Shown: positions 1-64,000 of the stretch, one piece after another
How the letters are laid out: the number at the start of each line of letters is the position of its first letter
Numbering within the stretch: position 1 is the first letter of the stretch
DNA from: Candidatus Kerfeldbacteria bacterium
Lineage (GTDB): Bacteria; Patescibacteriota; Patescibacteriia; UBA9570; XYC2-FULL-38-9
Assembly (NCBI GenBank): GCA_043813585.1
Contig: JBDRKW010000006.1
Coordinates: forward strand, 15,444-79,443
Reading direction: 5' to 3'
Length of the DNA stretch: 64,000 bases
The notes under the pieces: generated by a model
Told to the model about the DNA's origin: nothing
Databases searched by the model: none
What the model saw: the letters and a program-made list of their open reading frames with translations, nothing else
Made by a program: the position numbers and the translations under genes

Positions 1-1
1 C

Positions 2-1729
2 GAATTCGAACTCGATATGATCGTCCACAGCGTGCAGGACGAAAAAGGCAACGACTACCAATACGAAGAAACTCACGGGTATGACGTCTTCTTAAAAATC
101 GGCGATCCGGACCGGACGATAACCGGAAAGCACTGGTATGTCATATCCTATACTGTTGACGCCGCGATCCAGGGTTTTGATAACCACGACGAATTATACT
201 GGAACGTCACCGGCAACGACTGGGATGTTCCGATCCTGCAGGCAGAAGCGACAGTTACGATTCCCCAGGGCAGCAAGAAATCGGTGAACAACGCCATTTG
301 CTTCACGGGCGAATACGGTTCAACAGATGAATACTGTTCGGCGGCGGTTCCGTCAGACACTGAATTTAAGTTCAGTACGACTGACAGCCTATACGCCAAC
401 GAAGGGCTGACGATCGGCGCGGCATTTGATAAAAAAGCGGTAGCGACGCCCGCACTGCTCAATGTGACAACGGATCCGGCCGGAGCTTGGGTAAAACTGG
501 ACAACAACCGGCTGGACTACACCACTCCGCATACGTACCGCGTACCGCCGGGAACCTATGAACTGACGATCGACAAGTTTCGGTACAAACCGTTCATGCA
601 GACTGTGATACTTGAAGAAGACATGCAGATCGATGTGGAACGGACGCTCGAAAAAACAACGCTTGCTACAGTTATGGAACTGTACGTCCCGTGGATTGCG
701 TTTGTCATCCTTGCCGGCGGAGTATACCTGATCTGGTATGCCAAAGGACGCGAACCGAAAGGCCGCGGCACGGTCATTCCTGAATACGAACAGCCGGATA
801 AACTAAGCCCTGGTGAAGTCGGCGTGATTATTGACCAGAAAGCGGACCTGCACGACATTACGGCCAGCGTTATTCAGCTCGCGGTCCGGGGCTACCTGAA
901 AATCCGCAAGGAGGAAAAGAAGAAAAAATTCAACTGGGGAAAGAAGGATTACGACTACACGTTCATCAAAGTCAAAGACGCTGCGCGTGCAAGCGACCTG
1001 GAACAATTTGAAAAAGAAATTTTCGACGGCATCTTCTCGGGCAGCAAGGAAGAGGTGAAGCTGAGCGACCTGCAAAATAAATTCTACACATCGCTGCCGA
1101 CGGTCAAGAAGGAACTCTACGGCGTCGTCGTGAAAAAGGGATACTTCGCACGATCGCCAAGTACGGTAAAAGGCATTGCCATCGGACTGGGAGTGTTGTT
1201 CGCAATCGGAGTCGGCGTATTGGGCGGCGTGATGACCATTGCGTTTGAATCGGTCTGGTACTTCTTGCTGTTTTGCGCGGCCGGCGTAGGCGCGTTTGTG
1301 ACGTCGTTCTTTATGGCCCGCCGCACGAAGCAGGGAGCGATAGCGCTGGAAAAAATCCAGGGTTTCAAACTGTTCCTGACCACGGCGGAAAAAGAACGGC
1401 TGAAATTTTTCAACTCTCCCGAAGCGTTCAGGGACCTGTTCGAAAAATACCTGCCGTTTGCGATTGCGCTTGAAGTCGAGGAAGAATGGGCCGAACAGTT
1501 CAAGGATATCTACGAAGGCAAGCCGGACTGGTACGAAGGCGAAGGAACGTTCAATGCCGTCATCTTCACACACTCGATCATGGCACTAAATTCGGCAACA
1601 GCAAGCACATTCGCCTCTGCTCCTTCTTCGAGCGGCAGCAGCGGCTGGAGCGGTGGTTCCAGTTTTGGAGGCGGAGGCGGCGGATTCAGCGGTGGCGGTT
1701 TTGGAGGCGGAGGCGGCGGCAGCTGGTAA
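2..1729 (+). CDS. DUF2207-family membrane protein, 5'-truncated by the window edge
   Basis: The reading frame is open back to nt 2 and there is no N-terminal signal peptide. Central TM helices and a C-terminal Gly-rich tail (GGGGGFSGGGFGGGGGGSW) are typical of DUF2207. Confidence 0.6.
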   Translation, partial: EFELDMIVHSVQDEKGNDYQYEETHGYDVFLKIGDPDRTITGKHWYVISYTVDAAIQGFDNHDELYWNVTGNDWDVPILQAEATVTIPQGSKKSVNNAICFTGEYGSTDEYCSAAVPSDTEFKFSTTDSLYANEGLTIGAAFDKKAVATPALLNVTTDPAGAWVKLDNNRLDYTTPHTYRVPPGTYELTIDKFRYKPFMQTVILEEDMQIDVERTLEKTTLATVMELYVPWIAFVILAGGVYLIWYAKGREPKGRGTVIPEYEQPDKLSPGEVGVIIDQKADLHDITASVIQLAVRGYLKIRKEEKKKKFNWGKKDYDYTFIKVKDAARASDLEQFEKEIFDGIFSGSKEEVKLSDLQNKFYTSLPTVKKELYGVVVKKGYFARSPSTVKGIAIGLGVLFAIGVGVLGGVMTIAFESVWYFLLFCAAGVGAFVTSFFMARRTKQGAIALEKIQGFKLFLTTAEKERLKFFNSPEAFRDLFEKYLPFAIALEVEEEWAEQFKDIYEGKPDWYEGEGTFNAVIFTHSIMALNSATASTFASAPSSSGSSGWSGGSSFGGGGGGFSGGGFGGGGGGSW

Positions 1730-1757
1730 TTAACAATTTCTTTCTATACTAACAGCT

Positions 1758-2804
1758 ATGGAGTTCAAAAAAATTCAATCAATCGCATTTTTCGCTCTGC
1801 TGATCGGCGTGAGCATCGTGTTCCTGCAGATGATCTGGCCGTATGTGTTTGCCCTGTTCTGGGCAGCAGTCATCGCTGTGATCTTCCACCCCGTCTATAA
1901 GCGGCTGCTTAAGCGGCTAAAAAATGAAAGCATCGCAGCGAGCCTGATGGTTATTATCGTGATTCTCATTGTGGTATTGCCGCTTGCCGGCGTGCTGACG
2001 CTTGTGATCCAGCAGGCTATCCAGATATATGACCGCGTGAGCGAACCGGATACGATTGCCTCAATTATCAGCTCGGCTGAAGCGATTATTCATGCGCCGT
2101 TTGTCCAGCGCATCACCGGTGAAGTGGATTTTGTACAGCAGCTACGCGACGCGTCATCGACAATCGCTTCGTCAGCGATCCAATGGCTTCAGGCCGGCAC
2201 GCGAAGTACGTTGCAGGTCATCGTCAATATCCTGATTATGATCTACTCATTGTACTTCTTTTTTAAAGACGGTGAATCGTGGCTGAAACGCATCATGCAC
2301 CTGCTGCCGTTCGGAGATGAAAATGAAACAGTTCTTTATAAAAAATTCGTTTCCACAAGCAAAGCAACATTAAAAGGCACGATTTTACTCGGCGGCATCC
2401 AGGGCACCCTGGGTGGTCTGCTATTCCTCGCCGTTGGGATCGAAGCTGCAGCATTCTGGGGGTTGGTCATGATCGTATTGTCGATCATCCCGGCAGTCGG
2501 ATCATTCTTGGTATGGTTCCCGGCGGCAGTCATAATGCTCGCAACAGGCAACATATGGCAGGGAGTAGCCCTTCTCATTGGCGGCGTGATTATCGGTACA
2601 GTTGATAACCTCCTGCGTCCGTCGCTAGTCGGGAAAGATATTCAGATGCACCCGATCTGGATCCTATTCTCGACTATCGGCGGAATTGTGATGTTTGGGA
2701 TCTCCGGTGTGGTGATCGGGCCTATGATCGCCGCTTTTTTCCTGGGCGTCCTAAATATGTATGAAATGCGCTACAAGAAAAACCTGGATAGTAAATTAAC
2801 CTGA
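1758..2804 (+). CDS. AI-2E family (PerM/UPF0118) transporter
   Basis: 348 aa with multiple TM helices and a characteristic N-terminus (FFALLIGVSIVFLQMIWPY...) plus a C-terminal VIGPMIAAFF region. Confidence 0.7.
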   Translation: MEFKKIQSIAFFALLIGVSIVFLQMIWPYVFALFWAAVIAVIFHPVYKRLLKRLKNESIAASLMVIIVILIVVLPLAGVLTLVIQQAIQIYDRVSEPDTIASIISSAEAIIHAPFVQRITGEVDFVQQLRDASSTIASSAIQWLQAGTRSTLQVIVNILIMIYSLYFFFKDGESWLKRIMHLLPFGDENETVLYKKFVSTSKATLKGTILLGGIQGTLGGLLFLAVGIEAAAFWGLVMIVLSIIPAVGSFLVWFPAAVIMLATGNIWQGVALLIGGVIIGTVDNLLRPSLVGKDIQMHPIWILFSTIGGIVMFGISGVVIGPMIAAFFLGVLNMYEMRYKKNLDSKLT

Positions 2805-2812
2805 CAGTAATT

Positions 2813-2847
2813 AAAAAGCGGCCATCCATGAGATGAACCGCTTTTTT
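2813..2847. terminator. bidirectional rho-independent terminator between convergent genes
   Basis: AAAAAGCGG-loop-CCGCTTTTTT hairpin flanked by an A-run and a T-run. Confidence 0.6.
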
Positions 2848-2857
2848 GTACTCTGAA

Positions 2858-4456
2858 TTATTTCTTGAGCGGCCGTTTCTTGTTCACCGGAAACGGATTC
2901 CCAGACAGCGCCATCACTGCATACGCCGTGTTCAGCACTTCGTTACTGTCTGCGCCAAGTAAATCATACTTAAACGCTCCACCACTGCGCGCCAGCGAAT
3001 CCAGGTAATGAAACCCATTCAGATTATTTGTGGTCATTGATTTTGCTTCCTTGCGTTTTGCCCGCAAACCCTGCAATACCCATGCTGTTGATGATGCATT
3101 CGAGGTTGCGTCAACGCCATACCCCCAGCCGCCGTCAGGATTCTGTTGTTGGCGCAGGAACGTCGTCGCATTCGTAATTTTCTGCGTTAGTGATAAACCA
3201 TGTTTGTCCTTTTCTCCTTTGAGCCTGGACGCCATGTTAAGCCAAGCCGCTGTGGTATCAATGTCAGACGCGCTACCAACGGCAAACGATACGCCGCCGT
3301 CATCATTAATACAGGCAAACGTCGCTTCCGCGCCCTGCTTTAATTTCTTCGAATCATACGGCTCATCGGCCGCAATCATCGCCAGCACCGCAAAAATATC
3401 GTCATTGCAGTACGCCGCATCGCCAAACTGCTCGCCATCCATTGTTTTCTTCAAACGCTTCACAAAATTCGCCCCGTTATAATGCCGCGCATCTTTGCCA
3501 ATCGCTTCAAGCGCCATAATATGCCGGGCAAGCTCTGCAGTTCCCTTCTTCGCCATCGGACGGTACTGCTTCACCGCGCGAAACATCCGTTTATCATTCT
3601 TGCCACCAGCCTTCAACGCCATAGCCGACCATTCGGTCAATGCAATGCTGCCAGACACTTTACCGTTGTCATCAATATTTCTCTTCAGGTACTCCACACC
3701 ATTTTCCACCAGCTGCTTTCGCTTATACCGGCCCAGCGAATGGTACTTCTTTACTTTTGTGTAGATGCGAAGCGTCTTTATGTCGGTCTTCGGGTAGCCC
3801 TCTCGCACTGCATACACACTATAGGTTCCCGTCGCGTTTGGCTTGAATATTGCTTCGCCGTTGACATCTGTTGTAACCGTCGTATTCCCTATATGAACTT
3901 CTGAATCGCCGGCCGGTACATATGTACCGCTACCGGCTACCAAGTCATATTCATAATAATCCACAGTGGCGATAACGGTTCCGCCTTCACGCCGATGCTG
4001 TGCATTCAGTTGCAAGCGCAGCGGGGGGTTTGAAACGCCGTAGGTTAGAATAACCTCATCGCCCGGCTGCAGTGCAAAATCATTCATTCCGACTGACGGG
4101 CTCTCATAATTCACATAGTACAGCCAATAGTTCGAGTAATCGCCTGCATACGAATCGATCGAGCTCAGGAAAAACCCAAAACCATCCCAGTATGTTACCT
4201 CATATTCAAACTCACCCATCAACGATGCCGCATGCAACGCGCATAACGCATTCGCTCCGTCCACATGATGCTCTGTGCCTGTTGAATCTTCCACGTCGCA
4301 GCCACCGTCGGTAATATACACTGTTCCGTCATAAACCGTTGCATCGTTTGCTTCTATGCGGACCACCGCATCAACATACGTCGTTGCCGCAGCCGGCAAT
4401 GCAAACACCAGCGCCGCGCCTCCGATAAATAATAATGAAGTTACCATTCGTTTCAT
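2858..4456 (-). CDS. secreted protein with an N-terminal DUF4430 (BtuG/transcobalamin beta-like) domain, an Ig-like domain and a C-terminal alpha/alpha-toroid (prenyltransferase/terpene-cyclase-like, QQNPDGGWGY) domain
   Basis: Signal peptide MKRMVTSLLFIGGAALVFALPAAA. DUF4430-like motifs YWLYYVNYESPSVGMNDFALQPGDEVILTY. PFTA/SQHop-like repeat QQNPDGGWGYGVDATSNASSTAWVLQGL. An alternative start at 4489 would overlap the upstream gene by 25 nt. Confidence 0.6.
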   Translation of the reverse strand: MKRMVTSLLFIGGAALVFALPAAATTYVDAVVRIEANDATVYDGTVYITDGGCDVEDSTGTEHHVDGANALCALHAASLMGEFEYEVTYWDGFGFFLSSIDSYAGDYSNYWLYYVNYESPSVGMNDFALQPGDEVILTYGVSNPPLRLQLNAQHRREGGTVIATVDYYEYDLVAGSGTYVPAGDSEVHIGNTTVTTDVNGEAIFKPNATGTYSVYAVREGYPKTDIKTLRIYTKVKKYHSLGRYKRKQLVENGVEYLKRNIDDNGKVSGSIALTEWSAMALKAGGKNDKRMFRAVKQYRPMAKKGTAELARHIMALEAIGKDARHYNGANFVKRLKKTMDGEQFGDAAYCNDDIFAVLAMIAADEPYDSKKLKQGAEATFACINDDGGVSFAVGSASDIDTTAAWLNMASRLKGEKDKHGLSLTQKITNATTFLRQQQNPDGGWGYGVDATSNASSTAWVLQGLRAKRKEAKSMTTNNLNGFHYLDSLARSGGAFKYDLLGADSNEVLNTAYAVMALSGNPFPVNKKRPLKK

Positions 4457-4464
4457 CTCTGTGT

Positions 4465-5184
4465 TTATAATGATTTTTCGTACGACCATTTTACCGAGTC
4501 GCCTTTATTTAACATTTTTGATGAAATGCCTACAGTCGCCTTCTGTCCATTCACGTAATAAATCCAAAACATGCCGGCATGCAGGTCTTCCTCTAATCCA
4601 TTGATTGCTTTTACATAGGAACCCATTCCTCCAAATGAGGAAGCCGTGTAAATAAAGCCCTTGCTCTTCGCATTCTTCATTAACTGCTCGACTGATGCGC
4701 CGGTGTTGATATCTGCCGTATAGGTTGCCGTCCCAGACGGTGTAACCACCTGCAGCGTTGCAGCATACACCTGCTGCTCCGGTGCTTTTTCCTCCTGCTT
4801 TTTCTCTTCCTTCTGTTCCTGTGCAACTTCCTCGACTTCCTCCGGTTCGGCTTCCAGGTTCGCTTCCTCCGGATCAGCTGCGCCTTGTTCAGGTCCCGCC
4901 GATGTTGTAATGGTTGGCGCATTCTCTTCCGGCTGTTCACACTCCTCTTCAACGGCTTCCTTTACTACTGCATTACTGTCTTTTTTTATCTTTTGATCCT
5001 GTTGTTCCGCAACTTCGTTTACAACGCCTGCTTCAGCGCCCGCAACGACAGACTCGTACGACTGGTTCGCGCCGGCCTGCTGCATTTCATAACCGTTGTC
5101 ATTCACAGATGGGCATGCACCGCCAAGAACAACCGCTGCTGATAGTGTCAGGCCGATAATAATGGTTGTCGTTCGTGTAAACAT
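4465..5184 (-). CDS. secreted/lipoprotein with a C-terminal DUF4430 (BtuG-like cobalamin-binding) domain and an acidic low-complexity linker
   Basis: N-terminal TM/signal ending in a Cys (LGGAC). A Glu/Gln-rich linker. C-terminal FIYTASSFGGMGSYVKAINGLEE...GMFWIYYVNGQKATVGISSKMLNKGDSVKWSY matches DUF4430. Confidence 0.6.
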   Translation of the reverse strand: MFTRTTTIIIGLTLSAAVVLGGACPSVNDNGYEMQQAGANQSYESVVAGAEAGVVNEVAEQQDQKIKKDSNAVVKEAVEEECEQPEENAPTITTSAGPEQGAADPEEANLEAEPEEVEEVAQEQKEEKKQEEKAPEQQVYAATLQVVTPSGTATYTADINTGASVEQLMKNAKSKGFIYTASSFGGMGSYVKAINGLEEDLHAGMFWIYYVNGQKATVGISSKMLNKGDSVKWSYEKSL

Positions 5185-5197
5185 AGTTGTTGAAACA

Positions 5198-5395
5198 AAA
5201 AACCCGCAGACAATGCAGGCGCGGGTGACGATTCGTCACGGGACTCGCATGCTTTTTGCTCGAAAGCGTTGTCGCGATAGCAAGCGGCCTGGCTTACCGT
5301 CTTCATGACGACGGATTACAGTTGCGGCACAGCTCCGGATTCACACCGGATTCCCTTGCTGCCCCATCTACCGGGGCAAGGCATAATTTTTTAAG
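5198..5395 (-). promoter_or_regulatory. cobalamin riboswitch (aptamer plus terminator expression platform) in the 5' leader of the DUF4430 operon
   Basis: The minus-strand RNA contains UGCCCCGG..GGGGCA, AAGGGAAUCCGGUGUGAAUCCGGAGCUGUGCCGCAACUGUAA, hairpin CCGUCGUCAUGAAGACGG and AAGCCAGGCC. It is followed by a CCCGC..GCGGG hairpin plus U6 ending about 15 nt before the ATG at 5184. Confidence 0.75.
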
Positions 5396-5429
5396 GTAAA
5401 AGCAGTATAGGCGATCGCCTGTCTGGCTG

Positions 5430-6440
5430 TCAAATAAGGTTGGTGACTTTTGCGATAAACACGGCGTACAAAAACAGCATGGCCGCGCCTTCCCACAGCC
5501 GGATCTTGTCATCCAGCGTCACGAAGAACGCGACAAACGTTGCGATAATCAAAAATGGGAGGCCGACCATGAAGGTGACATCCGTGAGTCCAAGGTCCGC
5601 AAACAGCGCCGGAAAGCCACCAACCAGCAGCAGGTTAAACGTATTCGAACCAAAAACATTTCCGATGGCCAAGGCATGGTTGCCCGCCCTAATCGCGGCA
5701 ATAGACGTAAGCACTTCGGGCAACGACGTACCAATCGCGACAACCGTGATAGTAAGCATTGAAGATGAAATGCCGAGCAGTTCTGAAATATTAAGAACAC
5801 TGTCAATCAGGAACTTCGCGCTTATACCGAGTGCTCCCGCGCTGATAAGGATAATGAATAGGTACAACCCCCAGGGAATGTTTCCTTTTTTGCCTTTCTT
5901 CCCTTTCTTATCGGCATATTCATCCTTAAGATCTTGCAGCTCTTCTTTGTTCTCCTCTTTCTCTTTTTTACTGGTATCGGGCTTAACGGAGTAAATCAGG
6001 AAGATGATAAACAGGCCGAGAAGGAACAGCCCCTCTCCCCTCGTAATCGTCCGGTCGAGCGCAAAGAACGTAAACAGCGCCATGGACGTGAAGAAAAACG
6101 GCAAGTCAACATCAATAAGCGATGTCTTCACTTTGAGTGTTTTGGCGACTACTGCGCCGATGCCCAGGATAAGAAGCGCATTGGCGATGTTGGAACCGAT
6201 GATGTTGTCTGCAACGAACGTGGTCACACCCGAGTGAACCACTGCCAGCGTGGAGGTGATGAATTCCGGAAGCGACGTGCCGATGGCAACAATGGTTGCG
6301 CCGACGATAAACGAGCTCAAACCAAGAGCCAGGCCAAGTTTCTCGCTGTACCGCGTGAAATAATCTGCCGACTTCACCAGGACCACGAGGCAGACAATCA
6401 ATACGGCGAACCAAAAAATTATCTGTAGCATATTTGCCAT
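5430..6440 (-). CDS. Ca2+/Na+ antiporter, CaCA (YrbG) family
   Basis: Two alpha-repeat GTSLPE motifs, 10 or more TM helices, and a central K/E-rich cytoplasmic loop. Confidence 0.75.
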   Translation of the reverse strand: MANMLQIIFWFAVLIVCLVVLVKSADYFTRYSEKLGLALGLSSFIVGATIVAIGTSLPEFITSTLAVVHSGVTTFVADNIIGSNIANALLILGIGAVVAKTLKVKTSLIDVDLPFFFTSMALFTFFALDRTITRGEGLFLLGLFIIFLIYSVKPDTSKKEKEENKEELQDLKDEYADKKGKKGKKGNIPWGLYLFIILISAGALGISAKFLIDSVLNISELLGISSSMLTITVVAIGTSLPEVLTSIAAIRAGNHALAIGNVFGSNTFNLLLVGGFPALFADLGLTDVTFMVGLPFLIIATFVAFFVTLDDKIRLWEGAAMLFLYAVFIAKVTNLI

Positions 6441-6479
6441 TATACTGCATTTTGGAACGCCGGTAAAGCATGGTATGCT

Positions 6480-6773
6480 GTGCGCATGGAATTTTCTCTG
6501 ATCAACATTCTGCTGGTTTATGTGATCGCGATTAACGTCATTACGTTTATAGTCTACGGCTTTGACAAGTGGATGGCGCGGGCAGGATCATGGCGCGTGT
6601 CCGAAGCGGTGCTCTGGATCCTCGCCCTTATCGGCGGGTCTGCCGGCGCGCTCTCGGGCATGAATTTTTTTCGCCACAAGACGCGCAAGGTATGGTTTCA
6701 GTTCGTGCTCATGATGATATTGTTTATTCAGATCGGCGCACTTTTTCTCCTCTATTACTTCGAAATTATCTAG
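6480..6773 (+). CDS. DUF1294 small membrane protein
   Basis: 97 aa with the conserved FDKWMARAGSWRVSE and FFRHKTRK motifs. Confidence 0.6.
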   Translation: MRMEFSLINILLVYVIAINVITFIVYGFDKWMARAGSWRVSEAVLWILALIGGSAGALSGMNFFRHKTRKVWFQFVLMMILFIQIGALFLLYYFEII

Positions 6774-6794
6774 CCACAGAACACGCGGCAAGGG

Positions 6795-6824
6795 TTGACA
6801 AAACGCAAAAAATAGGCGTAGTAT
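6795..6824 (+). promoter_or_regulatory. sigma70-type promoter (TTGACA-18-TAGTAT) upstream of the 6949 gene
   Basis: Perfect -35 at 6795-6800 and a TAnnAT -10 at 6819-6824. The gene follows after a structured leader of about 120 nt. Confidence 0.55.
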
Positions 6825-6948
6825 GAAGCATTCACACGCCAACAACAACTCCTTCGTCCAACGAAGGGTTCTTGGTACTGGAGGCTATAACTAGAGGGAC
6901 CTAAACGAGAGGGCATGGCGAACGAACGGGCCATGCAAGGAGGTGCTT

Positions 6949-8394
6949 GTGAAGCACTTTACAACGACAATGGTGATCTTCGCGGCCGTGCTGGTTTCGG
7001 GATGCGACAACGGGGATGACATCCTCTTCCCGAACGGCATCGGCGGTGGCGACGACGACAGTTTCGAGTGTGTTGCGTCCATCAGCGACGTGTCCGTGCG
7101 TACGCATCCGGACAACGCGCTGGCGTTCTACGCGAGCTGGACCACGCCCGAACCGGCGTCCTCCCGCGTGGAGTTCGGCCGGGCCGATGACGGCCTGGAC
7201 TTTGTCATCGAGGATGACAACAAGGTTACGGACCACGAGGTCTTCGTCTTCGGCATGAAGCCGGAAACGGAGTACATGTTCGCGGCCGTCTCGATCATGG
7301 ACAGCGGCGAGGAAGCATACTGTTCAGAAGAGCTGGGCTTCACCTCCGGCACGGTTCCGTTTGCCGGCGCCGACGCCGAGGTGACGGTCTACGACAGGGA
7401 GCTGGCGTACCACGGATGGACGCTCGGCAACTTCCTGATGGCGGACAACCAGCAGTCTGCCTGGATGGTCATCTGGGACATGGACGGCGACCCGGTCTGG
7501 TACTACGACTACGGGCTCACCGAGGGACGATCCGACCAGGAGGTCACGCTCGTATACGACGGTGACAAGCCGCGGATCCTGATAGGCGGCGGCGTCAAGA
7601 AGAACGAGCCGGCCACGGAGCTCGACCTGGAATGGAACGTAACCTGGGAAGGCCCGGTCCAGTCCGACGGCATGGGCACCGAAGGCGACATGCACCACTG
7701 CATGCACCGGACGTCCACAAACAACTACGTCGCGCTGTTCCACGCCTGGGAGGACTCGAGCACCCACACCGAAGTCCGCGAGTTCGACCGCGAGCTCAAC
7801 GTGCTCTGGAGCTGGATGCTCTACCAACACACCGATTGGGACGGTTACGACATGGGCAACCACGTCATCGTCGACTACGAGGACGACGCCGTCTACTACA
7901 ACGAGCAGCTGTCCAAGGGCTTCTACAAGATCGACCGATCCACCGGAGAGGTGATCTGGAAGCTCGGCGAAGACGGCGACTTCGAGGTCATCAACAGCAA
8001 GAGCGATGAGGACTTCGGGTACTTCACCCACGCGCCTGAGCTGTTGCCGGACGACCGCCTGCTCATCTTCCACAACGGAAGCGACCAATCGGGTTCGGCA
8101 GCCATCGAATGGCAGCTGGACTTCGGCGCCATGACCGCGACCGCGATCTGGTCGTGGAACGGCGGCGAAGACGACGGCTGGTACAACTATTGCTGGGGCG
8201 ACGTGGACCGCCTTCCCAACGGCAACACGCTGGTGACCGCCGGAACACCCGACCCGCCCAACCGGGAACCCCGCCTCATGGAGGTGGCTCCGGACGAGGA
8301 GCTCGTCTGGGAGCTCCGGATATACGACACCGACCCCGACTTCAAGGGGTCGTATATGTCGGAGCGCATCCCCGTGCTGGTCGGCGAGAAGTGA
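6949..8394 (+). CDS. lipoprotein, probably an arylsulfotransferase-like beta-propeller protein. The gene is high-GC and compositionally atypical for the window.
   Basis: GTG start 5 nt after the AAGGAGG SD. Lipobox LVSGC. Codon usage is very GC-rich, and the opposite strand carries the artefact ORF 7324..8088. The ASST assignment is tentative. Confidence 0.45.
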   Translation: MKHFTTTMVIFAAVLVSGCDNGDDILFPNGIGGGDDDSFECVASISDVSVRTHPDNALAFYASWTTPEPASSRVEFGRADDGLDFVIEDDNKVTDHEVFVFGMKPETEYMFAAVSIMDSGEEAYCSEELGFTSGTVPFAGADAEVTVYDRELAYHGWTLGNFLMADNQQSAWMVIWDMDGDPVWYYDYGLTEGRSDQEVTLVYDGDKPRILIGGGVKKNEPATELDLEWNVTWEGPVQSDGMGTEGDMHHCMHRTSTNNYVALFHAWEDSSTHTEVREFDRELNVLWSWMLYQHTDWDGYDMGNHVIVDYEDDAVYYNEQLSKGFYKIDRSTGEVIWKLGEDGDFEVINSKSDEDFGYFTHAPELLPDDRLLIFHNGSDQSGSAAIEWQLDFGAMTATAIWSWNGGEDDGWYNYCWGDVDRLPNGNTLVTAGTPDPPNREPRLMEVAPDEELVWELRIYDTDPDFKGSYMSERIPVLVGEK

Positions 8395-8395
8395 A

Positions 8396-8443
8396 GTTCA
8401 AGTGGGGCGCGGCAAGAACGCTGCGAACCACTTCTTTTTTTAC
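8396..8443 (+). terminator. rho-independent terminator after the high-GC lipoprotein gene
   Basis: AAGTGG...CCACTT stem followed by T7. Confidence 0.45.
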
Positions 8444-8486
8444 TTGAGTTTGCGAGCTTTCCATGTTCTGGTATGCTGAACAAACT

Positions 8487-9161
8487 ATGGAAGGTAATAT
8501 TCTCTTAATTGATAAGCCAAAAGGGATGACATCGCATGATGTCGTTAACATTATCCGCCGGCAAGAGGACGAACGGCGTGTTGGCCATGCAGGGACGCTC
8601 GATCCGCTTGCAACCGGGTTATTGATCGTTCTGGTCGGACGAGATGCAACCAAACGGCAGTCGGAGTTCATGGGCCTGCCGAAAGTTTACGAAGCAGATC
8701 TCACTTTTGGTTCAGTCAGTGACACGTACGACGCCGAAGGGCCAATCACCCCTTCCGCAACCGCAGAACAGCTTGCTCAACTTGATGAATCGACGATACA
8801 AGGCGTTCTTCAGCAATTTATCGGGCAGATCAAACAACAGCCGCCAAAACACTCCGCAATTAAAATCGGCGGACGGCCGATGTACAAAAAAGCGCGCGCA
8901 GGCACGCTGCAGCAGGAAGACGTTCCAGAACGCACCGTACAGATCGATTCCATAGAAATCCTTTCATTCTCGTCGGCAGCAAACGGCAAACCCCCGACCG
9001 CACAGCTCCGCGTCCGCTGCCAAAAAGGCACCTACATCCGTTCGCTCGCCCATGATATCGGCCAGGCGCTCGGCACCGGTGCATATCTTTCTGAACTGCG
9101 GCGCACCGCTATTGGCGAGTATTCTGTTGACGACGCACAAATAATCCATAACAAAGAATAA
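8487..9161 (+). CDS. truB: tRNA pseudouridine(55) synthase TruB
   Basis: LLIDKPKGMTSHDVV...GHAGTLDPLATGLLIV catalytic motif. The alternative upstream ATG at 8463 adds 8 aa. Confidence 0.85.
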   Translation: MEGNILLIDKPKGMTSHDVVNIIRRQEDERRVGHAGTLDPLATGLLIVLVGRDATKRQSEFMGLPKVYEADLTFGSVSDTYDAEGPITPSATAEQLAQLDESTIQGVLQQFIGQIKQQPPKHSAIKIGGRPMYKKARAGTLQQEDVPERTVQIDSIEILSFSSAANGKPPTAQLRVRCQKGTYIRSLAHDIGQALGTGAYLSELRRTAIGEYSVDDAQIIHNKE

Positions 9162-9170
9162 TATCCGCGT

Positions 9171-9731
9171 ATGAAAATCTACACAAAAACCGGCGACACC
9201 GGCGAAACAAACCTCCTCTGCGGCGCGCGCATCACAAAGGCGCACCCGCGCATCGAAGCGTACGGCACGGTGGACGAGCTGAACGCCTGCCTCGGCATCG
9301 CAATCGCGGACGGGCGCGAACGCAACACCGGTATCAATGTGGAACGGCTGCTGCGGCCGATTCAGCGGGAACTCTTTATTATCGGCTCCCACCTGGCAAC
9401 GCAGTGCGAACCGAGCACCATGTCCAAATCCATCCCCCCGCTCAAGGACGACGCGGTCCAGCACCTGGAACATGAAATTGACGAGCTATCGGAGTCGCTG
9501 CCCCCGCTGAAAAACTTCATCCTGCCGGGCGGCACGACAACCGGCGCGCACCTCCACCTCGCGCGGACCGTTTGCCGCCGCGCCGAGCGGGCTGTCATCC
9601 GCCTTTCCCAAAATGAAGAGATACCGCCCATCATGGTGCGGTACCTCAATCGATTGTCTGATTACTTGTTTGTGCTCGCCCGCGCGGTCAACGCGGACCA
9701 GGGCGCTTCCGAAGAAACCTGGGAAGCGTAG
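9171..9731 (+). CDS. PduO-type ATP:cob(I)alamin adenosyltransferase
   Basis: N-terminus MKIYTKTGDTGETNLLCGARITKAHPRIEAYGTVDELNA is typical of the PduO/MMAB family. Confidence 0.8.
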   Translation: MKIYTKTGDTGETNLLCGARITKAHPRIEAYGTVDELNACLGIAIADGRERNTGINVERLLRPIQRELFIIGSHLATQCEPSTMSKSIPPLKDDAVQHLEHEIDELSESLPPLKNFILPGGTTTGAHLHLARTVCRRAERAVIRLSQNEEIPPIMVRYLNRLSDYLFVLARAVNADQGASEETWEA

Positions 9732-9745
9732 CCAACTCGTCCGGT

Positions 9746-12079
9746 CTAAGGCCAGTAGTCAACCGCCGGGACGATCCCGCCCTGTGAAACCGACAAACCG
9801 CGGATCAGGTCGTCTTTCTGTCCGTCCGTATTCTGCACGCGCACGGTGTACCGGCCGGCCGGCATGGACTGAATGGGCATCTCCACCACGATGCGGGTTG
9901 AAGAAATGACATAGGTATTTACGGCGTTGTACGGGCCGATCTTCGCCGTTATCCCGTGGCGGAAATCCGAACCGTAGACGTCCACTTTTGCGTTCCCGCC
10001 GCCAAACCATTCTTTTCCGATAAGGCCGGGTGAAACGAACGACAACGCCGGGGCCGGATCGGTATAAGGCACGTTTCCGCGGATATCAACCGAACGGATC
10101 ATATCATTCCACATATCGGCGACCAAAACCTTGTTCTTCAGACCGAGCATGCCTTTAGGATTATTGAACTTGCTGTCGGTGCGGCTGCCGTTCTGAAAAC
10201 CGCGCGCGCCAGAACCGCTCACCAGTTTCGTCACCTTGTTCGCCCGGTCGATCGCGCGGATCCGGTTGCTGCCGACCTCGGAAACGTAGAGATGGCCGTC
10301 CTTCCCCCGCTCAATCCATTCCGGATACGAGAACAGCGCCTGGTCCAGGGTCGCATCCAGGTAGCCGTTGCTGCCGGTGCCGGCAAACGTCGTCACCTTC
10401 TTCGTCTCCAGGTTCAGCCGGCGGATGCGGTGGTTGTCGCGGTCCGCAATATACAGGTATTTTCCGGACTTGCTGCGCGTGATGCCGATCGGCGCGTGGA
10501 ACTTCGCGCTCAGCGCATCGCCGTCCGCATACCCGGCAGCTCCGGTGCCCGCAATCGTCTTCACCTTGCCCTTGTTCGGACCGATCAGCGTCACCCGGCG
10601 GATCACATTATTACCCGCATCCGTCACAAACATGAACTTGCCGTTGCGCGAGCGCACCGAACCCATCGGCCCGCTGAAATACGCGCACCCGGATTCGCCC
10701 GTGTCAAATTCGTTCTTGCACGGCATGCCGTCCTGCAGGTCGTTGTAGTTGGACGAATGCATGTTGATCTTTCCGGCGCCGGTCAGGTATTTCGTTTCGC
10801 CGGTGGCGATCACCACTTCGCGGATCCGGTTGTTGTTGCGGTCAACCGCAAATATCTTCTCGCCGTTTTTCGAAACGACAAACGACGAGATGTCGGAAAA
10901 CCGCGCATTCTCTCCGTAGTAGGATTTCTTGTCATCAGCATTATAGTTGTCGATCACATTGCCTGCGATCACTTTTGACGATTTCCCGCCCCGCTTCATC
11001 TGCCGCAGGCGGTTGTTCTCGGAAAAATATATCTTTCCCTTGTCCTTTGACAGCCGCATGAACTTCGGCCGTCCGACCAACACCGGTTTTTTCTTCTTTA
11101 CGTTGAACCGGTTCTTGCCGGCGAACTTCTCGTTCACGTTCGCGTCGCTTAGCTTGTACTTCTGGATAATGCCGATTCCGGTTGAAGCAACATACAGGTA
11201 ATTGCCGTAGTGCGTCAGCCCGCGCGGGTAGTTGATCGAAACCATGTTCTTGTCCGACGCAAAGGTGGAAACGGTACAGCCCGAAAGGTCAATCTTGCGG
11301 ACATAATCGTCATACCCGTTCCCGTCGCTCACATACAGCGTATTGTCGTCCGTCAGGTGCACGCCCCACAGGTTGTTGAACGTGGCGCTGCCGCAGCCCC
11401 CGTCCTTATGGCCTTCCGACCCGGTTCCGGCAATCGTGGTTATGGCGGTGGTGTTCAGGTTCACGCGCTTGACCTGGTGCGTGCCCGCGTTGGCAATATA
11501 CGCGTATTTCCCGTCGCTTGTGATGGCCAGTTTCTTCGGGTTGTTCAGAGAACCGGAGATGTTCGTCACGGCCCCTCCGTAAATGGAAACTTTTTTTAAT
11601 TGATTGTTGCCGGTGTCCAGGAAATACACCCAGCTGCCGGACACGGCCACGCCCTGCGGCTTGTTGAGCCCGCTCACAACCGTTGTCACATATCCGTCCT
11701 TGATCCGCTTGATCTTGCCGTTATCCGTATCAGCCACAAAAATCATGCCGCTGCCCTGGGCCACGCCGGCCGGGAGCGCAAAACGCGAGCTGCCTGATGA
11801 TCCGTTCTGGTCGCCGTACGAGCCGTTGCCGGCGATGGTTTTTACCTTGCCGGTGCGGGTGATGCGGCGGATGACGTTGTTATAGGTATCGGCAATGATA
11901 AACCCGCCTTTAGAATTGACGGTGATATCTTCCGGAAAGTCGAAATACGCATTCAGCGGGGCTTTGCCGTCACCCCAATAGATACGGCTCTTGTAGGTTG
12001 TCGTGTCGCCGTACGCGGCATGCGCAACGATCGGCAACAGCAATGCGGCAATGAAAACCGCGATGGCTTTGCGAAACAT
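9746..12079 (-). CDS. secreted NHL-repeat protein with a C-terminal IPT/TIG domain
   Basis: Signal peptide MFRKAIAVFIAALLLPIVAHA. Repeated YVADxxNxRIRR-type NHL blades. C-terminal Ig-like IPT domain (TVRVQNTDGQ). Confidence 0.65.
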   Translation of the reverse strand: MFRKAIAVFIAALLLPIVAHAAYGDTTTYKSRIYWGDGKAPLNAYFDFPEDITVNSKGGFIIADTYNNVIRRITRTGKVKTIAGNGSYGDQNGSSGSSRFALPAGVAQGSGMIFVADTDNGKIKRIKDGYVTTVVSGLNKPQGVAVSGSWVYFLDTGNNQLKKVSIYGGAVTNISGSLNNPKKLAITSDGKYAYIANAGTHQVKRVNLNTTAITTIAGTGSEGHKDGGCGSATFNNLWGVHLTDDNTLYVSDGNGYDDYVRKIDLSGCTVSTFASDKNMVSINYPRGLTHYGNYLYVASTGIGIIQKYKLSDANVNEKFAGKNRFNVKKKKPVLVGRPKFMRLSKDKGKIYFSENNRLRQMKRGGKSSKVIAGNVIDNYNADDKKSYYGENARFSDISSFVVSKNGEKIFAVDRNNNRIREVVIATGETKYLTGAGKINMHSSNYNDLQDGMPCKNEFDTGESGCAYFSGPMGSVRSRNGKFMFVTDAGNNVIRRVTLIGPNKGKVKTIAGTGAAGYADGDALSAKFHAPIGITRSKSGKYLYIADRDNHRIRRLNLETKKVTTFAGTGSNGYLDATLDQALFSYPEWIERGKDGHLYVSEVGSNRIRAIDRANKVTKLVSGSGARGFQNGSRTDSKFNNPKGMLGLKNKVLVADMWNDMIRSVDIRGNVPYTDPAPALSFVSPGLIGKEWFGGGNAKVDVYGSDFRHGITAKIGPYNAVNTYVISSTRIVVEMPIQSMPAGRYTVRVQNTDGQKDDLIRGLSVSQGGIVPAVDYWP

Positions 12080-12159
12080 AAGCGATGGTTTAATGGTTTG
12101 TTTTATTCACTATGCCACAGCAGGAGCGATTTGTAAAAGCATTTTTCAGATAAAAAAAC

Positions 12160-12200
12160 GAGACCGGGGCCGGCTTCGTGCGATTGATGTGATCTCTCGC
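12160..12200 (-). terminator. rho-independent terminator at the 3' end of the high-GC island
   Basis: Minus-strand RNA CGAAGCCGGCCCCGGUCUCG + U7. Confidence 0.5.
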
Positions 12201-12248
12201 TCGAAGCCGACCGCCGGTCGCTTGCCAGTCTTTGGCTACACCGCGGTA

Positions 12249-13898
12249 CTACCAGTACCGCGGACACTCGCTTGGGTCGATGCCGGGCCCCGGAGCCGCA
12301 CCGCTCGCGCACCGCGCCAGCATGTCCACCCTGTTGGTGAGCACGTTGGCGTTCCCGGTGAACGTCGAGCAGGCTCCGATGATGTCGGTCGCGGTCCCCA
12401 CCACGAAGGTGTTCGTGGGACCGTACGTGTTCCGGAGCTGAATCCTCTGCTCACCGGCCCACTTCCCCGAGGGGTTGTGGTCCAGCGTGGTGATCTTCCC
12501 CGAAGGGATGTCCACCACCGGTCCCGACATCTGGTTCCCGTACATGTCCCGACGGACCACTCGCATCCAGTTGCCCTGCCCCTCACGGATCGAGATCCGG
12601 TTGGTGCCGTTGGGCAGCTGGGTGTTGCCGCAGATCCCCACGTAGATGGGGTCCCCGCCGTCGGCCGCCATCTGCAGGTCCGCCCGCCCCACGTCCGCGG
12701 TCTCCCCCAGTCCGAGGGCGACCACGTACGGAAACGTTGCGTCCCTGCTCATGACGTACTCGACATCGCCGGCCTTGAACCCCCCGTAGAGGGCCATCAG
12801 GACGACCGTCAAGATTCCAATGCCTCCGAAGAGGAGAACGGCAGAGAGAAGCCATTCACTCTTCAGGGATCCGACTCCGATGAGCAGCAGCAGTACCGCG
12901 ACCGTGGCGAAGAACCAGGGGCTCTTCGTCATGCTGCCGCGCGAGTCCGGAGTCGCGCCCGCTGCCTGCTTCAGCACCTGGGCACCCGTTGCCACGACCT
13001 TGTCGGCCGTGGTGGAGACCGTCGGGGATCCGCTGCTGCTTCCGCTTCCGCCGTTCTTCTTCTCCTCCAGCTCCTTCTCCACGGTGGAGATGTACTCGGC
13101 AGGGTTGTCCCCGATGCGCACGCCGTGCTCCACCCAGGAGTCCATGGTGGCCTGGTGCTTCTCATCGTACTGCTGGTAGCGCACCACACCCCCGTTGCGC
13201 TCGCTCTTCTTCGACACGCGAATGCCGATGAAGGTCGGGTCACCGCTGGGGATGGTGGGGTGGTAGCGGCAGCCTTTTCCCAACCGGCCGATGTTCACCG
13301 GGTGTGCGGTATCCGTGATCTCGTCCAGAGACTCACGGGCGTAGGGGCTCACGTGGGGGCAGATCGCCACCGTCTTCTCGCCGGTCCAGGGGTTCATGTA
13401 CTGCGGGACGAGCAAGCCGTCCACAGCCGAGAAGCCCCCGACCAGGACAGAGATGACGACGAACGACCAGATGGCCACTTTGGGTGCATCGGCCACGAGC
13501 TTGAGCCAGAGGCTCGCCGCAACCGCCACACCCACCACGCCGATCGGGATAGTCGCGACCCGGAGGATCAGCGGCCATTCGAACACCGTCATCAACCACG
13601 TGATCGACCGGAACATCATCCAGTCGACCACCACGAGCACCCACAGAACCAGCAGGATGTTCCCGACCTTCTTCAAGGTCGGGGCCTGCATCTTGATGTA
13701 GAGCCCGTAGATGAGACCGACGATGCCGAGGTACCCGACCGACAGGATGATCGTGCCCAGGGTGATACCCACGGGCAGGCCGATCATCTGGGAGGTCAGC
13801 GTGATGACGTAGAAGAGGGTCGCCAACAGGCCGACCAGGACGGAGGGAATGACGTACCAGAGGTGCGCCTTGCACCAGGTTTTGATCTTGTTCAACAT
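12249..13898 (-). CDS. large polytopic membrane protein of unknown function inside the high-GC island. Cys-containing extracytoplasmic domains.
   Basis: 549 aa. About 6 N-terminal TM helices plus a central TM pair. Realistic amino-acid composition, whereas the overlapping + strand 1003-aa ORF is R/G/P/H-rich artefact. Confidence 0.6.
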   Translation of the reverse strand: MLNKIKTWCKAHLWYVIPSVLVGLLATLFYVITLTSQMIGLPVGITLGTIILSVGYLGIVGLIYGLYIKMQAPTLKKVGNILLVLWVLVVVDWMMFRSITWLMTVFEWPLILRVATIPIGVVGVAVAASLWLKLVADAPKVAIWSFVVISVLVGGFSAVDGLLVPQYMNPWTGEKTVAICPHVSPYARESLDEITDTAHPVNIGRLGKGCRYHPTIPSGDPTFIGIRVSKKSERNGGVVRYQQYDEKHQATMDSWVEHGVRIGDNPAEYISTVEKELEEKKNGGSGSSSGSPTVSTTADKVVATGAQVLKQAAGATPDSRGSMTKSPWFFATVAVLLLLIGVGSLKSEWLLSAVLLFGGIGILTVVLMALYGGFKAGDVEYVMSRDATFPYVVALGLGETADVGRADLQMAADGGDPIYVGICGNTQLPNGTNRISIREGQGNWMRVVRRDMYGNQMSGPVVDIPSGKITTLDHNPSGKWAGEQRIQLRNTYGPTNTFVVGTATDIIGACSTFTGNANVLTNRVDMLARCASGAAPGPGIDPSECPRYW

Positions 13899-13964
13899 TT
13901 CGGTATCTCCAGGCCCGGGAGCGATTGCAGCCGCCCCCGGGCATCAGTGTTGTCGTTCTGCGTT

Positions 13965-15086
13965 CTACTTGTTGTCCTTCGAGCCGGAGCCCGAGGACGA
14001 CCTGCTGCTGATCCAGGCCTCCGCGAGCGGCCGCAGGAGCGTTCCCGCGGTCGCCACAGCGGCCACCATGTTCTTGCCGGCCGGGTCCAGTCCCGCGCCG
14101 ACCTTGTTGACGACGGCCGCGGTCTCGGTAGCCGTTTCGCTGGCGGCCGACTGGATGGCCTTGGTCTTGATCCTGGTGACCTCGAGGCCGTAGTCGCGGA
14201 GGTCACCGTTGAGGAGCTGCTTCGCGTGGCTGTTAATCCGCGCGAAGTTCTCCGGGGTGTGGTGGCCGGAGTCGGTGATGATCTCCGCCCCATCAGCGCC
14301 CAGCCGGGTCAGACCGACGTTGTAGGCCGGCCCGAACAACTGCTTCACGACGTCCACCGGCTTCTTGTCGAGCCGGGTCAGCAACTGCTGCGCGATCTTC
14401 TCGTCCACCAGACCGCTGTCGGAGCGGCGGACGCGGTAGTAGACCACGCAGTCAACCTTGTACGACTCACCACCGGGGTTGACGGTGATGGTGAGCTCGA
14501 TCTGCTTTTCGGACAGGTCGATGTCGGCGTACGGCATCATGAAGAGGGGCAGCCCGATAGCCACCTGGCCGGCGCCCATGCCGTTGACCGTCCATCCGCC
14601 TTCCGAGTCGATTCCGCCAGTCAAGACGTTTCGGAACACGCGGACCTGATCGGCGGGCAGCATCCGCAAGTGGCTCTTGCCCCTGGCGTCGGACACGATC
14701 TCGCTCGTGATGAGCGTCGTGTCCTCGCCGCTGCCGGTGGTCGGGGTCGCGGAGCCGCTGCCGCTCTTCTCCGACTTGTCGCCCTTGCGACCGAAGAAGA
14801 GGTAGACGGCCAGCGCTCCGGCCGCGATGAGGCCGAGCAGCAGGACGATCAGACCGAGGATCCAGCTCAACGCGCCCGTGAGCGCGCTGAGGATGACCAC
14901 CGCGTTGATGCCGATGGTGACCAAGACCTTGCGCTTGGTCGTCCACCAGCTGTCGCTGCTCTCGGTGGGCGGGGTGGGGGCGGTCGGCGGGGTTCCGCCG
15001 GTCGAACCGGTTGAGGTTGCGGGGGCGCTGGAGGGCGTGGTGACGCCCATGTCCAGCATGTCGATTCCCGAGTGGTCGATTTCCAT
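13965..15086 (-). CDS. SPFH/band-7-like membrane protein with S/T/P/G-rich termini, inside the high-GC island
   Basis: Single N-terminal TM. The core ...IELTITVNPGGESYKVDCVVYYRVRRSD...DYGLEVTRIKTKAIQ resembles the SPFH fold. The assignment is tentative. Confidence 0.45.
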   Translation of the reverse strand: MEIDHSGIDMLDMGVTTPSSAPATSTGSTGGTPPTAPTPPTESSDSWWTTKRKVLVTIGINAVVILSALTGALSWILGLIVLLLGLIAAGALAVYLFFGRKGDKSEKSGSGSATPTTGSGEDTTLITSEIVSDARGKSHLRMLPADQVRVFRNVLTGGIDSEGGWTVNGMGAGQVAIGLPLFMMPYADIDLSEKQIELTITVNPGGESYKVDCVVYYRVRRSDSGLVDEKIAQQLLTRLDKKPVDVVKQLFGPAYNVGLTRLGADGAEIITDSGHHTPENFARINSHAKQLLNGDLRDYGLEVTRIKTKAIQSAASETATETAAVVNKVGAGLDPAGKNMVAAVATAGTLLRPLAEAWISSRSSSGSGSKDNK

Positions 15087-15711
15087 TTCGAACTCCCTTT
15101 TCTGTGTTCGACCCGGTCGCTTGCGCGCCGGGAATTCTGTTCAGTGGTTCGGGTTCTCGTGACCTAATGTGTCAGAAATGCCCAATGCCTTTGTATTGGT
15201 AGTTTATTGTATAGCCTAGACTGTCAAAGTTCGCCGTTTGTCTTACTGCGTTCCGCGCAAAAAGCGCAAATCGCAGAAGAGGACGAACGGTGAATCGTGA
15301 AGTCAAAAATTTGACCGCACCATTCACGGTTCGTTCCAAAAAGAGAATCCTCCCTCCATATATTGTAGGCAAGTCGAATCTCTCTCCCCGGTTTTGAATG
15401 TACTCTCTCCGTCATTAAATGACCCAAAATATTACACCAAAACAACACATTTGTCAAGGGTACGAACCGGCTCCAAACGTACCTTTTGAACGAAAAAAAA
15501 TACGCTAACATAAGCAAAAAACATCCATAGAAGAACAAACGCTCCTTGCCGGCAACATATGCTGCGCGCGCTCCATACGATAACCACCGCCCAACAGACC
15601 AACCGCAATCCGAGCTCTCAACGTCGACCGCGTCACTAACAAAAAACGGGAACCCATTGTTCCACGCTTTTTCCATGTTCCACTTTTTTCCGGCCTTCGC
15701 GTCAAGACCTA

Positions 15712-17565
15712 TTACTCGGTCGCGTCGGGCGGAATCTGCATATAGTTCACCAGGTATTGCGCCATATCGCTAAACACCGGCGCAGCTGAAGCGGCCGACC
15801 ACAACACGTCCTTTGGTTCGTCAATCTTCACCAGAATCACGAACTGCGGGTCAGACACCGGCCCGTACCCCACAAACGTATCTTTATGCCGATTCGCGTC
15901 ATACCCTGCACCGTTCCCTTTTGGAATCTGTGCCGTTCCGGTCTTGCCCGCCATGTGGTAGCCGTCCACCTCTGCCAGGATGGCATGCCCGCCTTCCACC
16001 ACGCGCACGAGCATGGCGGAGATCGTCCGCGCAGTCGGTTCGGACAGCGGCTGCCCCGCCACGACCGGTTCGGTTTGTTCCTGGTATCCGTTTGACTTTA
16101 CCACGCGGTCAACAACGTACGGCTTCATCATTGTACCGCCGTTTGCGAGCGACCCGAACGCCTGGATCAGCTGCATGGGCGTGACGGTCAGCCCCTGGCC
16201 ATACGACGACGTGGCGCTGTAAATATCGCGCTCCTTTGCAACGCCGGAGATGTCTCCGCTTTGTTCGCCGTCCAGTTCAATCCCGGTCGCCTTCCCAAAG
16301 CCGAAGTTCCTCACGTAATCATGCCACTTCTCATTGCCGACCTTCTGCACCACAAAAATCGAACCGGTGTTCAGCGAGTCCTCCAGCACCCTGGTCATGT
16401 CCACCACGCCGTTGGCTTTGCCGTCCGAATTATGGATCGTATACTGGCCGATCTCCACAGAACCGGTATCTTCATAGGTCGTGTACGGGCTCACTAGGTT
16501 CTCGTTAAGGCCGGCTGACATGGTAAACGACTTGAACACCGAGCCCGGTTCGTACTGATCCGCGATCGCATCATTAATAAACACCTTGATGTCTTCGACG
16601 TCCCCGTAGTTATTCGGATCCCAAAGGGGCGCATTGCAGAGCGCCTTTATCGCTCCGGTGGAAGGGTCCATCACGATCATCGTACCCTGGTTTGCGCTGT
16701 GCTTCTCTACTGCCGCAGTGATCAGCGAACAGGCCTTGTACTGGATATTCTTATCAATCGTCAAAATGAGCGTATCGCCGTCTTGTGCTTCCACAATTGA
16801 TTTTTCACCGACCGCGATAAACCGGCCGGATGCATCCAGCTCTGTCGACAGCGAACCGGCCTCCCCGGCCAGCCGGCGGTTGAAATACCCTTCAAGGTTA
16901 TACTGCCCACGGCGCTGCTCATCGACAAAGCCCACAAAACCGGTTACTGACGAGGTGACGTCTCCCTCCGGATAATAGCGCGTTTCCTCCGGCGACCAGT
17001 GGATGCCGTCCAGTGCCTGCTCTTCAATGACCTTCTCGAGCGCTTCCAGTTCCTGGTCAGATACCTGATGCTTCAGCGGTTCATACACGTCTTCGGGCTT
17101 GGTCAGGCGCGACAACACCACTTCCGGATCCATCCCCAGAATCGGCGCTATCGCATCAGCCGTTTTCTGCGCATCCAGAACCTGCCTGGGGTTCGCATAC
17201 ACGTGCTGCAGCGTCCGGTTCGTGGCAATCATCGTAATGCCGGAATCGGCATAGTCATCCTTTGCATAGATCTCGCCGCGTTCCGGCAGCAGCTGCTTTA
17301 CCAGTTCATGCTGCCCGCTGGCCAGCGCCGCATAAAATGAATGGTCGAGAACCTGGATGATAAACAGCCGCGCGGACACCAAAAACCCTGCCAATACGAA
17401 CACCCCCATCAGTATCTTCAGCCGGTCAGCATCGACAAGTGCCGAAAACCGCGAATCGGATCCGTTTCCGCCGCGCTTTGCCCGCGCATTCCGCGCGCCG
17501 CTCTTCCGTGTTGTTGAATAGAATCGATTCATAGCCGGAGCGTACAAAAAACATGCCGTTTGCAT
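15712..17565 (-). CDS. ftsI: penicillin-binding protein 2 / FtsI-type peptidoglycan D,D-transpeptidase
   Basis: N-terminal TM, a PBP dimerisation domain and a transpeptidase domain. It sits in the dcw cluster downstream of ftsL. Confidence 0.8.
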   Translation of the reverse strand: MQTACFLYAPAMNRFYSTTRKSGARNARAKRGGNGSDSRFSALVDADRLKILMGVFVLAGFLVSARLFIIQVLDHSFYAALASGQHELVKQLLPERGEIYAKDDYADSGITMIATNRTLQHVYANPRQVLDAQKTADAIAPILGMDPEVVLSRLTKPEDVYEPLKHQVSDQELEALEKVIEEQALDGIHWSPEETRYYPEGDVTSSVTGFVGFVDEQRRGQYNLEGYFNRRLAGEAGSLSTELDASGRFIAVGEKSIVEAQDGDTLILTIDKNIQYKACSLITAAVEKHSANQGTMIVMDPSTGAIKALCNAPLWDPNNYGDVEDIKVFINDAIADQYEPGSVFKSFTMSAGLNENLVSPYTTYEDTGSVEIGQYTIHNSDGKANGVVDMTRVLEDSLNTGSIFVVQKVGNEKWHDYVRNFGFGKATGIELDGEQSGDISGVAKERDIYSATSSYGQGLTVTPMQLIQAFGSLANGGTMMKPYVVDRVVKSNGYQEQTEPVVAGQPLSEPTARTISAMLVRVVEGGHAILAEVDGYHMAGKTGTAQIPKGNGAGYDANRHKDTFVGYGPVSDPQFVILVKIDEPKDVLWSAASAAPVFSDMAQYLVNYMQIPPDATE

Positions 17566-17605
17566 TTTCGCTACTGGGCATGCTTAATACGCCATGTTGC
17601 TGGAT

Positions 17606-17971
17606 TTACTCGTTATCCGCAACCGCCACAGCCGTATCGCCCGTCGCATATTCAACCGTGCCGGAAGCGACCATTCCCATGGTCTGGCTCTGTTCCTGCA
17701 CATGATCGAGCGAACGGAGTGCGGTTTGCTTAATTTCAAGCCCCCTGTACTCCTCCTCGAGCGTAATTACATTGTTTTCCAAGTCCGACAGGTAAAATCC
17801 GCGCGCGGCAGAGCTGTTCACAAGCCACAGGTACGACAGTGCAAACAGCGCAATGCCGGCAATCAGGATAATCCGGACGCGCGTGGTATCGACCAGCGCC
17901 AACACCTCCCCCATTCGTGTCTGGGGCCGGTCGGATTTTTGTGCATGGAATCTGAATGAGAACTTGGTCAT
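17606..17971 (-). CDS. ftsL: cell division protein FtsL-like (septum formation initiator)
   Basis: Start at the internal Met MTKFSFRF, 4 nt after the rsmH stop. Single TM (ILIAGIALFALSYLWLV) followed by a coiled coil. The 5' extension in the ORF track overlaps rsmH. Confidence 0.55.
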   Translation of the reverse strand: MTKFSFRFHAQKSDRPQTRMGEVLALVDTTRVRIILIAGIALFALSYLWLVNSSAARGFYLSDLENNVITLEEEYRGLEIKQTALRSLDHVQEQSQTMGMVASGTVEYATGDTAVAVADNE

Positions 17972-17975
17972 AATT

Positions 17976-18908
17976 TTATTTTTTTTCTGCGATGCGGAGT
18001 TTTGCGCTCCGCGAACGCGGGTTTGTTTTTGTTTCTTCTTCCGAAGGTACGATTGGTTTTTTAGTAATAATGGAAAGGGTCGATTCGTGTTCGCAGCGGC
18101 ATTCGGGCAGCTCCGGCGGACAGACGCATTCCTGCGCGGCAAGCCGGAAGTACTGCTTGACGATCCGGTCTTCGAGCGAATGGAACGAAATCACCGCTAT
18201 CCGTCCTCCCGGCTTAAGCATGTTTACTGCAACCGGCAGAAACCGCTCGAGCGCGCCCAGTTCATCGTTGACCGCAATGCGCAGTGCCTGGAACAGCGTA
18301 GTTGCCGGATGGATCTTCTGGCGCCGTCCGCGTGGCAGGCATTCTTCCGCCAAATCCAGTAGGTCGCCGACCGTGGCAAACGGCTGCTGTTTCCTCCGCT
18401 CTTCCACTTTCATGGCAAACCGCCGGGGACGCATCATCTCGCCGTAGCTCCTGAAAATGCGCGTGAGCTCTTCAACGGGCGCTGTATCCAGAACGTCAGC
18501 TGCCGAATAGTCCGAACCGCTGCGGTCAAACCGCATATCAAGCTCTGCATCACGGTTCTTGAACGAAAACCCGCGCGTCGGGTCGTCCATCTGGTCGGAT
18601 GACAGCCCCAGGTCGAGCACAATGCCTGCAACCGGCAGAGTTTCGCTGATCGATTCCATGCTGTCAGCAATATTGGCATAGGAATCGTGCATCGGAATAA
18701 ATCGGTCACCGAACTCGCGCAGCGCCTCTGTCGCGCGCTTCAGGCTCTCGGCATCCCGGTCAAAACCGATCAGCCGGCCTTTCGGCGCTGTCGCCTCAAG
18801 GATGGCGCGTGCATGGCCGCCTGCCCCGACAGTGCCGTCAATGCAGTTGTCGCCTTCGGACAGGTTCAGGCCGCGAATCGTCTCTTGTAAAAGAACTGGT
18901 ACGTGCAT
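17976..18908 (-). CDS. rsmH: 16S rRNA (cytosine1402-N4)-methyltransferase RsmH (MraW)
   Basis: MHVPVLLQETIRGLNL...DGTVGAGGHA motif. Confidence 0.9.
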   Translation of the reverse strand: MHVPVLLQETIRGLNLSEGDNCIDGTVGAGGHARAILEATAPKGRLIGFDRDAESLKRATEALREFGDRFIPMHDSYANIADSMESISETLPVAGIVLDLGLSSDQMDDPTRGFSFKNRDAELDMRFDRSGSDYSAADVLDTAPVEELTRIFRSYGEMMRPRRFAMKVEERRKQQPFATVGDLLDLAEECLPRGRRQKIHPATTLFQALRIAVNDELGALERFLPVAVNMLKPGGRIAVISFHSLEDRIVKQYFRLAAQECVCPPELPECRCEHESTLSIITKKPIVPSEEETKTNPRSRSAKLRIAEKK

Positions 18909-18950
18909 GGGTGTTTATCAAAAGTCCCACATGGTCTCTCTGATTAGTTA

Positions 18951-19382
18951 TTACACGCCTAATTCGCCTAACGCTTCGGCAATTTCGTTGCTGTCATCTT
19001 CTGTCTCGGTCTTGTACTTAGTCCACGCAGCATCATCCCAGATTTCCAAACGGTCATATAAGCCGGCCACAACGACCTTTTTCTTGATGCCTGCATAGTC
19101 GGTAAGGTATTTCGGCAACACAACGCGTCCCTGCCTGTCCGGCACCACGTCCATCGCGCCTGCCAGCATCAACCGTGCAAACGCACGAGACTTGCTCTGT
19201 GAAATCGGAAGTTTGGTCAGTTTTTCCGCTAACTTCTCCCATTCTTCCTTTGGGTAAAGGAATAAACAATGGTCCAGACCGCGCGTGACAACAGCGCCCT
19301 TTGAAAGGTCAGCACGAAACTTCACCGGCACTGCCACCCGGCTTTTATCATCGACGCTATGTTGATACTCACCAATAAACAT
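18951..19382 (-). CDS. mraZ: transcriptional regulator MraZ
   Basis: MFIGEYQHSVDDKSRVAVP plus duplicated SpoVT/AbrB-like halves. Confidence 0.9.
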   Translation of the reverse strand: MFIGEYQHSVDDKSRVAVPVKFRADLSKGAVVTRGLDHCLFLYPKEEWEKLAEKLTKLPISQSKSRAFARLMLAGAMDVVPDRQGRVVLPKYLTDYAGIKKKVVVAGLYDRLEIWDDAAWTKYKTETEDDSNEIAEALGELGV

Positions 19383-19467
19383 GCGGAATTCCCATTAGTT
19401 AGAAGGAGTTATCCACTTTAAGGGGATCTTTTCCCCACTTTTATCCACATACTTCCCCTTTCAACCC

Positions 19468-19496
19468 ATTATACACCACATTGTGTATTAACTCAA
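19468..19496 (-). promoter_or_regulatory. candidate sigma70 promoter for the mraZ/dcw operon (TTGAGT-17-TATAAT with TG extension)
   Basis: Read on the minus strand: TTGAGTtaatacacaatgtggtgTATAAT, located 85 nt upstream of the mraZ ATG. Confidence 0.45.
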
Positions 19497-19570
19497 CCAC
19501 TTCACAACCCTGTGTATAATAAAAGAACATGGCTACTGCGCCATGTTTCCCCTTCTAATGCAAACTGAGG

Positions 19571-21247
19571 CTATTTCTTGAGGTATTTCTTTAAAACCGG
19601 CAAAGAAATGTAAAAAGAGGTGCCTTTCCCAACTTCGGATTCAAACCATAACTGGCCGCGATGCCGGCCAATGACATTTTTCACGATATACAGCCCCAAG
19701 CCCGACCCGGCCGTCTCTTTTTCTTTTGCATTCTGACCGCGGAAGAACTTCGTAAAGATCTTCTGCTGATCCTCTTTGGGAATGCCGATGCCCTGGTCTT
19801 CGACCGTAATGAAAAATCGGTTATTCTTAACTGACGCTGTCACCGTAACAGTGGAATCGCGCGGCGAATACTTTACGGCGTTATCCACCAAATTCTGCAT
19901 TGCGGTACGTATTTTCTGCTTATCCGCGTCAACCGGCGGCAATTCATCATCCGTTTTGTTATAGACCACGGTCACGCCTTTATGCTCCGCATCAATCTGC
20001 GTCCCTTTGACGATTGTCTCCATCACCTCGTCAATATTGACTTCGGCAAACTCGTACGGGAAGCGGCCTTCCTCGATTTCGGAGATATCCAATAGGTTAT
20101 TCACAATCTCAATTATCTCGTTCGAACGGTCGAAGGCCTTGTCCAGGAGCGCTGCCTGTTTTTTTGTAATCCTGCCCGCGTCGCCTTCGCGCATCATCTT
20201 GAAAAACCATTTCAGGGCGGCAAGCGGCGTGCGCAGCTGGTGCGCTGCCACGGAAATGAAATCCGACTTGATCTCGTCAAGCTCTTTTTCGCGCGTGATG
20301 TCGCGCAGCACCTTGACCCAGCTCACGACTGAACCGTCTGCTGCATAAATCGGGATGGAATCAACCTGGATGATATTCTTGTTCTCCCCTTCTTCAATCT
20401 GCACTTCCTGTCCCAGCCGCTTGGATTCCGGCTGCTCGCGGATGACCTGGATCAGCCTGCTGAACGCTTTGGGAAAATCCTCGCGCCGCAGCTCCGGACC
20501 GAACACCTCGCCGTAAAAACGAAGAATGTCGCGCGCCGGCGGGTTCATGAGCAGCACACTCTTGTTGGCGTCCAGCATGATAATGCCGTCTTCAAGCGAA
20601 TTGAGGATGGATTGCACCTTATCACGCTCAATCACGATCTCCAGCTCGCGGTCATGAATAATGCGGTTCACAAACACGGAAAACATGGCTGTAAAGACCA
20701 GCATTAAATCCACGCTTATCGTATTGGCCAGAGTAATCGCCGCATTGCCGTGGAACCCGGGGTCATGGTAATAACGCGCAAAATGCGGAATGACGCCGTT
20801 GTACTCCAAAATAATCATCGCCGTGTACAGGAAAATCATAAACAGCGACAGCGAAATGATCTTCAGGTCAGAATAAAGAATCGTGGCAGAGAGCACCGGG
20901 AAGAAAAACAGCACTATCGCGACGCTTTCGATGCCGCCGGTAAAATAGATGATCAGGGTGAAAACCAACTGGTCGACAAACACCTGCAGGAAGCTTAAAA
21001 TCTCAAGGCGGCGCTCCGTCATCGTTCCAGACCATTTCAGCATGTACAGCGTGTACGCGGAATTTATAATCACCGGAATGACGATCATCGCCACCAGCAT
21101 CAGCAAAGAAAACGAAACAATGGTAACGCCTGCGATCTTGAGAATAACGCCAAGCAGCGCCAGGCCGAATATTAAAAACCAGCGGCCGATGATGATCCCC
21201 CACAGCGCGTGGATCCGTTTTGTTTTTCGTTCTTCCGGGGTTGGCAT
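19571..21247 (-). CDS. sensor histidine kinase (TM sensor, PAS, HisKA, HATPase_c)
   Basis: H-box HQLRTPLAALKWF. G-box and N-box in the C-terminus. About 6 N-terminal TM helices. Confidence 0.8.
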   Translation of the reverse strand: MPTPEERKTKRIHALWGIIIGRWFLIFGLALLGVILKIAGVTIVSFSLLMLVAMIVIPVIINSAYTLYMLKWSGTMTERRLEILSFLQVFVDQLVFTLIIYFTGGIESVAIVLFFFPVLSATILYSDLKIISLSLFMIFLYTAMIILEYNGVIPHFARYYHDPGFHGNAAITLANTISVDLMLVFTAMFSVFVNRIIHDRELEIVIERDKVQSILNSLEDGIIMLDANKSVLLMNPPARDILRFYGEVFGPELRREDFPKAFSRLIQVIREQPESKRLGQEVQIEEGENKNIIQVDSIPIYAADGSVVSWVKVLRDITREKELDEIKSDFISVAAHQLRTPLAALKWFFKMMREGDAGRITKKQAALLDKAFDRSNEIIEIVNNLLDISEIEEGRFPYEFAEVNIDEVMETIVKGTQIDAEHKGVTVVYNKTDDELPPVDADKQKIRTAMQNLVDNAVKYSPRDSTVTVTASVKNNRFFITVEDQGIGIPKEDQQKIFTKFFRGQNAKEKETAGSGLGLYIVKNVIGRHRGQLWFESEVGKGTSFYISLPVLKKYLKK

Positions 21248-21251
21248 GCGA

Positions 21252-21644
21252 TTAATTTATTGTCGGATCCTGCGCGTATTCCGGCGTGATTGCGGAAACA
21301 GAATTCTGCTGAAGTTCAGCATGGAGCTGCTGCACTGTCGGTGGTTCGGTAAAAGAGACAAGCGGAATGCCGGCACACCAGCTCATGGTGTTGGCAATAA
21401 CAGCGACCAGACGCGTTACCGTAAAACGTGGCGTTCCCTGGATGACTGCAATGCCCGCCAATGCTTCCGGGCGCAGATCTTCGTTCGCTAACGCATGATC
21501 AAGCGTTTGCAGCAGCAATTGCGTATCATTTGAATCAAACAGAACGGTTGCCAGCGGTTTTTCCTCCTGTCCCGATACAAGACGCAAATCCACATCATCG
21601 GAATCGGATGAGCTGTCCAGTATGAGAATCGGTTTGGTATCCAT
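21252..21644 (-). CDS. short TsaB/YeaZ-like protein (N-terminal domain of the inactive Kae1 paralog)
   Basis: ILILDSSSDSDDVDL...GIAVIQGTPRFTVTRLVAVIANTMSWCAGIPLVSF aligns with the TsaB N-terminal domain. Only 130 aa. Confidence 0.55.
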   Translation of the reverse strand: MDTKPILILDSSSDSDDVDLRLVSGQEEKPLATVLFDSNDTQLLLQTLDHALANEDLRPEALAGIAVIQGTPRFTVTRLVAVIANTMSWCAGIPLVSFTEPPTVQQLHAELQQNSVSAITPEYAQDPTIN

Positions 21645-21699
21645 TCGTTGTTAATTATAACTGGAAAACCGGTTTATTTCAACCGCTTTCTATGCTACA

Positions 21700-22290
21700 A
21701 TGAATCGCATGAAAGTCAACAAAATCAAATCAACAATCCCAAATGCGCTAAGTGTCATCCGTTTCTTGTGCGGATGCAGCGTGATCGTTTTATATTTTAT
21801 TCCGCACCCGATCCTTGCGGTGCAGATCCTTGTTCTTTCCGGCATTGTCAGCGACAAGCTCGACGGAACGCTCGCCCGCTTCTGGAAAACCGAATCAGAA
21901 CTGGGCAAGAAGCTGGAATCGGTTATTGACCCGTTTTTTGTCACTGCTTCGCTGCTGTACGTTCTCATTTTCCTGGATTTTCCAGTCCTGGTTGCGATTA
22001 TTGCGGGTATCATGGCAGCTATTCCAAATGTCGGCCGCCTGTACATCAAGTTGCGCACGGGAGAATTTTTTTACGAAAAATCACAGATCACGCGGTATGG
22101 CGTGGGCCTGGCATTTATTCTTGCGGTATTGTACCTGTTCAGCGTCCCGTACCGCGACTGGGTGGCATGGGGGCTGCTGTTGTACGGCGTTGTCGCCACG
22201 GTCAACTACCTGAAGATGATGGCCGCATACATGAAAAAAAAGAAATCAACGCCGGCGGCCGAACATATAAAAAAGGACAAAGAGGAATAA
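21700..22290 (+). CDS. CDP-alcohol phosphatidyltransferase family protein
   Basis: DG..AR...G...D...D signature (SDKLDGTLARFWKTESELGKKLESVIDPFF). Confidence 0.75.
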   Translation: MNRMKVNKIKSTIPNALSVIRFLCGCSVIVLYFIPHPILAVQILVLSGIVSDKLDGTLARFWKTESELGKKLESVIDPFFVTASLLYVLIFLDFPVLVAIIAGIMAAIPNVGRLYIKLRTGEFFYEKSQITRYGVGLAFILAVLYLFSVPYRDWVAWGLLLYGVVATVNYLKMMAAYMKKKKSTPAAEHIKKDKEE

Positions 22291-22770
22291 TATTGTCGCA
22301 ATCGACAGGAGGATTAACGTAACGATTTCAACCGTTCCCGTGAAATCGGCTATATCTTGCTGTCCAAAACTCGATTCCCCGATCGCGGCAAAGGTGTATA
22401 TGTCAGTGTCCGGGTTGCCGTTTTTATCCGTAAACGTCAGGTGCATCTCGTGCTCGCCCGCTTCGTCGACGCGGAACGTCAGGTTTATCTCGCCGTCTTC
22501 ATTTGAGGTGATGGTTTCAATATCAAGCTTGTCTGCGCTTGATGTTTTTATCAGTATTGAACCGGTAGCGCCCGCTACAGATTCTTTTGTAGCCAAATCG
22601 GTGACTGCGCAGCTGATCTCCTGCGGCATGCCGGCCACCGCTTCTTCCTCGCTAAAAGTACACGCAACAACATAGTCAGCAATCGTCTGCCGGCTGGTTT
22701 TTTCCTTTGCTGCTGTCGCCAACGGCAGCAGGATAAATAGGAATGCGGCAATTAGGACCGTTCTTCGCAT
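22246..22770 (-). CDS. hypothetical secreted protein with a C-terminal TM anchor
   Basis: Signal peptide MRRTVLIAAFLFILLPLATA and a C-terminal hydrophobic helix. Overlaps the convergent gene by 45 nt. Confidence 0.4.
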   Translation of the reverse strand: MRRTVLIAAFLFILLPLATAAKEKTSRQTIADYVVACTFSEEEAVAGMPQEISCAVTDLATKESVAGATGSILIKTSSADKLDIETITSNEDGEINLTFRVDEAGEHEMHLTFTDKNGNPDTDIYTFAAIGESSFGQQDIADFTGTVEIVTLILLSIATILFLFVLFYMFGRRR

Positions 22771-22779
22771 GCGCTTCGC

Positions 22780-24297
22780 TTACCGCAAGGATGTGAATAA
22801 TTTCAGGAGCGTACGCACGCCGAACCCGGAAGCGCCTTTTGGCGCGTACGGCAGCACCTGCTGCTCCACCCAGGCCGGGCCGGCAATATCAATATGCGCC
22901 CACGGCGTTTTTTCGACAAAATTCTTCAGGAATACCGCTCCCATAATCGTATCTGCCCACCGGACCGAACTGATATTGCGCAGGTCCGCAACGTCGCTCA
23001 TTGAAAACTGGGCATACTCTTCGACCAAAGGAAGTTCCCACGTCGGCTCCCCTGCCTCATCGCTTGCTGTCCGGACTGCTGCGACCAGCTTCCTGTCCAC
23101 CCCGACCACGGCCGCAACCTCCTGGCCCAGCGCGACAATGGCCGCGCCGGTCAGCGTTGCGATATCAATAAGGTAATCAGGTTTGATGGTGTCCTCTGCC
23201 CAACTCAGCGCGTCAGCGAGGATCAGCCGGCCTTCCGCGTCCGTATTGAGAATTTCGACGGTTTTACCGTTGTACGCTGTCACGACATCGCCCGGACGGG
23301 TCGCTTTGCCCGACGGCAGATTTTCTGTGGCGACAATAACCCCATGCACCTCAATATTCGGTTTGAGCGCCGCGAGCTGGCTGAATGCCCCGAGAACGGC
23401 TGCCCCGCCCGCCATATCCTGCTTCATCGCTTCCATGTACTGCGGCGGCTTGAGCGACAGGCCTCCGGAATCAAAGGTCACGCCTTTGCCGCACACCGCA
23501 ATCTTCTTAAGCTTCTTTTTTCCGCGCGGCTTGTACGTAAGGTGGATCAGGTACGGTTCTTCGTCCGAACCCGCTGCCACTGCAAGAAATGCGCCCATCT
23601 TGAGCTTCTTGATCTCCGCTTCATTATAAATCTTCACGCTCACGCCCGGCTGTTTGGCGATCTCCTCTGCTTTTGCAACCAGCGTTTTCGGTTTCATGTG
23701 CACTGCCGGCTCATTCACCAGGCCGCGCGCAATGATTGCGCCTTCCGCATACAGGGCGCCGGTTGTGATTCCTTTCGTAATGTTCCGGGCAGCTGCAGCA
23801 TCCTTTGCGAGCAATACAACCGACTCGAGTAGGGATTCAACATTTTTGCGCTCCTCTTTTCCTTTATATTTTGTGAACGAGTATGCAGCCAGCTCCAGTC
23901 CTTCCGTGCACGCTTGCGCGGCAACTGCCGGTTGCACCTTTGCGCTTGTCACGCCGTCAAACGAAACAGCAACAGTTTTCGCCCGCGAATTCTTTGCGGT
24001 CACAGCTGCAAGCCCTGCCATGCGGCGAATCGATTCTGCAGTGATTGTTTTCTTTTCACCAACACCAACAACCAATACCTTCCTCGCAGGGATGCGGCCA
24101 TGGGTATGAATCAATACTGTTTTACCGGGCTTCGCTTCGAATTCTTCTTCAGTAATAACATTGCCGACAACACCGTCCAAAGCTTGATCAATGGCTTTCA
24201 ATGTTGCTGAAAACGTTTTTGCCCCTTCTAATGCCGGCACGACAAGCAGGTCGCATTCCACCGTTTCCGGCGCCTGTTTTTTTGCGATGATATTCAT
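22780..24297 (-). CDS. pepA: leucyl aminopeptidase (M17)
   Basis: NTDAEGRLILADAL active-site motif. Confidence 0.85.
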   Translation of the reverse strand: MNIIAKKQAPETVECDLLVVPALEGAKTFSATLKAIDQALDGVVGNVITEEEFEAKPGKTVLIHTHGRIPARKVLVVGVGEKKTITAESIRRMAGLAAVTAKNSRAKTVAVSFDGVTSAKVQPAVAAQACTEGLELAAYSFTKYKGKEERKNVESLLESVVLLAKDAAAARNITKGITTGALYAEGAIIARGLVNEPAVHMKPKTLVAKAEEIAKQPGVSVKIYNEAEIKKLKMGAFLAVAAGSDEEPYLIHLTYKPRGKKKLKKIAVCGKGVTFDSGGLSLKPPQYMEAMKQDMAGGAAVLGAFSQLAALKPNIEVHGVIVATENLPSGKATRPGDVVTAYNGKTVEILNTDAEGRLILADALSWAEDTIKPDYLIDIATLTGAAIVALGQEVAAVVGVDRKLVAAVRTASDEAGEPTWELPLVEEYAQFSMSDVADLRNISSVRWADTIMGAVFLKNFVEKTPWAHIDIAGPAWVEQQVLPYAPKGASGFGVRTLLKLFTSLR

Positions 24298-24366
24298 GGT
24301 TTTCGGTTATTATTCAACTTCCATACCATACCATGGACGCTATTTTTGGCAACTAAAAAGCCCCGC

Positions 24367-24395
24367 AATTGCGAGGCGATGTTCTATGCGACTCA
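24367..24395 (-). terminator. rho-independent terminator after the Ser/Thr kinase gene
   Basis: Minus-strand RNA GCCUCGCAAUUGCGGGGC + U5. Confidence 0.5.
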
Positions 24396-24410
24396 TTTCT
24401 AATGGCCGGG

Positions 24411-26498
24411 CTATTGAGCACCGGCCCGTTCCGCCTCCTCGCTCCGGGCCTGAGAATAGTGTTCCTCCGCCTTTGCGCGCCGCTTCGCAATATACTCAAT
24501 GACTGCATACCGATTATCGATCATTCGTTGAGACGTCACATGTTCCCGCATTACCGGATCGTCAATTTTTCCCAGGGCATCTTTTATACGGGCTATCGTA
24601 TACCATCGCATATCATTTTTCGGCGGTTCAGGGTTCTTGGCCCCGCCTTCAACATAGTATCTCAATAACCGAACTAATGATCCCTTCTCATTCTCTTCAA
24701 TGACCGAAGTTGCGATATGGCCCAGGACCTCCATGCGGTCGCGGTCCTCATCTGATAGTTCACTTGCCTTCCGGACCAGCTGCTCGTACATGTCGTACAT
24801 CATCATGCCAACCGCATAGTAATCGCGCTGTTCAGCAAAATATTGCATCCACTTGGCTGACTCGGCCGGATTGGCCTCCAAACTGGTCGCCAACCGCTTC
24901 ATAAGAGATGCCGTATCTCCAGAAGTTTCAAAATTCGGGACATAATTTGGAGAGCCCTGGTAGATGCCTTCAATAGGAAGGGCGAATGTCACCGGTTCGC
25001 TTGATGGCTGCTTGCCTTCAGGCCGTTTCACCTTCGGCTCCCGAACGCCGCCGGCTACCCGCAATGTTTTATCTCCTCTCAAGAGAGCACTGCTATCAAG
25101 GCGGCTTTTTTGTTTTTCAATAAGCCGTGGAATAATCGCCGTGCCAAAATCTATGACTTTCAGCTTCCCGTCTTCCTCCCTGACAATCATGTTAGCGGGC
25201 TTTAGATCACGATGGTACACGCCGCGCTCATGCATGTATTGAACGGCGGAAACCAGCTGGCCGCTCAAATCAAATGCTTTTTCTATTGTCGGTTCTTTTT
25301 TGAAGGCCTTTATTAAATCCTTCCCTTCTACCAACTCCATCGTTAATGCAAGAGACCGCTCATCGCCTTCGGTGTAATATATTGCATCCCGCAGCTCCGC
25401 GACGGGCGGTTCTTCAAACGCTTTACCGCGCTTTTCTGCTTCGCGTTTGGGTTTTCGCGTAAGAATATTCATCGCGGCAAGCTCCAAATCCTGGCTGCGG
25501 GAATAGACCGCCTCAACGCTTCCACGGTCAAGGCTTTCTGAACGCTTTGACGGTTTTGTAATTTTCATGAGCTCACGGCCGTGTTTTTCGCTGTTCACAA
25601 TTGATGCAATCCCATATCCGCCAAAACCAAACACATCATCAACCGTGTATTCGGCTCTTTTTGTGGAAAAGACATATTCCTCCACATCTGTCAGGGCTTC
25701 GGTATCGCTATTGTCGAACAGCCGCTTAATAATTTCAAATTCCTTTCCGCGGATAATATCTTCCCTCTCCTCGCCCATATCCAACTCGCCTTCCTCCGCT
25801 TCCTCGCCTTCCTCCAAATCGAGCTCCATTTCGTCTACATCCGCTTCTGCTTCATCCCGGACAGCCTCGTCATACCCGACAATAGCGTCAAGTTCTCCGT
25901 CCAATTTGCGCACCGCTTCCTCCGCAGGGCCTTCGACAGGCAATTCCTCAAGCGAGCGGCTCCATTTGAGCCGCACTTCCGCCAGGTCTTTCCCCCGTGC
26001 TAATCCGGTACGTTCAACAGCAGTATTGAGCAGCTCATTTAATTTTGGAACCAGTTGATCCTGAAGATACGCTTCATCTGCGCTCTCAACTTCGGTCCTG
26101 TACCCAGGAATCAATTCAGCCATCTCGCTCAATGTCCGCAGCTCTGTTTCCCGTCCACGCACGGTATCCGCCAAACGCGCAAAAGACTCTTTCATGCGCT
26201 GAAGCACGCCGCGGTCTTCCAGCCCATGGGTGACAATGTCCTCTTTTCGAAATCTTACCAGCGCTTGCAGCGAATCTAGCAAACGGTGTGCTCGCTCCCG
26301 CGTTTCAGCAGCTGCCTTTTCCGGCTGTTCAACGCGCGTCTCGTCTCCCTGATTTTCATCAAGGGCGCCTTTAAGAACAGCTAACTCAGCATCTGGTATC
26401 TGCTGAGGCCGAAGCTGTGCCGTCGGCTCCGGCACATTTGTCGGTACTACCCTTTTGGGTCCTTGTCCTTCCATTCGTGGCATAGTGTTATTGTTCAA
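24411..26498 (-). CDS. Ser/Thr protein kinase with a long acidic/coiled-coil N-terminal region
   Basis: Kinase catalytic loop HRDLKPANMIV, DFG-like VIDFGTA. No TM segment. Confidence 0.75.
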   Translation of the reverse strand: MNNNTMPRMEGQGPKRVVPTNVPEPTAQLRPQQIPDAELAVLKGALDENQGDETRVEQPEKAAAETRERAHRLLDSLQALVRFRKEDIVTHGLEDRGVLQRMKESFARLADTVRGRETELRTLSEMAELIPGYRTEVESADEAYLQDQLVPKLNELLNTAVERTGLARGKDLAEVRLKWSRSLEELPVEGPAEEAVRKLDGELDAIVGYDEAVRDEAEADVDEMELDLEEGEEAEEGELDMGEEREDIIRGKEFEIIKRLFDNSDTEALTDVEEYVFSTKRAEYTVDDVFGFGGYGIASIVNSEKHGRELMKITKPSKRSESLDRGSVEAVYSRSQDLELAAMNILTRKPKREAEKRGKAFEEPPVAELRDAIYYTEGDERSLALTMELVEGKDLIKAFKKEPTIEKAFDLSGQLVSAVQYMHERGVYHRDLKPANMIVREEDGKLKVIDFGTAIIPRLIEKQKSRLDSSALLRGDKTLRVAGGVREPKVKRPEGKQPSSEPVTFALPIEGIYQGSPNYVPNFETSGDTASLMKRLATSLEANPAESAKWMQYFAEQRDYYAVGMMMYDMYEQLVRKASELSDEDRDRMEVLGHIATSVIEENEKGSLVRLLRYYVEGGAKNPEPPKNDMRWYTIARIKDALGKIDDPVMREHVTSQRMIDNRYAVIEYIAKRRAKAEEHYSQARSEEAERAGAQ

Positions 26499-26615
26499 AT
26501 CAAATTATACTCGAAAAAATGCGTTTTGTCAACGTGACGCCCGTTCGCCTCCTTGTTTTTTTCGCCAATTTATGGCATTTATATAGTACATTCATAACGA
26601 TTTATCTTCCATTTA

Positions 26616-27344
26616 ATGGATACACAACTCGAAATCAAGAACCTGCACGTTTCTACGGACGGGCAGGAGATTTTACATGGCGTTAACCTCACCATTCCCA
26701 AAGGCGAGGTGCATGCCATCATGGGCCCGAACGGCTCGGGCAAATCCACGCTTGCCATGACATTGATGGGCCACCCGAAATACGAAGTTACAGACGGGAA
26801 AATCATATTCAAGAAGAAAAATATCACGTCGCTCCCGCCCGACAAACGTTCCAAACTGGGTTTGTTCGTCGCGTTCCAGTCGCCGCAGTCCGTTCCCGGC
26901 GTGAAAATCGCTTCGTTCCTGCGGCAGACATCCGGTGACGGCAAAAAAATGAGCGAATTCAAAAAAGAGATGGAAGCAGCCATGAAAACGCTGAACATGC
27001 GGCCGGAGTTTGCCGACCGCTACCTGAACGAAGGGTTTTCCGGAGGAGAAAAAAAGAAATCCGAGATCCTGCAGATGGCCATGCTCAACCCGGACATTGC
27101 GATTCTTGATGAAATTGATTCCGGGCTTGATGTTGATGCGTTGAAGGTTGTCTGCGAAGGCGTCAATACACTGAAGAAAAAAAACGGCATGGGCGTGCTG
27201 GTGATCACGCATTATCCGCGCATCCTGAAGTACCTGAAGCCTGACCATGTCCATATTTTGCTCGACGGCAACATCGCCACCTCCGGAGACCACGCGCTTG
27301 CCGATGAAATCGAAGACAAAGGATACGACTGGATAACCGCATAG
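26616..27344 (+). CDS. sufC: Fe-S cluster assembly ATPase SufC
   Basis: Walker A GPNGSGKST. Close similarity to the SufC N-terminus. Operon position. Confidence 0.9.
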   Translation: MDTQLEIKNLHVSTDGQEILHGVNLTIPKGEVHAIMGPNGSGKSTLAMTLMGHPKYEVTDGKIIFKKKNITSLPPDKRSKLGLFVAFQSPQSVPGVKIASFLRQTSGDGKKMSEFKKEMEAAMKTLNMRPEFADRYLNEGFSGGEKKKSEILQMAMLNPDIAILDEIDSGLDVDALKVVCEGVNTLKKKNGMGVLVITHYPRILKYLKPDHVHILLDGNIATSGDHALADEIEDKGYDWITA

Positions 27345-27347
27345 TGC

Positions 27348-28766
27348 ATGGCAGATAGTAACGGCCATATTTTCGAGGACCTGGACCGCGACGCGTTTGA
27401 GCATCGCGATAATGCCGACTATGCAAAAAAAGCGCAGCGCGGTTTAACCGAGGAGCTGGTGCGAACCATTTCCGCTGAAAAAAAAGAACCCAAGTGGATG
27501 CTGGACATCCGGCTTGAAGGCCTACGGCTGTTCAACGAAAAACCGCTGCCCGACTGGGGGCCGGACCTGTCCGCATTGAATTTTGATGAAATTATTTATT
27601 ACGCTACTCCGGATGAAATCGTTGAGAACAATGAATCATGGGACGACGTTCCAGGCGAAATAAAAGCGACGTTCGACAAGCTCGGCATTCCGGAAGCGGA
27701 AAAAAAGATGCTTGCCGGCGTCGGCGCGCAGTACGAGTCTGAAACCGTCTACCACCGGCTGAAGGAACAATGGGAAAAGAAGGGCGTCATTTTTGAAGAT
27801 ATGGATGATGCCGTGCAGAGCTATCCCAAGATCGTGCAGAAGCACTTTATGAACCGCTGCGTCCCCCCAAGCGACCACAAATTCGCGGCCCTGCATGCGG
27901 CCGTCTGGTCGGGCGGAAGCTTTTTGTATATTCCAAAGGGTGTGAAGATGGACCAGCCGCTCCAGGCCTACTTCCGCATGAACGCAAAAAACATGGGGCA
28001 GTTCGAACATACGATGATCATTATTGAAGACGGGGCGGAAGCCCATTACATCGAAGGCTGCTCCGCGCCAAAATACGGCGCCAACTCGCTGCACGCCGGC
28101 TGCGTGGAAATTTTCGTGAACAAAAATGCGCGGTTCCGCTACTCGTCCGTGGAAAATTGGAGCACCGATACGTATAACCTAAACACCAAGCGTGCAATCG
28201 TTGAAGAGAATGCGCATATTGAATGGGTAGGCGGCAACCTGGGCAGCGGCGTCACCATGCTCTACCCCGCTTCGGTATTGATCGGACGCGGTGCGCACGC
28301 CGACCACCTGGGTATTGCATTTGCCGGCAGCGGCCAGGTCCAGGATACCGGCGCAAAGGTTTACCACAGCGCGCCAAATACGGTTTCGAATATCGTCATG
28401 AAAAGTTTATCCAAGGATGGCGGCTCTTCTGTCTACCGCGGCCTGCTCCAGATTGCGCCGAACGCCGCGAACGCCGTCGCAAACGTCCGGTGCGATGCGT
28501 TAATCCTCGACGACCACTCGCATTCCGACACCATTCCCGTCATGAACGTGAATACCAACTCCGCGTCAGTCACGCACGAAGCTTCAGCCGGGAAAATATC
28601 CGATGACGATATCTTTTACCTGCAAAGCCGCGGACTTTCTGAACAGGATGCCGTTTCCATGATTGTGAACGGCTTTATCGAACCGGTCATTAAAGAACTG
28701 CCGCTCGAATACGCGGTGGAAATGAACCGGCTTATTGAACTGGAAATGGAAGGAGCAGTGGGATAA
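27348..28766 (+). CDS. sufB: Fe-S cluster assembly protein SufB
   Basis: 472 aa with the FYLQSRGL...MIVNGF C-terminal motif. Confidence 0.9.
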   Translation: MADSNGHIFEDLDRDAFEHRDNADYAKKAQRGLTEELVRTISAEKKEPKWMLDIRLEGLRLFNEKPLPDWGPDLSALNFDEIIYYATPDEIVENNESWDDVPGEIKATFDKLGIPEAEKKMLAGVGAQYESETVYHRLKEQWEKKGVIFEDMDDAVQSYPKIVQKHFMNRCVPPSDHKFAALHAAVWSGGSFLYIPKGVKMDQPLQAYFRMNAKNMGQFEHTMIIIEDGAEAHYIEGCSAPKYGANSLHAGCVEIFVNKNARFRYSSVENWSTDTYNLNTKRAIVEENAHIEWVGGNLGSGVTMLYPASVLIGRGAHADHLGIAFAGSGQVQDTGAKVYHSAPNTVSNIVMKSLSKDGGSSVYRGLLQIAPNAANAVANVRCDALILDDHSHSDTIPVMNVNTNSASVTHEASAGKISDDDIFYLQSRGLSEQDAVSMIVNGFIEPVIKELPLEYAVEMNRLIELEMEGAVG

Positions 28767-28768
28767 CT

Positions 28769-29608
28769 ATGGATACACCGCAAATCAAAACCGAGCAATC
28801 GCCGCAGGGTCCGACCATCATCGTTCCGTCGGGGGCCGCCTATCATTCCTGCATGCACATGCCGGAGCTGAAGCCTGGCCAGCGGTGGAATGCGGTCATT
28901 GGAAAAGATGCGCACGTCGTAATGTGCGAGACCGATCCGCGCCAGTCAGAAATCGTCGTGGAAAAAGGCGCCCAGCTGGAATTGATGATCGTACAGTCCT
29001 CCCCTTCCCCCATTCCCCGTGCCATCGAAAAAACGCTGATTCTGCATGAACGGTCGTTTGTCCGTTTGTATATTGGGGCGTTTGAATCGATGGACCTTGC
29101 GGTTACCGGAAGGCTCGTCGGTGCGCGCGCCGGGTTCGGCCAGCATGTCACCTATTTTGGCACTGACAAGCAACAGGTCACGCTCAACCTTTCGGCTGTT
29201 CATGAAGCGGAAGAAACCATGTCGCGCATTCTCACGCGCGGCGTTGCGGTTGATGCGGCGCATGTTGATTTCACCGGCTCCGTGCGAATTGAACAATCAG
29301 GCGCGGGCGCCGATACCTTTGTCGGCCATCAAGGGCTGCTCCTCGGCAGCAATGCGCGCATTGACGCGCTGCCCCGTCTGGATATCGAAACAAATGACGT
29401 GAAGGCGGCGCACAGCTCCGCAATACATGCAATTGACGAAGAGCAGCTGTTCTACCTGCAATCACGCGGCATCGAGCGTGAAGAATCCTCCCGCATGATC
29501 GTCAATGGATTTCTGGAGGAGAGCCTGGCCATCGTGCGCGACTCAGACATCATTAAACTCGTCAAACAATCAATTAAAAATAAACAGGAACGACTTTCTT
29601 ATGAGTAA
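28769..29608 (+). CDS. sufD: Fe-S cluster assembly protein SufD (short form)
   Basis: C-terminal beta-helix motifs DVKAAHSSAIHAIDEEQLFYLQSRGI. 279 aa. Confidence 0.75.
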   Translation: MDTPQIKTEQSPQGPTIIVPSGAAYHSCMHMPELKPGQRWNAVIGKDAHVVMCETDPRQSEIVVEKGAQLELMIVQSSPSPIPRAIEKTLILHERSFVRLYIGAFESMDLAVTGRLVGARAGFGQHVTYFGTDKQQVTLNLSAVHEAEETMSRILTRGVAVDAAHVDFTGSVRIEQSGAGADTFVGHQGLLLGSNARIDALPRLDIETNDVKAAHSSAIHAIDEEQLFYLQSRGIEREESSRMIVNGFLEESLAIVRDSDIIKLVKQSIKNKQERLSYE

Positions 29609-30818
29609 CATATTCGATAAAGAAAAACTGAAAAAAGATTTCCCGTTCCTCGAGACGGACATTGTCTACCTGGACAACGGCGCAACCACGCAAAAACCGC
29701 GTCAGATGGTTGACGCCATCACCGATTACTACACCAATTACAGCGCCAACGTGCATCGCGGCATTTATAAGATGAGCGAACGGGCGGACGCCGCGTATGA
29801 AGCGGTGCGCGACCAGGTGCAAGAGCTGCTCAATGCCGAACACCGCGAAGAAATAATATTCACGAGCGGAACCACGCTGGCGCTCAACATGGCGGCGCAG
29901 ATGCTCGGCCAGCGCATGGAAGAAGGCGACGAGATCATCCTGACCCGGCTGGAACATCACGCGAACCTGATCCCCTGGCAGATGGTGGCAAAGCAAAAAA
30001 AGCTGAAAATCAAATTTTTGTCGCTGAATGAGCAGGAACAGATTGATCCGGAACAGCTGCGGCAGCTTATCACCGAAAAAACGAAAGTACTTTCCCTTAC
30101 GCACGTTTCGAATGTATCCGGGTATGTGACGCCGGTTCGCGAACTTGCAGACATTGCGCATGAACACGATATGACTGTCGTTGTTGATGCCGCGCAAAGC
30201 ACCCCGCATATGCCGGTGGACGTACAGGCGCTCGGTGCCGACATGCTGGCGTTTTCCGCGCACAAGATGTGCGGCCCGACCTACGTCGGCGTTCTGTACG
30301 GCCACAAGGATCTGCTCGAGGAGCTGGAGCCGGTGCTCGGCGGCGGAAGCATGATCCTGGAGGTCTCGATGGAAACGGCCACCTGGGCGGATCTTCCGCT
30401 CAAGTTCGAACCGGGCACGCCGAACATCGCCGGCGTCATCGGGTTCGGCGCCTCGCTCGCCTACCTCAAGAAACTCGGCATGGACGCAATACATAAATAC
30501 ATGACCGCATTGACAGCAACGGCGTACAAAGCCCTCGCGAGCATGGATGGCGTGAAGGTTTTCGGTCCGTCAGACCTATTGGTGCGCCATGGAATTTTCT
30601 CGTTAGCGGTTGACGGCATCCATCCGCATGACATGGCTTCGATTTTAGACGAACAAAACGTCGCAGTCCGCGCCGGCCACCACTGCGCCCAGCCGATGAT
30701 GGCACGTTGGGGCGTCCCGGCAACAACGCGCGCAAGCTTTTATTTTTACAACAACGAACAGGACGTCGACGCGCTCGTTGCCGCAATACAAAAAGCGCAA
30801 TCAATTTTTAAGGTATAA
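29601..30818 (+). CDS. sufS: cysteine desulfurase SufS
   Basis: Start at the MSNIFDK ATG, which overlaps the sufD stop (ATGAGTAA). PLP-dependent class V fold with active-site Cys in RAGHHCAQP. Confidence 0.85.
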   Translation: MSNIFDKEKLKKDFPFLETDIVYLDNGATTQKPRQMVDAITDYYTNYSANVHRGIYKMSERADAAYEAVRDQVQELLNAEHREEIIFTSGTTLALNMAAQMLGQRMEEGDEIILTRLEHHANLIPWQMVAKQKKLKIKFLSLNEQEQIDPEQLRQLITEKTKVLSLTHVSNVSGYVTPVRELADIAHEHDMTVVVDAAQSTPHMPVDVQALGADMLAFSAHKMCGPTYVGVLYGHKDLLEELEPVLGGGSMILEVSMETATWADLPLKFEPGTPNIAGVIGFGASLAYLKKLGMDAIHKYMTALTATAYKALASMDGVKVFGPSDLLVRHGIFSLAVDGIHPHDMASILDEQNVAVRAGHHCAQPMMARWGVPATTRASFYFYNNEQDVDALVAAIQKAQSIFKV

Positions 30819-30822
30819 CGCT

Positions 30823-31188
30823 ATGGAACTCTACAGGGAAGAAATACTCGAACACTACCGCAAGCCGCACAACAGCGGAACGCTTGAAGGCGCGGATATT
30901 GTCCAGCATGAGCAAAACACGACCTGCGGCGACATACTCACGTTCTACCTCAATATGGAAGACGACAAAGTCAAAGAAGTCATGTTTGAAGGCGAAGGAT
31001 GCGCAATCAGCCAGGCCGCGGCGTCCATGCTGACCGATGAAATTAAAGGCAAAACCGTTGAAGAAGTGAAACAGCTGACAAAAGATGATATCGTCGATTT
31101 ACTCGGAATTGAACTGGGGCCAACGCGCCTGAAATGCGCGCTTCTGTCGCTGCAAGGCGTCACAAACGCAGTGAGCAAGACAGAATAA
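30823..31188 (+). CDS. sufU: SUF-system Fe-S scaffold SufU/IscU-like
   Basis: MELYREEILEHYRKPHNSG...NTTCGD...GEGCAISQAA motifs. Confidence 0.8.
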   Translation: MELYREEILEHYRKPHNSGTLEGADIVQHEQNTTCGDILTFYLNMEDDKVKEVMFEGEGCAISQAAASMLTDEIKGKTVEEVKQLTKDDIVDLLGIELGPTRLKCALLSLQGVTNAVSKTE

Positions 31189-31197
31189 CAAGAATAT

Positions 31198-31275
31198 CAA
31201 AAGCGCCGCCTAGCGGTATTTCCGTACACGAGATTCTCAAAGTCGAGTGGCGGGAACAGCGCAAAAGCGGCGCTT
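31198..31275. terminator. long-range stem (11 bp, AAAAGCGCCGC / GCGGCGCTTTT) between convergent genes
   Basis: Perfect 11-nt complementarity across about 50 nt with a T-run after it. Confidence 0.35.
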
Positions 31276-31288
31276 TTCTATTTCTGAT

Positions 31289-32482
31289 TTATTGTGTAGG
31301 TGGTTTGTCCTGCGGTTCGGACGGCTTGTCCATAGGAGCCGGCGCAGCGCTTTCAGGCGCTTTGCCTTTCTTCTTGCCGCGCTGAACAAGCACGAACACG
31401 ATCGCGCCGATAATCACAAGGACGATGAAAATGATCCAGATGTTCTTGAGCAGCAGAACCACCGAATACACGACAATCCACATCGCTATGCCGACTAATG
31501 AAGCGATGAACTTCAGCACGCCGTCAAACCCGCGGTCAATGTGCTTGCCCACGACCGGAATGAACTTGAACATGTTGGTGAACAGCATCAACGGGCCCAC
31601 AATCAGAATCATGCCAAACACCATCAGCACAAGCGACACGATGCGCAGTATCCATTTCGTACTTGCATCCTGCGCCTCCAGCGCTTCCAACGTCCCCTGG
31701 TGCGACAGGTTCGACACGACAAATGGCCTGCCTTCATATGCCGCTTTGACTTCATCATTTTCCGCGTTGCCGGCGATTAGAAGTGTTTTGAACAGCGGCA
31801 TATAATCATAGACCCAGCGCACATCACCTTCTATCGGATCATTTTTGCTTTCCGTATATTCGTAATTGGTCAGCGATTTCGTTCCGAAAAATGTTGTTGA
31901 TCCGCTCGGCGTTACCGTAAAAACGCCCAGCTTAAACGAAGCATACTTTGAATCCGTTTCTGTGCTCTCCCAGTCATACTCTTCCACAAGGTAGCAGGAC
32001 TCGCAATTGGTTCCGTCCTGGTCGCACTCCTCGCCAACATACCGGATTTTTGTCTGGTTCTCTGAAATCGTACCGCACTGCTCATGCTCCGAACGCGTAT
32101 AGACCTGCTTGTCCGTCTCGACATAAAGGCACTTCTCCGGCTCCTGAGCCTTCGCTGTGTCATCAGTGGCTGCTTCCCCTTCTACAGCTTTTTTATCGTC
32201 CGCTTTCTCGTCCTTTACTTTCCCTTCCTCGTCCGCAACAGGACAATTCAGTTTATCTGCTTCGGAGGTCTCCCCTTCAGTGGCAATATACCCGGTTTCA
32301 GGCGCAGTTGCCTCGATTACTTTTGCGGAAGAAAAATCCTCCGCGCGGTGCTGCGATTCCGCATACCATGCAGCAAGCGGCGAACCGATGACGACCAATC
32401 CGAGGCCGATCAAGACGCCGAATAAACTCGAAAAGATTCCTCCCTCTTTCCGGGTTCGATAGACTTTGTTATCCATAGTCAT
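31289..32482 (-). CDS. hypothetical membrane protein (N-terminal TM, Cys-rich extracytoplasmic domain, C-terminal TM bundle, Pro-rich tail)
   Basis: 397 aa. Hydrophobic segments at both ends. Confidence 0.5.
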   Translation of the reverse strand: MTMDNKVYRTRKEGGIFSSLFGVLIGLGLVVIGSPLAAWYAESQHRAEDFSSAKVIEATAPETGYIATEGETSEADKLNCPVADEEGKVKDEKADDKKAVEGEAATDDTAKAQEPEKCLYVETDKQVYTRSEHEQCGTISENQTKIRYVGEECDQDGTNCESCYLVEEYDWESTETDSKYASFKLGVFTVTPSGSTTFFGTKSLTNYEYTESKNDPIEGDVRWVYDYMPLFKTLLIAGNAENDEVKAAYEGRPFVVSNLSHQGTLEALEAQDASTKWILRIVSLVLMVFGMILIVGPLMLFTNMFKFIPVVGKHIDRGFDGVLKFIASLVGIAMWIVVYSVVLLLKNIWIIFIVLVIIGAIVFVLVQRGKKKGKAPESAAPAPMDKPSEPQDKPPTQ

Positions 32483-32563
32483 TCTTTTAATGAAAAATCA
32501 ACATGATAATTATACGCTATTTTGCCTAAATGAAAAATGAAGCGGCGCGATCATCACCTTGCC

Positions 32564-33874
32564 TTAATCTGTATTTTCCAGATCCTCAAGCACGATATCC
32601 CATGCGTCCGAAGCGACCGGTTCCGGCCGGCCATGCGACGGAAAGGCATGCATATCAATATAGGGCAGGCTGTTGGCCTCGAGCACTGCGCATTCCTGGC
32701 CAGTATGCGGCTGATTGACCTCCGGACAGATAAAATCGATCCCAACCAGGTTCGTCTGCAGCAATCGGGCAATGTCCAAAAATAATTGAATATTCTCCGG
32801 ATGCACATCATCGATGACATTCACCACGTCCGCCCCCTGGGACAGGATATGTTTGGGCTGAAGAAGAACCACCTGACCCACGTCTGGAACAGAATCGAGG
32901 TTCAGCGCCTGTTGCGCGAGCTGCCGCTCCAGCACGTCGTCAAGCGGTATTTCAAACAGCGTGACGTTGGGTTGTCCCCTTTTTCCGCGGCGTTCGTCGG
33001 CATTTTTTATCTCAACCAGTTGCCGGATGGTCGAGTCGCCATCGCCCACAACATTTGCCCGGTCGCGGCGGCACACATATACCTTCCTCTGCCCGATGAC
33101 TGTCGCGCGGTACAGCGGCCCGCGTATAAACCGCTCCACGATAATATCCGGGCGGTACGCGCGGCAATCGCGGATCGCGCGTGCGAGTTCCTCTTCTGAA
33201 TTGATATCGACAAACGTGTGGCAACTTAATGAACCGCCGTTCGGCTTAACGACCAGTGGAAAACCAAGATGCATCCCATAATTATAGGCGCGGCGTGCTG
33301 TGTAGAAGCGTTTCCCTTCTGCCACCGGAACCGCGTGATCGGCCAATAATTTTTTCATTCGAAATTTGTCGTCCACATTAACAATCAGTGGATCACGGAT
33401 TTTTAACGGAATGCATTCATAATGGTGGCGCCTGCCGTTTGCGAATAAGACATACTCGTTCATCGGTCTGCCGAAAAACGTCAGTGCGCGTACATCCAGC
33501 TGCCTGCGCTGCGCTTCCCGGAAAAAAATGAGGCTCCGGTTGAGGATCTTCTCTTCATCCACGTCGCGCGCCAGCCGAATCACGGTCAATTTAGAAAGCA
33601 CAAAAACAGCACCGCGTCCTGCCAATGACGACAAATTCCGCATCGGCGTACGCGCCGCAAAACGAGAAACCGCCTCAAAAGGAACCAGCATATGGTCAAC
33701 CATAAAATCAATGCGGGCATGGAGATGCGTCCGCCGCTTTGTGGGCAGGCAATGGATGCAGTATTTATTTTCCATAGCTGTAGGATACACGAAAAATTGA
33801 TTGGCGCCAGGGTAAAAAAAATCGGCATGCCTGTCCTCTGCAGTTGCATGCCGTACCGGTATCGTTCTGCGCAA
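32564..33874 (-). CDS. ATP-grasp protein resembling the N-terminal half of cyanophycin synthetase (CphA), without the Mur-ligase half
   Basis: VVKPNGGSLSCHTF...VVGDGDSTIRQLVEIKNADERRGKRG...DVVNVIDDVHPENIQLF...GIDFICPE aligns with the CphA ATP-grasp domain. Confidence 0.6.
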   Translation of the reverse strand: MRRTIPVRHATAEDRHADFFYPGANQFFVYPTAMENKYCIHCLPTKRRTHLHARIDFMVDHMLVPFEAVSRFAARTPMRNLSSLAGRGAVFVLSKLTVIRLARDVDEEKILNRSLIFFREAQRRQLDVRALTFFGRPMNEYVLFANGRRHHYECIPLKIRDPLIVNVDDKFRMKKLLADHAVPVAEGKRFYTARRAYNYGMHLGFPLVVKPNGGSLSCHTFVDINSEEELARAIRDCRAYRPDIIVERFIRGPLYRATVIGQRKVYVCRRDRANVVGDGDSTIRQLVEIKNADERRGKRGQPNVTLFEIPLDDVLERQLAQQALNLDSVPDVGQVVLLQPKHILSQGADVVNVIDDVHPENIQLFLDIARLLQTNLVGIDFICPEVNQPHTGQECAVLEANSLPYIDMHAFPSHGRPEPVASDAWDIVLEDLENTD

Positions 33875-33889
33875 TTCGTGCAGGCCGTC

Positions 33890-35917
33890 CTACCGGTGGA
33901 CGAACTGGGCCTTGACCCGCGGACCGTTCGTCACGAAGTTCGTGAGGCCGATGATGTGATCCTTGGTCTCACCACACCTACCGGACGCCTTGGCTTCCTC
34001 CATGAGGCCCTCCGCGAGCGGTTTCTCGATGCCGCGCATCACCACGCCCACCAGGATGTCGTCGATGGCCCGCGAGCGATGCCCGATGTCTACCTGCAGC
34101 GGCGCGTCCGGGATGAGGCTCGGCTTCACCGGCCTGGCGTCCATCGGCTTCATCTTGAAGGTGGACGCCCCGTGGGTCAGGATCATCTCCCTGGCCCACT
34201 TCATTGGATCCAGGTTGATGGCGTCGGCCCACCCATATTCCAGTGCGGTAACCGCGCCGATCGCCACGCCCGCGCGGAGCATCTGGAGCGCGCGATCCAC
34301 GCCCACCAGCCGCGGAAGTCGCTGGGTGCCGCCGTACCCGGGAATGATGCCCAGGTTGACCTCGGGCTGGCCGATCGCGGCGTCCGTGCTGATGACGCGC
34401 TTCCAGCACGCCATCGCCATCTCCGCGCCGCCGCCGAGGCAGAGCCCCTTGACCACGGCCACGACCGGCTTGGACATGGCTTCGATCTGGAGGGTCAGCA
34501 GCTGGCCGGCGCGTGGGAACTGCGCCATCTCATCGGGCTTCCCGCGCAGGTCCGCCAGCTCGGTCACGTCAGCTCCGGCGAGGATGCCGTTGAAGCCGGT
34601 GAAGATCACGCCCTTGACGGAATCGTCGCCATCGAGCTGCTTGAAGGCCATCGAGAGCTCCAGGATGGTCGCCGCGTTGAGCGGGTTCACCGGCGGCCGG
34701 AACACGGTCACGGTCGCGACACCGCTACTGTCGACGTCCACCTTGACGTTCTTGTAGACCTGCGGCAGCTGGCCGTCATCCGGAATCCTGTCGCTCTCGA
34801 ACAAGGCGGGCGGTTCGTAGTTGATGAACCCGTCGTTCACGGCGGCATCGAACCAATCGAACAGGTTGGCCGCACCGGCGTGGCTCATCATCTCCACTAC
34901 GCCCTTGTTGAACGCGAGCGCAGTGCGGGAGATCCAGTTCAGGTCGAACGCGCTGACCACGCCCTTCTCGAGCAGGTGCAGCGCCAGGCCGGCGAGGTAG
35001 GCCTTGCACACCGACGCGATCTTCTCGTACATGACCCCGTCGATCTGCTCGTCCTCCTCCGAGGCCTCCCGATGGTTGTACCACGGCGTCGCGTCCTGGG
35101 CGCGCATCATCGCGGTCATCGGATCATGGAGGCCGAACAGCCCGGTCTGCGCCCAGTACTCCAAGCACTCAGCCGTGAGGTTGTTCGCGTTCGGGATGAG
35201 GATGTGAACCAGGAACACCCCGCCGCCGCCGATCTCCCGATTGAGGACGTTGTTGACCTGGCGAGGCGTGCCCCAGTTGGCGTTCACGAGTCCGCACGCG
35301 CAGTCCATCATCCCGCAGAACAGGATGTTGCCCGCAAACAGCGGGCTGTCCGCCACGTGCACCGGCACCTTGCCGAGCCGGCGCAGCGTCTCGTCCGCAC
35401 GCGCAGTCATCTCGGGGTTCCGGGACGCCGTGAGCTCCATGACCGGATTCTTCCACGCCGGGAAGAACGGGTGCATAACGAAGCACCTCTCCTTGTACAT
35501 CGAGTCGCGCGCGATCTCGCTGCACGGCAGCGACGACGTCGTGAACCCGATCAGGCAGTCTGCCGGCACCAGCTCCTCGGTCTGCGCCAGGATCCGCCGC
35601 TTGAGCTCCAGGTTCTCGGTCGCGGCCTCGATCACCAGGTCGAAGTCGGTTCGGCTCTGCGGACCGCCCTTGAGCGAATCGCTGAACTCGAAGCACGACA
35701 GGATTTGCGACTTCACCGTCGCCGACATCTTCCCGCGCGCGTGGCCCTTCTCGGCTAGCTGCAGGATCTCCTTCTTGGCCGACTCAAGCACCCTCGCGTT
35801 GATGTCCGCGAGCACGACGCAGCAGTCGCCCTTGAGAGCCGTCGCGAACGAGTACGCCAGCCCTCTGCCGATGGATCCGGCACCGATGATTCCGATCAAA
35901 AACTCTTTCTGTATCAC
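33890..35917 (-). CDS. bifunctional 3-hydroxyacyl-CoA dehydrogenase / enoyl-CoA hydratase (FadB/FadJ-like, dehydrogenase domain first). High-GC gene.
   Basis: NAD-binding IGIIGAGSIGRG, HPFFPAWKNPVMEL motif, crotonase VAVVKGLCLGGGAEMAMAC. The opposite strand carries a 688-aa R/H/P-rich artefact ORF. Confidence 0.75.
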   Translation of the reverse strand: MIQKEFLIGIIGAGSIGRGLAYSFATALKGDCCVVLADINARVLESAKKEILQLAEKGHARGKMSATVKSQILSCFEFSDSLKGGPQSRTDFDLVIEAATENLELKRRILAQTEELVPADCLIGFTTSSLPCSEIARDSMYKERCFVMHPFFPAWKNPVMELTASRNPEMTARADETLRRLGKVPVHVADSPLFAGNILFCGMMDCACGLVNANWGTPRQVNNVLNREIGGGGVFLVHILIPNANNLTAECLEYWAQTGLFGLHDPMTAMMRAQDATPWYNHREASEEDEQIDGVMYEKIASVCKAYLAGLALHLLEKGVVSAFDLNWISRTALAFNKGVVEMMSHAGAANLFDWFDAAVNDGFINYEPPALFESDRIPDDGQLPQVYKNVKVDVDSSGVATVTVFRPPVNPLNAATILELSMAFKQLDGDDSVKGVIFTGFNGILAGADVTELADLRGKPDEMAQFPRAGQLLTLQIEAMSKPVVAVVKGLCLGGGAEMAMACWKRVISTDAAIGQPEVNLGIIPGYGGTQRLPRLVGVDRALQMLRAGVAIGAVTALEYGWADAINLDPMKWAREMILTHGASTFKMKPMDARPVKPSLIPDAPLQVDIGHRSRAIDDILVGVVMRGIEKPLAEGLMEEAKASGRCGETKDHIIGLTNFVTNGPRVKAQFVHR

Positions 35918-36023
35918 GGTCTCTACCTCCCTGTTGTTCGTTTACCGATAGTTTCAATTCGAAAAAGAGCAGATACGCTCCTCTCGTAAACCGACGACCA
36001 TCATAGCATGCAAAACTGAGAAG

Positions 36024-37325
36024 TCAACGCTCGAATGAACCCGCATCAAGCCGCTTTTGAACGGCCGGCAAACGAACGATGAATGCAACAATAAACAGCA
36101 AAACAAGCCCAAACGTCATTATTTTGAACCCTGCAAGCGTCTGTTCGCCGCTCACCGGCAAATAATTCCAAAACTGCGTCATCGCAAGCGTGCAGAAAGA
36201 CAGAATATGAACCGGAATATTTTTCTTTGTGAGCGGAAAACACAATAGATACAAACTAAACGGCAATATATACAAGTGGTACTGCTTATGCGTGCTCCGG
36301 GCGAACAATAATACAAACAGCATCACCATGCTGTAATCGATTAATAAATCTTCCGGCAGTATTCGTTTCCGATAGCGCCATAAAACTCCGGCCGCGCCTG
36401 CTCCGACAAGCATGGTAATCCAGGTTAATGCGTCACGAAACGTTTTCGCCAGCCCTTTCCGCGGAGTATCGGAATTGGGAGCGATCCAGTCAAATTCTCC
36501 GTTCTTGATCGACGTCCGGAACGAACCATACAGCGACGAACTGGCTTTGATATCGCCTAAATCGCCGCTGATCACTGCTTTCTGTACGCTCGTCAGTGTT
36601 TTCATCGTCTTCTCTGTGCCAAACAGCGGAACGGCTGCCGCGAACAGCACGGCAATAACAAGAACCATGGCAACCGCGGCTTTCCACTGCTTTTTCAAGA
36701 CCATATACGGAAGCAGGAATAACGGAAAGACCTTCACCACGGCAACCAACCCAAAACCGGCTCCGGCCAGCCACCCATTCTTATGGGCAATAAGCGCCAA
36801 ACCGCCCATCATCACGAATAACAGCGCCCCATTCACCTGCCCGGTCCCGAACAGCCCCTGAACCGGCGGCGCAAACGCCAGCGCCAATACAAGAGCCGTA
36901 TAACGAAACTTCAAAACGTCATCGCGCAACAGATAATGGATGCACACATATAACGCTCCCAAAAACAATGCCGCGTTCACCAACGCCCACGCTCGCGTCA
37001 TCGCATCGAGCGATGTAATTGAAAAAGGGACAAACAGCACGGCTGATTGAGGCGGATATAAAAACTGCGTCCCGCCCCTATGCTCGCGCAGTTCCATGAT
37101 CGCCTGCCGCAGCGCTTTTTTGTCCAGGACCTCGGCCGGTTCCAAACCATGCTGGCTCGTCATTGCCGCGCCAACGACATAGAACACCGTTAAGTCAGTT
37201 TGTCCGTACCCGACATCGCTGTATTTATCCAGAAGAAAAACAGCATTATAAAACACGAAAAACAACAGGACTGCTCCTGCTGCCAATACTTGAATAATGC
37301 GGCGTTGTTCAGGCGAAATCGTCAT
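36024..37325 (-). CDS. glycosyltransferase family 87 / DUF2029 integral membrane protein
   Basis: Polytopic protein with the ...GQVNGALLFVMMGGLALI...VKVFPLFLLPY region. ATG start MTISPEQ; the tracked longer ORF uses TTG at 37358. Confidence 0.55.
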   Translation of the reverse strand: MTISPEQRRIIQVLAAGAVLLFFVFYNAVFLLDKYSDVGYGQTDLTVFYVVGAAMTSQHGLEPAEVLDKKALRQAIMELREHRGGTQFLYPPQSAVLFVPFSITSLDAMTRAWALVNAALFLGALYVCIHYLLRDDVLKFRYTALVLALAFAPPVQGLFGTGQVNGALLFVMMGGLALIAHKNGWLAGAGFGLVAVVKVFPLFLLPYMVLKKQWKAAVAMVLVIAVLFAAAVPLFGTEKTMKTLTSVQKAVISGDLGDIKASSSLYGSFRTSIKNGEFDWIAPNSDTPRKGLAKTFRDALTWITMLVGAGAAGVLWRYRKRILPEDLLIDYSMVMLFVLLFARSTHKQYHLYILPFSLYLLCFPLTKKNIPVHILSFCTLAMTQFWNYLPVSGEQTLAGFKIMTFGLVLLFIVAFIVRLPAVQKRLDAGSFER

Positions 37326-37372
37326 AGTTGTAGTGCGACCAAATTGTACACAGGGCAACGCCTAAATGCAAC

Positions 37373-37398
37373 AAAAACCGCCCCTCGCGAGGCGGTTT
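37373..37398 (-). terminator. rho-independent terminator after the 37421..38257 gene
   Basis: Minus-strand RNA AAACCGCCUCGCGAGGGGCGGUUUUUG. Confidence 0.55.
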
Positions 37399-37420
37399 GA
37401 TCTTTGAACTATTCAGTTGC

Positions 37421-38257
37421 TTACAGCGCGAGTGACTCAAGAATGTTATCAAGAATATCTTCATCAGTATCAGAGATGCCGGTAGTTGATACTGTAGGAT
37501 AGGTTCGTGATGAAGCCATGATCGTCATGATGTAATCACCAACTGCGATTCGATGTCCAACATTAGGCTCATCAGCTGCATCAGTCTGATTCTTTCCAAA
37601 GAAGATATCAGTCTTGTTTGTGCCTTCGCCATGATAGGTCTTCTCTGTCACTTTTGCACCAGCAATATCTAGCGATACAGTCTTTGTACTGATTTCGCTG
37701 TAGCCAATTCCTGTTCGGAACCAGGTTATCATCGAACTGTCATTCTTGTCGCGATAACACACAGTCATGAACGTATTCGTTGACTGAAAAAGAAGACAGA
37801 ACCCCCCTTTTTCAACTACCCGATTTTCATCAGCATCATATACTTGCTCCTTCACTTCCCAATCGCTTGGATAGTGCCACGTCAACCCATATTTCGTATC
37901 CGTATACGTGCTCCAACCTTCGTATGCGCTGTCCGCTTCATCAATCGTTACGTCATCAAGAGTTGTCTCATCTTCGGTTGTAACCTCAACCGCATCCCCG
38001 TTCTCGTCAAACAACTCCAACGAGGTGTCGCCCTGGCAATCCTGGATCGTCTTCCGACAATCAGAAAGCGCGTCCGTGCAGGATTCAAAGTTCGTCTGCA
38101 GCGTTGAAAATTGATTTTCCAACTCCGTAATCCGGACATCATATTCATCGTCATTTGCAGAGACCTGTACGGAAAAGAAAAGATATGCGGCAATCGCAAC
38201 GACCAGCGCCGAAACTGTCGCCGCAATTGTAATTGGTAATGTGTTCGATTGTGCCAT
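37421..38257 (-). CDS. hypothetical membrane-anchored secreted protein
   Basis: N-terminal TM (LPITIAATVSALVVAIAAYLFF) followed by a coiled-coil and beta-rich domain. Confidence 0.45.
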   Translation of the reverse strand: MAQSNTLPITIAATVSALVVAIAAYLFFSVQVSANDDEYDVRITELENQFSTLQTNFESCTDALSDCRKTIQDCQGDTSLELFDENGDAVEVTTEDETTLDDVTIDEADSAYEGWSTYTDTKYGLTWHYPSDWEVKEQVYDADENRVVEKGGFCLLFQSTNTFMTVCYRDKNDSSMITWFRTGIGYSEISTKTVSLDIAGAKVTEKTYHGEGTNKTDIFFGKNQTDAADEPNVGHRIAVGDYIMTIMASSRTYPTVSTTGISDTDEDILDNILESLAL

Positions 38258-38399
38258 ATTTGTATTTAATTATTTCCTCTATAAAAATAGCACAAATCGG
38301 CATTGTGGAAAAGCATGCCTGTGTTGCGCTTATCCCCCGTTGACTTTGTGGGTGCCAGGAGTAAAGTATGAAAAGTATGAATTTTATAACTTCGACCCT

Positions 38400-38663
38400 A
38401 TGCTAAGCAACGAAAAAATCGACGTGTACGGTACCGGAACAGTCGGCGAAAAAGGACAAATCGTCATTCCGGCGGCCGCGCGCAAGGCCATGGGCATCAA
38501 CCCTGGCGACAACTTCATCTTTTTCAGCCACGGCCCGCTTATCCACATGGTCCGCGCCGACCAGCTGAACGAACTGATCGACAAAGCGACGAAAAAATTC
38601 ACCTCGCACTTAAACGGACTGAAAGACGCGCTGCAGCAGCCGAATAATACAAAAAAGAAATAA
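38400..38663 (+). CDS. AbrB/MazE/SpoVT-family DNA-binding protein
   Basis: GTVGEKGQIVIPAAARKAMGINPGDNFIFF is a swapped-hairpin (SpoVT_AbrB) motif. Start at MLSNEK. Confidence 0.55.
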   Translation: MLSNEKIDVYGTGTVGEKGQIVIPAAARKAMGINPGDNFIFFSHGPLIHMVRADQLNELIDKATKKFTSHLNGLKDALQQPNNTKKK

Positions 38664-38668
38664 CGCCT

Positions 38669-39484
38669 ATGGACAACATTATATCCGTACAGGGATTAAC
38701 CAAAAAATTCAAAAAGTTCACCGCAGTTAACAATATCAGCTTTGACATCCGCAACGGCGAAGTCTTCGGATTCCTCGGCCCGAACGGGGCGGGAAAATCG
38801 ACGACGATTCGCATCCTCTCTACCCTCCTCCGGCCTACCGACGGCACGGCAACCGTCAACGGGTTTGATGTGATTAAACAGCCAGACGACGTGCGAAAGT
38901 ATATCGGTCTGGTCGCGGAAAAAATTATTCTGTACGAACACCTTACCGCCATGGAAAACCTGGAGTTTTTCGGCAAGCTCTACGACCTTTCTGAAGATGA
39001 AATCCACCGCCGGGCGGATAAATGGGTGGAACGGCTCCACATGACCGAATGGATGGACGCGCAGGTCGGAACCTTCTCCACCGGCATGAAACAGCGCATC
39101 AATATCGTTCGCGCGCTCCTGACCGAACCGAAAATCCTGTTTTTGGACGAACCGACGCTCGGTCTGGACCCGCAAACCTCAAACATGATCCGCGAATTCA
39201 TCCGCGAACTGAATACCCAGGGTGTCACCGTGCTGCTCACAACGCACGGCATGATTGAGGCGGAATCGCTCTGCGACTGGATCGCCATCATCGACCACGG
39301 AGATATCGTCGCCATCGATACGGTCGACGGCCTGAAAAAACTGGTTCCGGACAAAGAACACCCGACCCTGGAAGATGTCTTCCTTAATGTTACCGGCAAA
39401 GAGATCCGCGACACGGCATCAGCGCATGCCCCGACAACGCATCGCCACGGGTTCATGAAAAAAAACAATAACCGGGTACGCTAA
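38669..39484 (+). CDS. ABC transporter ATP-binding protein
   Basis: Walker A GPNGAGKST, LSGG-type signature (FSTGMKQR), Walker B ILFLDEPT. Confidence 0.85.
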   Translation: MDNIISVQGLTKKFKKFTAVNNISFDIRNGEVFGFLGPNGAGKSTTIRILSTLLRPTDGTATVNGFDVIKQPDDVRKYIGLVAEKIILYEHLTAMENLEFFGKLYDLSEDEIHRRADKWVERLHMTEWMDAQVGTFSTGMKQRINIVRALLTEPKILFLDEPTLGLDPQTSNMIREFIRELNTQGVTVLLTTHGMIEAESLCDWIAIIDHGDIVAIDTVDGLKKLVPDKEHPTLEDVFLNVTGKEIRDTASAHAPTTHRHGFMKKNNNRVR

Positions 39485-39488
39485 CCAT

Positions 39489-40685
39489 ATGAAAACACTC
39501 AAAAACCTTTGGCAAATAGCAAAAAAGGACCTGCTGGAATTCCGGCGCGACCGGCTGCGTCTGGTGACGTTCTTCATCATGCCTATGTTCATGATGGTCC
39601 TCACCGGATACATCTTCCCGAACCAAAACACCCTAAAGGACATCCCGATCGGCATCGCAAACCTGGATAATGGCGCAGTCAGCCAACAATTGGAAGAGGC
39701 TATCAGCGGCCTGTCCCTTTCCGGGGAAACGTCGGCGTTTGCGCTGACCACCTATGATTCTGCCGACGCAATCAAAGACGGCATTTCCAGCCAGGATATC
39801 AGTGGCGGCATTGCGATCCCGGCCGACTTCTCGGAAAAAATCGCGCGCAACGAGCAGGTGGAGGTCCAGATAATCGAAGACCAGTCCAACCCGCAGATTT
39901 CACAGATCGTCAACCAGGTGCTTTCTAACATCGTCAGCGGCATGAGCGACCAGATCAGCGTCCAGACCGTTACCGGATTGATCGGCGCAACCGCGACGCC
40001 CGATACCCAGCCGTCCCTCTCCCCTGTTGCCGTGCTTAAGCCGATACAGTCAAAGATCGTCGGCATTATCGCATCCAACCCGAACTATTTTGAATTCATC
40101 GCGCCCGGCATCATGGCCATGGTCGTCATGACCGCCGTACTCACCGGCCTGGCCGCTTCCATCTCGCGCGAAAAGGAAACCGGGACGCTCGACGGCATCC
40201 TGATCTCGCCGATCAACCGGCTGTCGATCATTCTCGGCAAGGCGGTGGCCCAGTCGGTCCGCGGCCTGATCCAGGGCGGCATTGTGCTGCTGCTCGCCTT
40301 CCTCCTGTTCGGCGTCACGATCCACGGTAGCATCCTGCTGGTCATACTCCTTTTGCTGCTCGGTGTGTTCTCGTTTGTCGGGCTCGGCATCCTGGTCTCC
40401 GCAATTGCGACCGAACAGGAAACGGCAACCCAGCTCCTGTTCATGTTCCAGTTCCCGATGTTGTTTTTATCCGGCACCTTCTTCCCGATCCTGATGATGC
40501 CGAAGTTCATGCAAACAATTGCGTATTTTATTCCGCTCACCTATGCGATTGAAGCGCTGCGCAAAGTCATGGTGCTTGGCGCCGGCGTCCGTTCAATCCA
40601 GACCGAGATCATCGTTTTGGCAACCTTCGGCGTGGTCACGCTCATCATCGCCGTGCCCGCGTTCAAACGGGTCATAACTAGGTAG
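39489..40685 (+). CDS. ABC-2 family transporter permease
   Basis: 398 aa. N-terminal TM, a large extracytoplasmic loop, and a C-terminal 5-TM ABC-2 domain. Confidence 0.7.
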   Translation: MKTLKNLWQIAKKDLLEFRRDRLRLVTFFIMPMFMMVLTGYIFPNQNTLKDIPIGIANLDNGAVSQQLEEAISGLSLSGETSAFALTTYDSADAIKDGISSQDISGGIAIPADFSEKIARNEQVEVQIIEDQSNPQISQIVNQVLSNIVSGMSDQISVQTVTGLIGATATPDTQPSLSPVAVLKPIQSKIVGIIASNPNYFEFIAPGIMAMVVMTAVLTGLAASISREKETGTLDGILISPINRLSIILGKAVAQSVRGLIQGGIVLLLAFLLFGVTIHGSILLVILLLLLGVFSFVGLGILVSAIATEQETATQLLFMFQFPMLFLSGTFFPILMMPKFMQTIAYFIPLTYAIEALRKVMVLGAGVRSIQTEIIVLATFGVVTLIIAVPAFKRVITR

Positions 40686-40737
40686 CGGAAAACTGAAAAG
40701 ACCCGGAGTGTTTTTCATTGTGACATGAAATACGATG

Positions 40738-40757
40738 ATGCTGGGGAGGAGGGATTT
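40738..40757. repeat. 18-nt direct repeat of the tRNA-Gln 3' end (TGCTGGGGAGGAGGGATT), att-core-like
   Basis: Identical to 40921..40938, which is the tRNA-Gln 3' terminus on the minus strand. Confidence 0.6.
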
Positions 40758-40880
40758 CCGCGTCGCTTCGCTCCTTATCCTGGGCAGCGGCAGCGTGCCA
40801 CTGGCACCCTGCCGGCGCTCCCATCGTCGCATGCGCTCCTCGTTCGCTGCTGCCCGTTCTCATCCCTACTCTTTTCAACC

Positions 40881-40921
40881 AAAAAACGCCGGAGCCCCTG
40901 ACGGGGCTACGACGTTTTTTT
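40881..40921. terminator. bidirectional terminator hairpin (AGCCCC-TGAC-GGGGCT) flanked by A6 and T7, immediately 3' of tRNA-Gln
   Basis: Read directly from the sequence. Confidence 0.6.
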
Positions 40922-40923
40922 TG

Positions 40924-40995
40924 CTGGGGAGGAGGGATTCGAACCCCCGAATGCAAGGACCAGAACCTTGTGCCTTACCGCTTGGCGACTCCCCA
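40924..40995 (-). tRNA. tRNA-Gln (anticodon CUG). CCA not encoded.
   Basis: The reverse complement TGGGGAGTCGCCAAGCGGTAAGGCACAAGGTTCTGGTCCTTGCATTCGGGGGTTCGAATCCCTCCTCCCCAG folds as a cloverleaf with a U1:A72 pair and a TTCGAAT T-loop, and is near-identical in its D/T arms to E. coli tRNA-Gln. Confidence 0.85.
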
Positions 40996-41061
40996 ATATG
41001 CCACAAACACTCTATACCAACCGTTGATTTTTTTCAAGCGTCACGGTCGCGCCTGCGGTTC

Positions 41062-42726
41062 CTAGCCGGAGTTTGACGAATCAAACGTGCTTGTTGCCAG
41101 GTCCCAGACGTTTGCCAGCTCCTCTTCCGGCGGCTGTTCAATATTGGATTTCTCCTTGCTCGCCTGGGCTGCGTATTTTGAATCAATATCAACCTGGATC
41201 GAAATCGGCCGGCCGAACACTTTCTCGAACACATCATCGATCACCTTGCGGTTGCGCAAATCATTCAGCCGGTCTTCATAAAACTTATACTCATACCCCA
41301 TGGTGATCTCGCCGTCTTCATACGAAACCAGCTGCCCCACCTTGAACGTCAGGTGCAGTGCGTGGTTGGCGCGCTTCATCTCCTTTAATAACGTTGTCCA
41401 CTTTTTTTGAATGTAATCCAAAGAAACCTCCCGCACCGGTGCTGATGATTCAGCAAATCCCGGCTCCTGCTCCGGAGCCGCTACCTCCCGCTGCGAAAAC
41501 GATGCTGCAGGAGATGCAGGTTGCGGCGGAGCCGGCTCGATTGGATGTTGTGTGTCAGACCCGCCGGCACCTGATGAACCGGGCGCGGACGGCGCGTCAT
41601 CTTCCGGAACGTCTGCCGGTGCAGCCGGGCTGCCATTTCCCGCAGCGAGCTTGATCACTGCCAGTTCAAGCGGAAGCTGCGGAATGGCCGCTGCCTTCAA
41701 CTGCTCTTGTGCCTCTAAAAATGCCTCGAGCATCCTTGATATTTCGAGCGCATCCTTCTGCTGCGCCAGTGTCGTAATTTTTCCGATGTCCTCCTTGCTC
41801 AAATCAAGGTACTGCAGCGGAACCAGCGACTGCTGCACCACGTGCAGCAGCACCTTCCGTAAAAATTCAATCATGTCCTTTGTAAAATCATTCAGCATCA
41901 CCCCTTCTTCCAGCAGGCGGTTGATGCGCGATATGCTGTTGGACGCCTGGCCGCGGACAATCTCTTCCCATAACCCCACCACCTCGGACATGTCAGATCG
42001 CGGCAGCACAATCTCGGCCATCTCCGCCGTAATCTGTTTTTCATCAAGCGACAGCACCTGCCCCAATAGACTTTCGGCGTCGCGCAGTGCGCCTTCCGAA
42101 CGCTTGGCAACGGCATGCAGCACCTCGTCGTCAACGCGCTTGCCTTCAGCCGTCACCAGCTTCTTCAGCCGCCCGACCATGTCGTCAAACGAGATCTTCC
42201 GGAAATTAAAACGCTCACAGCGCGAAATGATGGTTGCCGGCACTTTATGGATCTCGGTCGTCGCCAAAATGAACATCGTACGCGATGGTGGCTCTTCCAG
42301 CGTCTTCAACAGCGCATTAAACGCGGATGTCGACAGCATGTGGACTTCATCAATAATAAACACCTTCCACTGCAGCACAGACGGCGCCACGCGCGCATTA
42401 TCAATAATATTTTCGCGGACATTATCCACGCCAGTGTGCGACGCCGCATCAATTTCTACAATATCAAGCGCCTTGTTCTCGTGAATAGAGCGGCAGTTGA
42501 TGCATACATTGCACGGCTCGCCGTCTTTCAACTGTTCACAGTTCACTGCACGCGCCAACAGCCGCGCCGTGGTTGTTTTGCCGATGCCGCGCGGGCCGGA
42601 AAAAAGGTACGCATGCGCAACCGCGCCGCTCTTCAGCTCATTTAAAAGCGTCTGGCGGACATGATCCTGCCCGACTAGGTCGAAAAAGGTCTGCGGACGG
42701 TATTTTTGGTAAAGCGATGTGGCCAT
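41062..42726 (-). CDS. dnaX: DNA polymerase III subunit gamma/tau
   Basis: YRPQTFFDLVGQDHV...GPRGIGKTT, zinc module CEQLKDGEPCNVCINC, and SRC-like motif. Confidence 0.9.
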   Translation of the reverse strand: MATSLYQKYRPQTFFDLVGQDHVRQTLLNELKSGAVAHAYLFSGPRGIGKTTTARLLARAVNCEQLKDGEPCNVCINCRSIHENKALDIVEIDAASHTGVDNVRENIIDNARVAPSVLQWKVFIIDEVHMLSTSAFNALLKTLEEPPSRTMFILATTEIHKVPATIISRCERFNFRKISFDDMVGRLKKLVTAEGKRVDDEVLHAVAKRSEGALRDAESLLGQVLSLDEKQITAEMAEIVLPRSDMSEVVGLWEEIVRGQASNSISRINRLLEEGVMLNDFTKDMIEFLRKVLLHVVQQSLVPLQYLDLSKEDIGKITTLAQQKDALEISRMLEAFLEAQEQLKAAAIPQLPLELAVIKLAAGNGSPAAPADVPEDDAPSAPGSSGAGGSDTQHPIEPAPPQPASPAASFSQREVAAPEQEPGFAESSAPVREVSLDYIQKKWTTLLKEMKRANHALHLTFKVGQLVSYEDGEITMGYEYKFYEDRLNDLRNRKVIDDVFEKVFGRPISIQVDIDSKYAAQASKEKSNIEQPPEEELANVWDLATSTFDSSNSG

Positions 42727-42806
42727 TCTTTAAAAAATAGTGATCTGACGTTAAAGACCCCGTTGGTACGAGGCCTCCTGTGTTTTTCGGTTTTGAAAGT
42801 ATAACG

Positions 42807-43454
42807 CTATTCCCCGTCCGGCGCAACCGGTGCCGGAAGCTCCATTTCATCGCCCAGCGGCAGCTCTGCTGACGCGCCCTCAAGCTCTTCGTATTCATCC
42901 AAATCCGGCTCTGCAGCGCCCTTAATGATATTCTCAACCGCCGCCCATTTGCTGTCCATATCCTCCGGAATCAGCACAATCACCGTATCCCCAGGCTCGC
43001 CTTTGAAATAGGTCACGCTTGCCGTCAACAGACGGAATGTATGCCCATTCTTGGCAATCACACGGAACGCACCGCTGTCGTTTCGCACCAGGCGGCCGAA
43101 CTGCCGCTTGCGCGTGACCGGGCCGATCTGCTTATAAATAAAACTGCCGTCCGGTTTGATGGTCAGCTTCATGATATCCCCCTCTACCAGCTTGGATTTG
43201 CTCGCGTAGTTTGCCGGTACCGTATATATTTTCCCGTCCGGACCGACCATATTCTGGCCGTCGAACACGCCCTCGATTATTGATTCATCGCCGTTTGCTT
43301 CAGCGCTGCCGACCTCTGCCGCTTTCTCCCTGGCCGAACGCAATTCATCAACGGGTCCCAGCTCTGCGACATACTGTTTTAAAGCATCAAGCTGCGTTTC
43401 GATATTTTCGATCATCTTATGCAGCTGCTCAAGCACGTTGTTTTCGTCTGTCAT
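42807..43454 (-). CDS. hypothetical protein (N-terminal coiled coil, C-terminal acidic tail)
   Basis: 215 aa with no recognisable motif. Confidence 0.4.
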   Translation of the reverse strand: MTDENNVLEQLHKMIENIETQLDALKQYVAELGPVDELRSAREKAAEVGSAEANGDESIIEGVFDGQNMVGPDGKIYTVPANYASKSKLVEGDIMKLTIKPDGSFIYKQIGPVTRKRQFGRLVRNDSGAFRVIAKNGHTFRLLTASVTYFKGEPGDTVIVLIPEDMDSKWAAVENIIKGAAEPDLDEYEELEGASAELPLGDEMELPAPVAPDGE

Positions 43455-43517
43455 ATTGTCTTTTTATTTTCTTTTTTGCCCCCATATCATAGCGCGGGCG
43501 AGTAAATTAGTAAAGAC

Positions 43518-43545
43518 CAAAAAACCCCTCGTTTAAGGGGCTTGT
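43518..43545 (-). terminator. rho-independent terminator after the 106-aa acidic protein gene
   Basis: Minus-strand RNA GCCCCUUAAACGAGGGGUUUUUUGG. Confidence 0.55.
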
Positions 43546-43565
43546 TCACAAAATGTGCGCAGCTC

Positions 43566-43886
43566 TTATACCGCCATCTGGTCGATCTTTTCGATAACAA
43601 TATGCTCCTCGTCCATCAGCTTTTTCAGCCCTTCCGTGTCCTTATTAGTTATCAGATCCTTTTTCTGCTTTACAATATCGACAATCGCCCGGATCTTTGC
43701 CGGATTATCCATAAAATATTCAATCGCAACCTCGCGCTGGCCGTCAGGCATTAAATCCAATACACGGAAAAAAACATCCTGGTCTCTTTTACCAAGCCCT
43801 TCAAATGGATCAGTTGGGATCATCTCCTCTTCATCCCCCAGCTCCTCATCCATATCTTCCCAGGTATCGTCTAAATAGTCCCCCAT
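43566..43886 (-). CDS. hypothetical small acidic protein
   Basis: 106 aa, D/E-rich N-terminus. Confidence 0.4.
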   Translation of the reverse strand: MGDYLDDTWEDMDEELGDEEEMIPTDPFEGLGKRDQDVFFRVLDLMPDGQREVAIEYFMDNPAKIRAIVDIVKQKKDLITNKDTEGLKKLMDEEHIVIEKIDQMAV

Positions 43887-43911
43887 AAGGTTCTTCTGTC
43901 GTTACGGTAAA

Positions 43912-44163
43912 TTATTCACCCGACTGGCGAGATGCCAGCTTCGCCTCCCATGCTTCTCGGCCGCGGTTCGGGTCGCCTTCATCCAGGGCTGCCGAATGCG
44001 CAGAACCGAAAATGCTCGCGGTCAGCTGCCCGCGTTCACTCTCCCCCAGCTTTGAATAGTGCTTCCATGTAGTTTCCGGGTTGGAAAGCAGGAATGCCAC
44101 TTCGTCCGTGGTCAGGCCGTTCGCCCGATCTACAGACGTTGTTTCTGGTGCTCGTTCTCGCAT
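43912..44163 (-). CDS. hypothetical small protein
   Basis: 83 aa. A perfect TTGACA -35 lies upstream on the minus strand at 44254-59, but the -10 is weak. Confidence 0.35.
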   Translation of the reverse strand: MRERAPETTSVDRANGLTTDEVAFLLSNPETTWKHYSKLGESERGQLTASIFGSAHSAALDEGDPNRGREAWEAKLASRQSGE

Positions 44164-44290
44164 AGGATGTATTGATTCTAACGTATTTTATTAATGGAGA
44201 CAATTCTTCGCTAACCTCAGTAACGTATTGGGTTTATCACACATTTTTGAATTTGTCAAGCCCTATGCGGTTCTAATACGCCAACATTAG

Positions 44291-46828
44291 CTAAATAAAC
44301 GCATCAGGTCCTAGTGAATGCGTTGCGCCCAATTTATCAAGCTGTGCGCGTTCTTTAATATCATCTTCCACCTCTTCGCGCGGACGCCCATATTTCAGGC
44401 GCGACAGCTCCTTGAGAGTTTCTATCAGTTTCGGGTCGCCCTCGGGCGGCATGATTGTCGTCATGTTAAACGGCCTGGAAGCGGTGTTTTCAATCAATAA
44501 TTTCATGTTCGCGGTATATTTTTCCACATTGATGATATCGTTCTCATCAAATACCGGTTCAAACTCCTTCACCAATACCTCAGCGTCCTCCGCACCCACG
44601 CGGAACGCGAGCATAGTGCCGGCATTGCCGAATACGGCATCCCGCACTTTTGCGTCATTATTCACGACCAGTTGGCTGACATACTGGTGGGCCATGATCA
44701 TATTCAGCTTATATTTTCTGGCTTCAGATAAAATGATTGCAATCGAGTCCGTGGCAAAATTCTGGAACTCATCCATGTAGAGGTAGAAGTCCTTGCGCTG
44801 CTCTTTCGGTATATCAGCGCGCGCCATGGCCGCCATCTGGATCTTCGTGACTAGAATCAAGCCAAGCAGAGATGAGTTCACTTCGCCGATCTTGCCTTTG
44901 GACAAGTTCACCAAAAGAATCTTCTGGTTGTCCATCACCTCGCGAAGGTTGAACGCGGAATCTTTCTGGCCGATGATATTGCGCATCATGTCATTCGTCA
45001 GGAACCGTCCGATCTTGGAAATGACATACGAAAGCATATCCGCGGCCTGCTGCCCTGCCTGCGACTGCTCATATTCCTGCTCCCAGAAATTCTTCACGAT
45101 CATGTTCTTCACATTCGCGACCTTCTCTTTGCGGAACGTATCGTCCGTAAACATGCGCGGAATTTCCACCAATGTCGCGCCGGCCTCCTTGTCCTCCATC
45201 AGCGCCAGCATGGCGTTGCGCATGTAGTGCTCAAACATAGGGCCGATCATCTCTTCGCCGAACAGCTTGTAGAAAATCGCCACCATCTCCTGCACCGCAA
45301 AATCCTTCTGCTCGTCATTCTCGTATTCAAGCATGTTCAAACCCATCGGCCGCGACGTATCGCCCGGATCAAAATAGATCACATCGTCCGCGCGCTCCTT
45401 TGGGATATGCTTCATTACGTCCTCTACCAGGTCGCCGTGCGGATCGATAATCGCCACGCCCTCGCCGTTTTGGATGTCCTGGATGGCGCAGTACTGCAAA
45501 AAGACGGATTTACCGGAACCGGACTTACCGATCACATACATATGGCGGCGGCGGTCATCGCGCCTGATGCGCACCTCTGTCTCCGCACCGCGGTATTCAA
45601 TTTTACCGAGGATGATCCCCTCTTTCGGCATGTTCGACGGCGGCGGCGACTTGCGGGACAGGAGCCAGCGGATATTCGGTGTTTCCGTGTTTGTCAGCGG
45701 CAGGTGCCACAGCGACGCCATCTCTTTCGTGTTCAGCACATAACTGCCTTTCTCGTTGAAATGCCTGTAAATGAAATCCTCAATCAGCTCCTCGTCGCTC
45801 GACGGCTTGCTGGCAATGAATTTATTGCCGTACTGGTAGCCGGTATATTGGGTGAATGCGTTCAGTATATTGGTAAGCTTCATGGTCGCGAGCTCTTTGT
45901 TCGCAGCCGACACCACCACGCGGATATTCACGTCAAATCCGGACTTGCTGGTTTTTTCCTCCAGCATTTTCACGACCTCCTCTTCCATGGGCGACAGTTT
46001 GTATTCACGTTCCGTCTGCGGATCAATGCCCTGCCCTTCTTTGTTTTTGCCACGTGACAATCCCTTGCTGAATTCACGTATCACTTTGGAAATGGGATTG
46101 CCTGTTACTTCTGCCATCGCCTGGTCAAGCCGCTTCCCCTGCTGCATGGTTTGCGCGACTTTCACCGGCAGTCTGTGCCATTCCGGACGGGCCGAGCGCA
46201 GCACAATCTGGATGGCCGCGCCTTCTTCCTTTGTAAACTTCGACATTACGTTCGTAATCGAGTTCAGCGGATCAGATTCCATCTTGTCATAGGAGTTGAT
46301 CGCAAAAATCTGGCTCTTCTCCAAACGCAGCCGGGAACCGACAATCACGCCCTGCGGTTCAAAAATATTGTAATCTTCAACCTCAATGATTTGCGCGGAT
46401 TCGTACTGCGCCTGCAGCTGCTGTTCAAAATATTGCCGCATATACCGCGGGACCGCCGCATGAAACGTTACCAACCCATCACAGTCGGCAACTATCTCCA
46501 AAGAAAAATGGTCGGTACGGCCATACAGCCAGGCCTTAAATCCGCGCTGGGCTTTCACGCCGCCCATAGTCGCAAACAGTACTTCAGCAACCGAGATGCG
46601 CTCCTGCACCTGGTCGCGCGTCAGCTCCTGCTGCCCGCCGCCTTCTTCCTGGCTCTCCTTCGGAATCGTAACTTGCAGCACCACCATCTGGAACGCGCGC
46701 GGCTTGCGGAGGCTCTTCCGGATAATCGCACGCACGACAAAAAGCGCGGCAATCAAAAGTGCAACCGAGACCGCGATATACGCCCCGATCAGTACCAGTA
46801 TGTTGAGTCCGGCTATGAAATCGAACAT
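44291..46828 (-). CDS. membrane-anchored FtsK/HerA-superfamily ATPase, VirB4/TraC-like (type IV secretion/conjugation-type)
   Basis: N-terminal TM. About 400-aa N-domain. Walker A GKSGSGKS near residue 420. Walker B YLYMDEFQNF. ARKYKLNMIMAHQ motif as in VirB4/TrwB-type ATPases. Confidence 0.55.
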   Translation of the reverse strand: MFDFIAGLNILVLIGAYIAVSVALLIAALFVVRAIIRKSLRKPRAFQMVVLQVTIPKESQEEGGGQQELTRDQVQERISVAEVLFATMGGVKAQRGFKAWLYGRTDHFSLEIVADCDGLVTFHAAVPRYMRQYFEQQLQAQYESAQIIEVEDYNIFEPQGVIVGSRLRLEKSQIFAINSYDKMESDPLNSITNVMSKFTKEEGAAIQIVLRSARPEWHRLPVKVAQTMQQGKRLDQAMAEVTGNPISKVIREFSKGLSRGKNKEGQGIDPQTEREYKLSPMEEEVVKMLEEKTSKSGFDVNIRVVVSAANKELATMKLTNILNAFTQYTGYQYGNKFIASKPSSDEELIEDFIYRHFNEKGSYVLNTKEMASLWHLPLTNTETPNIRWLLSRKSPPPSNMPKEGIILGKIEYRGAETEVRIRRDDRRRHMYVIGKSGSGKSVFLQYCAIQDIQNGEGVAIIDPHGDLVEDVMKHIPKERADDVIYFDPGDTSRPMGLNMLEYENDEQKDFAVQEMVAIFYKLFGEEMIGPMFEHYMRNAMLALMEDKEAGATLVEIPRMFTDDTFRKEKVANVKNMIVKNFWEQEYEQSQAGQQAADMLSYVISKIGRFLTNDMMRNIIGQKDSAFNLREVMDNQKILLVNLSKGKIGEVNSSLLGLILVTKIQMAAMARADIPKEQRKDFYLYMDEFQNFATDSIAIILSEARKYKLNMIMAHQYVSQLVVNNDAKVRDAVFGNAGTMLAFRVGAEDAEVLVKEFEPVFDENDIINVEKYTANMKLLIENTASRPFNMTTIMPPEGDPKLIETLKELSRLKYGRPREEVEDDIKERAQLDKLGATHSLGPDAFI

Positions 46829-46837
46829 CCTCCCGTG

Positions 46838-47461
46838 TTATTTGATATCTATATCTACCCGCGAACGCTGCTCTTTTTTTACCCTGGCCTGGAGCTTCAT
46901 GATGTCGTCGGTTTTCAGCTTCGTCTCCTGCTCCAGGAAATATTTATTCACCCGCGGGATGGTCGAAAGCCAAAGGCGGATGGCATCGAGCACTTTGCGC
47001 GCTGTTGCTTTGAACTGCGTGACCATAACCTCAATCTTTCCGGCAGCTTCCTCCCCCGCTATGCGAAACTGCTCCTGCTCCTGCGGCGTCATGCTCGCAT
47101 ACACTTCTGCCAGGCCCTCTGATAAAACCTCTTCAATTTCCTGGCGGGTTTTTGACTTGGCCTGCGGAGCTGCGGGTACGGCCGGCGCCTGCTGCTGGCC
47201 TGCCGGTACTGCGCCCGCCGAAGGCAGCGGCGCTGCTTCCGGCACCTGCCCCTCCTGAACCTGCGGTGCCTCCTGCACTGGGCCGGTATCCGGTAACGGA
47301 ACCGCTTCCGGGGCTATTGGCTGCTGTTCCGGAGCTGTCGATGCAGCTTCTTGAGGCATTCCCTGTTCCTGCGGCAACGCTACGCCAACACCAACCCCGG
47401 GCCGCAAAGGCTCCACTGGTTCAGTTGATGTTTTTTTCTGTCGTTTGAATAGCGCTGCCAT
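46838..47461 (-). CDS. hypothetical Pro/Gln/Ala-rich protein, co-oriented 10 nt upstream of the VirB4-like ATPase
   Basis: Start at MAALFKRQ. The low-complexity N-half and conserved-looking C-terminal 90 aa have no TM. Confidence 0.4.
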   Translation of the reverse strand: MAALFKRQKKTSTEPVEPLRPGVGVGVALPQEQGMPQEAASTAPEQQPIAPEAVPLPDTGPVQEAPQVQEGQVPEAAPLPSAGAVPAGQQQAPAVPAAPQAKSKTRQEIEEVLSEGLAEVYASMTPQEQEQFRIAGEEAAGKIEVMVTQFKATARKVLDAIRLWLSTIPRVNKYFLEQETKLKTDDIMKLQARVKKEQRSRVDIDIK

Positions 47462-47566
47462 GCCAGGTTGTCCTGATTCATTAACGGGATACAATATAGC
47501 ATAAATTGGACAATTCGGCAACAACGCCACTTCCGTAAAAACGCGAATTTTGGTACACTTTGCAAT

Positions 47567-48508
47567 ATGAGCATGAAACAACTTCAAGACAAAAAGAAAA
47601 CATTGCGATGGATTGATATCACCAAGCCAACGCAACAGGACAGGGATGCGATCAAAAACGAATTTGACCTTCTGCGGATCGACCTGTCAGACGCATTCCG
47701 GTCCACCTATCGGTCTAAAATCTCGCACCGCGAGAACTATATCTTCCTGGTGCTCATGGTGCCCATCTTCCGTTACGAAACCCAGTCAATCGACATCGAA
47801 GAGATCGACCTGTTTATAGGCAAGGACTATGTCATTTCCGTACATCAGGGCAATCTCAAGCCGTTGAAAAGCCTGATTAAAACCGCGCTCAATAACGGGA
47901 ACAAGAAGGAAGAGCTGCTGGGCCGGGGCGTTGAACATTTTGCACATGAGCTGCTCAACGGGCTGCTGTCGTACACCTATCCAATGGTTGACGAAATCGA
48001 CAACGTACTGGAAAAACTCAAAATAGATATTTTCGCGGATAAAAAAAGTCGGAGAATCCTGGTGAAAGATATTCTGCTGATACGCGGCAATGTGGCCGAA
48101 CTGCGCAAGGCGATACGCGGCCATGTAACCGTAATCGGCCAGCTCATCAAACGCGACAACGACCCGAATGCCTTTGACTTTATTACTCAGCCCGCACTGT
48201 TTGAATCGCTGGTGGACGATGCGGAAGAGATCTGGGCCGCGCTTGAATCCAACAAAGAACTGATCGAGGCGCTGGAGGACGCAAACGAATCGCTGGTATC
48301 CCACAGCTTGAACGAAGTCATGAAAACGCTTACTGTGTTTTCCGCAATTATGCTCCCGTCTGTGGTGGTCGCGAGCATCTTCGGCATGAATGTGCGGTAT
48401 GCTCCCCTACTCGGGCACGAACTCGGCTTCTGGATTCTACTGATGTTTATGGGCCTTGTAACGCTGATTATGCTTTTTGTCTTCTGGAGGAAACACTGGC
48501 TCAAGTAA
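47567..48508 (+). CDS. corA: CorA-family Mg2+/Co2+ transporter
   Basis: C-terminal two TM helices with the GMN motif (FGMNVRYAP). Confidence 0.8.
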   Translation: MSMKQLQDKKKTLRWIDITKPTQQDRDAIKNEFDLLRIDLSDAFRSTYRSKISHRENYIFLVLMVPIFRYETQSIDIEEIDLFIGKDYVISVHQGNLKPLKSLIKTALNNGNKKEELLGRGVEHFAHELLNGLLSYTYPMVDEIDNVLEKLKIDIFADKKSRRILVKDILLIRGNVAELRKAIRGHVTVIGQLIKRDNDPNAFDFITQPALFESLVDDAEEIWAALESNKELIEALEDANESLVSHSLNEVMKTLTVFSAIMLPSVVVASIFGMNVRYAPLLGHELGFWILLMFMGLVTLIMLFVFWRKHWLK

Positions 48509-48517
48509 CCCAACACA

Positions 48518-49912
48518 ATGCACACACTGTCACTCTTTAACACACTGACGAAGAAAAAGGAGGAATTCGAACCGATCAAGCAAGGCGGGGTCTCGCTCTA
48601 TACGTGCGGACCGACCGTCTATAATTTTGCGCACATCGGGAACCTGCGCACGTTTGTGCTGTATGACCTGCTGCGGAGGACGCTGGAAGCGGACGGATAC
48701 GCGGTGAATCATGTCATGAACATCACTGATGTCGGCCACCTGACCAGCGATGCGGATGAAGGCGAAGACAAAATCGAAAAGGGCGCAGCGCGCGAAGGAA
48801 AAACCGCGTGGGAGGTTGCGAGTTTTTATACGGATGCCTTCCTGGAAGACGCGCGGCAGCTCAATTTGCTGCAGCCAAGCAAGATGCCCAGGGCCACCGA
48901 CCATATCCAGGAGCAGATCGACCTGATTAAGCAGCTGGAGGAAGGCGGCCATACGTATGAAACATCCGATGGCGTCTATTTTGACACCTCAACGTTTTCC
49001 GACTACGGCGCAATGGCGCGGCTGGATGTTGCCGGGCTGCAGGAAGGCGCGCGCGTCGAGAAAAATGAAGAAAAAAGAAACGTCACGGACTTTGCACTGT
49101 GGAAATTCTCGCCCAAAGACCAGAAGCGGCAGATGGAATGGGAGTCGCCGTGGGGCGTCGGGTTTCCGGGCTGGCACCTGGAGTGCTCGGCCATGGCCAT
49201 GAAGTACCTGGGCGATACGATCGACATCCACGGGGGCGGCGTCGACCATGTCCAGGTACACCACACCAATGAAATCGCGCAGTCCGAGGCCGCAACCGGA
49301 AAACAGTTCGCGCGGTTCTGGGTGCACGGCGAATTTTTGCTTATTGACGAAGGCCGCATGGGCAAGTCCGAAGGCAACTTCATCACGCTTGCTGATGTTA
49401 TCAAGAAGGGCTATAGCCCGCTCGCCTACCGCTACTTCCTGTTAAGCGCGCACTACCGTTCCAAATTGAATTTCACCTGGAAAGCGCTCGATGGCGCGTC
49501 GCAGGCGCTGAATAAGCTGGTCTATGCGCTCGCGCAGGCAGGTACGCCGAGCGAACCGATCCCGAACTTTACCGAACACTTCATGGACATGGTCAACGAC
49601 GACCTGAACATGCCGCAGGCGCTGGCCGTCATGTGGGAGATGATGAAATCAGACAATGGACCATCAGCCAAAGCCGCAACATTGTATGCCATGGACCTGA
49701 TTCTCGGATTGGGGCTGAAAGAACAGGCCGAAGAGCTGCGCGCGAAGTTAGACGAAGCCGGGAAAGAGGTGGAAGAACTTCTGGAGAAGCGAACGCAGGC
49801 GCGCTCTGATAAAAACTACGAACAAGCGGACGAAATCCGCGACCAGATACAAAAAATGGGCTTCATCGTCGAAGACACGGACGACGGCCCAATCCTGCGG
49901 CCGGCAAATTAA
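48518..49912 (+). CDS. cysS: cysteine--tRNA ligase
   Basis: HIGNLRTFV (HIGH) and KMSKS-like RMGKSEGN. Zn ligands present. Confidence 0.9.
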   Translation: MHTLSLFNTLTKKKEEFEPIKQGGVSLYTCGPTVYNFAHIGNLRTFVLYDLLRRTLEADGYAVNHVMNITDVGHLTSDADEGEDKIEKGAAREGKTAWEVASFYTDAFLEDARQLNLLQPSKMPRATDHIQEQIDLIKQLEEGGHTYETSDGVYFDTSTFSDYGAMARLDVAGLQEGARVEKNEEKRNVTDFALWKFSPKDQKRQMEWESPWGVGFPGWHLECSAMAMKYLGDTIDIHGGGVDHVQVHHTNEIAQSEAATGKQFARFWVHGEFLLIDEGRMGKSEGNFITLADVIKKGYSPLAYRYFLLSAHYRSKLNFTWKALDGASQALNKLVYALAQAGTPSEPIPNFTEHFMDMVNDDLNMPQALAVMWEMMKSDNGPSAKAATLYAMDLILGLGLKEQAEELRAKLDEAGKEVEELLEKRTQARSDKNYEQADEIRDQIQKMGFIVEDTDDGPILRPAN

Positions 49913-50670
49913 TCCTCTTCCCTGCGGCCCAATACGATCATTGCCACGATCGGCGCGACCACCCATGCAAATACCATCCACTCGTTGGTGAAGATGGTTT
50001 GCGTGAACGGTGCAAATTTTCCGATCATCGAAGCGGGCAGATAGGTCATGGAGATCGAAATCATCAGGCCGACATGCAAAACCGAGAATATAATGGTGTG
50101 CAGGAACTTGCCGCGGCTGGCGTTATTGCCCAGCGTGCGCAGCAGCGCAGACCGCGAGATCAGGAAAAACAATATGACGAAGACGGAAATAAAGGTGGTG
50201 ATCTGGAACGCGTATTGGTTATTCCAGTCAATATTCAAAATAAAATTCGGGACCGTCTCCACCACCGCCAGCGCCATGTAGATCGATATCAGAATAACGA
50301 TAATACGGTCGCGGCCGAGCGAGATGCCGTAGAGCAGTGCAGCCACAAGGAAAAACAAAATCAAAAATACATCCCACGAAGGATTTGCAAAATCAAGGCC
50401 GTCAATAAAATCCTTGCCCTGTTCTTTGACGTTGGCGAGCGTTTCGCTGTTCTCTGCCTTGTCCACCTTCTCCACAGCAGAAATCTTGGCGTCCTCAACA
50501 GTTGCATCCGCTGCTTGCTGCGCGTCGGCATTTGCCGCTTCCATCCGATCCTGCGCTTTCTTCAACGCATTTTGCGTCGATGGACTGACTATGTTGTTAT
50601 CGTTTGCAGCTATCAAGAAATGATCACTCATCTCCTCCGCTGACCATGTTTGGTAACTCATTATCCTCAT
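49909..50670 (-). CDS. hypothetical membrane protein (4-5 TM) downstream of dnaJ
   Basis: Amphipathic N-terminal 100 aa then a hydrophobic core. Overlaps the cysS stop by 4 nt. Confidence 0.45.
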   Translation of the reverse strand: MRIMSYQTWSAEEMSDHFLIAANDNNIVSPSTQNALKKAQDRMEAANADAQQAADATVEDAKISAVEKVDKAENSETLANVKEQGKDFIDGLDFANPSWDVFLILFFLVAALLYGISLGRDRIIVILISIYMALAVVETVPNFILNIDWNNQYAFQITTFISVFVILFFLISRSALLRTLGNNASRGKFLHTIIFSVLHVGLMISISMTYLPASMIGKFAPFTQTIFTNEWMVFAWVVAPIVAMIVLGRREED

Positions 50671-50715
50671 TATACCATAAATGCGGATATAAATACAGCG
50701 GGAGTTATCCCGCTG

Positions 50716-51822
50716 CTATTCCCCTGCCTCGTCGAGCTGTTGCAGCTCTTTGAGCAGCTTCTTTCGCTTGGAGCTGACGCGCTTTGGTATTTCCAGATGC
50801 ACTTCAACAATATGGTCGCCGCGGCCGGATGCCTGCAGGCGCGGGACGCCTTTGCCGCGCAGCCGCAACTGCGTGCCAGATGCGGTTCCGGACGGGACTT
50901 TCACGCTGAGCTCGCCATCAAGCGTTTCCACATTGATCTTTCCGCCCAGCACCAGCATGGAATATGGTACGTATTTTCGCGCAAGGATATCATAATCGCG
51001 CCGGTTCCACCCTTTGTGTTCCTCCACGTGCACGGTGACGAACAGGTCGCCAAACGGAGCGCCAAAATCACCAGCTTCACCCTGGCCGGTGACACGGATG
51101 GTCTGGCCGTTATCAATGCCCGCCGGAATATCCACCTCAATGGTGCTTTCTTTCCGCTGTACGCCCCTGCCGTTGCATTTTGAGCATGCCTGCTTCGCTT
51201 TCTTTCCGCGACCGTCGCAGTTGGTACATGGAGACTGGGTGCGTATCGCGCCCAGGAAGCTCTTCTGCACATTTTGGACTACTCCGGTGCCGTTGCAGGT
51301 CTTACATTCGTCAATAGGCGTGCCCGGTTCGGCGGTATTGCCTTTGCAATGTTCGCAAACATCGTTACGCAGGAGTTCAACGTCTTTCTGCGTCCCGAAT
51401 GCCGCATCCTTGAAATCCAGCGTAATATCCATATGGATATCCTGGCCGCGCGCCTGTTTTTGGCGGCGCCGTCCGCCGCCGAACATCTCCCCGAATATAT
51501 CGCCCAGGTCAAATTCCACGCCGCCGGCCTGTCCGCCAAATCCGCCCTGTCCTGCAGCCTGCTGCCAGCTGAATCCGCCAAACCCCGCGCCGCCCGGTCC
51601 GCTTGCACCGCCAAAGTCAGCACTGCCGAACTGGTCGTAGTTCTTCCGCTTCTGCGGATTCGAAAGCACCTGATACGCTTCGTTGACTTCCTTAAACTTG
51701 GCTTCGTCACCGCCCTGCTTGTCCGGGTGATATTGGTGCGCCAGTTTCCGGTATGCCTTTTTTATTTCCTCCTCAGGCGCGTCTTTCGAAACACCGAGCA
51801 GCTCGTAGTAATCCTTGGCCAT
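50716..51822 (-). CDS. dnaJ: molecular chaperone DnaJ
   Basis: J-domain HPD (YHPDKQGG), G/F region, four CxxCxGxG repeats. Confidence 0.9.
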   Translation of the reverse strand: MAKDYYELLGVSKDAPEEEIKKAYRKLAHQYHPDKQGGDEAKFKEVNEAYQVLSNPQKRKNYDQFGSADFGGASGPGGAGFGGFSWQQAAGQGGFGGQAGGVEFDLGDIFGEMFGGGRRRQKQARGQDIHMDITLDFKDAAFGTQKDVELLRNDVCEHCKGNTAEPGTPIDECKTCNGTGVVQNVQKSFLGAIRTQSPCTNCDGRGKKAKQACSKCNGRGVQRKESTIEVDIPAGIDNGQTIRVTGQGEAGDFGAPFGDLFVTVHVEEHKGWNRRDYDILARKYVPYSMLVLGGKINVETLDGELSVKVPSGTASGTQLRLRGKGVPRLQASGRGDHIVEVHLEIPKRVSSKRKKLLKELQQLDEAGE

Positions 51823-53762
51823 TATTTATCGTCGTCTTTTTTGTCGTCTTCTTTCTTCTCTTCAAAGTCAGCATCTACAACATCTTCTTTTTTATCGCCA
51901 TCTTTGCCGTCCTCGCCTTTACCTTCCTTCTTGGCGTTTTCAGCGACCTGCTTTTCCTGTTCCTTCTTGTACAGAATCTCGCCGATCTTTTGCGCGGCAG
52001 TTGAGAGCTCTTCGCTCGCCTTCTTGATTGCGTCCACATCTTCGCCTTCAAGCGTCTTCTTCACCGCTTCCATCTTTTCTTCGATATTTTTCTTCTCGTC
52101 TGCGCTCACTTCGTCGCCGGCCTCTTTCAACGCCTTGTCAGTGGTATAGACAAGCGTCTCCGCGAGGTTGCGCGTTTCTACAAGCTCCTTCTTTTTGCGG
52201 TCGTCGTCCGCATGCTCCTCGGCTTCCTTGGTCATCTTGGCAATCTCCTCGTCAGACAAGCCGGAAGAGGCCTCAATCCGGATGGACTGCACCTTGCCTG
52301 TTGCCTTGTCGGTCGCCTTCACGTTCAGGATGCCGTTGGCGTCCACGTCAAAGGAGACTTCAACCTGCGGAATGCCGCGCGGTGACGGCGGAATGCCGGA
52401 AAGGATAAACCGTCCGAGCGATTTGTTGTCCGAAACCATTTCGCGTTCGCCCTGCACCACATGCACTTCAACCGATGTCTGGTTGTCGGCAGCAGTCGAG
52501 AAAATCTGCGATTTGGATGTAGGAATGGTCGTATTTTTTTCGATCAGCTTGGTTGCGACGCCGCCGAGCGTCTCGATGCCTAAAGACAGCGGGATCACAT
52601 CCAGCAGCAGCACGTCCTTCACCTCACCCTGCATCACGCCGGCCTGCACGGCCGCGCCCAGTGCCACCACCTCGTCCGGATTGACCGTGGCGTTCGGCTT
52701 CTTGCCGAAGAAATCTTCCACCTTCTTCTGGATCATCGGCATGCGCGTCTGGCCGCCGACCAGAATGACTTCGTTAATATCTCCCTTGTTCAAACCGGCA
52801 TCCTTCAATGACTGCTCCACCGGCCCGAACGTGCGCTCCACCAAATCGCCCACCAGCTCTTCCAGTTTGGCGCGCGAAATCTTCATCACCAGGTGCTTGG
52901 CGCCGGAATTCGGGTCGTTGGCGATGAACGGCTCGTTGATCTCCGTCTCCATGGAGGTCGACAGTTCGATCTTGGCCTTTTCTGCCGCGCTCTTCAGCCG
53001 CTGCAGCGCCAGGTTGTCCTGCGAAATATCCATTCCCTCCTGCTTCTTATACTCATCAATGATCCATTCAATCAAAATCTGGTCAAAATCGTCGCCGCCC
53101 AGGTGCGTATCGCCGGTAGTGGACTTCACCTCCACCGTATCCTCGCCCACCTCCAGCACGGACACGTCAAACGTGCCTCCGCCGAGGTCGTACACGATTA
53201 CTTTTTCATCCTTCTTTTTGTCAAAACCGTACGCGAGCGCTGCCGCGGTCGGTTCGTTGATAATGCGCTTTACGTTCAGCCCCGCAATCTTGCCCGCATC
53301 CTTGGTGGCCTGGCGCTGCGAGTCGTCGAAATAGGCCGGCACGGTGATGATCACCTCGTCGATCTTCTCGCCCAGCTTCTCTTCTGCGTCTGACTTCATC
53401 TTCTGAAGCAGTTTTGCGGAAATCTCCTGCGGCGTGTAGTCCTTGGCGCCCATGGTTACTTTAACGCGATCGCCGTCCTGCACGATCTTGTACGGCATGA
53501 GCTTGACGTCCTTTTGCACCTCGTCGTCATCCCATCGGCGACCGATCAGCCGTTTCACCGAAAAAACGGTGTTCTCCGGGTTGGTGACCGCCTGACGCTT
53601 GGCCGACTGGCCAACAAGCGGTTCGTCGTTCTTGGCGATTGCCACGATCGACGGCGTGGTGCGGTTGCCTTCCGCGTTTTCAATCACTTTCGGCTGGCCG
53701 CCTTCCATCACGGCCATGCACGAGTTGGTTGTTCCGAGGTCGATTCCCAGTATCTTTCCCAT
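51822..53762 (-). CDS. dnaK: molecular chaperone DnaK (Hsp70)
   Basis: [22 protein letters not shown] and other Hsp70 signatures. Confidence 0.95.
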
Positions 53763-53792
53763 AGGTATGTACGTTATGATTTATTATTTGAA

Positions 53793-54332
53793 TTATTTAT
53801 ATACTTTTACTTTTGCCGGCTGGATCACTTTGCCTTTGAGCCGGAACCCGGTGGCGACTTCTTCCGCGACGGTTCCCGATTCGCTTTCTTTTTCTTTATC
53901 TGGCGCAACTTCTTCCACCGCTTCATGGATTTGTGGATCGAACGGTTCACCGACCGTCGGAATCGTCTCCAGGCCGTGCTCTTCCAATATCTTCATGAAG
54001 TTGCTCTGGATATGCTCCATGCCTTTCAGCCAGTCGCTGTTGCGCTGTTCTTCCGGTACCGCCCTGAACGCAAACTTGAAATGGTCCACCATCGGCAGCA
54101 GCTCCATAAGGAACTCCTCTGTGGCGTATTTCATATTGTCCGAGATCCTTTTCTGCGTTTCCTTCTGGAGGTTCTGGTAATCGGCCAGCGCCCGCTGCCA
54201 TCCGGCCAAATGCTCATCGCATTTTGTTTCGAGCTCTCGCAAGAGCTTATCCGGGCTGTCGTCTGCTTTCTTCTGCGGCTGCTTTGGGTGCTTCTGTTGC
54301 CCTTTCTTTTTATCGCTCATCTTCCTCTGCAA
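53793..54332 (-). CDS. grpE: nucleotide exchange factor GrpE
   Basis: Coiled-coil N-terminus and C-terminal GTVAEEVATGF..VIQPAKVKV beta domain. Confidence 0.85.
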   Translation of the reverse strand: MQRKMSDKKKGQQKHPKQPQKKADDSPDKLLRELETKCDEHLAGWQRALADYQNLQKETQKRISDNMKYATEEFLMELLPMVDHFKFAFRAVPEEQRNSDWLKGMEHIQSNFMKILEEHGLETIPTVGEPFDPQIHEAVEEVAPDKEKESESGTVAEEVATGFRLKGKVIQPAKVKVYK

Positions 54333-55026
54333 TTAATGATTCCATATACTCTAATATTGCCAAATTTGTATCATAGTCCATGCGCATCGGGCCGAGGATA
54401 CCCATCATGCCCACGGCATCTTCGTTCAGCAGATATTTCGACGCCAGGAACGCGCAATTGGCGGAAAACGGATTGTCGTGGCCGATCATGACGCTGATGT
54501 CGTCGCTCATGATGTCGTCGAGCATCCCGCGCATCTTGTCCATGTCTTCAAACAGCTCGTTCATAGCCATGACCATCTCCATCTCTGCAAATTCCGGCTT
54601 GCGGAACAGATGTGAAATGCCGGTGTAAAAATAGTTGTGCGGGCCGATCGAAACAATCACCGCTTCGTTCGTCATGTCTGCGACCGTCTTCGCCATGCGC
54701 TTCATGCGGTCAGCAACATCGAGCGTCTGCCGGTCTGCGGCAGAATCCAGCGTCTCGCGCTGCCGCCGGTTCAGCTCCTTCTGGTGCATGAAATTCTCAA
54801 TATAGAACTGGTAGCCCTGTTCCGTCGGGACGCGCCCGGCAGAGGTATGCGGCTGCATTATGTAGCCCTCGTCCTCCAGTGCCGTCATGTCATTGCGGAT
54901 CGTGGCAGACGAACAATCAAAAGCATGCTCCTCGGCAAGCGCTTTCGAGCCCACCGGTTTCGCTGTTTTGATGTACTCCTGGATGATGGCCTGCAACAGA
55001 GCCAGCTGCCGTTGTTTCTTGTCCAT
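54310..55026 (-). CDS. hrcA: heat-inducible transcription repressor HrcA (short form, 238 aa)
   Basis: N-terminal wHTH (ILQAIIQEYIKTAKPVGSKALAE). CIRCE operator immediately upstream. Confidence 0.8.
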   Translation of the reverse strand: MDKKQRQLALLQAIIQEYIKTAKPVGSKALAEEHAFDCSSATIRNDMTALEDEGYIMQPHTSAGRVPTEQGYQFYIENFMHQKELNRRQRETLDSAADRQTLDVADRMKRMAKTVADMTNEAVIVSIGPHNYFYTGISHLFRKPEFAEMEMVMAMNELFEDMDKMRGMLDDIMSDDISVMIGHDNPFSANCAFLASKYLLNEDAVGMMGILGPMRMDYDTNLAILEYMESLIAEEDER

Positions 55027-55036
55027 ATGGCGTAAA

Positions 55037-55063
55037 TTAGCACTCTCACGTGAAGAGTGCTAA
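55037..55063. promoter_or_regulatory. CIRCE operator (TTAGCACTC-N9-GAGTGCTAA), perfect consensus
   Basis: 55037 TTAGCACTCtcacgtgaaGAGTGCTAA 55063, 10 nt upstream of the hrcA ATG. Confidence 0.9.
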
Positions 55064-55066
55064 ACC

Positions 55067-55094
55067 ATTATAAACGACCATACTCCCCTGTCAA
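55067..55094 (-). promoter_or_regulatory. sigma70 promoter of the hrcA-grpE-dnaK-dnaJ operon (TTGACA-16-TATAAT)
   Basis: Minus strand TTGACAggggagtatggtcgttTATAAT. CIRCE starts 4 nt downstream of the -10. Confidence 0.75.
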
Positions 55095-55100
55095 GTAATA

Positions 55101-55128
55101 CAAAAACCCCTCTCTGAAGGGGTTTCGT
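55101..55128 (-). terminator. rho-independent terminator (AACCCCT-CTCTGA-AGGGGTT + U5)
   Basis: Minus-strand RNA ...ACCCCUUCAGAGAGGGGUUUUUGU. It terminates the small-ORF and ferredoxin transcripts before the hrcA promoter. Confidence 0.6.
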
Positions 55129-55150
55129 TCGTGGTTGGCCGGGTATCGCG

Positions 55151-55258
55151 TTACACCACCATCGGTGCGACCAGCGCTATGACGAGAAGAGCTGAGACCG
55201 CGATGAAGAGCGATGAAACCCGGACCATTAACCGTTCGGTTTTTTGGTCAGCGTTCAT
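55151..55258 (-). CDS. candidate 35-aa hydrophobic peptide (MNADQKTERLMVRVSSLFIAVSALLVIALVAPMVV)
   Basis: An ATG..TAA ORF not in the >=60-aa track. It has its own consensus promoter and terminator. No SD. Confidence 0.35.
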   Translation of the reverse strand: MNADQKTERLMVRVSSLFIAVSALLVIALVAPMVV

Positions 55259-55288
55259 ATTTTTTTTCTATTTTTATTTTACGTTGTA

Positions 55289-55317
55289 ATTGTAGCAAAA
55301 AAATGACCTCCTGTCAA
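55289..55317 (-). promoter_or_regulatory. consensus sigma70 promoter (TTGACA-17-TACAAT) driving the small peptide unit
   Basis: Minus strand TTGACAggaggtcatttttttgcTACAAT, downstream of the ferredoxin stop. Confidence 0.6.
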
Positions 55318-55344
55318 GAGGCCACTTTGCTAAGCTTGCGCCAA

Positions 55345-55566
55345 TTACTGCTCCGGCCAAATTTGTTTGCCGTTTTCGTCCTTTACAACGACTGCATTCG
55401 TCGGGCAGGACTTGGCCGCTTCGAGGATTTCTTCATCAGAATCGCCATTCTGTTTCTTTACAACCGCAAGGCCTTCATCATCCAATTCGAACGTGTCATC
55501 GGCGATCACTGCGCAGCTTCCGGCACTCACGCACGCATCGCGAATGACTTCGACAGTATATCCCAT
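55345..55566 (-). CDS. small [4Fe-4S]/[3Fe-4S] ferredoxin
   Basis: 73 aa with CxxAGSC...CP motifs (ACVSAGSCAV...AKSCP). Confidence 0.7.
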   Translation of the reverse strand: MGYTVEVIRDACVSAGSCAVIADDTFELDDEGLAVVKKQNGDSDEEILEAAKSCPTNAVVVKDENGKQIWPEQ

Positions 55567-55570
55567 AGTA

Positions 55571-56719
55571 TTATGTTAATGCTTTTACTTTTTTGATTAT
55601 TGCCGGAAGGATGTCGAGCACTGTATCGATCTCCTGCTCTGTGGTGGTGCGCCCGAGCGTGAGCCGCAGAGATTGCCGCGCCTCTGTTTTGGACCGTCCG
55701 ATTGCGAGCAGTACATGAGACGGTTCAACCGAACCAGCCGAACAGGCGGAGCCAAGCGATACCTGAATGCCTTCCTGGTCACAATACATCAGAAGCGCCT
55801 CTCCATCAACTCCCGGCAAAAAGATATTCGCGTTTTTTGGAAGACGCCGGTCGCGGTCGCCGTTCAGCTCCGCGCCGTCTGCAGCAGCCAGAATTCCGTC
55901 GATTAGTTTGTCGCGCAGCGCCGTCATTTGCTTGCTGTCTTGTTTGCGCCGCGCCTGCGCCAGCTCCAGCGCCTTTGCAAACCCCACGATGCCCGCAACA
56001 TTCTCCGTTCCAGGCCGGAGTGCCTGTTCCTGGTGGCCGCCGTACATGATCGGCTTGAGCTTCACGCCCTGCTTCACATACAGCGCGCCCGTGCCTTTCG
56101 GCCCGTAAATCTTGCTGCCGTTTATCGTCAACAAATCTACTCCCAGCTTTTTTACGTCAATGTGCAACGCATCCGGCGCCTGGCACGCGTCCGTATGGAA
56201 CAGCGCCTTGTCGCTCTTCTCCCTTACCGCCTGGACCGCTTCAGCCACAGGTTGAATGGTGCCGATCTCATTGTTCGCCATCATCACGCTGACGAGGACA
56301 GTCGAATCATCAACCGCCTGCTTCAGTACATCAACATCCAGGATGCCATTATTTTCAACGGCAACCACTTCCACGGTAAACCCCTCCTCGCGCAGCATCT
56401 CGCAGGTATGCAGCACGGCAGAATGTTCAATATTCGTGGTGACCACCTTACCAGCGCCGAACTCCCGCGCCGCTCCTAAAATTGCCAGGTTATCGCTCTC
56501 CGTTCCGCCCGCAGTGAAAATCACTTCCTGCAGCGAACAATTCAACACGCCGGCCACTATTGAACGCGCATTGTCAATCGCCTTGCGCGCTTCATGGCCC
56601 AGTGCATACTGCGCAGACGGATTTCCGTACTCGTTTTTCAAAAAAGGCTCCATCGCCGCAAACACCTCCGGGTCCATCGGGGTGGTAGCAGAATGATCGA
56701 GGTAGATAAACTGTTTCAT
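55571..56719 (-). CDS. cysteine desulfurase, NifS/IscS-type (class V aminotransferase)
   Basis: Start at MKQFIYLDHSATTP. PLP lysine region and the C-terminal active-site Cys loop (SLGSACSAGSVEPSHVL). Confidence 0.8.
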   Translation of the reverse strand: MKQFIYLDHSATTPMDPEVFAAMEPFLKNEYGNPSAQYALGHEARKAIDNARSIVAGVLNCSLQEVIFTAGGTESDNLAILGAAREFGAGKVVTTNIEHSAVLHTCEMLREEGFTVEVVAVENNGILDVDVLKQAVDDSTVLVSVMMANNEIGTIQPVAEAVQAVREKSDKALFHTDACQAPDALHIDVKKLGVDLLTINGSKIYGPKGTGALYVKQGVKLKPIMYGGHQEQALRPGTENVAGIVGFAKALELAQARRKQDSKQMTALRDKLIDGILAAADGAELNGDRDRRLPKNANIFLPGVDGEALLMYCDQEGIQVSLGSACSAGSVEPSHVLLAIGRSKTEARQSLRLTLGRTTTEQEIDTVLDILPAIIKKVKALT

Positions 56720-56766
56720 TGCGTGCTTTAGTAAAAAAAGTGAAGCGGAGCGACAGAAAGCCATTG

Positions 56767-56937
56767 CTACTTGAGTTTAGCCTTCTTGCCGTTCTTGCCT
56801 TTCTTCCGGCGGTTCTTGGTACTTGTCTGCGTGCGCGCCTTGCACGCCTTGCGAGCACTCTTAGTGTGCTCTCCTTTGCCTCCGCAGTACGGACAATCCC
56901 TGTCCACACCTGCCACGGCCCGGTTAAACTGGCCCAA
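56767..56937 (-). CDS. candidate small basic protein (56 codons, TTG start) with a CPYC zinc-ribbon-like motif and a Lys/Arg-rich tail
   Basis: In-frame TGA just upstream. GGAGGAG SD 4 nt before the TTG. Peptide ..VDRDCPYCGGKGEHTKSARKACKARTQTSTKNRRKKGKNGKKAKLK. Not in the ORF track (<60 aa). Confidence 0.3.
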   Translation of the reverse strand: MGQFNRAVAGVDRDCPYCGGKGEHTKSARKACKARTQTSTKNRRKKGKNGKKAKLK

Positions 56938-57021
56938 TACTCCTCCCCTTCCGCTTCATAGCGTTGCAACGCCTGTACGGGTGAGCTGGCCGTACAAAGC
57001 GATAAAGTAGACAACCCCAAG

Positions 57022-57050
57022 AGTCTACAAAACGCGGTCGCTCTTGTCAA
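57022..57050 (-). promoter_or_regulatory. sigma70-like promoter (TTGACA-17-TAGACT) upstream of the small basic ORF
   Basis: Minus strand TTGACAagagcgaccgcgttttgTAGACT. Confidence 0.45.
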
Positions 57051-57063
57051 AAAAAGAAGCGGA

Positions 57064-57504
57064 TCACTGCAAAAGTGTCCGCTGCTCTTGTTCGCCGGGC
57101 TGCGCCTGCACTTCATCGCACAAGGCGTACCGGCGCAGAATAAGCGCATTCTGCCGCTCTGACACCGCAACCTCCACCGCGCCGTACGAGCCAGTTGCGG
57201 CAAAGCGGTAAACGCCATCCCCGGCCTCCAGTGCCTTCGCCCACTTGAACGTAGTGCGCCAGACCGGGCTTGAAGGGTCGGTCTCCCAGGGTGCGTCTGC
57301 CGAAGAGCGGCAGAACCGGACCCGGAAGATCACCCGCAGCTGGTTCTTATGCGGCTCGACGACTTTCACGCGGCCGCCGAACTGGTGGCCGGTTTCAAGC
57401 TCGGTAACAACCAGATCACCAGCGATAACCCCAAAAGGAATCGCAGTCAGCATCTTTGCCTTGCCGGACAAATCGGGCTTCTTGACTCCGCGGCCTTTTT
57501 GCAT
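57064..57504 (-). CDS. hypothetical protein (146 aa)
   Basis: Start at the second ATG (MQKGRG), preceded by a GGAGGGGG SD. No recognisable motif. Confidence 0.45.
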   Translation of the reverse strand: MQKGRGVKKPDLSGKAKMLTAIPFGVIAGDLVVTELETGHQFGGRVKVVEPHKNQLRVIFRVRFCRSSADAPWETDPSSPVWRTTFKWAKALEAGDGVYRFAATGSYGAVEVAVSERQNALILRRYALCDEVQAQPGEQEQRTLLQ

Positions 57505-57583
57505 GGCATCCCCCTCCAATGGATGAATGGCGATTGTGCTAGGCGATGTTCAGGGTATGGGAGCATACCTGCTTTGTCAATAA

Positions 57584-57608
57584 CAAAAACTCCCGTTGCC
57601 GGGAGTTA
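57584..57608 (-). terminator. rho-independent terminator after the 57633..58709 gene
   Basis: Minus-strand RNA AACUCCCGGCAACGGGAGUUUUUGUU (perfect 8-bp stem). Confidence 0.65.
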
Positions 57609-57632
57609 ATTACTTGCTTGATTCAACAGGAG

Positions 57633-58709
57633 CTAGTAAACGTTCAGTCGCGTTGAGCTGACAAAACCAAACTGCTCATTGAAGTCTTTAATGTTATGGA
57701 CACTTACTGCGCGCAATCCGAATGTTTCAGCATTCACGTCGTACATCTCCTGCAGGAAGGCCTGCTGGTCGCCGATATTGGCCCAGCGCGCCGACGTAAG
57801 ATAGACCCACACGGTGTCCAGCGCCTCATCAATTTCATATTCCCCAATCTGGCCAGTTTCTATCAGGTTATCGAAATACACGCGGCCGTCAGCATATTCT
57901 GCCGGTTCCTGTGCTTGTTCTTCCTCTTCCTTCTTTTTCTCGTCTTCTTTCTTTCTGGCTTCTTCTTCTCTAATCCGCTGCTCTTCCGCCAACCGCTCAA
58001 GCTCCGCCTGGCGTTCCTGTTCAGCCAACTCTTCTGCTGACAGTTCGCGATACAGTGTCATGCGCAAAACCGCCGTTCCGTGCACGCCGAACGATGCAAA
58101 AAAATGGTTGTTGACCGCCAAAATATCGATGGGGTTCGTACCTTCCGTCAATTCATAATCGTAGACAAACTCTCCGTTGTCGACCGGAACCTCAAGGTTG
58201 TTGATGTAGATCAATGATTTGGCCGGGCTGACCTTCCCCTTAAACGTCACAAAACGGTCCTGCGCCACAATACCGTCAGCCGGTTCGGTAATCGTGACCG
58301 TCGGCGCCCGGTTGATGACAAAGTGGAACACGCCCAGAGCAAGCACCAACAGCACAATGGCCGTCAATTCTGTCTGGTCGATGCTATCCCGCCATGTCCG
58401 TTTCCAGACAAACCAGATCATCAAAATTGGGATGACGATATACCAAAAATAGAGACCCAGAAAAAGTAGCGGGATTATCCACACCAGTTTCCACAAATCC
58501 TTTTTCTCGAATTTTTTTTTGCCGAAAATCGCCTCGCCTTTCTTAAGCTCCGTATCTGTTTTTACCCCCTCTTCCACTGTGTCTTCCTCCTTCTCCTCTG
58601 TAACATACAAAACGTGCTCTTCAATGGTGTTTGTGAACTCCAAACCGCAATGCCTGCAAACGTTTGCATTGTCGTTATTCGAATATTCACACTGTGGACA
58701 TGTGATCAT
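57633..58709 (-). CDS. membrane protein with an N-terminal double zinc ribbon, two TM helices, an extracytoplasmic Ig-like domain and a charged coiled coil
   Basis: CPQCEYSNNDNANVCRHCG at the N-terminus. TM at 70-100 and 110-130. EQERQAELERLAEEQRIREEEARKKEDEKKKEEEE stretch. Confidence 0.5.
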   Translation of the reverse strand: MITCPQCEYSNNDNANVCRHCGLEFTNTIEEHVLYVTEEKEEDTVEEGVKTDTELKKGEAIFGKKKFEKKDLWKLVWIIPLLFLGLYFWYIVIPILMIWFVWKRTWRDSIDQTELTAIVLLVLALGVFHFVINRAPTVTITEPADGIVAQDRFVTFKGKVSPAKSLIYINNLEVPVDNGEFVYDYELTEGTNPIDILAVNNHFFASFGVHGTAVLRMTLYRELSAEELAEQERQAELERLAEEQRIREEEARKKEDEKKKEEEEQAQEPAEYADGRVYFDNLIETGQIGEYEIDEALDTVWVYLTSARWANIGDQQAFLQEMYDVNAETFGLRAVSVHNIKDFNEQFGFVSSTRLNVY

Positions 58710-58797
58710 AAGATGATTATTTCCTCTTTATTGTACTAATAAAACAGTTGATTTGCAACTATGAAAACGCCTCCCGGGAAGGGATGTATTTTACTTT

Positions 58798-58812
58798 GGC
58801 ACCCGCACGGGG
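58798..58812. repeat. 15-nt partial copy of the tRNA-Glu 3' end (GGCACCCGCACGGGG), att-core-like direct repeat
   Basis: 14 nt are identical to 60755..60768, which is the tRNA-Glu T-stem/acceptor 3' strand read on the + strand. Confidence 0.55.
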
Positions 58813-58822
58813 TGAGTTCCGA

Positions 58823-60655
58823 TCATTTCTCGAATTTTGCGCCGCACTGGCTGCAGAAATTCTTGCGGGTCTCCAAATCGCGCCCGCAGCTTGGGCAGTG
58901 ATAAAAGTTATCGATCACCTCAAGGGCAATACTGGTAAACCGTTCAATCCCGGCCATTGCCTGAGGAGCGCCACGATGAATACTACGTTCGGGAAATCCG
59001 ATGTCCTTCTCACCGCTTCTCTTTGATATTTCATTGCTTTCTCTCCAGTTCATAAGCGCTCTGGATGGATCACCGCCCGTATAATAAATAATCTTTGAAG
59101 ACCGCTGCTCTGGGTGCTGACTAAAATATTCTTCCCAATATTCTTTTGAAAATATTGTATCTTCTGCTCTCACATAGTACATATCTTCGTAGGATAAGAT
59201 CTTCTGGATTTCGAAAGCTCTATACGGTTCTGGCTCCGTCACCATACCTGTATCAATATTGTGCCGCACAGCTTTAAGTCCAGATAAATAATTATTGTTA
59301 AGAAGAATATCTTGAATTCGAGGATCTTGTATACCAAACATCTCTATAATTTTGTTTCGAAATTCATCAAGGAATTCGTTATGTTCAACACTTCCAGATT
59401 TTTCATACAGACGCTCGTCAGCATCGAATTGCTCTATAAATGAATGGAGAGAATCTGATTGCAGAAAACTATCTATTGCCTTGATATTGTCTATCTGAAC
59501 TCTAGGTCGCCTTTTTTCGTCCAGTTCATATTGCGAACCATTTCGAGGATCCACCCGTGCGTCTTCAGGGATAAACACCAATGCGGCATTTAGATCTAAT
59601 CCTTCCTGCTCATTGGCCCATACCCACTGATCGTTTCGTTTTGGTATCGTCGCTTCAGTTAGTTGACCGTTAAAATAATATTGCGAAGCGATAAATGCGG
59701 AAGGATATGCAATGAATATTTCATTCTTGGTCTCCGCGCCATAATAATCATCCGACACAGCTTCGGTTGCAAAATGAACGGCCATCGAATCGGAATAATG
59801 TCCCGGCATCAACGGATGAGCCTGTATTGCATCATCATTCATATCCCTAAGGATTTCGAGCGCTTGAGTGCGAGAAAGATAAGGCAGCTTAAGAAAATTT
59901 GCGATTGCAGCAGACTTTTGTTTTTCAACAAGGTGTACACCAAGCGGCGGACGCAACCGACCATCGTCCAGTATATTTTTAAAACCGTCATGAAACTCTC
60001 CTACACCTTTGGTATGGAATGCAAGACTTGAATGATCACGAATTCCCTGCCGTGTCACATGAGTCACCATCTCTCCCGGAAAACGCTTTAGGAGGAGTGC
60101 ATATTCATCGACTGACAAAGAAGCAAGGTGTTCCTCTGAAAAATTTGTAACAATATCTTCTTGAGTAAAAGGACTGTTGGCCCATTTTTCTGCCTCTTCC
60201 TTATAAAAATTGTCTAGAAGTACTTGCTCATCCCGGAAGTGCCTAGGAAGGTTAGCGCTTATCTCTTCAGCTATCGCAGCTGCCTTTACCGAGTCACTTT
60301 TTTGGATCTCTTGAAGTTGCATCCATTCTTTCTCACCTAATTTAAAGTCAGCCTCGAGGGAACGATATTCCAAACAGTTCGATATTTCTTCAACCATGCC
60401 GTCATCCATATCTTCCAGCTGTTCATTCAGCTGGCCAAGCCGTTCCAGTAATTCTTGCATGTATTTTTCCCGCTCGCTCATTTCCTGCTTCAACTCAGCA
60501 TGCTTTGGCTGCAATTCAGCATCATTTTTTTCTTGCTCTAAACGAGCCGCACGCTGTTCCGCGCGCTTTGCTCGAATTTCCTTCGCAAGCTTCTGCCGTT
60601 CTTCAGGCGAGCGCTCCTTAGAAAATTTCCGTAAAAATTGTGGCCGTCTTATCAT
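58823..60655 (-). CDS. hypothetical 610-aa protein with an N-terminal coiled coil and a C-terminal CxxC..CxxC zinc ribbon. Sole gene between the tRNA-Glu 3' end and its repeat.
   Basis: C-terminus HCPSCGRDLETRKNFCSQCGAKF. Start taken at MIRRPQF. The tracked ORF extends to 60715 into the tRNA terminator. Confidence 0.5.
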   Translation of the reverse strand: MIRRPQFLRKFSKERSPEERQKLAKEIRAKRAEQRAARLEQEKNDAELQPKHAELKQEMSEREKYMQELLERLGQLNEQLEDMDDGMVEEISNCLEYRSLEADFKLGEKEWMQLQEIQKSDSVKAAAIAEEISANLPRHFRDEQVLLDNFYKEEAEKWANSPFTQEDIVTNFSEEHLASLSVDEYALLLKRFPGEMVTHVTRQGIRDHSSLAFHTKGVGEFHDGFKNILDDGRLRPPLGVHLVEKQKSAAIANFLKLPYLSRTQALEILRDMNDDAIQAHPLMPGHYSDSMAVHFATEAVSDDYYGAETKNEIFIAYPSAFIASQYYFNGQLTEATIPKRNDQWVWANEQEGLDLNAALVFIPEDARVDPRNGSQYELDEKRRPRVQIDNIKAIDSFLQSDSLHSFIEQFDADERLYEKSGSVEHNEFLDEFRNKIIEMFGIQDPRIQDILLNNNYLSGLKAVRHNIDTGMVTEPEPYRAFEIQKILSYEDMYYVRAEDTIFSKEYWEEYFSQHPEQRSSKIIYYTGGDPSRALMNWRESNEISKRSGEKDIGFPERSIHRGAPQAMAGIERFTSIALEVIDNFYHCPSCGRDLETRKNFCSQCGAKFEK

Positions 60656-60715
60656 AAAAAAACCGTTTACTAGATTTATACTAGCAATAAAGGCCGAGAA
60701 ATAGCAACACTTCAC

Positions 60716-60752
60716 AAAAAAAGCGCGCTCCCAGATGGGAGAGCGCTTTCTG
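60716..60752 (-). terminator. rho-independent terminator 3' of tRNA-Glu
   Basis: Minus-strand RNA AAAGCGCUCUCCCAUCUGGGAGCGCGCUUUUUUUGUG. Confidence 0.7.
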
Positions 60753-60755
60753 TAG

Positions 60756-60827
60756 CACCCGCACGGGGAATCGAACCCCGATTACCAGGATGAGAACCTG
60801 GCGTCCTGACCGTTAGACGATGCGGGC
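60756..60827 (-). tRNA. tRNA-Glu (anticodon CUC). CCA not encoded.
   Basis: The reverse complement GCCCGCATCGTCTAACGGTCAGGACGCCAGGTTCTCATCCTGGTAATCGGGGTTCGATTCCCCGTGCGGGTG gives a cloverleaf with an anticodon stem CCAGG/CCTGG and loop TTCTCAT. The D-arm resembles E. coli tRNA-Glu. There is a G1:U72 wobble. Confidence 0.8.
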
Positions 60828-60879
60828 ATAGTTCAACCGGATCATATGACCCGGTTGAAAATAATAACAGGTTTCAAAT

Positions 60880-61908
60880 TTATTTCAAGTCCTTGCCGAT
60901 CTCGATCACCTGCTCGACCATCCGCTTGGAATAGCCGTATTCATTGTCATACCAGGCAACCACTTTTAACAGATTGCCGGCAACGACATTGGTCATCTGT
61001 AAATCTACTACGCACGACAGCGGGTTGCCGATAATATCAGTGGAAACCAGCGGATCATTGGTCACGCCCAGGATACCTTTGAGGTCTTCTGATTCTGACG
61101 CTTTTGTCAGAGCTTCATTAATCTCTTCGATTGTCGCATCCTTTTTCAGAACCGCGGTAATATCGCTCAGCGAACCGACAGGAACCGGAACGCGTATGGA
61201 GATGCCGTCGAACTTGCCCTGGATCGAAGGTATTGTCAGGCCGGTCGCTTTTGCCGCACCTGTGGTTGTGGGGATAATGTTAATGCCTGCGCTTCGCGCC
61301 CGCCTCGGATCCTTGTGCGAACCATCCACCAGGTTCTGGTCTGCAGTGTACGCATGCACGGTGGTCATCATCGCTTTCTCGATGCCGAATGTCTCTTCCA
61401 AAATCTTCATGATCGGAGCGATGCAGTTCGTGGTGCAGGATGCGTTCGAAATGACTTTTTCTTTGTTCGCGTCGAGATCCTTGTGGTTAACACCCATCAC
61501 ATACGTGCCCACCGGATCGTCGCCTTTTGCCGGCGCTGAAATAATCACGGTCTTTGCGCCTGCCTGGAGATGCATGGATGCCTGCTCCTTGGTGCGGAAC
61601 ACGCCGGTGCATTCCAGCACCACATCGATATCAAGATCCTTCCATGGAAGCTTTGACGGGTCGAGCTCTGTAATCTTCTTGATCTTCACGCCGTCAACGA
61701 CCATATTGTCGCCATCGACCGTGATTTCGCCGGGAAACGAATGGTACACGGAATCGTACTTCAGCTTGAAAGCGGCATCTTCTACCGTGCCCGGATCGTT
61801 AATTGCGACGATATCCAGATCATCCAGGTGCTCACTGAACGCGACGCGGAACACGGACGACCCGATCCTCCCAAAACCATTGATGGCTACTCGTGTTTTT
61901 TTTGCCAT
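60880..61908 (-). CDS. gap: glyceraldehyde-3-phosphate dehydrogenase
   Basis: INGFGRIGSSV NAD-binding motif and the active site ASCTTNC. Confidence 0.9.
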   Translation of the reverse strand: MAKKTRVAINGFGRIGSSVFRVAFSEHLDDLDIVAINDPGTVEDAAFKLKYDSVYHSFPGEITVDGDNMVVDGVKIKKITELDPSKLPWKDLDIDVVLECTGVFRTKEQASMHLQAGAKTVIISAPAKGDDPVGTYVMGVNHKDLDANKEKVISNASCTTNCIAPIMKILEETFGIEKAMMTTVHAYTADQNLVDGSHKDPRRARSAGINIIPTTTGAAKATGLTIPSIQGKFDGISIRVPVPVGSLSDITAVLKKDATIEEINEALTKASESEDLKGILGVTNDPLVSTDIIGNPLSCVVDLQMTNVVAGNLLKVVAWYDNEYGYSKRMVEQVIEIGKDLK

Positions 61909-61925
61909 ATACTCGGGTTACTTAT

Positions 61926-62429
61926 TTATATGAATGAAAATATCCCTAACGATAACGCAGTAACAATTGTGGCTGCAATTATAACACCGATAAAAATCAG
62001 CGGCAACGCCTTTTTAAACGGAATTCCGAAGAGCCACGCGGCCAGCGATCCGGTCCACGCGCCGGTCACGGGCAGCGGAATGGCGACAAATAAGATAAGC
62101 GCCAGGTCGCCCCAGCGCGCATGCTTCTTATAAAACTTCCGCCGCGTGCGCTCAAACAGCCAGCTGAAGAATTTCTCCATAAGAGCCGAGTGTTTGCGCA
62201 GGAAATCCGACACCGGTTCGATGAACAGCAAAATGAAAAACACGGGGATCATGTTGCCCACAACCGCCAGGAGCGCAACCGTCCACCACGCCATGTCGTA
62301 GCCGCCGATGCCGGCCGGGATCGCGCCGCGCAGTTCAAAAATCGGCAGCATGGCGATCACAATCACCGCCAGTTGTTCTGGGATATTTTGAAATATTTCT
62401 ACGGGGTCAATTCCAAGCATAGTGGTCAA
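61926..62429 (-). CDS. small membrane protein of the putative small multidrug export (Sm_multidrug_ex/COG2426) family
   Basis: 167 aa, 4 TM helices, and the ELRGAIPAG motif. Confidence 0.5.
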   Translation of the reverse strand: MTTMLGIDPVEIFQNIPEQLAVIVIAMLPIFELRGAIPAGIGGYDMAWWTVALLAVVGNMIPVFFILLFIEPVSDFLRKHSALMEKFFSWLFERTRRKFYKKHARWGDLALILFVAIPLPVTGAWTGSLAAWLFGIPFKKALPLIFIGVIIAATIVTALSLGIFSFI

Positions 62430-63438
62430 ATGTCCAGGTGAGTAATTTTTTCATCTCTGCAAAGCGTGATGAATCGGATTCGGTATTGAGCACGACGGCA
62501 ATGACATAGCGGTCCGTGCCCGGCACCTTTGCCTTCACCACCAGGCAATACCCCGCTTCAATTAAATACCCGGTCTTGCCGACCACAACATCAACCGTGT
62601 CGTCAAACAATAACGCGTTCGTTGCTGTTGCAACCACCTGCAGGCCGCCGAGCGTGGAATAGGCATACTCCGGCATGGCCGACGCTTCGGCAATCGTCGG
62701 CTTCGAAAACGCCTCAAGCGCGAGCAGTGCGACATCATGCACGGTCGCGCGGTTGGTCGTGTACAGCCCGGTCTGGTCGCGGAACGTCGTGTTCTGCATG
62801 CCGATCGCCTTCGCCTTGCGGTTCATCTTCTTAACAAACTCCTCGTCCGTGAGGCCGGTGGTATGCGCGAGCGCCAGCGCCGCATCATTATAGGAAGCGA
62901 CCAGCATGGTACGCAGCAGGTCCTGTGCCGTCACCTGCGAACCGTACGGCAGCTGCAGCTCTTTGCCCAGCGTGACATCCTCTTCCGGGGCAAACGTATG
63001 GACATGTTCAAACCCGTCTTCCGGCTTGTTCGAAAGCCATACGAGCGCGGTCATCAGTTTGGTAATGGAAGCAATGGATGCAACATCGTCCGGATTTTTC
63101 TGCCACAATATGTTCTTCGACCCCTGGTCAAGCACAATCGCCGCGCCGGCATTGATCACCGGTCCGCGCGTATAGTCCTTGGGCACGGGCGGCTTCTCCT
63201 GATCCGGAACCTTCTTCTCCAACCGCCACTGGAATTCTTCTTTCTTGGCAGCGTTGTTTGCTTCCGCCTGTTCGGCCTGTTCTGCTTGCTCTGCCAGCTT
63301 CGCCTGTTCCGCGGCGCCCTCTTCAATCCGTTCAATAATCGTCGGTACAATATAAACATCCTGCTGCAGCGCATCCGGCAACGGAATGCCCAGCAGGTAA
63401 GAAATAATCGTTAAACTGAGGATAAAATGGTTAAACAT
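62407..63438 (-). CDS. D-alanyl-D-alanine carboxypeptidase (PBP5/6-like, peptidase S11)
   Basis: SITK (SxxK) active-site motif. N-terminal anchor and a repeated AEQ linker. Confidence 0.75.
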   Translation of the reverse strand: MFNHFILSLTIISYLLGIPLPDALQQDVYIVPTIIERIEEGAAEQAKLAEQAEQAEQAEANNAAKKEEFQWRLEKKVPDQEKPPVPKDYTRGPVINAGAAIVLDQGSKNILWQKNPDDVASIASITKLMTALVWLSNKPEDGFEHVHTFAPEEDVTLGKELQLPYGSQVTAQDLLRTMLVASYNDAALALAHTTGLTDEEFVKKMNRKAKAIGMQNTTFRDQTGLYTTNRATVHDVALLALEAFSKPTIAEASAMPEYAYSTLGGLQVVATATNALLFDDTVDVVVGKTGYLIEAGYCLVVKAKVPGTDRYVIAVVLNTESDSSRFAEMKKLLTWTFDHYAWN

Positions 63439-63440
63439 GG

Positions 63441-64000
63441 TTACAGGATGTCCTGGCGCGTTATTTCGATGATTTCGCCCGGTTTCATGGTGCCAATCTT
63501 CACCTTCCCGATACGGACGCGTTTTAACATTGTAACAGAATTCCCGACCGCTTCAACCATCCGGCGGATCTGCCGCTTCCACCCCTGTTTCAGCACAATT
63601 CGGAATTTTTTCCTGCCCAGCCGCTCGACTTCCGCCTTGCCCGTGTTCCCTTCCTGAAGGGAAATGCCTTTAGCGAGCTGTTTCAATTTTTCATCGTGAA
63701 TGACGTCCTGCAGTTCAACATAATATTCCTTTTCATGTTCAAACGACGGATGCGTCAGCTCCTGGATGAGCGAACCGTCATCAGTCAGGATCAGCAGCCC
63801 TTCCGACAATCGGTCCAGGCGGCCGGCGGGCTTCAACCCCTGATACTGTTTTGGCAGCGCATCATGAAGCGTTGCAACCGCATGCGGATCGCTCAGGGTT
63901 GTCGTTACTCCGACCGGCTTGTACCACGCAACTGTGGTCGTCTTGCCGGGCAGCGACACTGCTGTACCGTCAACTTCAACAACATCACTATCTTTCACAT
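63441..64000 (-). CDS. pseudouridine synthase, RsuA/RluB family (5' end lies beyond the window)
   Basis: Catalytic motif GRLDRLSEGLLILTDDG. The S4-domain N-terminus continues past nt 64000. Confidence 0.75.
   Translation of the reverse strand, partial: VKDSDVVEVDGTAVSLPGKTTTVAWYKPVGVTTTLSDPHAVATLHDALPKQYQGLKPAGRLDRLSEGLLILTDDGSLIQELTHPSFEHEKEYYVELQDVIHDEKLKQLAKGISLQEGNTGKAEVERLGRKKFRIVLKQGWKRQIRRMVEAVGNSVTMLKRVRIGKVKIGTMKPGEIIEITRQDIL

Follow-up and report, generated by a model that had tools for sequence, protein, structure and literature searches.

Introduction

Few riboswitches are as common as those for cobalamin, and genes for the uptake and binding of B12 are normally repressed by the vitamin. 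Members of the Cbl-I class carry a P2 arm and a long P6 extension, those of the Cbl-II class lack both, and the Bacillus subtilis yvrC riboswitch, a hybrid, combines a P2 arm with a small P6 hairpin (PMC7367189). The kissing loop of cobalamin riboswitches always keeps at least one unpaired nucleotide (PMC5028336). In the metE riboswitch of Priestia megaterium, the kissing loop stabilizes P13, whose 3' side competes as antiterminator; this logic was shown in that species by mutagenesis (PMC10327014).

Bacteria of the candidate phyla radiation (CPR) have very small genomes. Our literature searches revealed nothing that joined riboswitch, Patescibacteria and cobalamin. The publications that they returned on the CPR and riboswitches gave no sign of a cobalamin riboswitch being discussed, and almost nothing was found on DUF4430 (PF14478) or on riboswitches of Patescibacteria. 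Here we describe a minus-strand leader located between a Na/Ca-exchanger gene and two genes for DUF4430 proteins in a 64,000-nt stretch of DNA from Candidatus Kerfeldbacteria, a lineage of the CPR (Patescibacteria) (hereafter, the window). A previous reading of this DNA, made without database searches (hereafter, the sequence-only reading), had proposed a cobalamin riboswitch with a terminator expression platform at this place.

Materials and Methods

The window was searched by cmscan at the gathering threshold against Rfam 15 (4227 families), with E-values given for the whole window. A profile scan of species-representative genomes yielded 13 full-length orthologous loci (L001–L013). A metagenome scan, in which L5 was fixed and the other positions were free, provided 120 further loci, and the tallies were made over approximately 123 non-redundant sequences. 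When seven leaders were aligned with MAFFT as a seed, the GGGAA register and the B12 box came out misaligned; for this reason, no covariance model was built, and anchor-based scripts were used instead.

Identification and Anatomy of the Aptamer

The only non-tRNA match in the window at the gathering threshold was to RF00174 (Cobalamin), with 43.1 bits against a gathering score of 31.5 and E = 1.6e-7. The covariance-model search that had been suggested as a check thus gave a significant match when run as cmscan, and the assignment of a cobalamin riboswitch to the minus strand was confirmed. In a local search, two weaker matches to other members of the clan overlapped that of RF00174 and were suppressed. 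RF00174 outscores both of them with or without the 5' hairpin (their scores are hidden by clan competition), and its own score without this hairpin is 37.2 bits. The core motifs GGGAA, GGUG..AAUCC, GCCGCAACUGUAA and the B12 box AGCCAG were read directly and aligned to the RF00174 consensus. The match and the motifs together put the leader far beyond chance, and, judged by them, it is a genuine but ordinary vitamin-B12 riboswitch, a member of the cobalamin aptamer family. The leader as a whole folds no better than its shuffles (z = -0.32), and the G+C content of the window is 53%. Two tRNA genes were also identified by Rfam, at 40924..40995 (-) and 60756..60827 (-), with 57.6 and 60.6 bits, respectively.

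The features of the locus are listed in Table 1. The 245-nt leader and the elements quoted in the sequence-only reading, namely the core AAGGGAAUCCGGUGUGAAUCCGGAGCUGUGCCGCAACUGUAA, the hairpin CCGUCGUCAUGAAGACGG at 5314..5297, the B12 box and the GCCCC/GGGGC hairpin before the core, were all found in place. The promoter, the P13/L13 hairpin and the hairpin at 5239..5225 are additions of the current analysis.

TABLE 1. Features of the riboswitch locus, in window positions and in the order of the minus-strand transcript, followed by the genes.
Feature	Position	Strand	Sequence and details
Intergenic gap	5185..5429	(-)	245 nt, from the exchanger stop at 5430 to the ATG at 5184
Sigma70-like promoter	5433..5404	(-)	TTGACA, 18-nt spacer, TATACT; 11 of 12 matches
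Cobalamin aptamer	5266..5391	(-)	RF00174 match
5' hairpin	5378..5360	(-)	UGCCCCG-GUAGA-UGGGGCA; -11.6 kcal/mol, z = -2.6; aligned by Rfam to P2
P3, 5' strand	5360..5355	(-)	AGCAAG; 6-bp helix, followed by J3/4 GGAA (5354..5351, 4 nt)
P4/L4	5350..5334	(-)	UCCGG-UGUGAAU-CCGGA; -6.5 kcal/mol
J4/5, P5 and L5	5333..5321	(-)	GCUGUGCCGCAAC; P5 pairs from the Rfam alignment; L5 is UGCCG
P6 base	5321..5319 with 5291..5289	(-)	CUG/CAG, paired
Distal P6 hairpin	5314..5297	(-)	CCGUC-GUCAUGAA-GACGG; 18 nt; -7.1 kcal/mol
B12 box	5295..5288	(-)	AAGCCAGG; read directly and in the Rfam alignment
P3, 3' strand	5284..5279	(-)	CUUGCU, realigned register; preceded by J6/3 GCCG (5288..5285, 4 nt)
P13/L13 hairpin	5267..5251	(-)	GCUUU-CGAGCAA-AAAGC; weak alone; preceded by an 11-nt linker
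Predicted antiterminator, 5' strand	5252..5246	(-)	GCAUGCG; shares its first two bases with the end of the P13 3' strand
Hairpin between P13 and terminator	5239..5225	(-)	GUGACG-AAU-CGUCAC; -5.9 kcal/mol, z = -3.35
Predicted antiterminator, 3' strand	5221..5215	(-)	CGCCUGC; overlaps the terminator 5' arm
Predicted intrinsic terminator	5220..5197	(-)	GCCUGCA-UUGUC-UGCGGGU, then U6; -9.0 kcal/mol, z = -3.2
First regulated gene, 239 aa	4465..5184	(-)	DUF4430 (PF14478, 3.2e-15, residues 162-237)
Second regulated gene, 543 aa (longest ORF)	2858..4489	(-)	DUF4430 (PF14478, 9e-9)
Na/Ca-exchanger gene	5430..6440		PF01699
PduO-type cobalamin adenosyltransferase gene	9171..9731	(+)	PF01923, 4.8e-61; 4 kb from the riboswitch, adjoins truB

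Transcription is predicted to start near 5397. In the Rfam alignment the L2B pair of the 5' hairpin is marked as non-canonical, and the window lacks a conserved L2B T-loop; the hairpin itself is absent from all 13 orthologous leaders. A P1 helix that would join the 5' leader to the sequence after P3 was looked for, with no convincing result: the sole candidate, a 5-bp GCGAU/AUCGC match, sits within the promoter spacer and was rejected, and the P1 pairs of the first Rfam alignment were marked as non-canonical (unpaired). The same alignment had deleted J6/3; the realigned register restores a 6-bp P3 together with a J6/3 of 4 nt. The long P7–P11 extension is missing, with 4 nt standing for 53 model positions, in agreement with the sequence-only reading, to which a long P6 extension was not obvious.

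The leader also contains, at 5385..5392 (-), the motif UUAAAAAA of the UU(U/A)A(C/A)AA type. Such motifs (UUAACAA or UUUACAA) lie 18–38 nt upstream of P4 in 31 of 123 riboswitches with the same L5, against 5.4 expected, and directly after the -10 box in L006–L010 and L012. They may be the equivalent of the J1/3 T-loop.

Comparison With Described Cobalamin Riboswitch Classes

As far as the aligned elements tell, the window RNA is of mixed architecture, with a short, Cbl-II-like P6 and a Cbl-I-like 5' hairpin at the position of P2. RF00174 (Cbl-I type, e.g., T. tengcongensis, PDB 4GMA) is the family with the best score for the window, which shares with it the core of GGGAA, P4, L5 and B12 box and the four-way junction and has a hairpin at the position of P2. 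In Cbl-I, however, the long P7–P11 extension folds back on the core and forms the adenosyl pocket, whereas the window has only an 18-nt hairpin there; the putative P2 module comes without a detectable P1 and with its L2B pair non-canonical. The Cbl-II riboswitches (env8 Cbl-IIa, RF01689; AdoCbl, RF01482) are similar to the window in the short P6 stem-loop and in the presence of an L13 hairpin 10–50 nt past the aptamer. They differ in having no P2, a J1/3 bulge, the best match to a Cbl-II model and a ribosome-binding site hidden in L13; the window, in contrast, shows a 5' hairpin, a terminator and the best score with RF00174. The AdoCbl-variant class considered in the sequence-only reading agrees with the short P6, but not with the higher score of RF00174 or with the alignment of the 5' hairpin to P2.

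By architecture, the window appears to resemble the yvrC-type hybrid (PMC7367189), with which it would share a P2-type arm, a small P6 hairpin and a kissing loop to P13, though no P1 could be detected flanking the 5' hairpin and the T-loop of L2B is not conserved. The orthologous leaders, which have no 5' hairpin, look like Cbl-II. The ligand preference is not readable from the class features of the window.

Conservation in Orthologous Loci and Metagenomic Relatives

The L5 core and the B12 box are present in all 13 orthologous loci, as is the hairpin with the conserved loop (P13/L13), always on the same strand. In each of them, a promoter with 9–11 of 12 matches is located directly upstream of the aptamer, and the aptamer is followed by the small DUF4430 gene and the 543-aa gene. 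The sequence GCUGUGCCGCAAC is identical in the window and in 12 of the 13 loci, with a single change in J4/5 in L001 (ACUGUGCCGCAAC), and L5 itself is invariant throughout. The core, L13 and the promoter are conserved although the encoded proteins are only 37–56% identical. About 40 homologues of the 543-aa protein were found, with 33–56% identity.

RF00174 reached the gathering level, on the same strand, in five of the 13 loci. Seven of the remaining eight have sub-threshold matches, among them RF00174 at 25–28 bits; L005 gave not even a sub-threshold match to the cobalamin models. The best model was RF01482 (gathering 50) in L013 and L003, with 48.2 and 47.3 bits, and RF01689 in L006, with 35.3 bits against a gathering score of 36.5.

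The formal pair count for P4, P5 and the P6 base, made on 11 length-matched sequences in a near-gapless alignment, gave 93.6% paired cells and a covariation of 0.407; shuffles gave 0.100, none of the 500 being as high, and the values for slid partners were much lower. Compensatory changes were found in three P4 pairs. Of 123 relatives, 121 have a 5-bp P4, and over 40 different stems form it (no control computed), and the middle pair of the P6 base, in approximately 123 sequences and likewise with no control computed, is U-A in 70, G-C in 32, C-G in 15 and another combination in 6. The distal P6 stem has at least 4 bp in 78 of 89 sequences (chimera control mean 25), and P3 has at least 5 bp in 66 of 119 relatives (control mean 34, maximum 45). 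Compared by eye, GCAGG/CCUGC of L081 is parallel to the P3 of the window. The helices P3–P6 of the four-way junction are kept by compensatory change.

Among the relatives, one riboswitch core is combined with widely varying peripheral elements. The distal P6 hairpin is wholly missing from L012 (3519..3568), an insertion of about 60 nt separates P4 and P5 in L005 (about 2900..3025), L4 contains an inserted hairpin in five leaders (L004, L007, L010, L011 and L012), and P6 of L192 is filled with tandem repeats (GTAGTCAGTACAAA).

The L13 loop is conserved in all of the orthologous leaders, and the P13 stem varies. With L5 fixed at UGCCG, 111 of the 125 relatives have the motif CG-N-GC 14–50 nt after the B12 box, as compared with 30 expected from shuffling; nine further sequences have CG-NN-GC, with two middle bases. 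In an earlier tally over 109 sequences, the middle base was A in 97, C in 7, U in 3 and G in 2. A stem of at least 4 bp flanks the motif in 83 of 109 sequences (control mean 47, maximum 65), and 78 different stems were counted. The two constant halves of the motif, CG and GC, are complementary to GCCG of L5. Since L5 is invariant in every sequence collected, the kissing loop is without covariation support; the motif with its free middle base fits a four-pair L5–L13 kissing loop with a bulge, which is consistency and not proof. The variability of the middle base agrees with the rule of an unpaired nucleotide (PMC5028336). Pairing of UUGCU in the 3' strand of P3 with AGCAA of L13 was also considered and set aside, as it occurs in some relatives only.

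Expression Platform

The hairpin with six U downstream of P13 has the sequence features expected of an intrinsic (Rho-independent) terminator, with a 7-bp stem and a 5-nt loop. Its U-run ends 12 nt before the ATG; the sequence-only reading had correctly placed the terminator ahead of this codon, at a distance of about 15 nt. The CCCGC..GCGGG-U6 element given there is present as well, but the register GCCUGCA/UGCGGGU is better (-9.0 vs. -7.5 kcal/mol). We saw no Shine-Dalgarno sequence ahead of the ATG at 5184.

The minimum-energy fold of the nascent transcript, i.e., before the terminator 3' arm is transcribed, has -15.9 kcal/mol and contains the pairing GCAUGCG/CGCCUGC, which encloses the hairpin at 5239..5225. 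We infer from folding only that this pairing may act as an antiterminator. Together with the middle hairpin alone it amounts to -14.1 kcal/mol, compared with -10.2 kcal/mol for P13 plus the hairpin and with -16.2 to -21.5 kcal/mol for the terminator state, than which it is less stable. P13 and the middle hairpin can form together with the terminator (-19.4 to -21.5 kcal/mol), and this coexistence of P13 and terminator argues for an OFF switch.

Some other pairings of this region were rejected. The terminator 5' arm could pair with the P2/P3 5' strand GGGGCAGCAAGGG (-11.9 kcal/mol), over a span of 100 nt, or, at one transcript length, with GCCAGGC of the B12 box; neither was seen in the relatives. 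Pairing of the A-rich L13/P13 tract with the U-run could form only after termination.

In most of the terminator-bearing orthologous leaders, the nascent fold pairs L13 or the 3' side of P13 with the terminator 5' arm, e.g., GAGCAGG with CCUGCUC. The candidate antiterminator of the window is unlike these L13-based ones, overlapping P13 by only 2 nt. The comparison with metE (PMC10327014) leads to a similar picture. The logic proposed for the window is like that of metE in the kissing loop that would stabilize P13, in the 3' side of P13 that would compete, as antiterminator, with the terminator 5' arm, and in the structured region that separates the two; only 2 nt of P13, however, are shared with the putative antiterminator in the window, and in its relatives the partner of the terminator arm (CCUGCUC) is the L13 loop itself (GAGCAGG). 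The kissing loop of metE joins CCG with CGG, whereas for the window we propose GCCG with a bulged CG(A)GC.

A terminator hairpin with a U-run was detected by script in 10 of the 13 orthologous leaders, and a weaker one was seen by eye in L001. The leaders L010 and L012 have no terminator, and their ATG is situated approximately 16 nt after P13 (L010, 3613..3630; L012, 3568..3585), which suggests translational coupling. Read in this way, the same aptamer is coupled to translation in these two loci and to termination in other relatives. The orthologous leaders form a compact natural series, in which one core is found with a terminator or a ribosome-binding-site platform and with or without a P6 hairpin, and which should be useful for studying how L13 is coupled to the expression platform.

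Proposed Mechanism and Alternative Explanations

In our opinion, the leader is quite likely a cobalamin-sensing OFF riboswitch that heads a two-gene operon and acts by premature termination. Transcription would begin near 5397 from the sigma70-like promoter, and the RNA would fold into the four-way-junction aptamer (P3 as AGCAAG/CUUGCU, P4, P5/L5 and P6 with its short hairpin), with the 5' hairpin ahead of it. With a corrinoid bound, L5 (UGCCG) would dock on L13 (CGAGCAA) of the weak P13 through pairing of GCCG with CG(A)GC, the A being bulged. Such docking would keep P13 closed and disfavor the antiterminator, so that the terminator at 5220..5197 could form, RNA polymerase would halt 12 nt ahead of the start codon, and the DUF4430 genes would be off. 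Without the ligand, P13 would open and GCAUGCG, i.e., its last two bases and the next five, would pair with CGCCUGC, enclosing the hairpin at 5239..5225 as an antiterminator, and both DUF4430 proteins would be made.

It is less probable by far that the same aptamer has a mainly translational or a dual output, in which access to the initiation region would be blocked by the terminator hairpin and the U-run, 12 nt from the ATG, or, in a variant of this explanation, Rho or RNases would act on the untranslated leader. Support for it comes from L010 and L012, where the L13/P13 region in front of the nearby ATG carries the ribosome-binding region as in env8 (PMC5028336), and from L007, where the terminator 3' arm GGAGCAGG lies directly ahead of the ATG. 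The window, however, has a canonical hairpin with six U and no purine-rich ribosome-binding sequence in or near P13 or the terminator, and the terminators found by script in 10 of 13 relatives also speak for termination.

P1 could not be detected, J6/3 was deleted in the first Rfam alignment and 43 bits is a moderate score, all of which might be expected of a decayed or non-responsive copy whose terminator merely attenuates transcription constitutively. We regard such decay as very unlikely, because P3 in the realigned register is a normal 6-bp helix and J6/3 has 4 nt, as in the relatives, the core, L13 and the promoter are kept across proteins with 37–56% identity, and the compensatory changes indicate selection on structure. 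An ON switch, in which ligand binding would prevent termination, runs against the usual repression of uptake and binding genes by B12 and seems scarcely credible here. An activating corrinoid riboswitch does exist, namely cobT of A. halodurans (PMC10327014), but its P13 and terminator share bases and exclude each other, whereas those of the window are separate and coexist in the minimum-energy fold.

Regulated Genes and Their Neighborhood

If the leader is an OFF switch acting by premature termination, as we prefer, its targets would be the two DUF4430 genes. The presence of this domain in both of them, foreseen by the sequence-only reading, was confirmed by matches to PF14478 (3e-15 and 9e-9). 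The 239-aa protein consists of a hydrophobic N-terminal segment with a Cys, an acidic low-complexity linker of about 130 residues and a C-terminal DUF4430; its identity to an NCBI protein of a Candidatus Kerfeldbacteria MAG is 100%. The 543-aa protein (532 aa in the NCBI version, with the start at 4456) has a signal peptide, DUF4430, a beta-sandwich region and a C-terminal alpha/alpha toroid. The 239-aa protein matched no PDB sequence in a phmmer search, and AlphaFold, run on the single sequence of its DUF4430 domain, produced no usable model (pLDDT 39.5).

The C-terminal domain of transcobalamins is of the DUF4430 type (PMC4350170). The sequence-only reading had named both BtuG and transcobalamin as users of this fold, which was mistaken for BtuG, a seven-bladed beta-propeller (PMC10404256). 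Eukaryotic intrinsic factor and transcobalamin are built of two domain types, DUF4430 and the alpha/alpha toroid, and these occur in reverse order in the 543-aa protein. B12 capture by the two putative B12-binding DUF4430 proteins is plausible, although we infer it from sequence. One scenario is corrinoid scavenging by a membrane-tethered DUF4430 on a long acidic linker together with a secreted DUF4430-alpha/alpha toroid protein. That this forms a lineage-wide module in a Kerfeldbacteria-like CPR clade and, if both proteins bind B12, a counterpart, possibly a relative, of the animal B12 carriers, is a tentative idea, which we hold with some doubt. If true, it would provide a first handle on B12 acquisition by reduced CPR bacteria.

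The RNA itself adds little, being a member of a well-known family that is caught by the standard Rfam model; only the host lineage and the genes to which it points are new. Its value is that of a signpost, which ties two uncharacterized secreted DUF4430 proteins to B12, and this link is common to 13 related genomes.

The gene order is conserved in the relatives: the small DUF4430 gene and, next, the 543-aa gene come after a Na/Ca exchanger or other genes and before a convergent AI-2E transporter gene, with the PduO-type adenosyltransferase gene a few kb from this set. Synteny of the latter was observed in the related genomes L201–L204. The aptamer is thus located upstream of B12-related genes, represented by the two DUF4430 genes and the nearby PduO adenosyltransferase; this enzyme would show only that the cell is able to make AdoCbl. 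There is no membrane transporter within the operon, and no B12-dependent enzyme was revealed among the scanned ORFs of the window.

The operon was also found in MAGs titled "uncultured Gammaproteobacteria" (L001, L004, L007, L009, L010, L012 and L013), whose proteins have 35–51% identity to the 543-aa Kerfeldbacteria protein of the window. These titles are probably wrong taxonomic labels.

Several other ORFs of the window deserve mention. Two large ones have no Pfam match at all, at 12003..15014 (+), with 1003 aa, and at 33692..35758 (+), with 688 aa. An 845-aa protein with TrwB/VirD4-like coupling-protein and TraG-D_C domains is encoded at 44291..46828 (-). A 777-aa NHL-repeat/TIG protein is encoded at 9746..12079 (-), overlapping several shorter plus-strand ORFs, and its homologues flank the same neighborhood in the relatives.

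Follow-up and report, generated by a model that had tools for sequence, protein, structure and literature searches.

A clade-restricted two-gene cassette with a conserved GC3 excess between ftsI and an NHL-repeat gene of Candidatus Kerfeldbacteria

The window, a stretch of 64,000 nucleotides from a Candidatus Kerfeldbacteria genome, carries between ftsI and an NHL-repeat gene a discrete 3.6-kb cassette in which promoter, leader, gene A, gene B and terminator make up an operon. The coding sequences of both genes display a steep excess of G/C-ending codons, and this step in GC3 is kept across lineages and confined to the coding sequences. The pair is best explained, with a probability of about 60%, as a vertically inherited and clade-restricted two-gene operon whose GC excess is maintained and is not the mark of a recent transfer. 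A previous sequence-only reading had described the region as a GC-rich membrane module of horizontal origin; its account of the coding strand, the artefactual ORF, the SPFH-like protein, the orphan partner and the discrete module held, and its inference of transfer was not sustained.

Organization of the cassette

Both genes lie on the minus strand, where they had been placed before: gene A (373 aa) at 13965..15086 and gene B (549 aa) at 12249..13898, with ribosome-binding sites of the GGAG type located 8-10 nt 5′ of their ATG codons. They are read as an operon because they share a strand, are only 66 nt apart, have a ribosome-binding site each and are followed by a strong terminator. The A-B spacer (13899..13964, minus strand) comprises two in-frame stops and the GGAG element of gene B, 10 nt ahead of its ATG, with a GC content of 0.64. 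This spacer was somewhat GC-rich in three lineages (0.58-0.64), which a purely codon-level force does not predict.

The cassette is bordered upstream by ftsI (15712..17565, minus strand; a class B penicillin-binding protein with the Pfam domains Transpeptidase and PBP_dimer, GC3 0.69), the final gene of the mraZ-rsmH-ftsL-ftsI block, and downstream by a gene for an NHL-repeat/TIG secreted protein (9746..12079, minus strand; Pfam NHL and TIG, GC3 0.76), for which the promoter scan revealed a promoter-like site of its own at 12137-12109. The terminator that had been noted beside the NHL gene was corroborated: on the minus strand at 12152..12219, a G+C-rich hairpin (12162-12219) is followed by UUUUUUU (U-tract 12152-12158), with a folding energy of -48.4 kcal/mol (z = -4.95) that none of 200 shuffled sequences equalled. 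A similar hairpin and T-run precede the NHL gene in L003, one of the related lineages.

The ftsI-gene A spacer (15087..15711) is exactly 625 nt long, as had been reported, and its description as an AT-rich non-coding border needs correction, since its GC content is just mildly low (0.47 versus a window mean of 0.534; 0.44-0.46 in L003, L005 and L007) and the cassette promoter and leader lie inside it. A consensus scan placed the promoter at 15421..15457 (minus strand), with the –35 hexamer TTGACA at 15457-15452, a 17-nt spacer, the –10 hexamer TAATAT at 15434-15429 and, after the latter, a conserved GGTCATTT. In the spacer alignment both hexamers and their flanking bases were invariant in the window, L003, L005 and L007; the extended motif occurred once in the window even when 3 mismatches were allowed, with 0 occurrences expected, and was limited to pair-bearing loci among the 132 loci scanned.

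Between promoter and gene A extends a 5′ leader of about 335 nt (15087..15420, minus strand) of background-like GC content, which presented conserved blocks in the spacer alignment and no match to Rfam at E ≤ 1. An RNAalifold consensus from three sequences (window, L005 and L007) is suggestive of a conserved long hairpin in this leader (15281..15337, minus strand), whose 18-pair stem retains 4 pairs via two-sided changes. A stretch rich in pyrimidines/U (CTTTTTTGCG in L005) comes after the hairpin, the inner portion of which scored as terminator-like, and the hairpin may represent an attenuator or a small RNA end. A 150-aa ORF in the same spacer (15224..15676, minus strand; GC by codon position 0.42/0.46/0.50) is probably not a gene, since it overlaps the conserved promoter and leader; moreover, it had no significant Pfam or PHROG matches and no equivalent in the relatives, whose spacers measure 319-483 nt.

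The two encoded proteins

The product of gene A, which is 100% identical to NCBI ABIG66_01585 from a Candidatus Kerfeldbacteria MAG, has an N-terminus rich in S/T/P/G, followed by a hydrophobic stretch, a low-complexity linker, an SPFH/Band-7 domain (about 125-315), C-terminal helices (314-362) and an S/G/K tail. It had been described as an SPFH-like protein with one TM helix; the fold is supported, and the single helix is questionable, as the hydrophobic stretch spans 49 residues (52-100) and would be long enough for a two-helix hairpin. Pfam Band_7 matched four of the five gene A orthologs. The window protein scored 14.8 bits (E 0.03), under the gathering cut-off of 23.6 bits, and the L003 ortholog scored 30.4 bits, above it, the fold assignment depending in part on this kind of evidence from an ortholog. 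A Foldseek search with a low-confidence model returned SPFH structures for almost all of its top 35 matches, the models of gene A and gene B having poor pLDDT values of 48.7 and 47.7. Window and L003 gene A align pairwise at E values of about 1e-3 to 6e-3, and such weak links among some orthologs lean on synteny and shared architecture. From these profile and structure searches, gene A is predicted to encode a highly divergent member of the SPFH/Band-7 proteins, in which a membrane anchor is followed by the SPFH domain and by C-terminal helices.

Gene B had been considered a protein of no recognisable family, and it did remain without a match in Pfam, NCBIfam, PHROG and PADLOC, as well as in the PDB by sequence or profile. 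According to hydropathy and the helices of the AF2 model, five TM helices at its N-terminus are followed by a soluble domain (about 166-323), in which Cys180 and Cys210 are located, and by two further TM helices (about 324-374); the C-terminal domain (about 385-549) is beta-rich, with Cys423 and Cys510 invariant in the ortholog alignments. Gene B would thus be, on the model, an orphan with about seven TM helices, and according to the predicted topology its two cysteine-bearing soluble domains are most likely extracytoplasmic.

The closest prokaryotic systems are SPFH proteins with an operon partner, for instance stomatin/NfeD (YbbK-YbbJ, that is QmcA-YbbJ, FloT-YuaF and YqiK-YqiJ) and HflK/C with FtsH. 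Operons of SPFH genes and their partners are conserved as a rule in the main subfamilies, and the NfeD partner is a protein of 140-150 aa with three hydrophobic stretches, or a ClpP-fused form (Hinderhofer et al. 2009, PMC2636767). As in these pairs, gene A joins a membrane anchor, a Band_7-like domain and C-terminal helices, its operon partner is polytopic, and the C-terminus of gene B is a beta-rich soluble domain placed after hydrophobic helices. In contrast to them, the window gene A falls under the Pfam cut-off and the partner gene lies downstream, not upstream, of the SPFH gene. Unlike NfeD, gene B has 549 aa, about seven TM helices and two soluble domains with conserved cysteines, probably outside the cell, and neither the NfeD model nor NfeD structures matched any member of its family.

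A GC3 step confined to the coding sequences

The windowed analysis that had been proposed for the suspected GC-rich island bore it out: the 3-kb segment 12001-15000 is the top compositional outlier of the contig, with tetranucleotide scores of z = 5.15 (GC-normalised) and 4.2 (raw). GC at codon positions 1/2/3 was 0.58/0.49/0.92 for gene A and 0.57/0.45/0.89 for gene B, against a median GC3 of 0.64 among 49 window genes (robust z = 3.6 and 3.2, respectively), GC1 and GC2 of the pair being also slightly elevated. The island is not unique in the window, where two other genes have the same codon usage: one, at 6943..8394, is arylsulfotransferase-like (GC3 0.87), and the other, at 33890..35917, is FadB-like (GC3 0.91). 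In the pair, G/C-ending codons are uniformly favoured (A3 0.04, T3 0.06) and, in four-fold boxes, C-ending codons are used about as much as G-ending ones. This balance has the look of an overall pressure towards GC, not of adjustment to specific tRNAs, and it is equally expected of coding sequence from a GC-rich genome. The codon usage of DnaK, DnaJ, GrpE and GAPDH resembles that of the genome bulk, and the bias of the pair is therefore not an ordinary expression-linked bias.

The excess recurs in all five lineages compared. GC3 values of genes A and B were 0.92 and 0.89 in the window (flanks 0.64), 0.94 and 0.97 in L002 (flanks about 0.71), 0.64 and 0.74 in L003 (about 0.42), 0.87 and 0.87 in L005 (about 0.39), and 0.91 and 0.97 in L007 (about 0.42), so that the pair ranges from 0.64 to 0.97 and stands 0.24-0.50 above flanks of 0.39-0.71. 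In 40-codon windows GC3 shifted in a step right where the coding sequences begin and end and did not grade into ftsI or the NHL gene, in agreement with the sharp borders already ascribed to the module, and the conserved leader within the cassette keeps the background GC of 0.44-0.47.

These borders bear on GC-biased gene conversion, by which biased mismatch repair at a recombination hot spot would raise the GC content of a hypervariable surface-protein locus. Lassalle et al. (2015, PMC4450053) describe for many bacteria a raised GC3 in genes that recombine, due chiefly to G/C-ending codons that are non-optimal, and the pair resembles that pattern in its excess of G/C-ending codons, non-optimal ones included, restricted to particular genes. 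The pair is also fast-evolving, uses all G/C-ending codons and has slightly raised GC1 and GC2. Against this, the step of 0.24-0.50 affects two adjacent genes only, is conserved across deeply diverged lineages and stops at the coding borders without bleeding into ftsI, the NHL gene or the leader, whereas conversion tracts swapping a divergent cassette would have to end in the conserved flanks, where the bias would be expected to be strongest. The differences that set recombining genes apart from non-recombining ones are, moreover, reportedly far smaller than the step of the pair, whose effect appears correspondingly out of scale. Gene conversion is thus considered an unlikely explanation.

The same bias accounts for the long ORF on the opposite strand. 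The 1003-aa ORF at 12003..15014 (plus strand) had been dismissed as a high-GC artefact, correctly so: its GC by position (0.86/0.48/0.58) mirrors that of a GC3-rich gene, as an antisense frame is expected to do, and no Pfam match was found for it. In each of the five lineages the antisense frame in codon register is interrupted by 0-3 stops per gene, and it is open because all NTA codons are depleted, ATA among them (0/237), although the complement of ATA is not a stop. It could be argued that selection keeps this frame open for an overlapping gene and that the GC3 bias follows from it, as CTA, TCA and TTA are rarer than the other A-ending codons pooled. However, this pooled contrast is driven by GGA and GCA, and TCA (3.1%) is as frequent as GTA, CCA and ACA (2.0-3.9%); to keep a frame open, avoidance of just three codons would suffice, and the whole set of A/T-ending ones need not be depleted. 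With the depletion of ATA, the mirror-image composition and the absence of a family match, an overlapping gene is extremely improbable.

Distribution and origin of the pair

The comparison of gene neighbourhoods revealed that the SPFH and membrane-protein pair is conserved in four other lineages, all Kerfeldbacteria-like as is the window, in the same slot, mraZ-rsmH-ftsL-ftsI-(A-B)-NHL-CobAT-TruB, of L002, L003, L005/L088 and L007. In L087 and L089, which form one related clade, the slot is empty (ftsI-NHL gaps of 62 and 30 nt), which indicates a single gain of the cassette, either within the pair-bearing clade or at its base; it may have been lost once as well. Some 35 Patescibacteria loci of more distant relatives lacked the pair, which also had no match in phage, plasmid and viral collections and is limited to a single Candidatus Kerfeldbacteria subgroup. 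Among 1.8e9 representative proteins, gene B had just five relatives: three were traced to the ftsI-NHL slot, the fourth lies on a 1.8-kb contig with no gene context, and the fifth comes from this organism itself, as a fragment mis-binned into a 'Planctomycetes' MAG.

That misplaced fragment, together with the abrupt compositional change, might suggest an assembly or binning chimera, in which a foreign GC-rich piece was joined into the contig. The fragment is nevertheless a 2184-bp contig of an independent assembly, 99.95% identical to window positions 11041-13224 across gene B, the terminator and the beginning of the NHL gene, and the same arrangement is found in four other lineages from other samples, leaving a chimera scarcely credible.

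Between lineages, identity was 19-33% for gene A and 16-34% for gene B, versus 56-65% for NHL, 58-65% for FtsI, 57-64% for TruB and 51-57% for CobAT, and genes A and B thus evolve fast relative to their neighbours. The window and L002 are sisters in the NHL tree (98% bootstrap) and for the pair too, at 33-34% identity.

Horizontal acquisition had been deduced from the atypical composition; under a recent transfer from a GC-rich donor, the GC3 excess would be unameliorated donor composition. The cassette does resemble acquired genomic islands, as a discrete and sharply bordered block of atypical composition that has a promoter and a terminator of its own and is present or absent among related genomes; no other part of the contig deviates as strongly in composition, its codon usage is like that of GC-rich genomes, and L087 and L089 have an empty slot. 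Unlike such islands, it has no integrase, tRNA, flanking direct repeats or mobility genes, none having been found at the cassette, and no donor emerged from the 1.8e9 proteins or from the phage, plasmid and viral sets. The block is ancient and syntenic, and its atypical composition is found only in the two coding sequences, conserved across lineages and not decaying, while the non-coding leader has host-like GC. The identity of just 16-34% among same-slot orthologs implies an insertion older than a split so deep that synonymous sites would be saturated; flank GC3 shifted from 0.39 to 0.71 over the same span and, given the divergence of proteins and flanks, a donor-derived composition should have equilibrated long ago. 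The inference of transfer fails because orthologs occupy the same slot, the GC3 excess is found in every pair-bearing lineage and no donor was found, and recent acquisition is accordingly very improbable.

Recurrent allelic replacement would instead have the coding part swapped by homologous recombination in the conserved flanks, each lineage receiving a relatively recent GC-rich import from an unsampled pool, for example GC-rich Kerfeldbacteria or some other element. It would explain the step-like borders, the codon usage like that of GC-rich genomes with similar C3 and G3, and the very low identity between lineages, and it fits the GC-enriched A-B spacer of three lineages. However, the pair is at compositional equilibrium in no sampled genome, for even in L002, the most GC-rich (62% GC), it remains 0.24 above the flanks in GC3. 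Furthermore, the pair has been inherited together with a conserved AT-rich promoter and leader, pair and flanks agree at the one resolvable node (window and L002), and the exhaustive protein search (1.8e9) uncovered no further pool. Replacement is regarded as unlikely.

Probable maintenance of the GC excess and its meaning

Under vertical inheritance of the operon, the recurrence of the GC3 excess in every lineage together with a leader at background GC indicates that the excess is actively maintained and is not a transfer scar. It would be held by a force acting on the two coding sequences only, most likely selection on synonymous sites for G/C-ending codons or for GC-rich mRNA. By analogy with known SPFH proteins, gene A would oligomerise on the membrane and would corral or regulate its operon partner gene B in an A-B complex, and the outward-facing domains of gene B would evolve fast. 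The atypical composition of this cassette is best taken as a lineage-conserved trait of its coding sequences, and not as evidence of recent import.

A Probable SPFH Operon with a Novel Partner behind ftsI

The window, with an overall GC content of 53.4%, carries on its minus strand mraZ, rsmH, an ftsL-sized ORF and ftsI, followed by a 625-nt spacer, two adjacent genes, a terminator and, 3′ of it, the gene of a secreted protein of Pfam-type NHL/TIG identity (9746-12079 (-)), beyond which a cobalamin adenosyltransferase gene (CobAT) and truB lie on the opposite strand. The two adjacent genes, gene A (13965..15086 (-), 373 aa) and gene B (12249..13898 (-), 549 aa), had been described in the sequence-only reading as a GC-rich block, and its coordinates were all correct when the ORFs were checked. 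The atypical composition was likewise confirmed by windowed analysis: GC by codon position was 0.58/0.49/0.92 in gene A and 0.57/0.45/0.89 in gene B, so that GC at third codon positions (GC3) was 0.89-0.92 in the pair versus a median of 0.64 across the 49 window genes, and the block 12001-15000 was the top tetranucleotide outlier of the contig (z = 5.15, corrected for base composition). The 1003-aa plus-strand ORF that covers the block, already regarded as an artefact, presented GC values of 0.86/0.48/0.58 by position, the mirror image of the pair, and had no family match.

GGAG-type ribosome-binding sites precede both genes, and the 66-nt spacer between them contains two in-frame stops. They are read from the same strand and share a single promoter and a single terminator, in which seven U residues come after a hairpin of -48.4 kcal/mol; this pairing was kept in five lineages. 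A hypothetical protein encoded on a 219-kb contig of a Candidatus Kerfeldbacteria MAG (Patescibacteria/CPR) was 100% identical to the gene A product, and a 2184-bp contig of another assembly (locus L001: GCA_018814795.1, JAHIZD010000086.1), which extends from gene B across the terminator into the beginning of the NHL gene, was 99.95% identical to window 11041-13224. The GC-rich block is genuine DNA of a Kerfeldbacteria organism. The L001 contig is binned as 'Planctomycetes bacterium', and several clearly Patescibacteria contigs with the same synteny (also the relatives' loci L007 and L008) are labelled 'uncultured Gammaproteobacteria'; these look like binning and labelling errors in public records.

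The spacers 5′ of gene A in the window and in the pair-bearing loci L003, L005 and L007 share an invariant σ70-type promoter, TTGACAAA-N7-TTTTG-N3-TAWTNT...GGTCWTT, which occurs only once in the window, was confined to pair-bearing loci among 132 loci and was absent from viral contigs. Promoter and leader were conserved between loci (window 15087-15457 (-); L003 8428-8644; L005 7880-8286; L007 1083-1465), with a leader of 175-365 nt in these four. In the window, a leader hairpin with an 18-bp stem is placed about 100 nt 3′ of the promoter (15281-15337), with four compensatory pairs in a comparison of three sequences only, and the leader also carries a conserved CTTTGACAGCTGA box. The spacer and leader had no Rfam match, and the leader could be an unknown attenuator, a riboswitch-like leader or a small RNA. 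Elsewhere in the window, a cobalamin riboswitch (5266-5391 (-); Rfam RF00174, 43.1 bits, above the gathering score) sits upstream of the minus-strand genes 4465-5184 and 2858-4489.

Gene A as a Probable Divergent SPFH Protein

The gene A product consists of a low-complexity N-terminus, a 49-residue hydrophobic stretch (residues 52-100, bordered by KRK and GRKGDK), a linker, a weak Band_7 domain and C-terminal helices, predicted at 314-330 and 335-362 in an AF2 model. The layout of a membrane anchor and a C-terminal helical region was common to all five orthologs, and the hydrophobic stretch is probably a hairpin, in which case both protein ends would be cytoplasmic. Against the Pfam Band_7 profile (PF01145, curated cut-off 23.6 bits), the L003 ortholog scored above the cut-off (30.4 bits, E 4.8e-7), the window protein (14.8 bits, E 0.03, residues 210-314) and the syntenic orthologs of L002 (16 bits) and L005 (13.1 bits) scored under it, and that of L007 was unmatched; the matches fell in the same region in four of the five family members.

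The AF2 model was built from a single sequence and is of low confidence (pLDDT 48.7), and 34 of its best 35 Foldseek matches in the PDB were SPFH-fold proteins, including stomatin, HflK/C, prohibitin, flotillin and vault, with a best E of 4.7e-4 and TM-scores of up to 0.58 on isolated SPFH domains. Among gene A orthologs, the pairwise link was strongest between the window and L002 (E 6e-34) and weakest between the window and L003 (E about 1e-3); synteny and architecture back these links. Word-index searches with full-length gene A and with its core domain returned self or near-identical matches only, the index being limited by low-complexity words, and nothing relevant was found by PDB sequence and profile searches.

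Gene B and the NfeD Family

The gene B product begins with a group of five TM helices and continues with a soluble domain of some 158 residues, which a second group of two TM helices separates from the C-terminal domain, beta-rich and some 175 residues long. Among the cysteines, Cys423 and Cys510 never vary, and Cys180 and Cys210 are frequently present. Placing the basic N-terminus in the cytoplasm would put both soluble domains on the outside. The view that gene B belongs to no recognisable family held, since it was unmatched in Pfam, NCBIfam, PHROG, PADLOC and PDB, and a word-index search with the full-length sequence, subject to the same limit of low-complexity words, returned self or near-identical matches only.

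Operon partners of SPFH proteins have been reviewed (PMC2636767). The usual one, NfeD, measures about 140-150 aa and combines three hydrophobic stretches with an OB-fold beta-barrel at the C-terminus; in another form, this unit is joined to a ClpP-type protease (PMC2636767). Gene B shares with NfeD an operon with an SPFH gene, but its product counts 549 aa, has hydrophobic helices in a 5 + 2 arrangement and includes two soluble domains, and the succession of a hydrophobic segment and an all-beta domain is a loose resemblance only. The NfeD profile (PF01957) matched none of six gene B family members at E ≤ 1, and the gene B profile retrieved only unrelated TM segments among PDB sequences at E ≤ 10. 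In a low-confidence model from a 5-sequence alignment, the C-terminal domain had only weak, non-significant jelly-roll or beta-sandwich matches (E at least 0.02) and no OB-fold matches. Gene B departs from the definition of the NfeD family in sequence, size and architecture (PMC2636767). The locus is most likely an SPFH operon with a novel partner.

Distribution and Origin of the Pair

Gene B was compared by an exhaustive HMMER search with 1.84 billion representative proteins, which yielded five relatives, a partial self (100% identity), P0003 (E 5.5e-54, 37%), P0004 (E 2e-12, 27%), P0005 (E 1.5e-10, 28%) and P0006 (E 1.4e-4, 26%), and a further entry, P0007, which matched over a 47-residue stretch only (E 6.2e-4). 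Three of the five were in the same syntenic slot, one was on a context-free 1.8-kb contig, and one was a mis-binned fragment of the same organism. All three relatives with context preserved the order mraZ-rsmH-ftsL-ftsI-[gene A-like]-[gene B-like]-NHL, with CobAT and TruB on the opposite strand. An alignment of NHL orthologs was used to scan GTDB genomes and JGI metagenomes, and local HMM searches of the results brought in L007 as one further pair-bearing lineage, along with copies of the lineage of L005 (L009, L088, L111). In L005/L088, the cassette formed by promoter, leader, pair and terminator is separated from ftsI by a Peptidase_M24 gene.

The same searches revealed loci with identical synteny and an empty slot, L087 and L089/L106, in which only 62 nt (L087, 6910-6971) and 30 nt (L089, 9944-9973) separate the ftsI stop from the NHL start, in genomes that are much GC-poorer (GC3 0.23-0.40). 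Neither the pair nor the ftsI-NHL adjacency was found in about 35 more distant Patescibacteria loci, whose NHL proteins were 37-47% identical. In NJ trees, the two empty-slot lineages formed one clade (82-93% bootstrap), which was basal in 32% of the replicates and sister to L003 in 49-57%. The pair therefore has a single origin, within a small Kerfeldbacteria clade or at its base, and one loss may have followed. The NHL/TIG protein itself (window 9746-12079 (-); relatives' loci L010-L043) is well conserved over many Patescibacteria (37-65% identity); outside the small pair-related clade it is about 1100 aa long and its gene is not adjacent to ftsI. The window copy has a GC3 of 0.76, somewhat over the median.

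The sequence-only reading had attributed the block to horizontal acquisition, an interpretation that holds in part only. The pair does share with horizontally acquired genomic islands an atypical composition, and an old gain would fit a cassette that is discrete, restricted to a clade and missing from its site in a related one. However, it presents neither mobility signatures nor a plausible donor: there was no tRNA within 25 kb, no flanking repeat family above chance and no PHROG or PADLOC match; no homologs of gene B in other taxa were found among the 1.84 billion representative proteins; and searches of viral contigs by promoter pattern and protein, and of phage and plasmid records by tblastn, were all negative. 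A phage, defence or mobile origin was rejected on the grounds of these searches. Moreover, the comparison of gene neighbourhoods placed the pair at the same site in four related lineages, with one related clade lacking it, and this conserved synteny speaks directly against the transfer reading. The pair lacks a donor and is no recent arrival, and its composition does not indicate transfer. In the literature, no account was found of the A-B locus, nor of persistent GC3 islands in Patescibacteria.

Persistent GC3 Excess

The pair evolves much faster than the neighbouring genes, as identity between lineages was 19-33% for gene A and 16-34% for gene B, versus 56-65% for NHL, 58-65% for FtsI, 57-64% for TruB and 51-57% for CobAT. 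The GC3 of genes A and B nevertheless stood above that of the flanks in every pair-bearing lineage: 0.92 and 0.89 versus 0.64 in the window, 0.94 and 0.97 versus about 0.71 in L002, 0.64 and 0.74 versus about 0.42 in L003, 0.87 and 0.87 versus about 0.39 in L005, and 0.91 and 0.97 versus about 0.42 in L007. In 40-codon windows, GC3 changed in a step at the coding borders, with no gradient into ftsI or NHL; for example, in L007 it was 0.95-1.00 in gene B versus 0.23-0.53 in the NHL gene, placed 97 nt downstream. Since flank GC3 spans 0.23-0.71 across the clade, synonymous sites had ample time for re-equilibration, and by this amelioration argument a composition inherited from a donor cannot account for the conserved excess.

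The leader has a background GC of 0.44-0.47. Because it was co-inherited with the genes and is not GC-rich, the GC-raising force acts on the coding sequences, which argues against a regional mutation bias, locus-centred conversion tracts and the recent import of a whole GC-rich cassette. The spacer between the two genes, of intermediate GC across lineages (0.43-0.64), leaves some room for doubt over a force restricted to coding sequence.

At the third positions of the pair, A made up 0.04, T 0.06, C 0.50 and G 0.40. Only the G/C-ending codon was used for Asn, His, Tyr and Gln, Lys was encoded by AAG in 93% of cases and Glu by GAG in 82%, and in the four-fold boxes C-ending and G-ending codons were used about equally. 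This pattern is a preference for G/C as such. Ordinary expression-linked translational selection was ruled out, given that the codons of DnaK, DnaJ, GrpE and GAPDH resembled the bulk of the genome (GC3 0.64-0.73).

An overlapping antisense gene was also considered. The antisense frame was open in all five pair-bearing lineages, and a first test on pooled codons made the three codons whose complements are stops in that frame look additionally depleted. This depletion vanished in box-by-box counts, in which all NTA codons were missing, including ATA (0/237), which makes no antisense stop, and TCA (3.1%) was as frequent as GTA, CCA and ACA; these counts leave no evidence for an overlapping gene. 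In L005 (GCA_002790455.1, PFVE01000039.1), the gene B ortholog (9467-11152 region) is annotated with 383 aa, the ORF having 537 aa (9539-11149) including the TM domain, and an opposite-strand 'gene' of 181 aa (9467-10012) presents GC values of 0.91/0.38/0.53 by position. The public annotation of this ortholog is probably wrong, the 181-aa 'gene' being its shadow ORF.

By elimination, the GC3 excess is best explained as maintained by selection on the synonymous sites of both coding sequences; the selected property might be the use of a tRNA subset, the stability or structure of the mRNA, or the avoidance of A/U-rich targets. In its full form, which we consider less likely than not, at a probability of roughly one in four, the proposal is that the G/C-ending codons are a selected, heritable property of the coding sequences, kept throughout the clade while host GC3 drifted over 0.39-0.71, and based either on a codon-based expression programme (a C34/G34 tRNA subset, under particular conditions) or on a GC-rich mRNA that is nuclease-resistant or strongly folded.

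Other locally GC3-rich genes were observed. In the window, an arylsulfotransferase-like lipoprotein gene (6943-8394 (+)) has a GC3 of 0.87 and the same codon table, and a FadB-like fusion of 3-hydroxyacyl-CoA dehydrogenase and enoyl-CoA hydratase (33890-35917 (-)), a gene unusual in a CPR genome, has a GC3 of 0.91 with the all-G/C-ending codon table of the pair; antisense to it runs a shadow ORF of 688 aa (33692-35758 (+)). The relatives' loci examined contained no orthologs of these two genes. In L003, a gene for a secreted MopE-like copper-binding protein (17362-17964 (-)) has a GC3 of 0.71 versus a background of about 0.42, and its distant L087 homolog one of 0.25.

Biological Implications

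By analogy with characterised SPFH systems, the gene A product would form a membrane-anchored oligomer that confines or regulates the gene B product. The exposed domains of the latter would be evolving quickly, as expected of an episymbiont surface component that meets hosts or phages, and the position straight after ftsI suggests a possible link to the envelope or to division.

The locus bears an unusual evolutionary signature. A coding-limited GC3 of 0.9-1.0 across genomes of very different GC is hard to reconcile with mutation bias, amelioration or the known effects of gBGC. It also carries a warning for annotation, as a block with very atypical GC3 and tetranucleotide composition, a classic criterion of transfer, is here an old, syntenic and vertically inherited operon, and the shadow ORF of such a block has probably already caused a wrong gene call in L005. 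If the proposed selection is real, the pair would exemplify in nature a strong selection on synonymous sites that targets particular genes and has nothing to do with ordinary expression-level codon bias; it would operate in a reduced episymbiont genome and be tied to an SPFH scaffold whose partner is of a new type. Kerfeldbacteria-type lineages are abundant groundwater bacteria, and the locus adds to CPR cell biology a divergent SPFH scaffold and a new, fast-evolving and putatively surface-exposed partner. Given its place immediately after ftsI, a division gene, the locus is a candidate for a part in organising the envelope or in contact with hosts or phages.

Follow-up and report, generated by a model that had tools for sequence, protein, structure and literature searches.

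The window analysed here, 64,000 nucleotides in total, is part of the chromosome of Candidatus Kerfeldbacteria (Patescibacteria, minute bacteria that depend on hosts), and the genes named by the first-pass annotation were confirmed at its coordinates, all of them on the minus strand (Table 1). The gene of an 845-aa ATPase begins 9 nt past the stop codon of an upstream gene, whose product was found to be 207 aa long and not 208 aa as given earlier, the NCBI start being the same as ours. A candidate promoter for these two genes was located ~30 nt ahead of the first of them, with TTGCCG and TATATT spaced by 17 nt and a TG before the -10 hexamer; it agrees with the consensus at 9 of 12 positions, such sites being only about twofold commoner than in shuffled sequences. 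Two small genes follow the ATPase gene, and these had been credited with a promoter and a terminator of their own. The perfect TTGACA (44259-44254) is indeed there, but it is paired with a weak -10 element, and the consensus scan passed over the pair and called TTGTCT/TAGAAT (44203-44175) in its place. In the position of the terminator a terminator-like hairpin with a T-run was seen (43543-43522).

Table 1. Genes, protein domains and candidate signals of the ATPase locus (window coordinates)
Feature	Coordinates	Strand	Basis
Candidate promoter for the 207-aa gene and the ATPase (two-gene unit)	47493..47521	-	consensus scan; function inferred
207-aa upstream protein	46838..47461	-	ORF; NCBI start
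845-aa T4CP-family (VirD4/TraD/TrwB-like) ATPase, membrane-anchored, DUF8128 N-domain, clade P1	44291..46828	-	
Single N-terminal TM helix, residues ~7-39	46712..46810	-	Kyte-Doolittle; AF2; sequence
Cytoplasmic alpha/beta N-domain, Pfam DUF8128 (PF26449), residues ~45-400	45629..46696	-	precomputed Pfam; AF2
RecA-like nucleotide-binding domain, TrwB-like, residues ~405-795	44444..45616	-	Pfam; PDB; Foldseek
Walker A GKSGSGKS, residues 434-441	45506..45529	-	translation
Walker B YMDEFQNF, residues 684-691	44756..44779	-	translation
TTGACA before the 83-aa gene, perfect -35 hexamer with weak -10 partner	44254..44259	-	sequence
83-aa acidic protein	43912..44163	-	ORF
106-aa acidic protein	43566..43886	-	ORF
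Terminator-like hairpin (9-bp stem) and T-run past the 106-aa gene	43522..43543	-	
Promoter-like site before the 215-aa gene (TTTACT, 17 nt, TATGAT)	43486..43514	-	consensus scan
215-aa coiled-coil/double-OB protein, recurrent downstream partner	42807..43454	-	AF2; Foldseek
dnaX (DNA polymerase III gamma/tau), conserved downstream neighbour (context)	41062..42726	-	

Family and domain layout of the ATPase

The ATPase carries one long N-terminal hydrophobic helix (Kyte-Doolittle; residues 10-39 in the AF2 model), in line with the TM segment noted before, and the RKSLRKPR stretch that comes after it probably faces the cytoplasm by the positive-inside rule. The DUF8128 domain that follows was detected at E<=1e-3 in 1,593 clusters (50% identity), starting near the N-terminus, mostly at about residues 40-90 among the proteins listed. 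The RecA-like domain holds an all-alpha insertion (residues ~505-633). The protein is a type IV coupling protein (T4CP) of a monoderm type, with one membrane helix, DUF8128 and an ATPase domain with an all-alpha insertion. Both Walker motifs and the ARKYKLNMIMAHQ motif (residues 703-715), which had been reported previously, were confirmed by translation. Across 32 homologues, most positions of these motifs vary little or not at all; G434, G437, G439 and K440 of Walker A and D686 and E687 of Walker B are invariant.

The first-pass annotation had regarded the protein as VirB4/TraC-like. Its placement among the T4SS ATPase families was borne out, but Pfam, NCBIfam, a sequence search of the PDB, BLAST and alignments with an Embleya gene cluster led us to assign it with high confidence to the T4CP family (VirD4/TraD/TrwB) and not to VirB4/TraC. 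Pfam TrwB_AAD_bind was matched over residues 421-748 at 35.1 bits (cut-off 20.5) and TraG-D_C at 27.2 bits (cut-off 22), and DUF87, a family already proposed for searching, at 27.6 bits (cut-off 23.2). In NCBIfam, VirD4-like CD1115 (3e-16) and TraD (1e-14) stood against 1e-3 for VirB4_CagE; the equivalog cut-offs were missed by far (59 vs 250 bits), which counts against the assignment. The sole PDB sequence match was TrwB (E 7e-7), and Foldseek with the ATPase model retrieved TrwB (E 2e-8, TM(target) 0.57) as well as Cag-beta and DotL.

Beyond the phylum, an 812-aa T4CP encoded on an Embleya plasmid (WP_331738717; NZ_CP108778) showed 30% identity to residues 355-814 (E 5e-64); collinear alignment with the window ATPase extended to the N-domain (E 4e-7). 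The gene row of this plasmid comprises TrbL/VirB6-like, PrgI, VirB4 (TraC_F_IV, AAA_10), the 812-aa T4CP, Replic_Relax and NlpC/P60, and its VirB4 aligned with the window protein by hhalign at E 5e-6 in the ATPase domain only. A 913-aa 'DUF87' ATPase on a 65-kb Bacillus subtilis plasmid (CP120602), whose gene sits upstream of TcpC/TcpD/TcpE, aligned with residues 109-815 (23% identity, E 3e-34), the N-domain included. The closest relatives outside the phylum are T4CPs that share this two-domain layout.

Conservation, gene neighbours and paralogous clades

More than 7,400 homologues of the ATPase were found, the best 120 listed being 53-78% identical over the full length, and matches occurred in at least 597 species-representative genomes across many Patescibacteria lineages. 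In 81 related loci the neighbours were housekeeping genes, namely those of CysS, CorA, AspRS, a class II tRNA synthetase, TGT, DnaX and GyrB; a dnaX cluster was present in 20 of 52 loci, and the dnaX counterpart of one of them (L001) carries DNA_pol3_delta2 and DNA_pol3_gamma3. The gene order is cysS/corA, 207-aa protein, ATPase, 215-aa OB protein and dnaX; in the window, two lineage-specific small genes separate the ATPase gene from that of the OB protein. The earlier observation that T4SS genes are missing nearby holds for the window and extends to all 81 related loci, and Pfam scans of 28 window proteins, a subset of the window ORFs, gave no VirB4, VirB6, VirB8, relaxase or pilin. No contiguous T4SS was found, nor did the ATPase classify as FtsK or HerA.

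The recurrent neighbours are the 207-aa protein and the 215-aa protein, the latter beyond the coordinates considered by the first-pass annotation. The former has a Pro/Gln-rich N-terminal half, presumably disordered to judge by its composition, and a conserved C-terminal part of ~100 residues, pI 8.9; as described earlier it has no TM segment (Kyte-Doolittle), and it matched no Pfam or NCBIfam family. Of the 81 loci, 34 have a homologue upstream of the ATPase gene and in the same orientation, mostly 0-19 nt away from it; when only the 71 loci that extend far enough upstream are counted, the number is 31. The 215-aa protein consists of a long N-terminal coiled-coil-like helix, two OB-fold beta-barrels and an acidic disordered tail (AF2 pLDDT 89). 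Foldseek returned the OB folds of IF1, eIF1A, eIF5A and Mpa. No Pfam match was obtained, and at least 8,000 homologues were counted, every one annotated as 'hypothetical'. Of the 59 loci whose flank is long enough, 27 have the protein downstream of the ATPase and in the same orientation. With a median pI of 5.45 its core is mildly acidic, which is atypical of a nucleic-acid binder.

The 83-aa and 106-aa proteins are acidic as reported (pI 5.1 and 4.2), and they had also been put forward as partners of the ATPase. As conserved partners they are not supported: none of the 81 related loci has a homologue of the 83-aa protein, which also matched no family, and homologues of the 106-aa protein were confined to L001 and L002, the closest relatives of the window. 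Both are lineage-specific inserts outside the conserved module.

A neighbour-joining tree split the T4CP homologues of Patescibacteria into two paralogous clades, P1 and P2, which arose inside the phylum and have the Walker B Y[IVM]DEFQN[FY] in common; the window ATPase is in P1, which is passed on vertically as a core gene of the chromosome. A gene with sigma70_r4 and HARE-HTH (Pfam) precedes P2 in L054, and the same gene cluster does so in L055 and L058; in S. epibionticum the non-essential SEML1_0293 follows SEML1_0294 in the same way. The P1 gene of a Saccharimonadales genome is followed by gyrB, as is SEML1_0142 (gyrB, SEML1_0145), which was scored essential by Tn-seq and is preceded by an essential 139-aa gene. 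By synteny and annotation, SEML1_0142 is the likely counterpart of P1, and the non-essential "t4cp" of the literature appears to be of clade P2. S. epibionticum being the one genetically tested species, the likely P1 counterpart is essential where it has been assayed.

Proposed role and alternative explanations

The best explanation overall, to which we give about even chances, is that this P1 T4CP is the unlinked coupling ATPase of a Patescibacteria T4SS; the act of coupling, taken by itself, we rate as even or a shade below. The ATPase would form a membrane-anchored hexamer, and ATP would drive the recruitment of a protein or nucleic-acid substrate and its pushing into a T4SS encoded elsewhere (VirB4, VirB6, VirB8, PrgI and VirB2-like pilins), whose cluster would itself be devoid of a coupling protein and be served by the unlinked P1 ATPase. 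The 207-aa protein may be its adaptor or regulator, as CagZ, TraM and IcmSW are for other T4CPs, and the coiled-coil/double-OB protein may cap the ring of the ATPase or else bind the cargo or a nucleic acid. In S. epibionticum the T4SS is essential and its cluster lacks a recognisable coupling protein (PMC10633639). In a published survey, 2,918 of 3,035 Patescibacteria genomes had T4CP homologues, only 148 of the 5,713 homologues being near virB4, and 2,417 of 3,035 had VirB4 (PMC12102498).

Several observations speak against coupling. Genetic linkage to T4SS genes is zero in the window and the 81 loci. By the survey counts, more genomes have T4CP homologues than have VirB4 (96% vs 80%), a gap for which incomplete metagenome-assembled genomes may partly account. 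The conserved neighbours are replication (dnaX, gyrB) and tRNA-synthetase genes and not envelope genes. Moreover, there is a single TM helix in the ATPase, against two in classical T4CPs and in the putative pLS20 VirD4.

The missing linkage, the 96% vs 80% gap and the synteny with dnaX, or with gyrB in Saccharimonadales, also favour the main rival, which we consider possible though rather unlikely. On this view, the ancestor of Patescibacteria exapted a hexameric motor derived from a T4CP, which would have no connection to a VirB4 apparatus and would carry out a core transaction on nucleic acids at the membrane; it might, for instance, handle ssDNA or RNA jointly with the replisome and the double-OB protein. 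The coiled-coil/double-OB neighbour, whose tail tips are acidic-hydrophobic like the SSB tail, would suit such a motor; the probable orthologues SEML1_0142, SEML1_0141 and SEML1_0404 were scored essential, and exaptation of the orphan T4CPs was noted as possible by the authors of PMC12102498. However, every characterised relative works with a T4SS, the closest homologues outside Patescibacteria lie inside T4SS clusters, and housekeeping synteny, being common in small genomes, need not imply shared function. The OB core, furthermore, is not basic, and in S. epibionticum the probable counterpart of the OB gene stays with dnaX, apart from the ATPase gene.

The ATPase could also pull transforming DNA through ComEC, with the OB protein binding the incoming strand. 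Natural competence and a need for imported nucleotides are features of Patescibacteria (PMC10633639), DNA importers exist in the FtsK/HerA/T4CP superfamily, the neighbour has an OB fold, and a weak CedD match (1e-5) was obtained, confined to the Walker A region. This role is nonetheless improbable: ComEC, ComF and DprA of S. epibionticum are dispensable while the probable P1 orthologue is essential, and neither com nor type IV pilus genes were found nearby.

Still less credit can be given to a reduced secretion machine with a VirB4/TraC-type ATPase and the flanking small proteins as partners. The layout of a ~400-aa N-domain before the ATPase is VirB4-like, and the best full-model Foldseek matches were full-length TrwK/VirB4 chains (E 4e-12 over ~925 columns, TM only 0.30), ahead of the isolated VirB4 C-terminal domain (6.5e-6). 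At the sequence level, however, this reading is largely refuted. Pfam CagE_TrbE_VirB and TraC_F_IV, both named earlier for checking, were unmatched at E<=0.1; TIGR00929 reached 17 bits (cut-off 643) and the TraC-F-type model 17.6 (cut-off 567); the genuine VirB4 of Embleya lies far behind the T4CP of the same cluster; VirB3, VirB6 and VirB8 are absent nearby, and the small proteins are not conserved. In its broader form, as a reduced machine of episymbiotic bacteria for secretion or for handling DNA, the earlier suggestion may still hold.

An FtsK-like chromosome segregation translocase, replacing or supplementing FtsK, is just as hard to sustain. The ATPase is membrane-anchored, of the FtsK-HerA superfamily and next to replication genes, but it scored 13.7 bits with Pfam FtsK_SpoIIIE (cut-off 24) and left the FtsK alpha-domain, gamma-domain and 4TM-region families unmatched at E<=0.1, and a canonical, essential FtsK with all three is present in S. 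epibionticum (SEML1_0096). Finally, a decaying remnant of an integrated conjugative element, as the first-pass annotation had considered, or a HerA/mad8-like anti-phage ATPase, would explain a plasmid-type protein without a surrounding T4SS and the PADLOC mad8 match (8e-13, ATPase domain only), but is already contradicted by the conservation data and is extremely unlikely, because the gene is intact with invariant Walker residues, is conserved across the phylum at the identities given above in syntenic housekeeping contexts, has the GC content of the surrounding DNA, and is accompanied by no integrase, relaxase or defence partner that we could find.

Comparison with known systems

The Embleya protein has a DUF8128-like N-domain and a T4CP-type ATPase domain with an all-alpha insertion, as found here, and the Bacillus protein has the same two-domain layout; both share with the window ATPase the Pfam set TrwB_AAD_bind, TraG-D_C, DUF87 and T4SS-DNA_transf. 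They are located within T4SS clusters (VirB4, PrgI, VirB6-like, relaxase-like and hydrolase genes, or TcpC/D/E), whereas the window ATPase is chromosomal, phylum-wide and T4SS-unlinked, with Patescibacteria-specific neighbours. TrwB (R388), VirD4 and TraD likewise combine a RecA-like and an all-alpha domain with an N-terminal membrane anchor. The window ATPase differs from them by an additional cytoplasmic N-domain of ~350 aa between anchor and ATPase, by its single predicted TM helix, by ~17-20% identity in structural alignments and by the absence of relaxase/T4SS linkage. VirB4/TrwK/TraC resemble it in overall size, superfamily, layout and full-length Foldseek matches, but sequence-level membership and the VirB3, VirB6 and VirB8 neighbours are lacking, and in the Embleya cluster the genuine VirB4 is separate from the T4CP homologous to our ATPase.

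The 215-aa protein resembles the Mpa N-domain in having a coiled coil and then two OB barrels (Foldseek E 4e-3, probability 0.96, 145 columns), and SSB in its disordered tail with an acidic-hydrophobic tip. Unlike Mpa/ARC it is small and stands alone, with no ATPase fused to it, and the likeness is one of fold and not of sequence; its core pI of ~5.5 is a further difference from Mpa/ARC and SSB.

By annotation, the window ATPase is one of the 'orphan' Patescibacteria T4CPs of Quinonero-Coronel et al. (2025; PMC12102498), who treated the T4CPs as one set and cited the non-essential S. epibionticum copy. Our analysis adds to this the split into two clades, with the clade of the window mapping by synteny to the essential SEML1_0142, and a recurrent gene trio that includes an OB-fold protein.

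Gene layout and family assignment of the ATPase

ORF calling recovered the four open reading frames of the first-pass annotation, all on the minus strand and at unchanged coordinates, and translation of the 845-aa ORF returned its three motifs, GKSGSGKS (residues 434-441), YMDEFQNF (684-691) and ARKYKLNMIMAHQ (703-715), the majority of whose residues were invariant or nearly so in an alignment of 32 homologues. The N-terminal TM segment proposed for this ATPase was also found, as a single long hydrophobic helix at residues ~7-39, whereas the classical type IV coupling proteins (T4CPs) usually have a pair of TM helices. In the AF2 model (pLDDT 74.8), the TM helix and the alpha/beta N-domain are followed by a RecA-like domain (strands and helices 405-790), which carries an all-helical insertion at 505-633, and by C-terminal helices. 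The precomputed annotation of an identical protein, P0001, assigned the N-terminal ~350 residues to Pfam DUF8128 (PF26449). Precomputed Pfam also places this domain, present in 1,593 clusters at 50% identity, on nearly all homologues listed, and among the proteins listed its start lies close to the N-terminus, in most cases around residues 40-90.

The Pro/Gln-rich upstream protein indeed contains no TM segment, but its length is 207 aa and not 208, its start being that of NCBI; its gene is separated from that of the ATPase by 9 nt and is preceded by a promoter-like site with an extended -10. The two small proteins encoded downstream are acidic as proposed (pI 5.1 for the 83-aa and 4.2 for the 106-aa protein). 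As for the promoter attributed to the 83-aa gene, the TTGACA is perfect but its -10 partner is weak, and the 106-aa gene ends in a terminator-like hairpin with a T-run.

Positions of the ATPase locus and of other features in the window
Feature	Position	Strand	Remark
Promoter-like site	47521-47493	-	extended -10, upstream of 207-aa gene
207-aa protein gene	46838-47461	-	upstream of ATPase gene
ATPase gene	44291-46828	-	845 aa
TTGACA	44259-44254		upstream of 83-aa gene
83-aa protein gene	43912-44163	-	acidic product
106-aa protein gene	43566-43886	-	acidic product
Terminator-like hairpin	43543-43522		of 106-aa gene
215-aa protein gene	42807-43454	-	double-OB protein
Small ORF	38241-38663	+	SpoVT/AbrB-like motif, read from sequence
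GC-rich island	34000-36000
FadB-like fusion gene	33890-35917	-	in GC-rich island
GC-rich island	12000-16000
Long ORF	13965-15086	-	no Pfam match
Long ORF	12249-13898	-	no Pfam match
Cobalamin riboswitch	5266-5391	-	43 bits
DUF4430 gene	4465-5184	-	downstream of riboswitch
DUF4430 gene	2858-4489	-	downstream of riboswitch

The first-pass annotation had taken the ATPase for VirB4. Judged by sequence, it is a T4CP and not VirB4: TrwB_AAD_bind (35.1 bits against a cut-off of 20.5, residues 421-748) and TraG-D_C (27.2 against 22) were both matched in Pfam, as was DUF87 above its cut-off, a model generic to the superfamily, and homologues of the ATPase also carry T4SS-DNA_transf (PF02534). In NCBIfam, VirD4-like CD1115 (3e-16) and TraD (1e-14) ranked ahead of VirB4_CagE (1e-3); the equivalog cut-offs lay well above the score (59 bits against 250), which places the ATPase outside those specific subfamilies. 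TrwB was the sole PDB sequence match (7e-7), and Foldseek aligned the model with TrwB (E 2e-8, TM(target) 0.57) and also with Cag-beta, DotL and HerA. On the VirB4 side, no Pfam match to CagE_TrbE_VirB or TraC_F_IV was obtained at E<=0.1, the VirB4/TraC models TIGR00929 and TIGR02746 gave 17.3 and 17.6 bits against cut-offs of 643 and 567, and genuine VirB4 aligned in hhalign over the ATPase domain alone (E 5e-6). The top Foldseek matches were full-length TrwK/VirB4 (E 4e-12, ~925 columns, TM only 0.30), and from this ranking the N-domain may resemble that of VirB4. The VirB4 reading fails on the sequence tests; what holds of the earlier view is membership in the ATPase families of type IV secretion systems (T4SSs), unlinked to a T4SS. 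The ATPase combines coupling-protein domain models, a TrwB-like all-alpha insertion, a membrane anchor and homologues in T4SS clusters.

Other identities were tried and rejected. FtsK/SpoIIIE PF01580 scored 13.7 bits against a cut-off of 24 and was confined to the Walker A region, and none of the Pfam FtsK gamma, alpha and 4TM-region families was matched at E<=0.1. For HerA (HerA-NurA, defence), HerA_C reached 13 bits against 22, and no NurA, Sir2 or defence partner was found. PADLOC returned a generic mad8/HerA match on the ATPase domain, and no partner was matched.

The family is settled by relatives outside the phylum. Searching plasmids with tblastn gave 284 records, in Streptomycetaceae, Bacillota and archaea. 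An 812-aa T4CP of an Embleya plasmid shares 30% identity over residues 355-814 (E 5e-64), its N-domain is also collinear with that of the ATPase (E 4e-7), and its gene stands in a row encoding TrbL/VirB6-like, PrgI, XF1762, VirB4 (TraC_F_IV, AAA_10, P-loop_TraG), the T4CP, Replic_Relax and NlpC/P60 proteins. The match on a 65-kb plasmid of Bacillus subtilis is a protein of 913 aa, aligned over residues 109-815 (E 3e-34), with TcpC, TcpD and TcpE encoded downstream of it. From these two plasmid clusters it follows that a DUF8128-like N-domain joined to a T4CP ATPase is a monoderm coupling-protein type, coexisting with a separate VirB4. The Bacillus match was also considered as pLS20-like, and this was rejected: the putative pLS20 VirD4 has 786 aa and two TM segments, and an extended VirB6 comes after it. 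Giant proteins encoded on haloarchaeal plasmids align through their N-terminal part with most of the ATPase, including part of the N-domain; the one on pHAR01 of Halorubrum (L085, 7689-14912) has 2,407 aa and aligns with ATPase residues 108-773. Of the plasmids with a match, nearly all were typed 'non-mobilizable'.

Chromosomal setting and recurrent neighbours

More than 7,400 homologues of the ATPase were scored, the best 120 listed being full-length with 53-78% identity, and a homologue is present in at least 597 species-representative genomes; record titles name Uhr-, Magasanik-, Doudna-, Falkow-, Staskawicz-, Morani-, Berkel-, Peregrini- and Gracilibacteria, Paceibacterota and Saccharimonadales. 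This broad distribution, together with that identity among the best 120 listed, excludes the decaying remnant of a mobile element that had been suggested; the conservation, like the lack of partners found, contradicts both a defence function and a remnant. The surroundings are those of an ordinary chromosome, with genes for a penicillin-binding protein, a histidine kinase, PepA, SufB, an ABC transporter, DnaX, CorA, CysS and DnaJ/DnaK, as well as two tRNAs and a cobalamin riboswitch, and the GC content at the ATPase locus (0.51-0.53) is that of the adjoining DNA.

The riboswitch scored above the Rfam gathering score, and the two genes directly downstream of it encode DUF4430 domains with hydrophobic N-termini. 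DUF4430 is, we presume, related to the B12-binding domain of transcobalamin and intrinsic factor; if this kinship holds, the riboswitch and the two genes mean that a small-genome bacterium captures B12 at its surface under control by B12 itself. Two GC-rich islands (0.59-0.65 against ~0.52 elsewhere), one containing a FadB-like fusion of 3-hydroxyacyl-CoA dehydrogenase and enoyl-CoA hydratase and the other the two long ORFs unmatched in Pfam, may be horizontal acquisitions. An ABC transporter pair has, immediately upstream, a small ORF with a putative SpoVT/AbrB-like motif (…GQIVIPAAARKAMGINPGDNF…).

That no T4SS genes are visible was borne out by Pfam, in which VirB4, VirB6, VirB8, relaxase and pilin were unmatched in 28 window proteins. 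We called and clustered the ORFs of 81 related loci, and VirB3, VirB6 and VirB8 were absent among the scanned window proteins and the recurrent neighbour families of these loci; linkage of the ATPase gene to a T4SS or a relaxase was seen neither in the window nor in the 81 loci. VirB4 was near the ATPase in 0 of the 81, in agreement with the published count of 148 among 5,713 T4CP homologues lying near virB4 (PMC12102498). According to the same source, 2,918 of 3,035 genomes have T4CP homologues and 2,417 have VirB4; among the four Kerfeldbacteria assemblies shown from the published table, two are positive for VirB4.

The small acidic proteins had been put forward as partners, which the survey does not bear out: the 83-aa protein had homologues in 0/81 loci and the 106-aa protein in 2/81, the two closest to the window, and jackhmmer added nothing for either. 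Their genes are inserts, and the gap that holds them also contains, in locus L001 of Kerfeldbacteria, the gene of a beta-helix protein of 1,433 aa. A homologue of the 207-aa protein was encoded upstream on the same strand in 31 of the 71 loci with enough flank, mostly 0-19 nt away, and another family of similar design (~135 aa) took the same place in 12 further loci. Treating the two as one family was rejected, no homology being detectable by hhalign; they have only a general design in common, in which the N-terminal part is charged or disordered and the C-terminal domain small and conserved. The 215-aa protein had a same-strand homologue downstream in 27/59 loci (the window copy lies beyond the stretch covered by the first-pass annotation), with dnaX next in 20/52. 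Further neighbours are housekeeping genes for CysS, CorA, AspRS, a class II tRNA synthetase, TGT and GyrB.

In seven loci (L059, L062, L066, L076, L077, L080 and L081), the gene of the window ATPase clade (P1) is followed by peptidoglycan hydrolases (3D domain with PG_binding; Peptidase_M23 with SLH); these loci are labelled Peregrini-/Peribacteria or Gracilibacteria, two of them only 'bacterium'. This is the sole envelope-related setting seen, and it gives a weak hint of a trans-envelope role of P1.

The 215-aa family has at least 8,000 members, and those listed are all named 'hypothetical' and carry no Pfam domain. The AF2 model (pLDDT 89) opens with a helix of 30 residues and a short one, and continues with two five-stranded beta-barrels of OB type (residues 50-111 and 115-177) and an acidic disordered tail. 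Foldseek matched it to IF1/eIF1A (probability 1.0, TM(target) 0.64-0.72) and also to eIF5A and, in Mpa, to the coiled-coil/double-OB module; the E values were weak throughout (2e-3 to 1e-2). The family core is mildly acidic (median pI 5.45), and several members end similarly to SSB tails, with their acidic-hydrophobic tips. By sequence, the Pfam and PDB profile searches returned noise (MazE 0.02, DotY 0.12), and no homologues were found on plasmids by tblastn. The protein may bind cargo or nucleic acid, or cap the ATPase ring.

Two clades and essentiality

In a neighbour-joining tree, P1, which includes all 81 loci, was separate from a second Patescibacteria clade (P2), and the plasmid T4CPs fell outside both. 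The two adjoin in L057 (1128-6163) and L060, and in L054 (9992-17329), L055 and L058 P1 is followed first by the OB protein, then by a 346-aa gene and then by P2; the 346-aa gene of L054 encodes a sigma70_r4 and HARE-HTH protein by Pfam. In S. epibionticum, SEML1_0294 (sigma70_r4 and HARE-HTH) likewise precedes SEML1_0293, which has the TrwB_AAD_bind layout and is non-essential by Tn-seq (PMC10633639 supplements); from synteny and annotation, we infer that this pair is the P2 arrangement. The other T4CP-like gene, SEML1_0142 (1,019 aa), was scored essential (PMC10633639 supplements), with an essential 139-aa gene before it and gyrB (SEML1_0145) three genes after it. The P1 gene of a Saccharimonadales locus (L070, 1,108 aa) has small ORFs before it and gyrB after it. 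By the same kind of evidence, the essential and non-essential copies of S. epibionticum seem to belong to different clades, P1 and P2 respectively.

SEML1_0404, a 171-aa protein with two ECOD 'nucleic acid-binding' domains, is encoded two genes upstream of dnaX and is essential at later time points in the Tn-seq data; synteny and annotation make it the probable counterpart of the 215-aa protein. Its best structural matches in the annotation table of PMC10633639 bear the UniProt name '50S ribosomal protein L7/L12', probably a misannotation spread through the family.

Candidate roles of the ATPase

Patescibacteria account for a large part of bacterial diversity and have a host-attached lifestyle. 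In the sole genetically tested species, S. epibionticum, the T4SS is essential and its cluster contains no recognisable coupling protein (PMC10633639), and none has been assigned to it; an essential T4CP encoded elsewhere would thus be the simplest candidate for energiser or substrate receptor of that T4SS. That the window ATPase serves the Patescibacteria T4SS in this way is a prediction to which we give about an even chance. If its clade is that of the essential paralogue, it becomes the obvious candidate for the missing component.

The main rival, of minor though appreciable probability, is a role independent of any T4SS, favoured by the complete absence of T4SS linkage, the synteny with dnaX and gyrB, the OB partner and the wider spread of T4CP homologues than of VirB4. 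If the ATPase works alone, a conjugation ATPase has been taken over for housekeeping. A specific form of such a role appears rather improbable: P1, the upstream protein and the double-OB protein would form an essential, Patescibacteria-specific membrane machine with no remaining T4SS function, its T4CP-derived hexameric motor, capped or fed by an OB ring, moving nucleic acid or protein in a core process tied to replication. The capping or feeding proposed here would be analogous to the ring of OB domains of Mpa, and such a machine, if true, would put a conjugation ATPase to a housekeeping use that is new, and would rank among the few phylum-defining machines of Patescibacteria. With the com genes dispensable, DNA uptake is unlikely, and replacement of FtsK is unlikely because S. 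epibionticum has a canonical FtsK.

Whether the ATPase serves the T4SS or not, three directly testable proteins result: the ATPase, the small upstream protein and the unannotated double-OB protein. Just one T4CP homologue, the non-essential one, has so far been discussed in the literature, where the split between the paralogues is not made, and a likely mix-up of the two is corrected here. Annotation already covers the family itself, and publications have mentioned it briefly; new in comparison, and open to test, are the division into two clades, the connection with the essential copy and the recurring trio that includes the unannotated double-OB protein.
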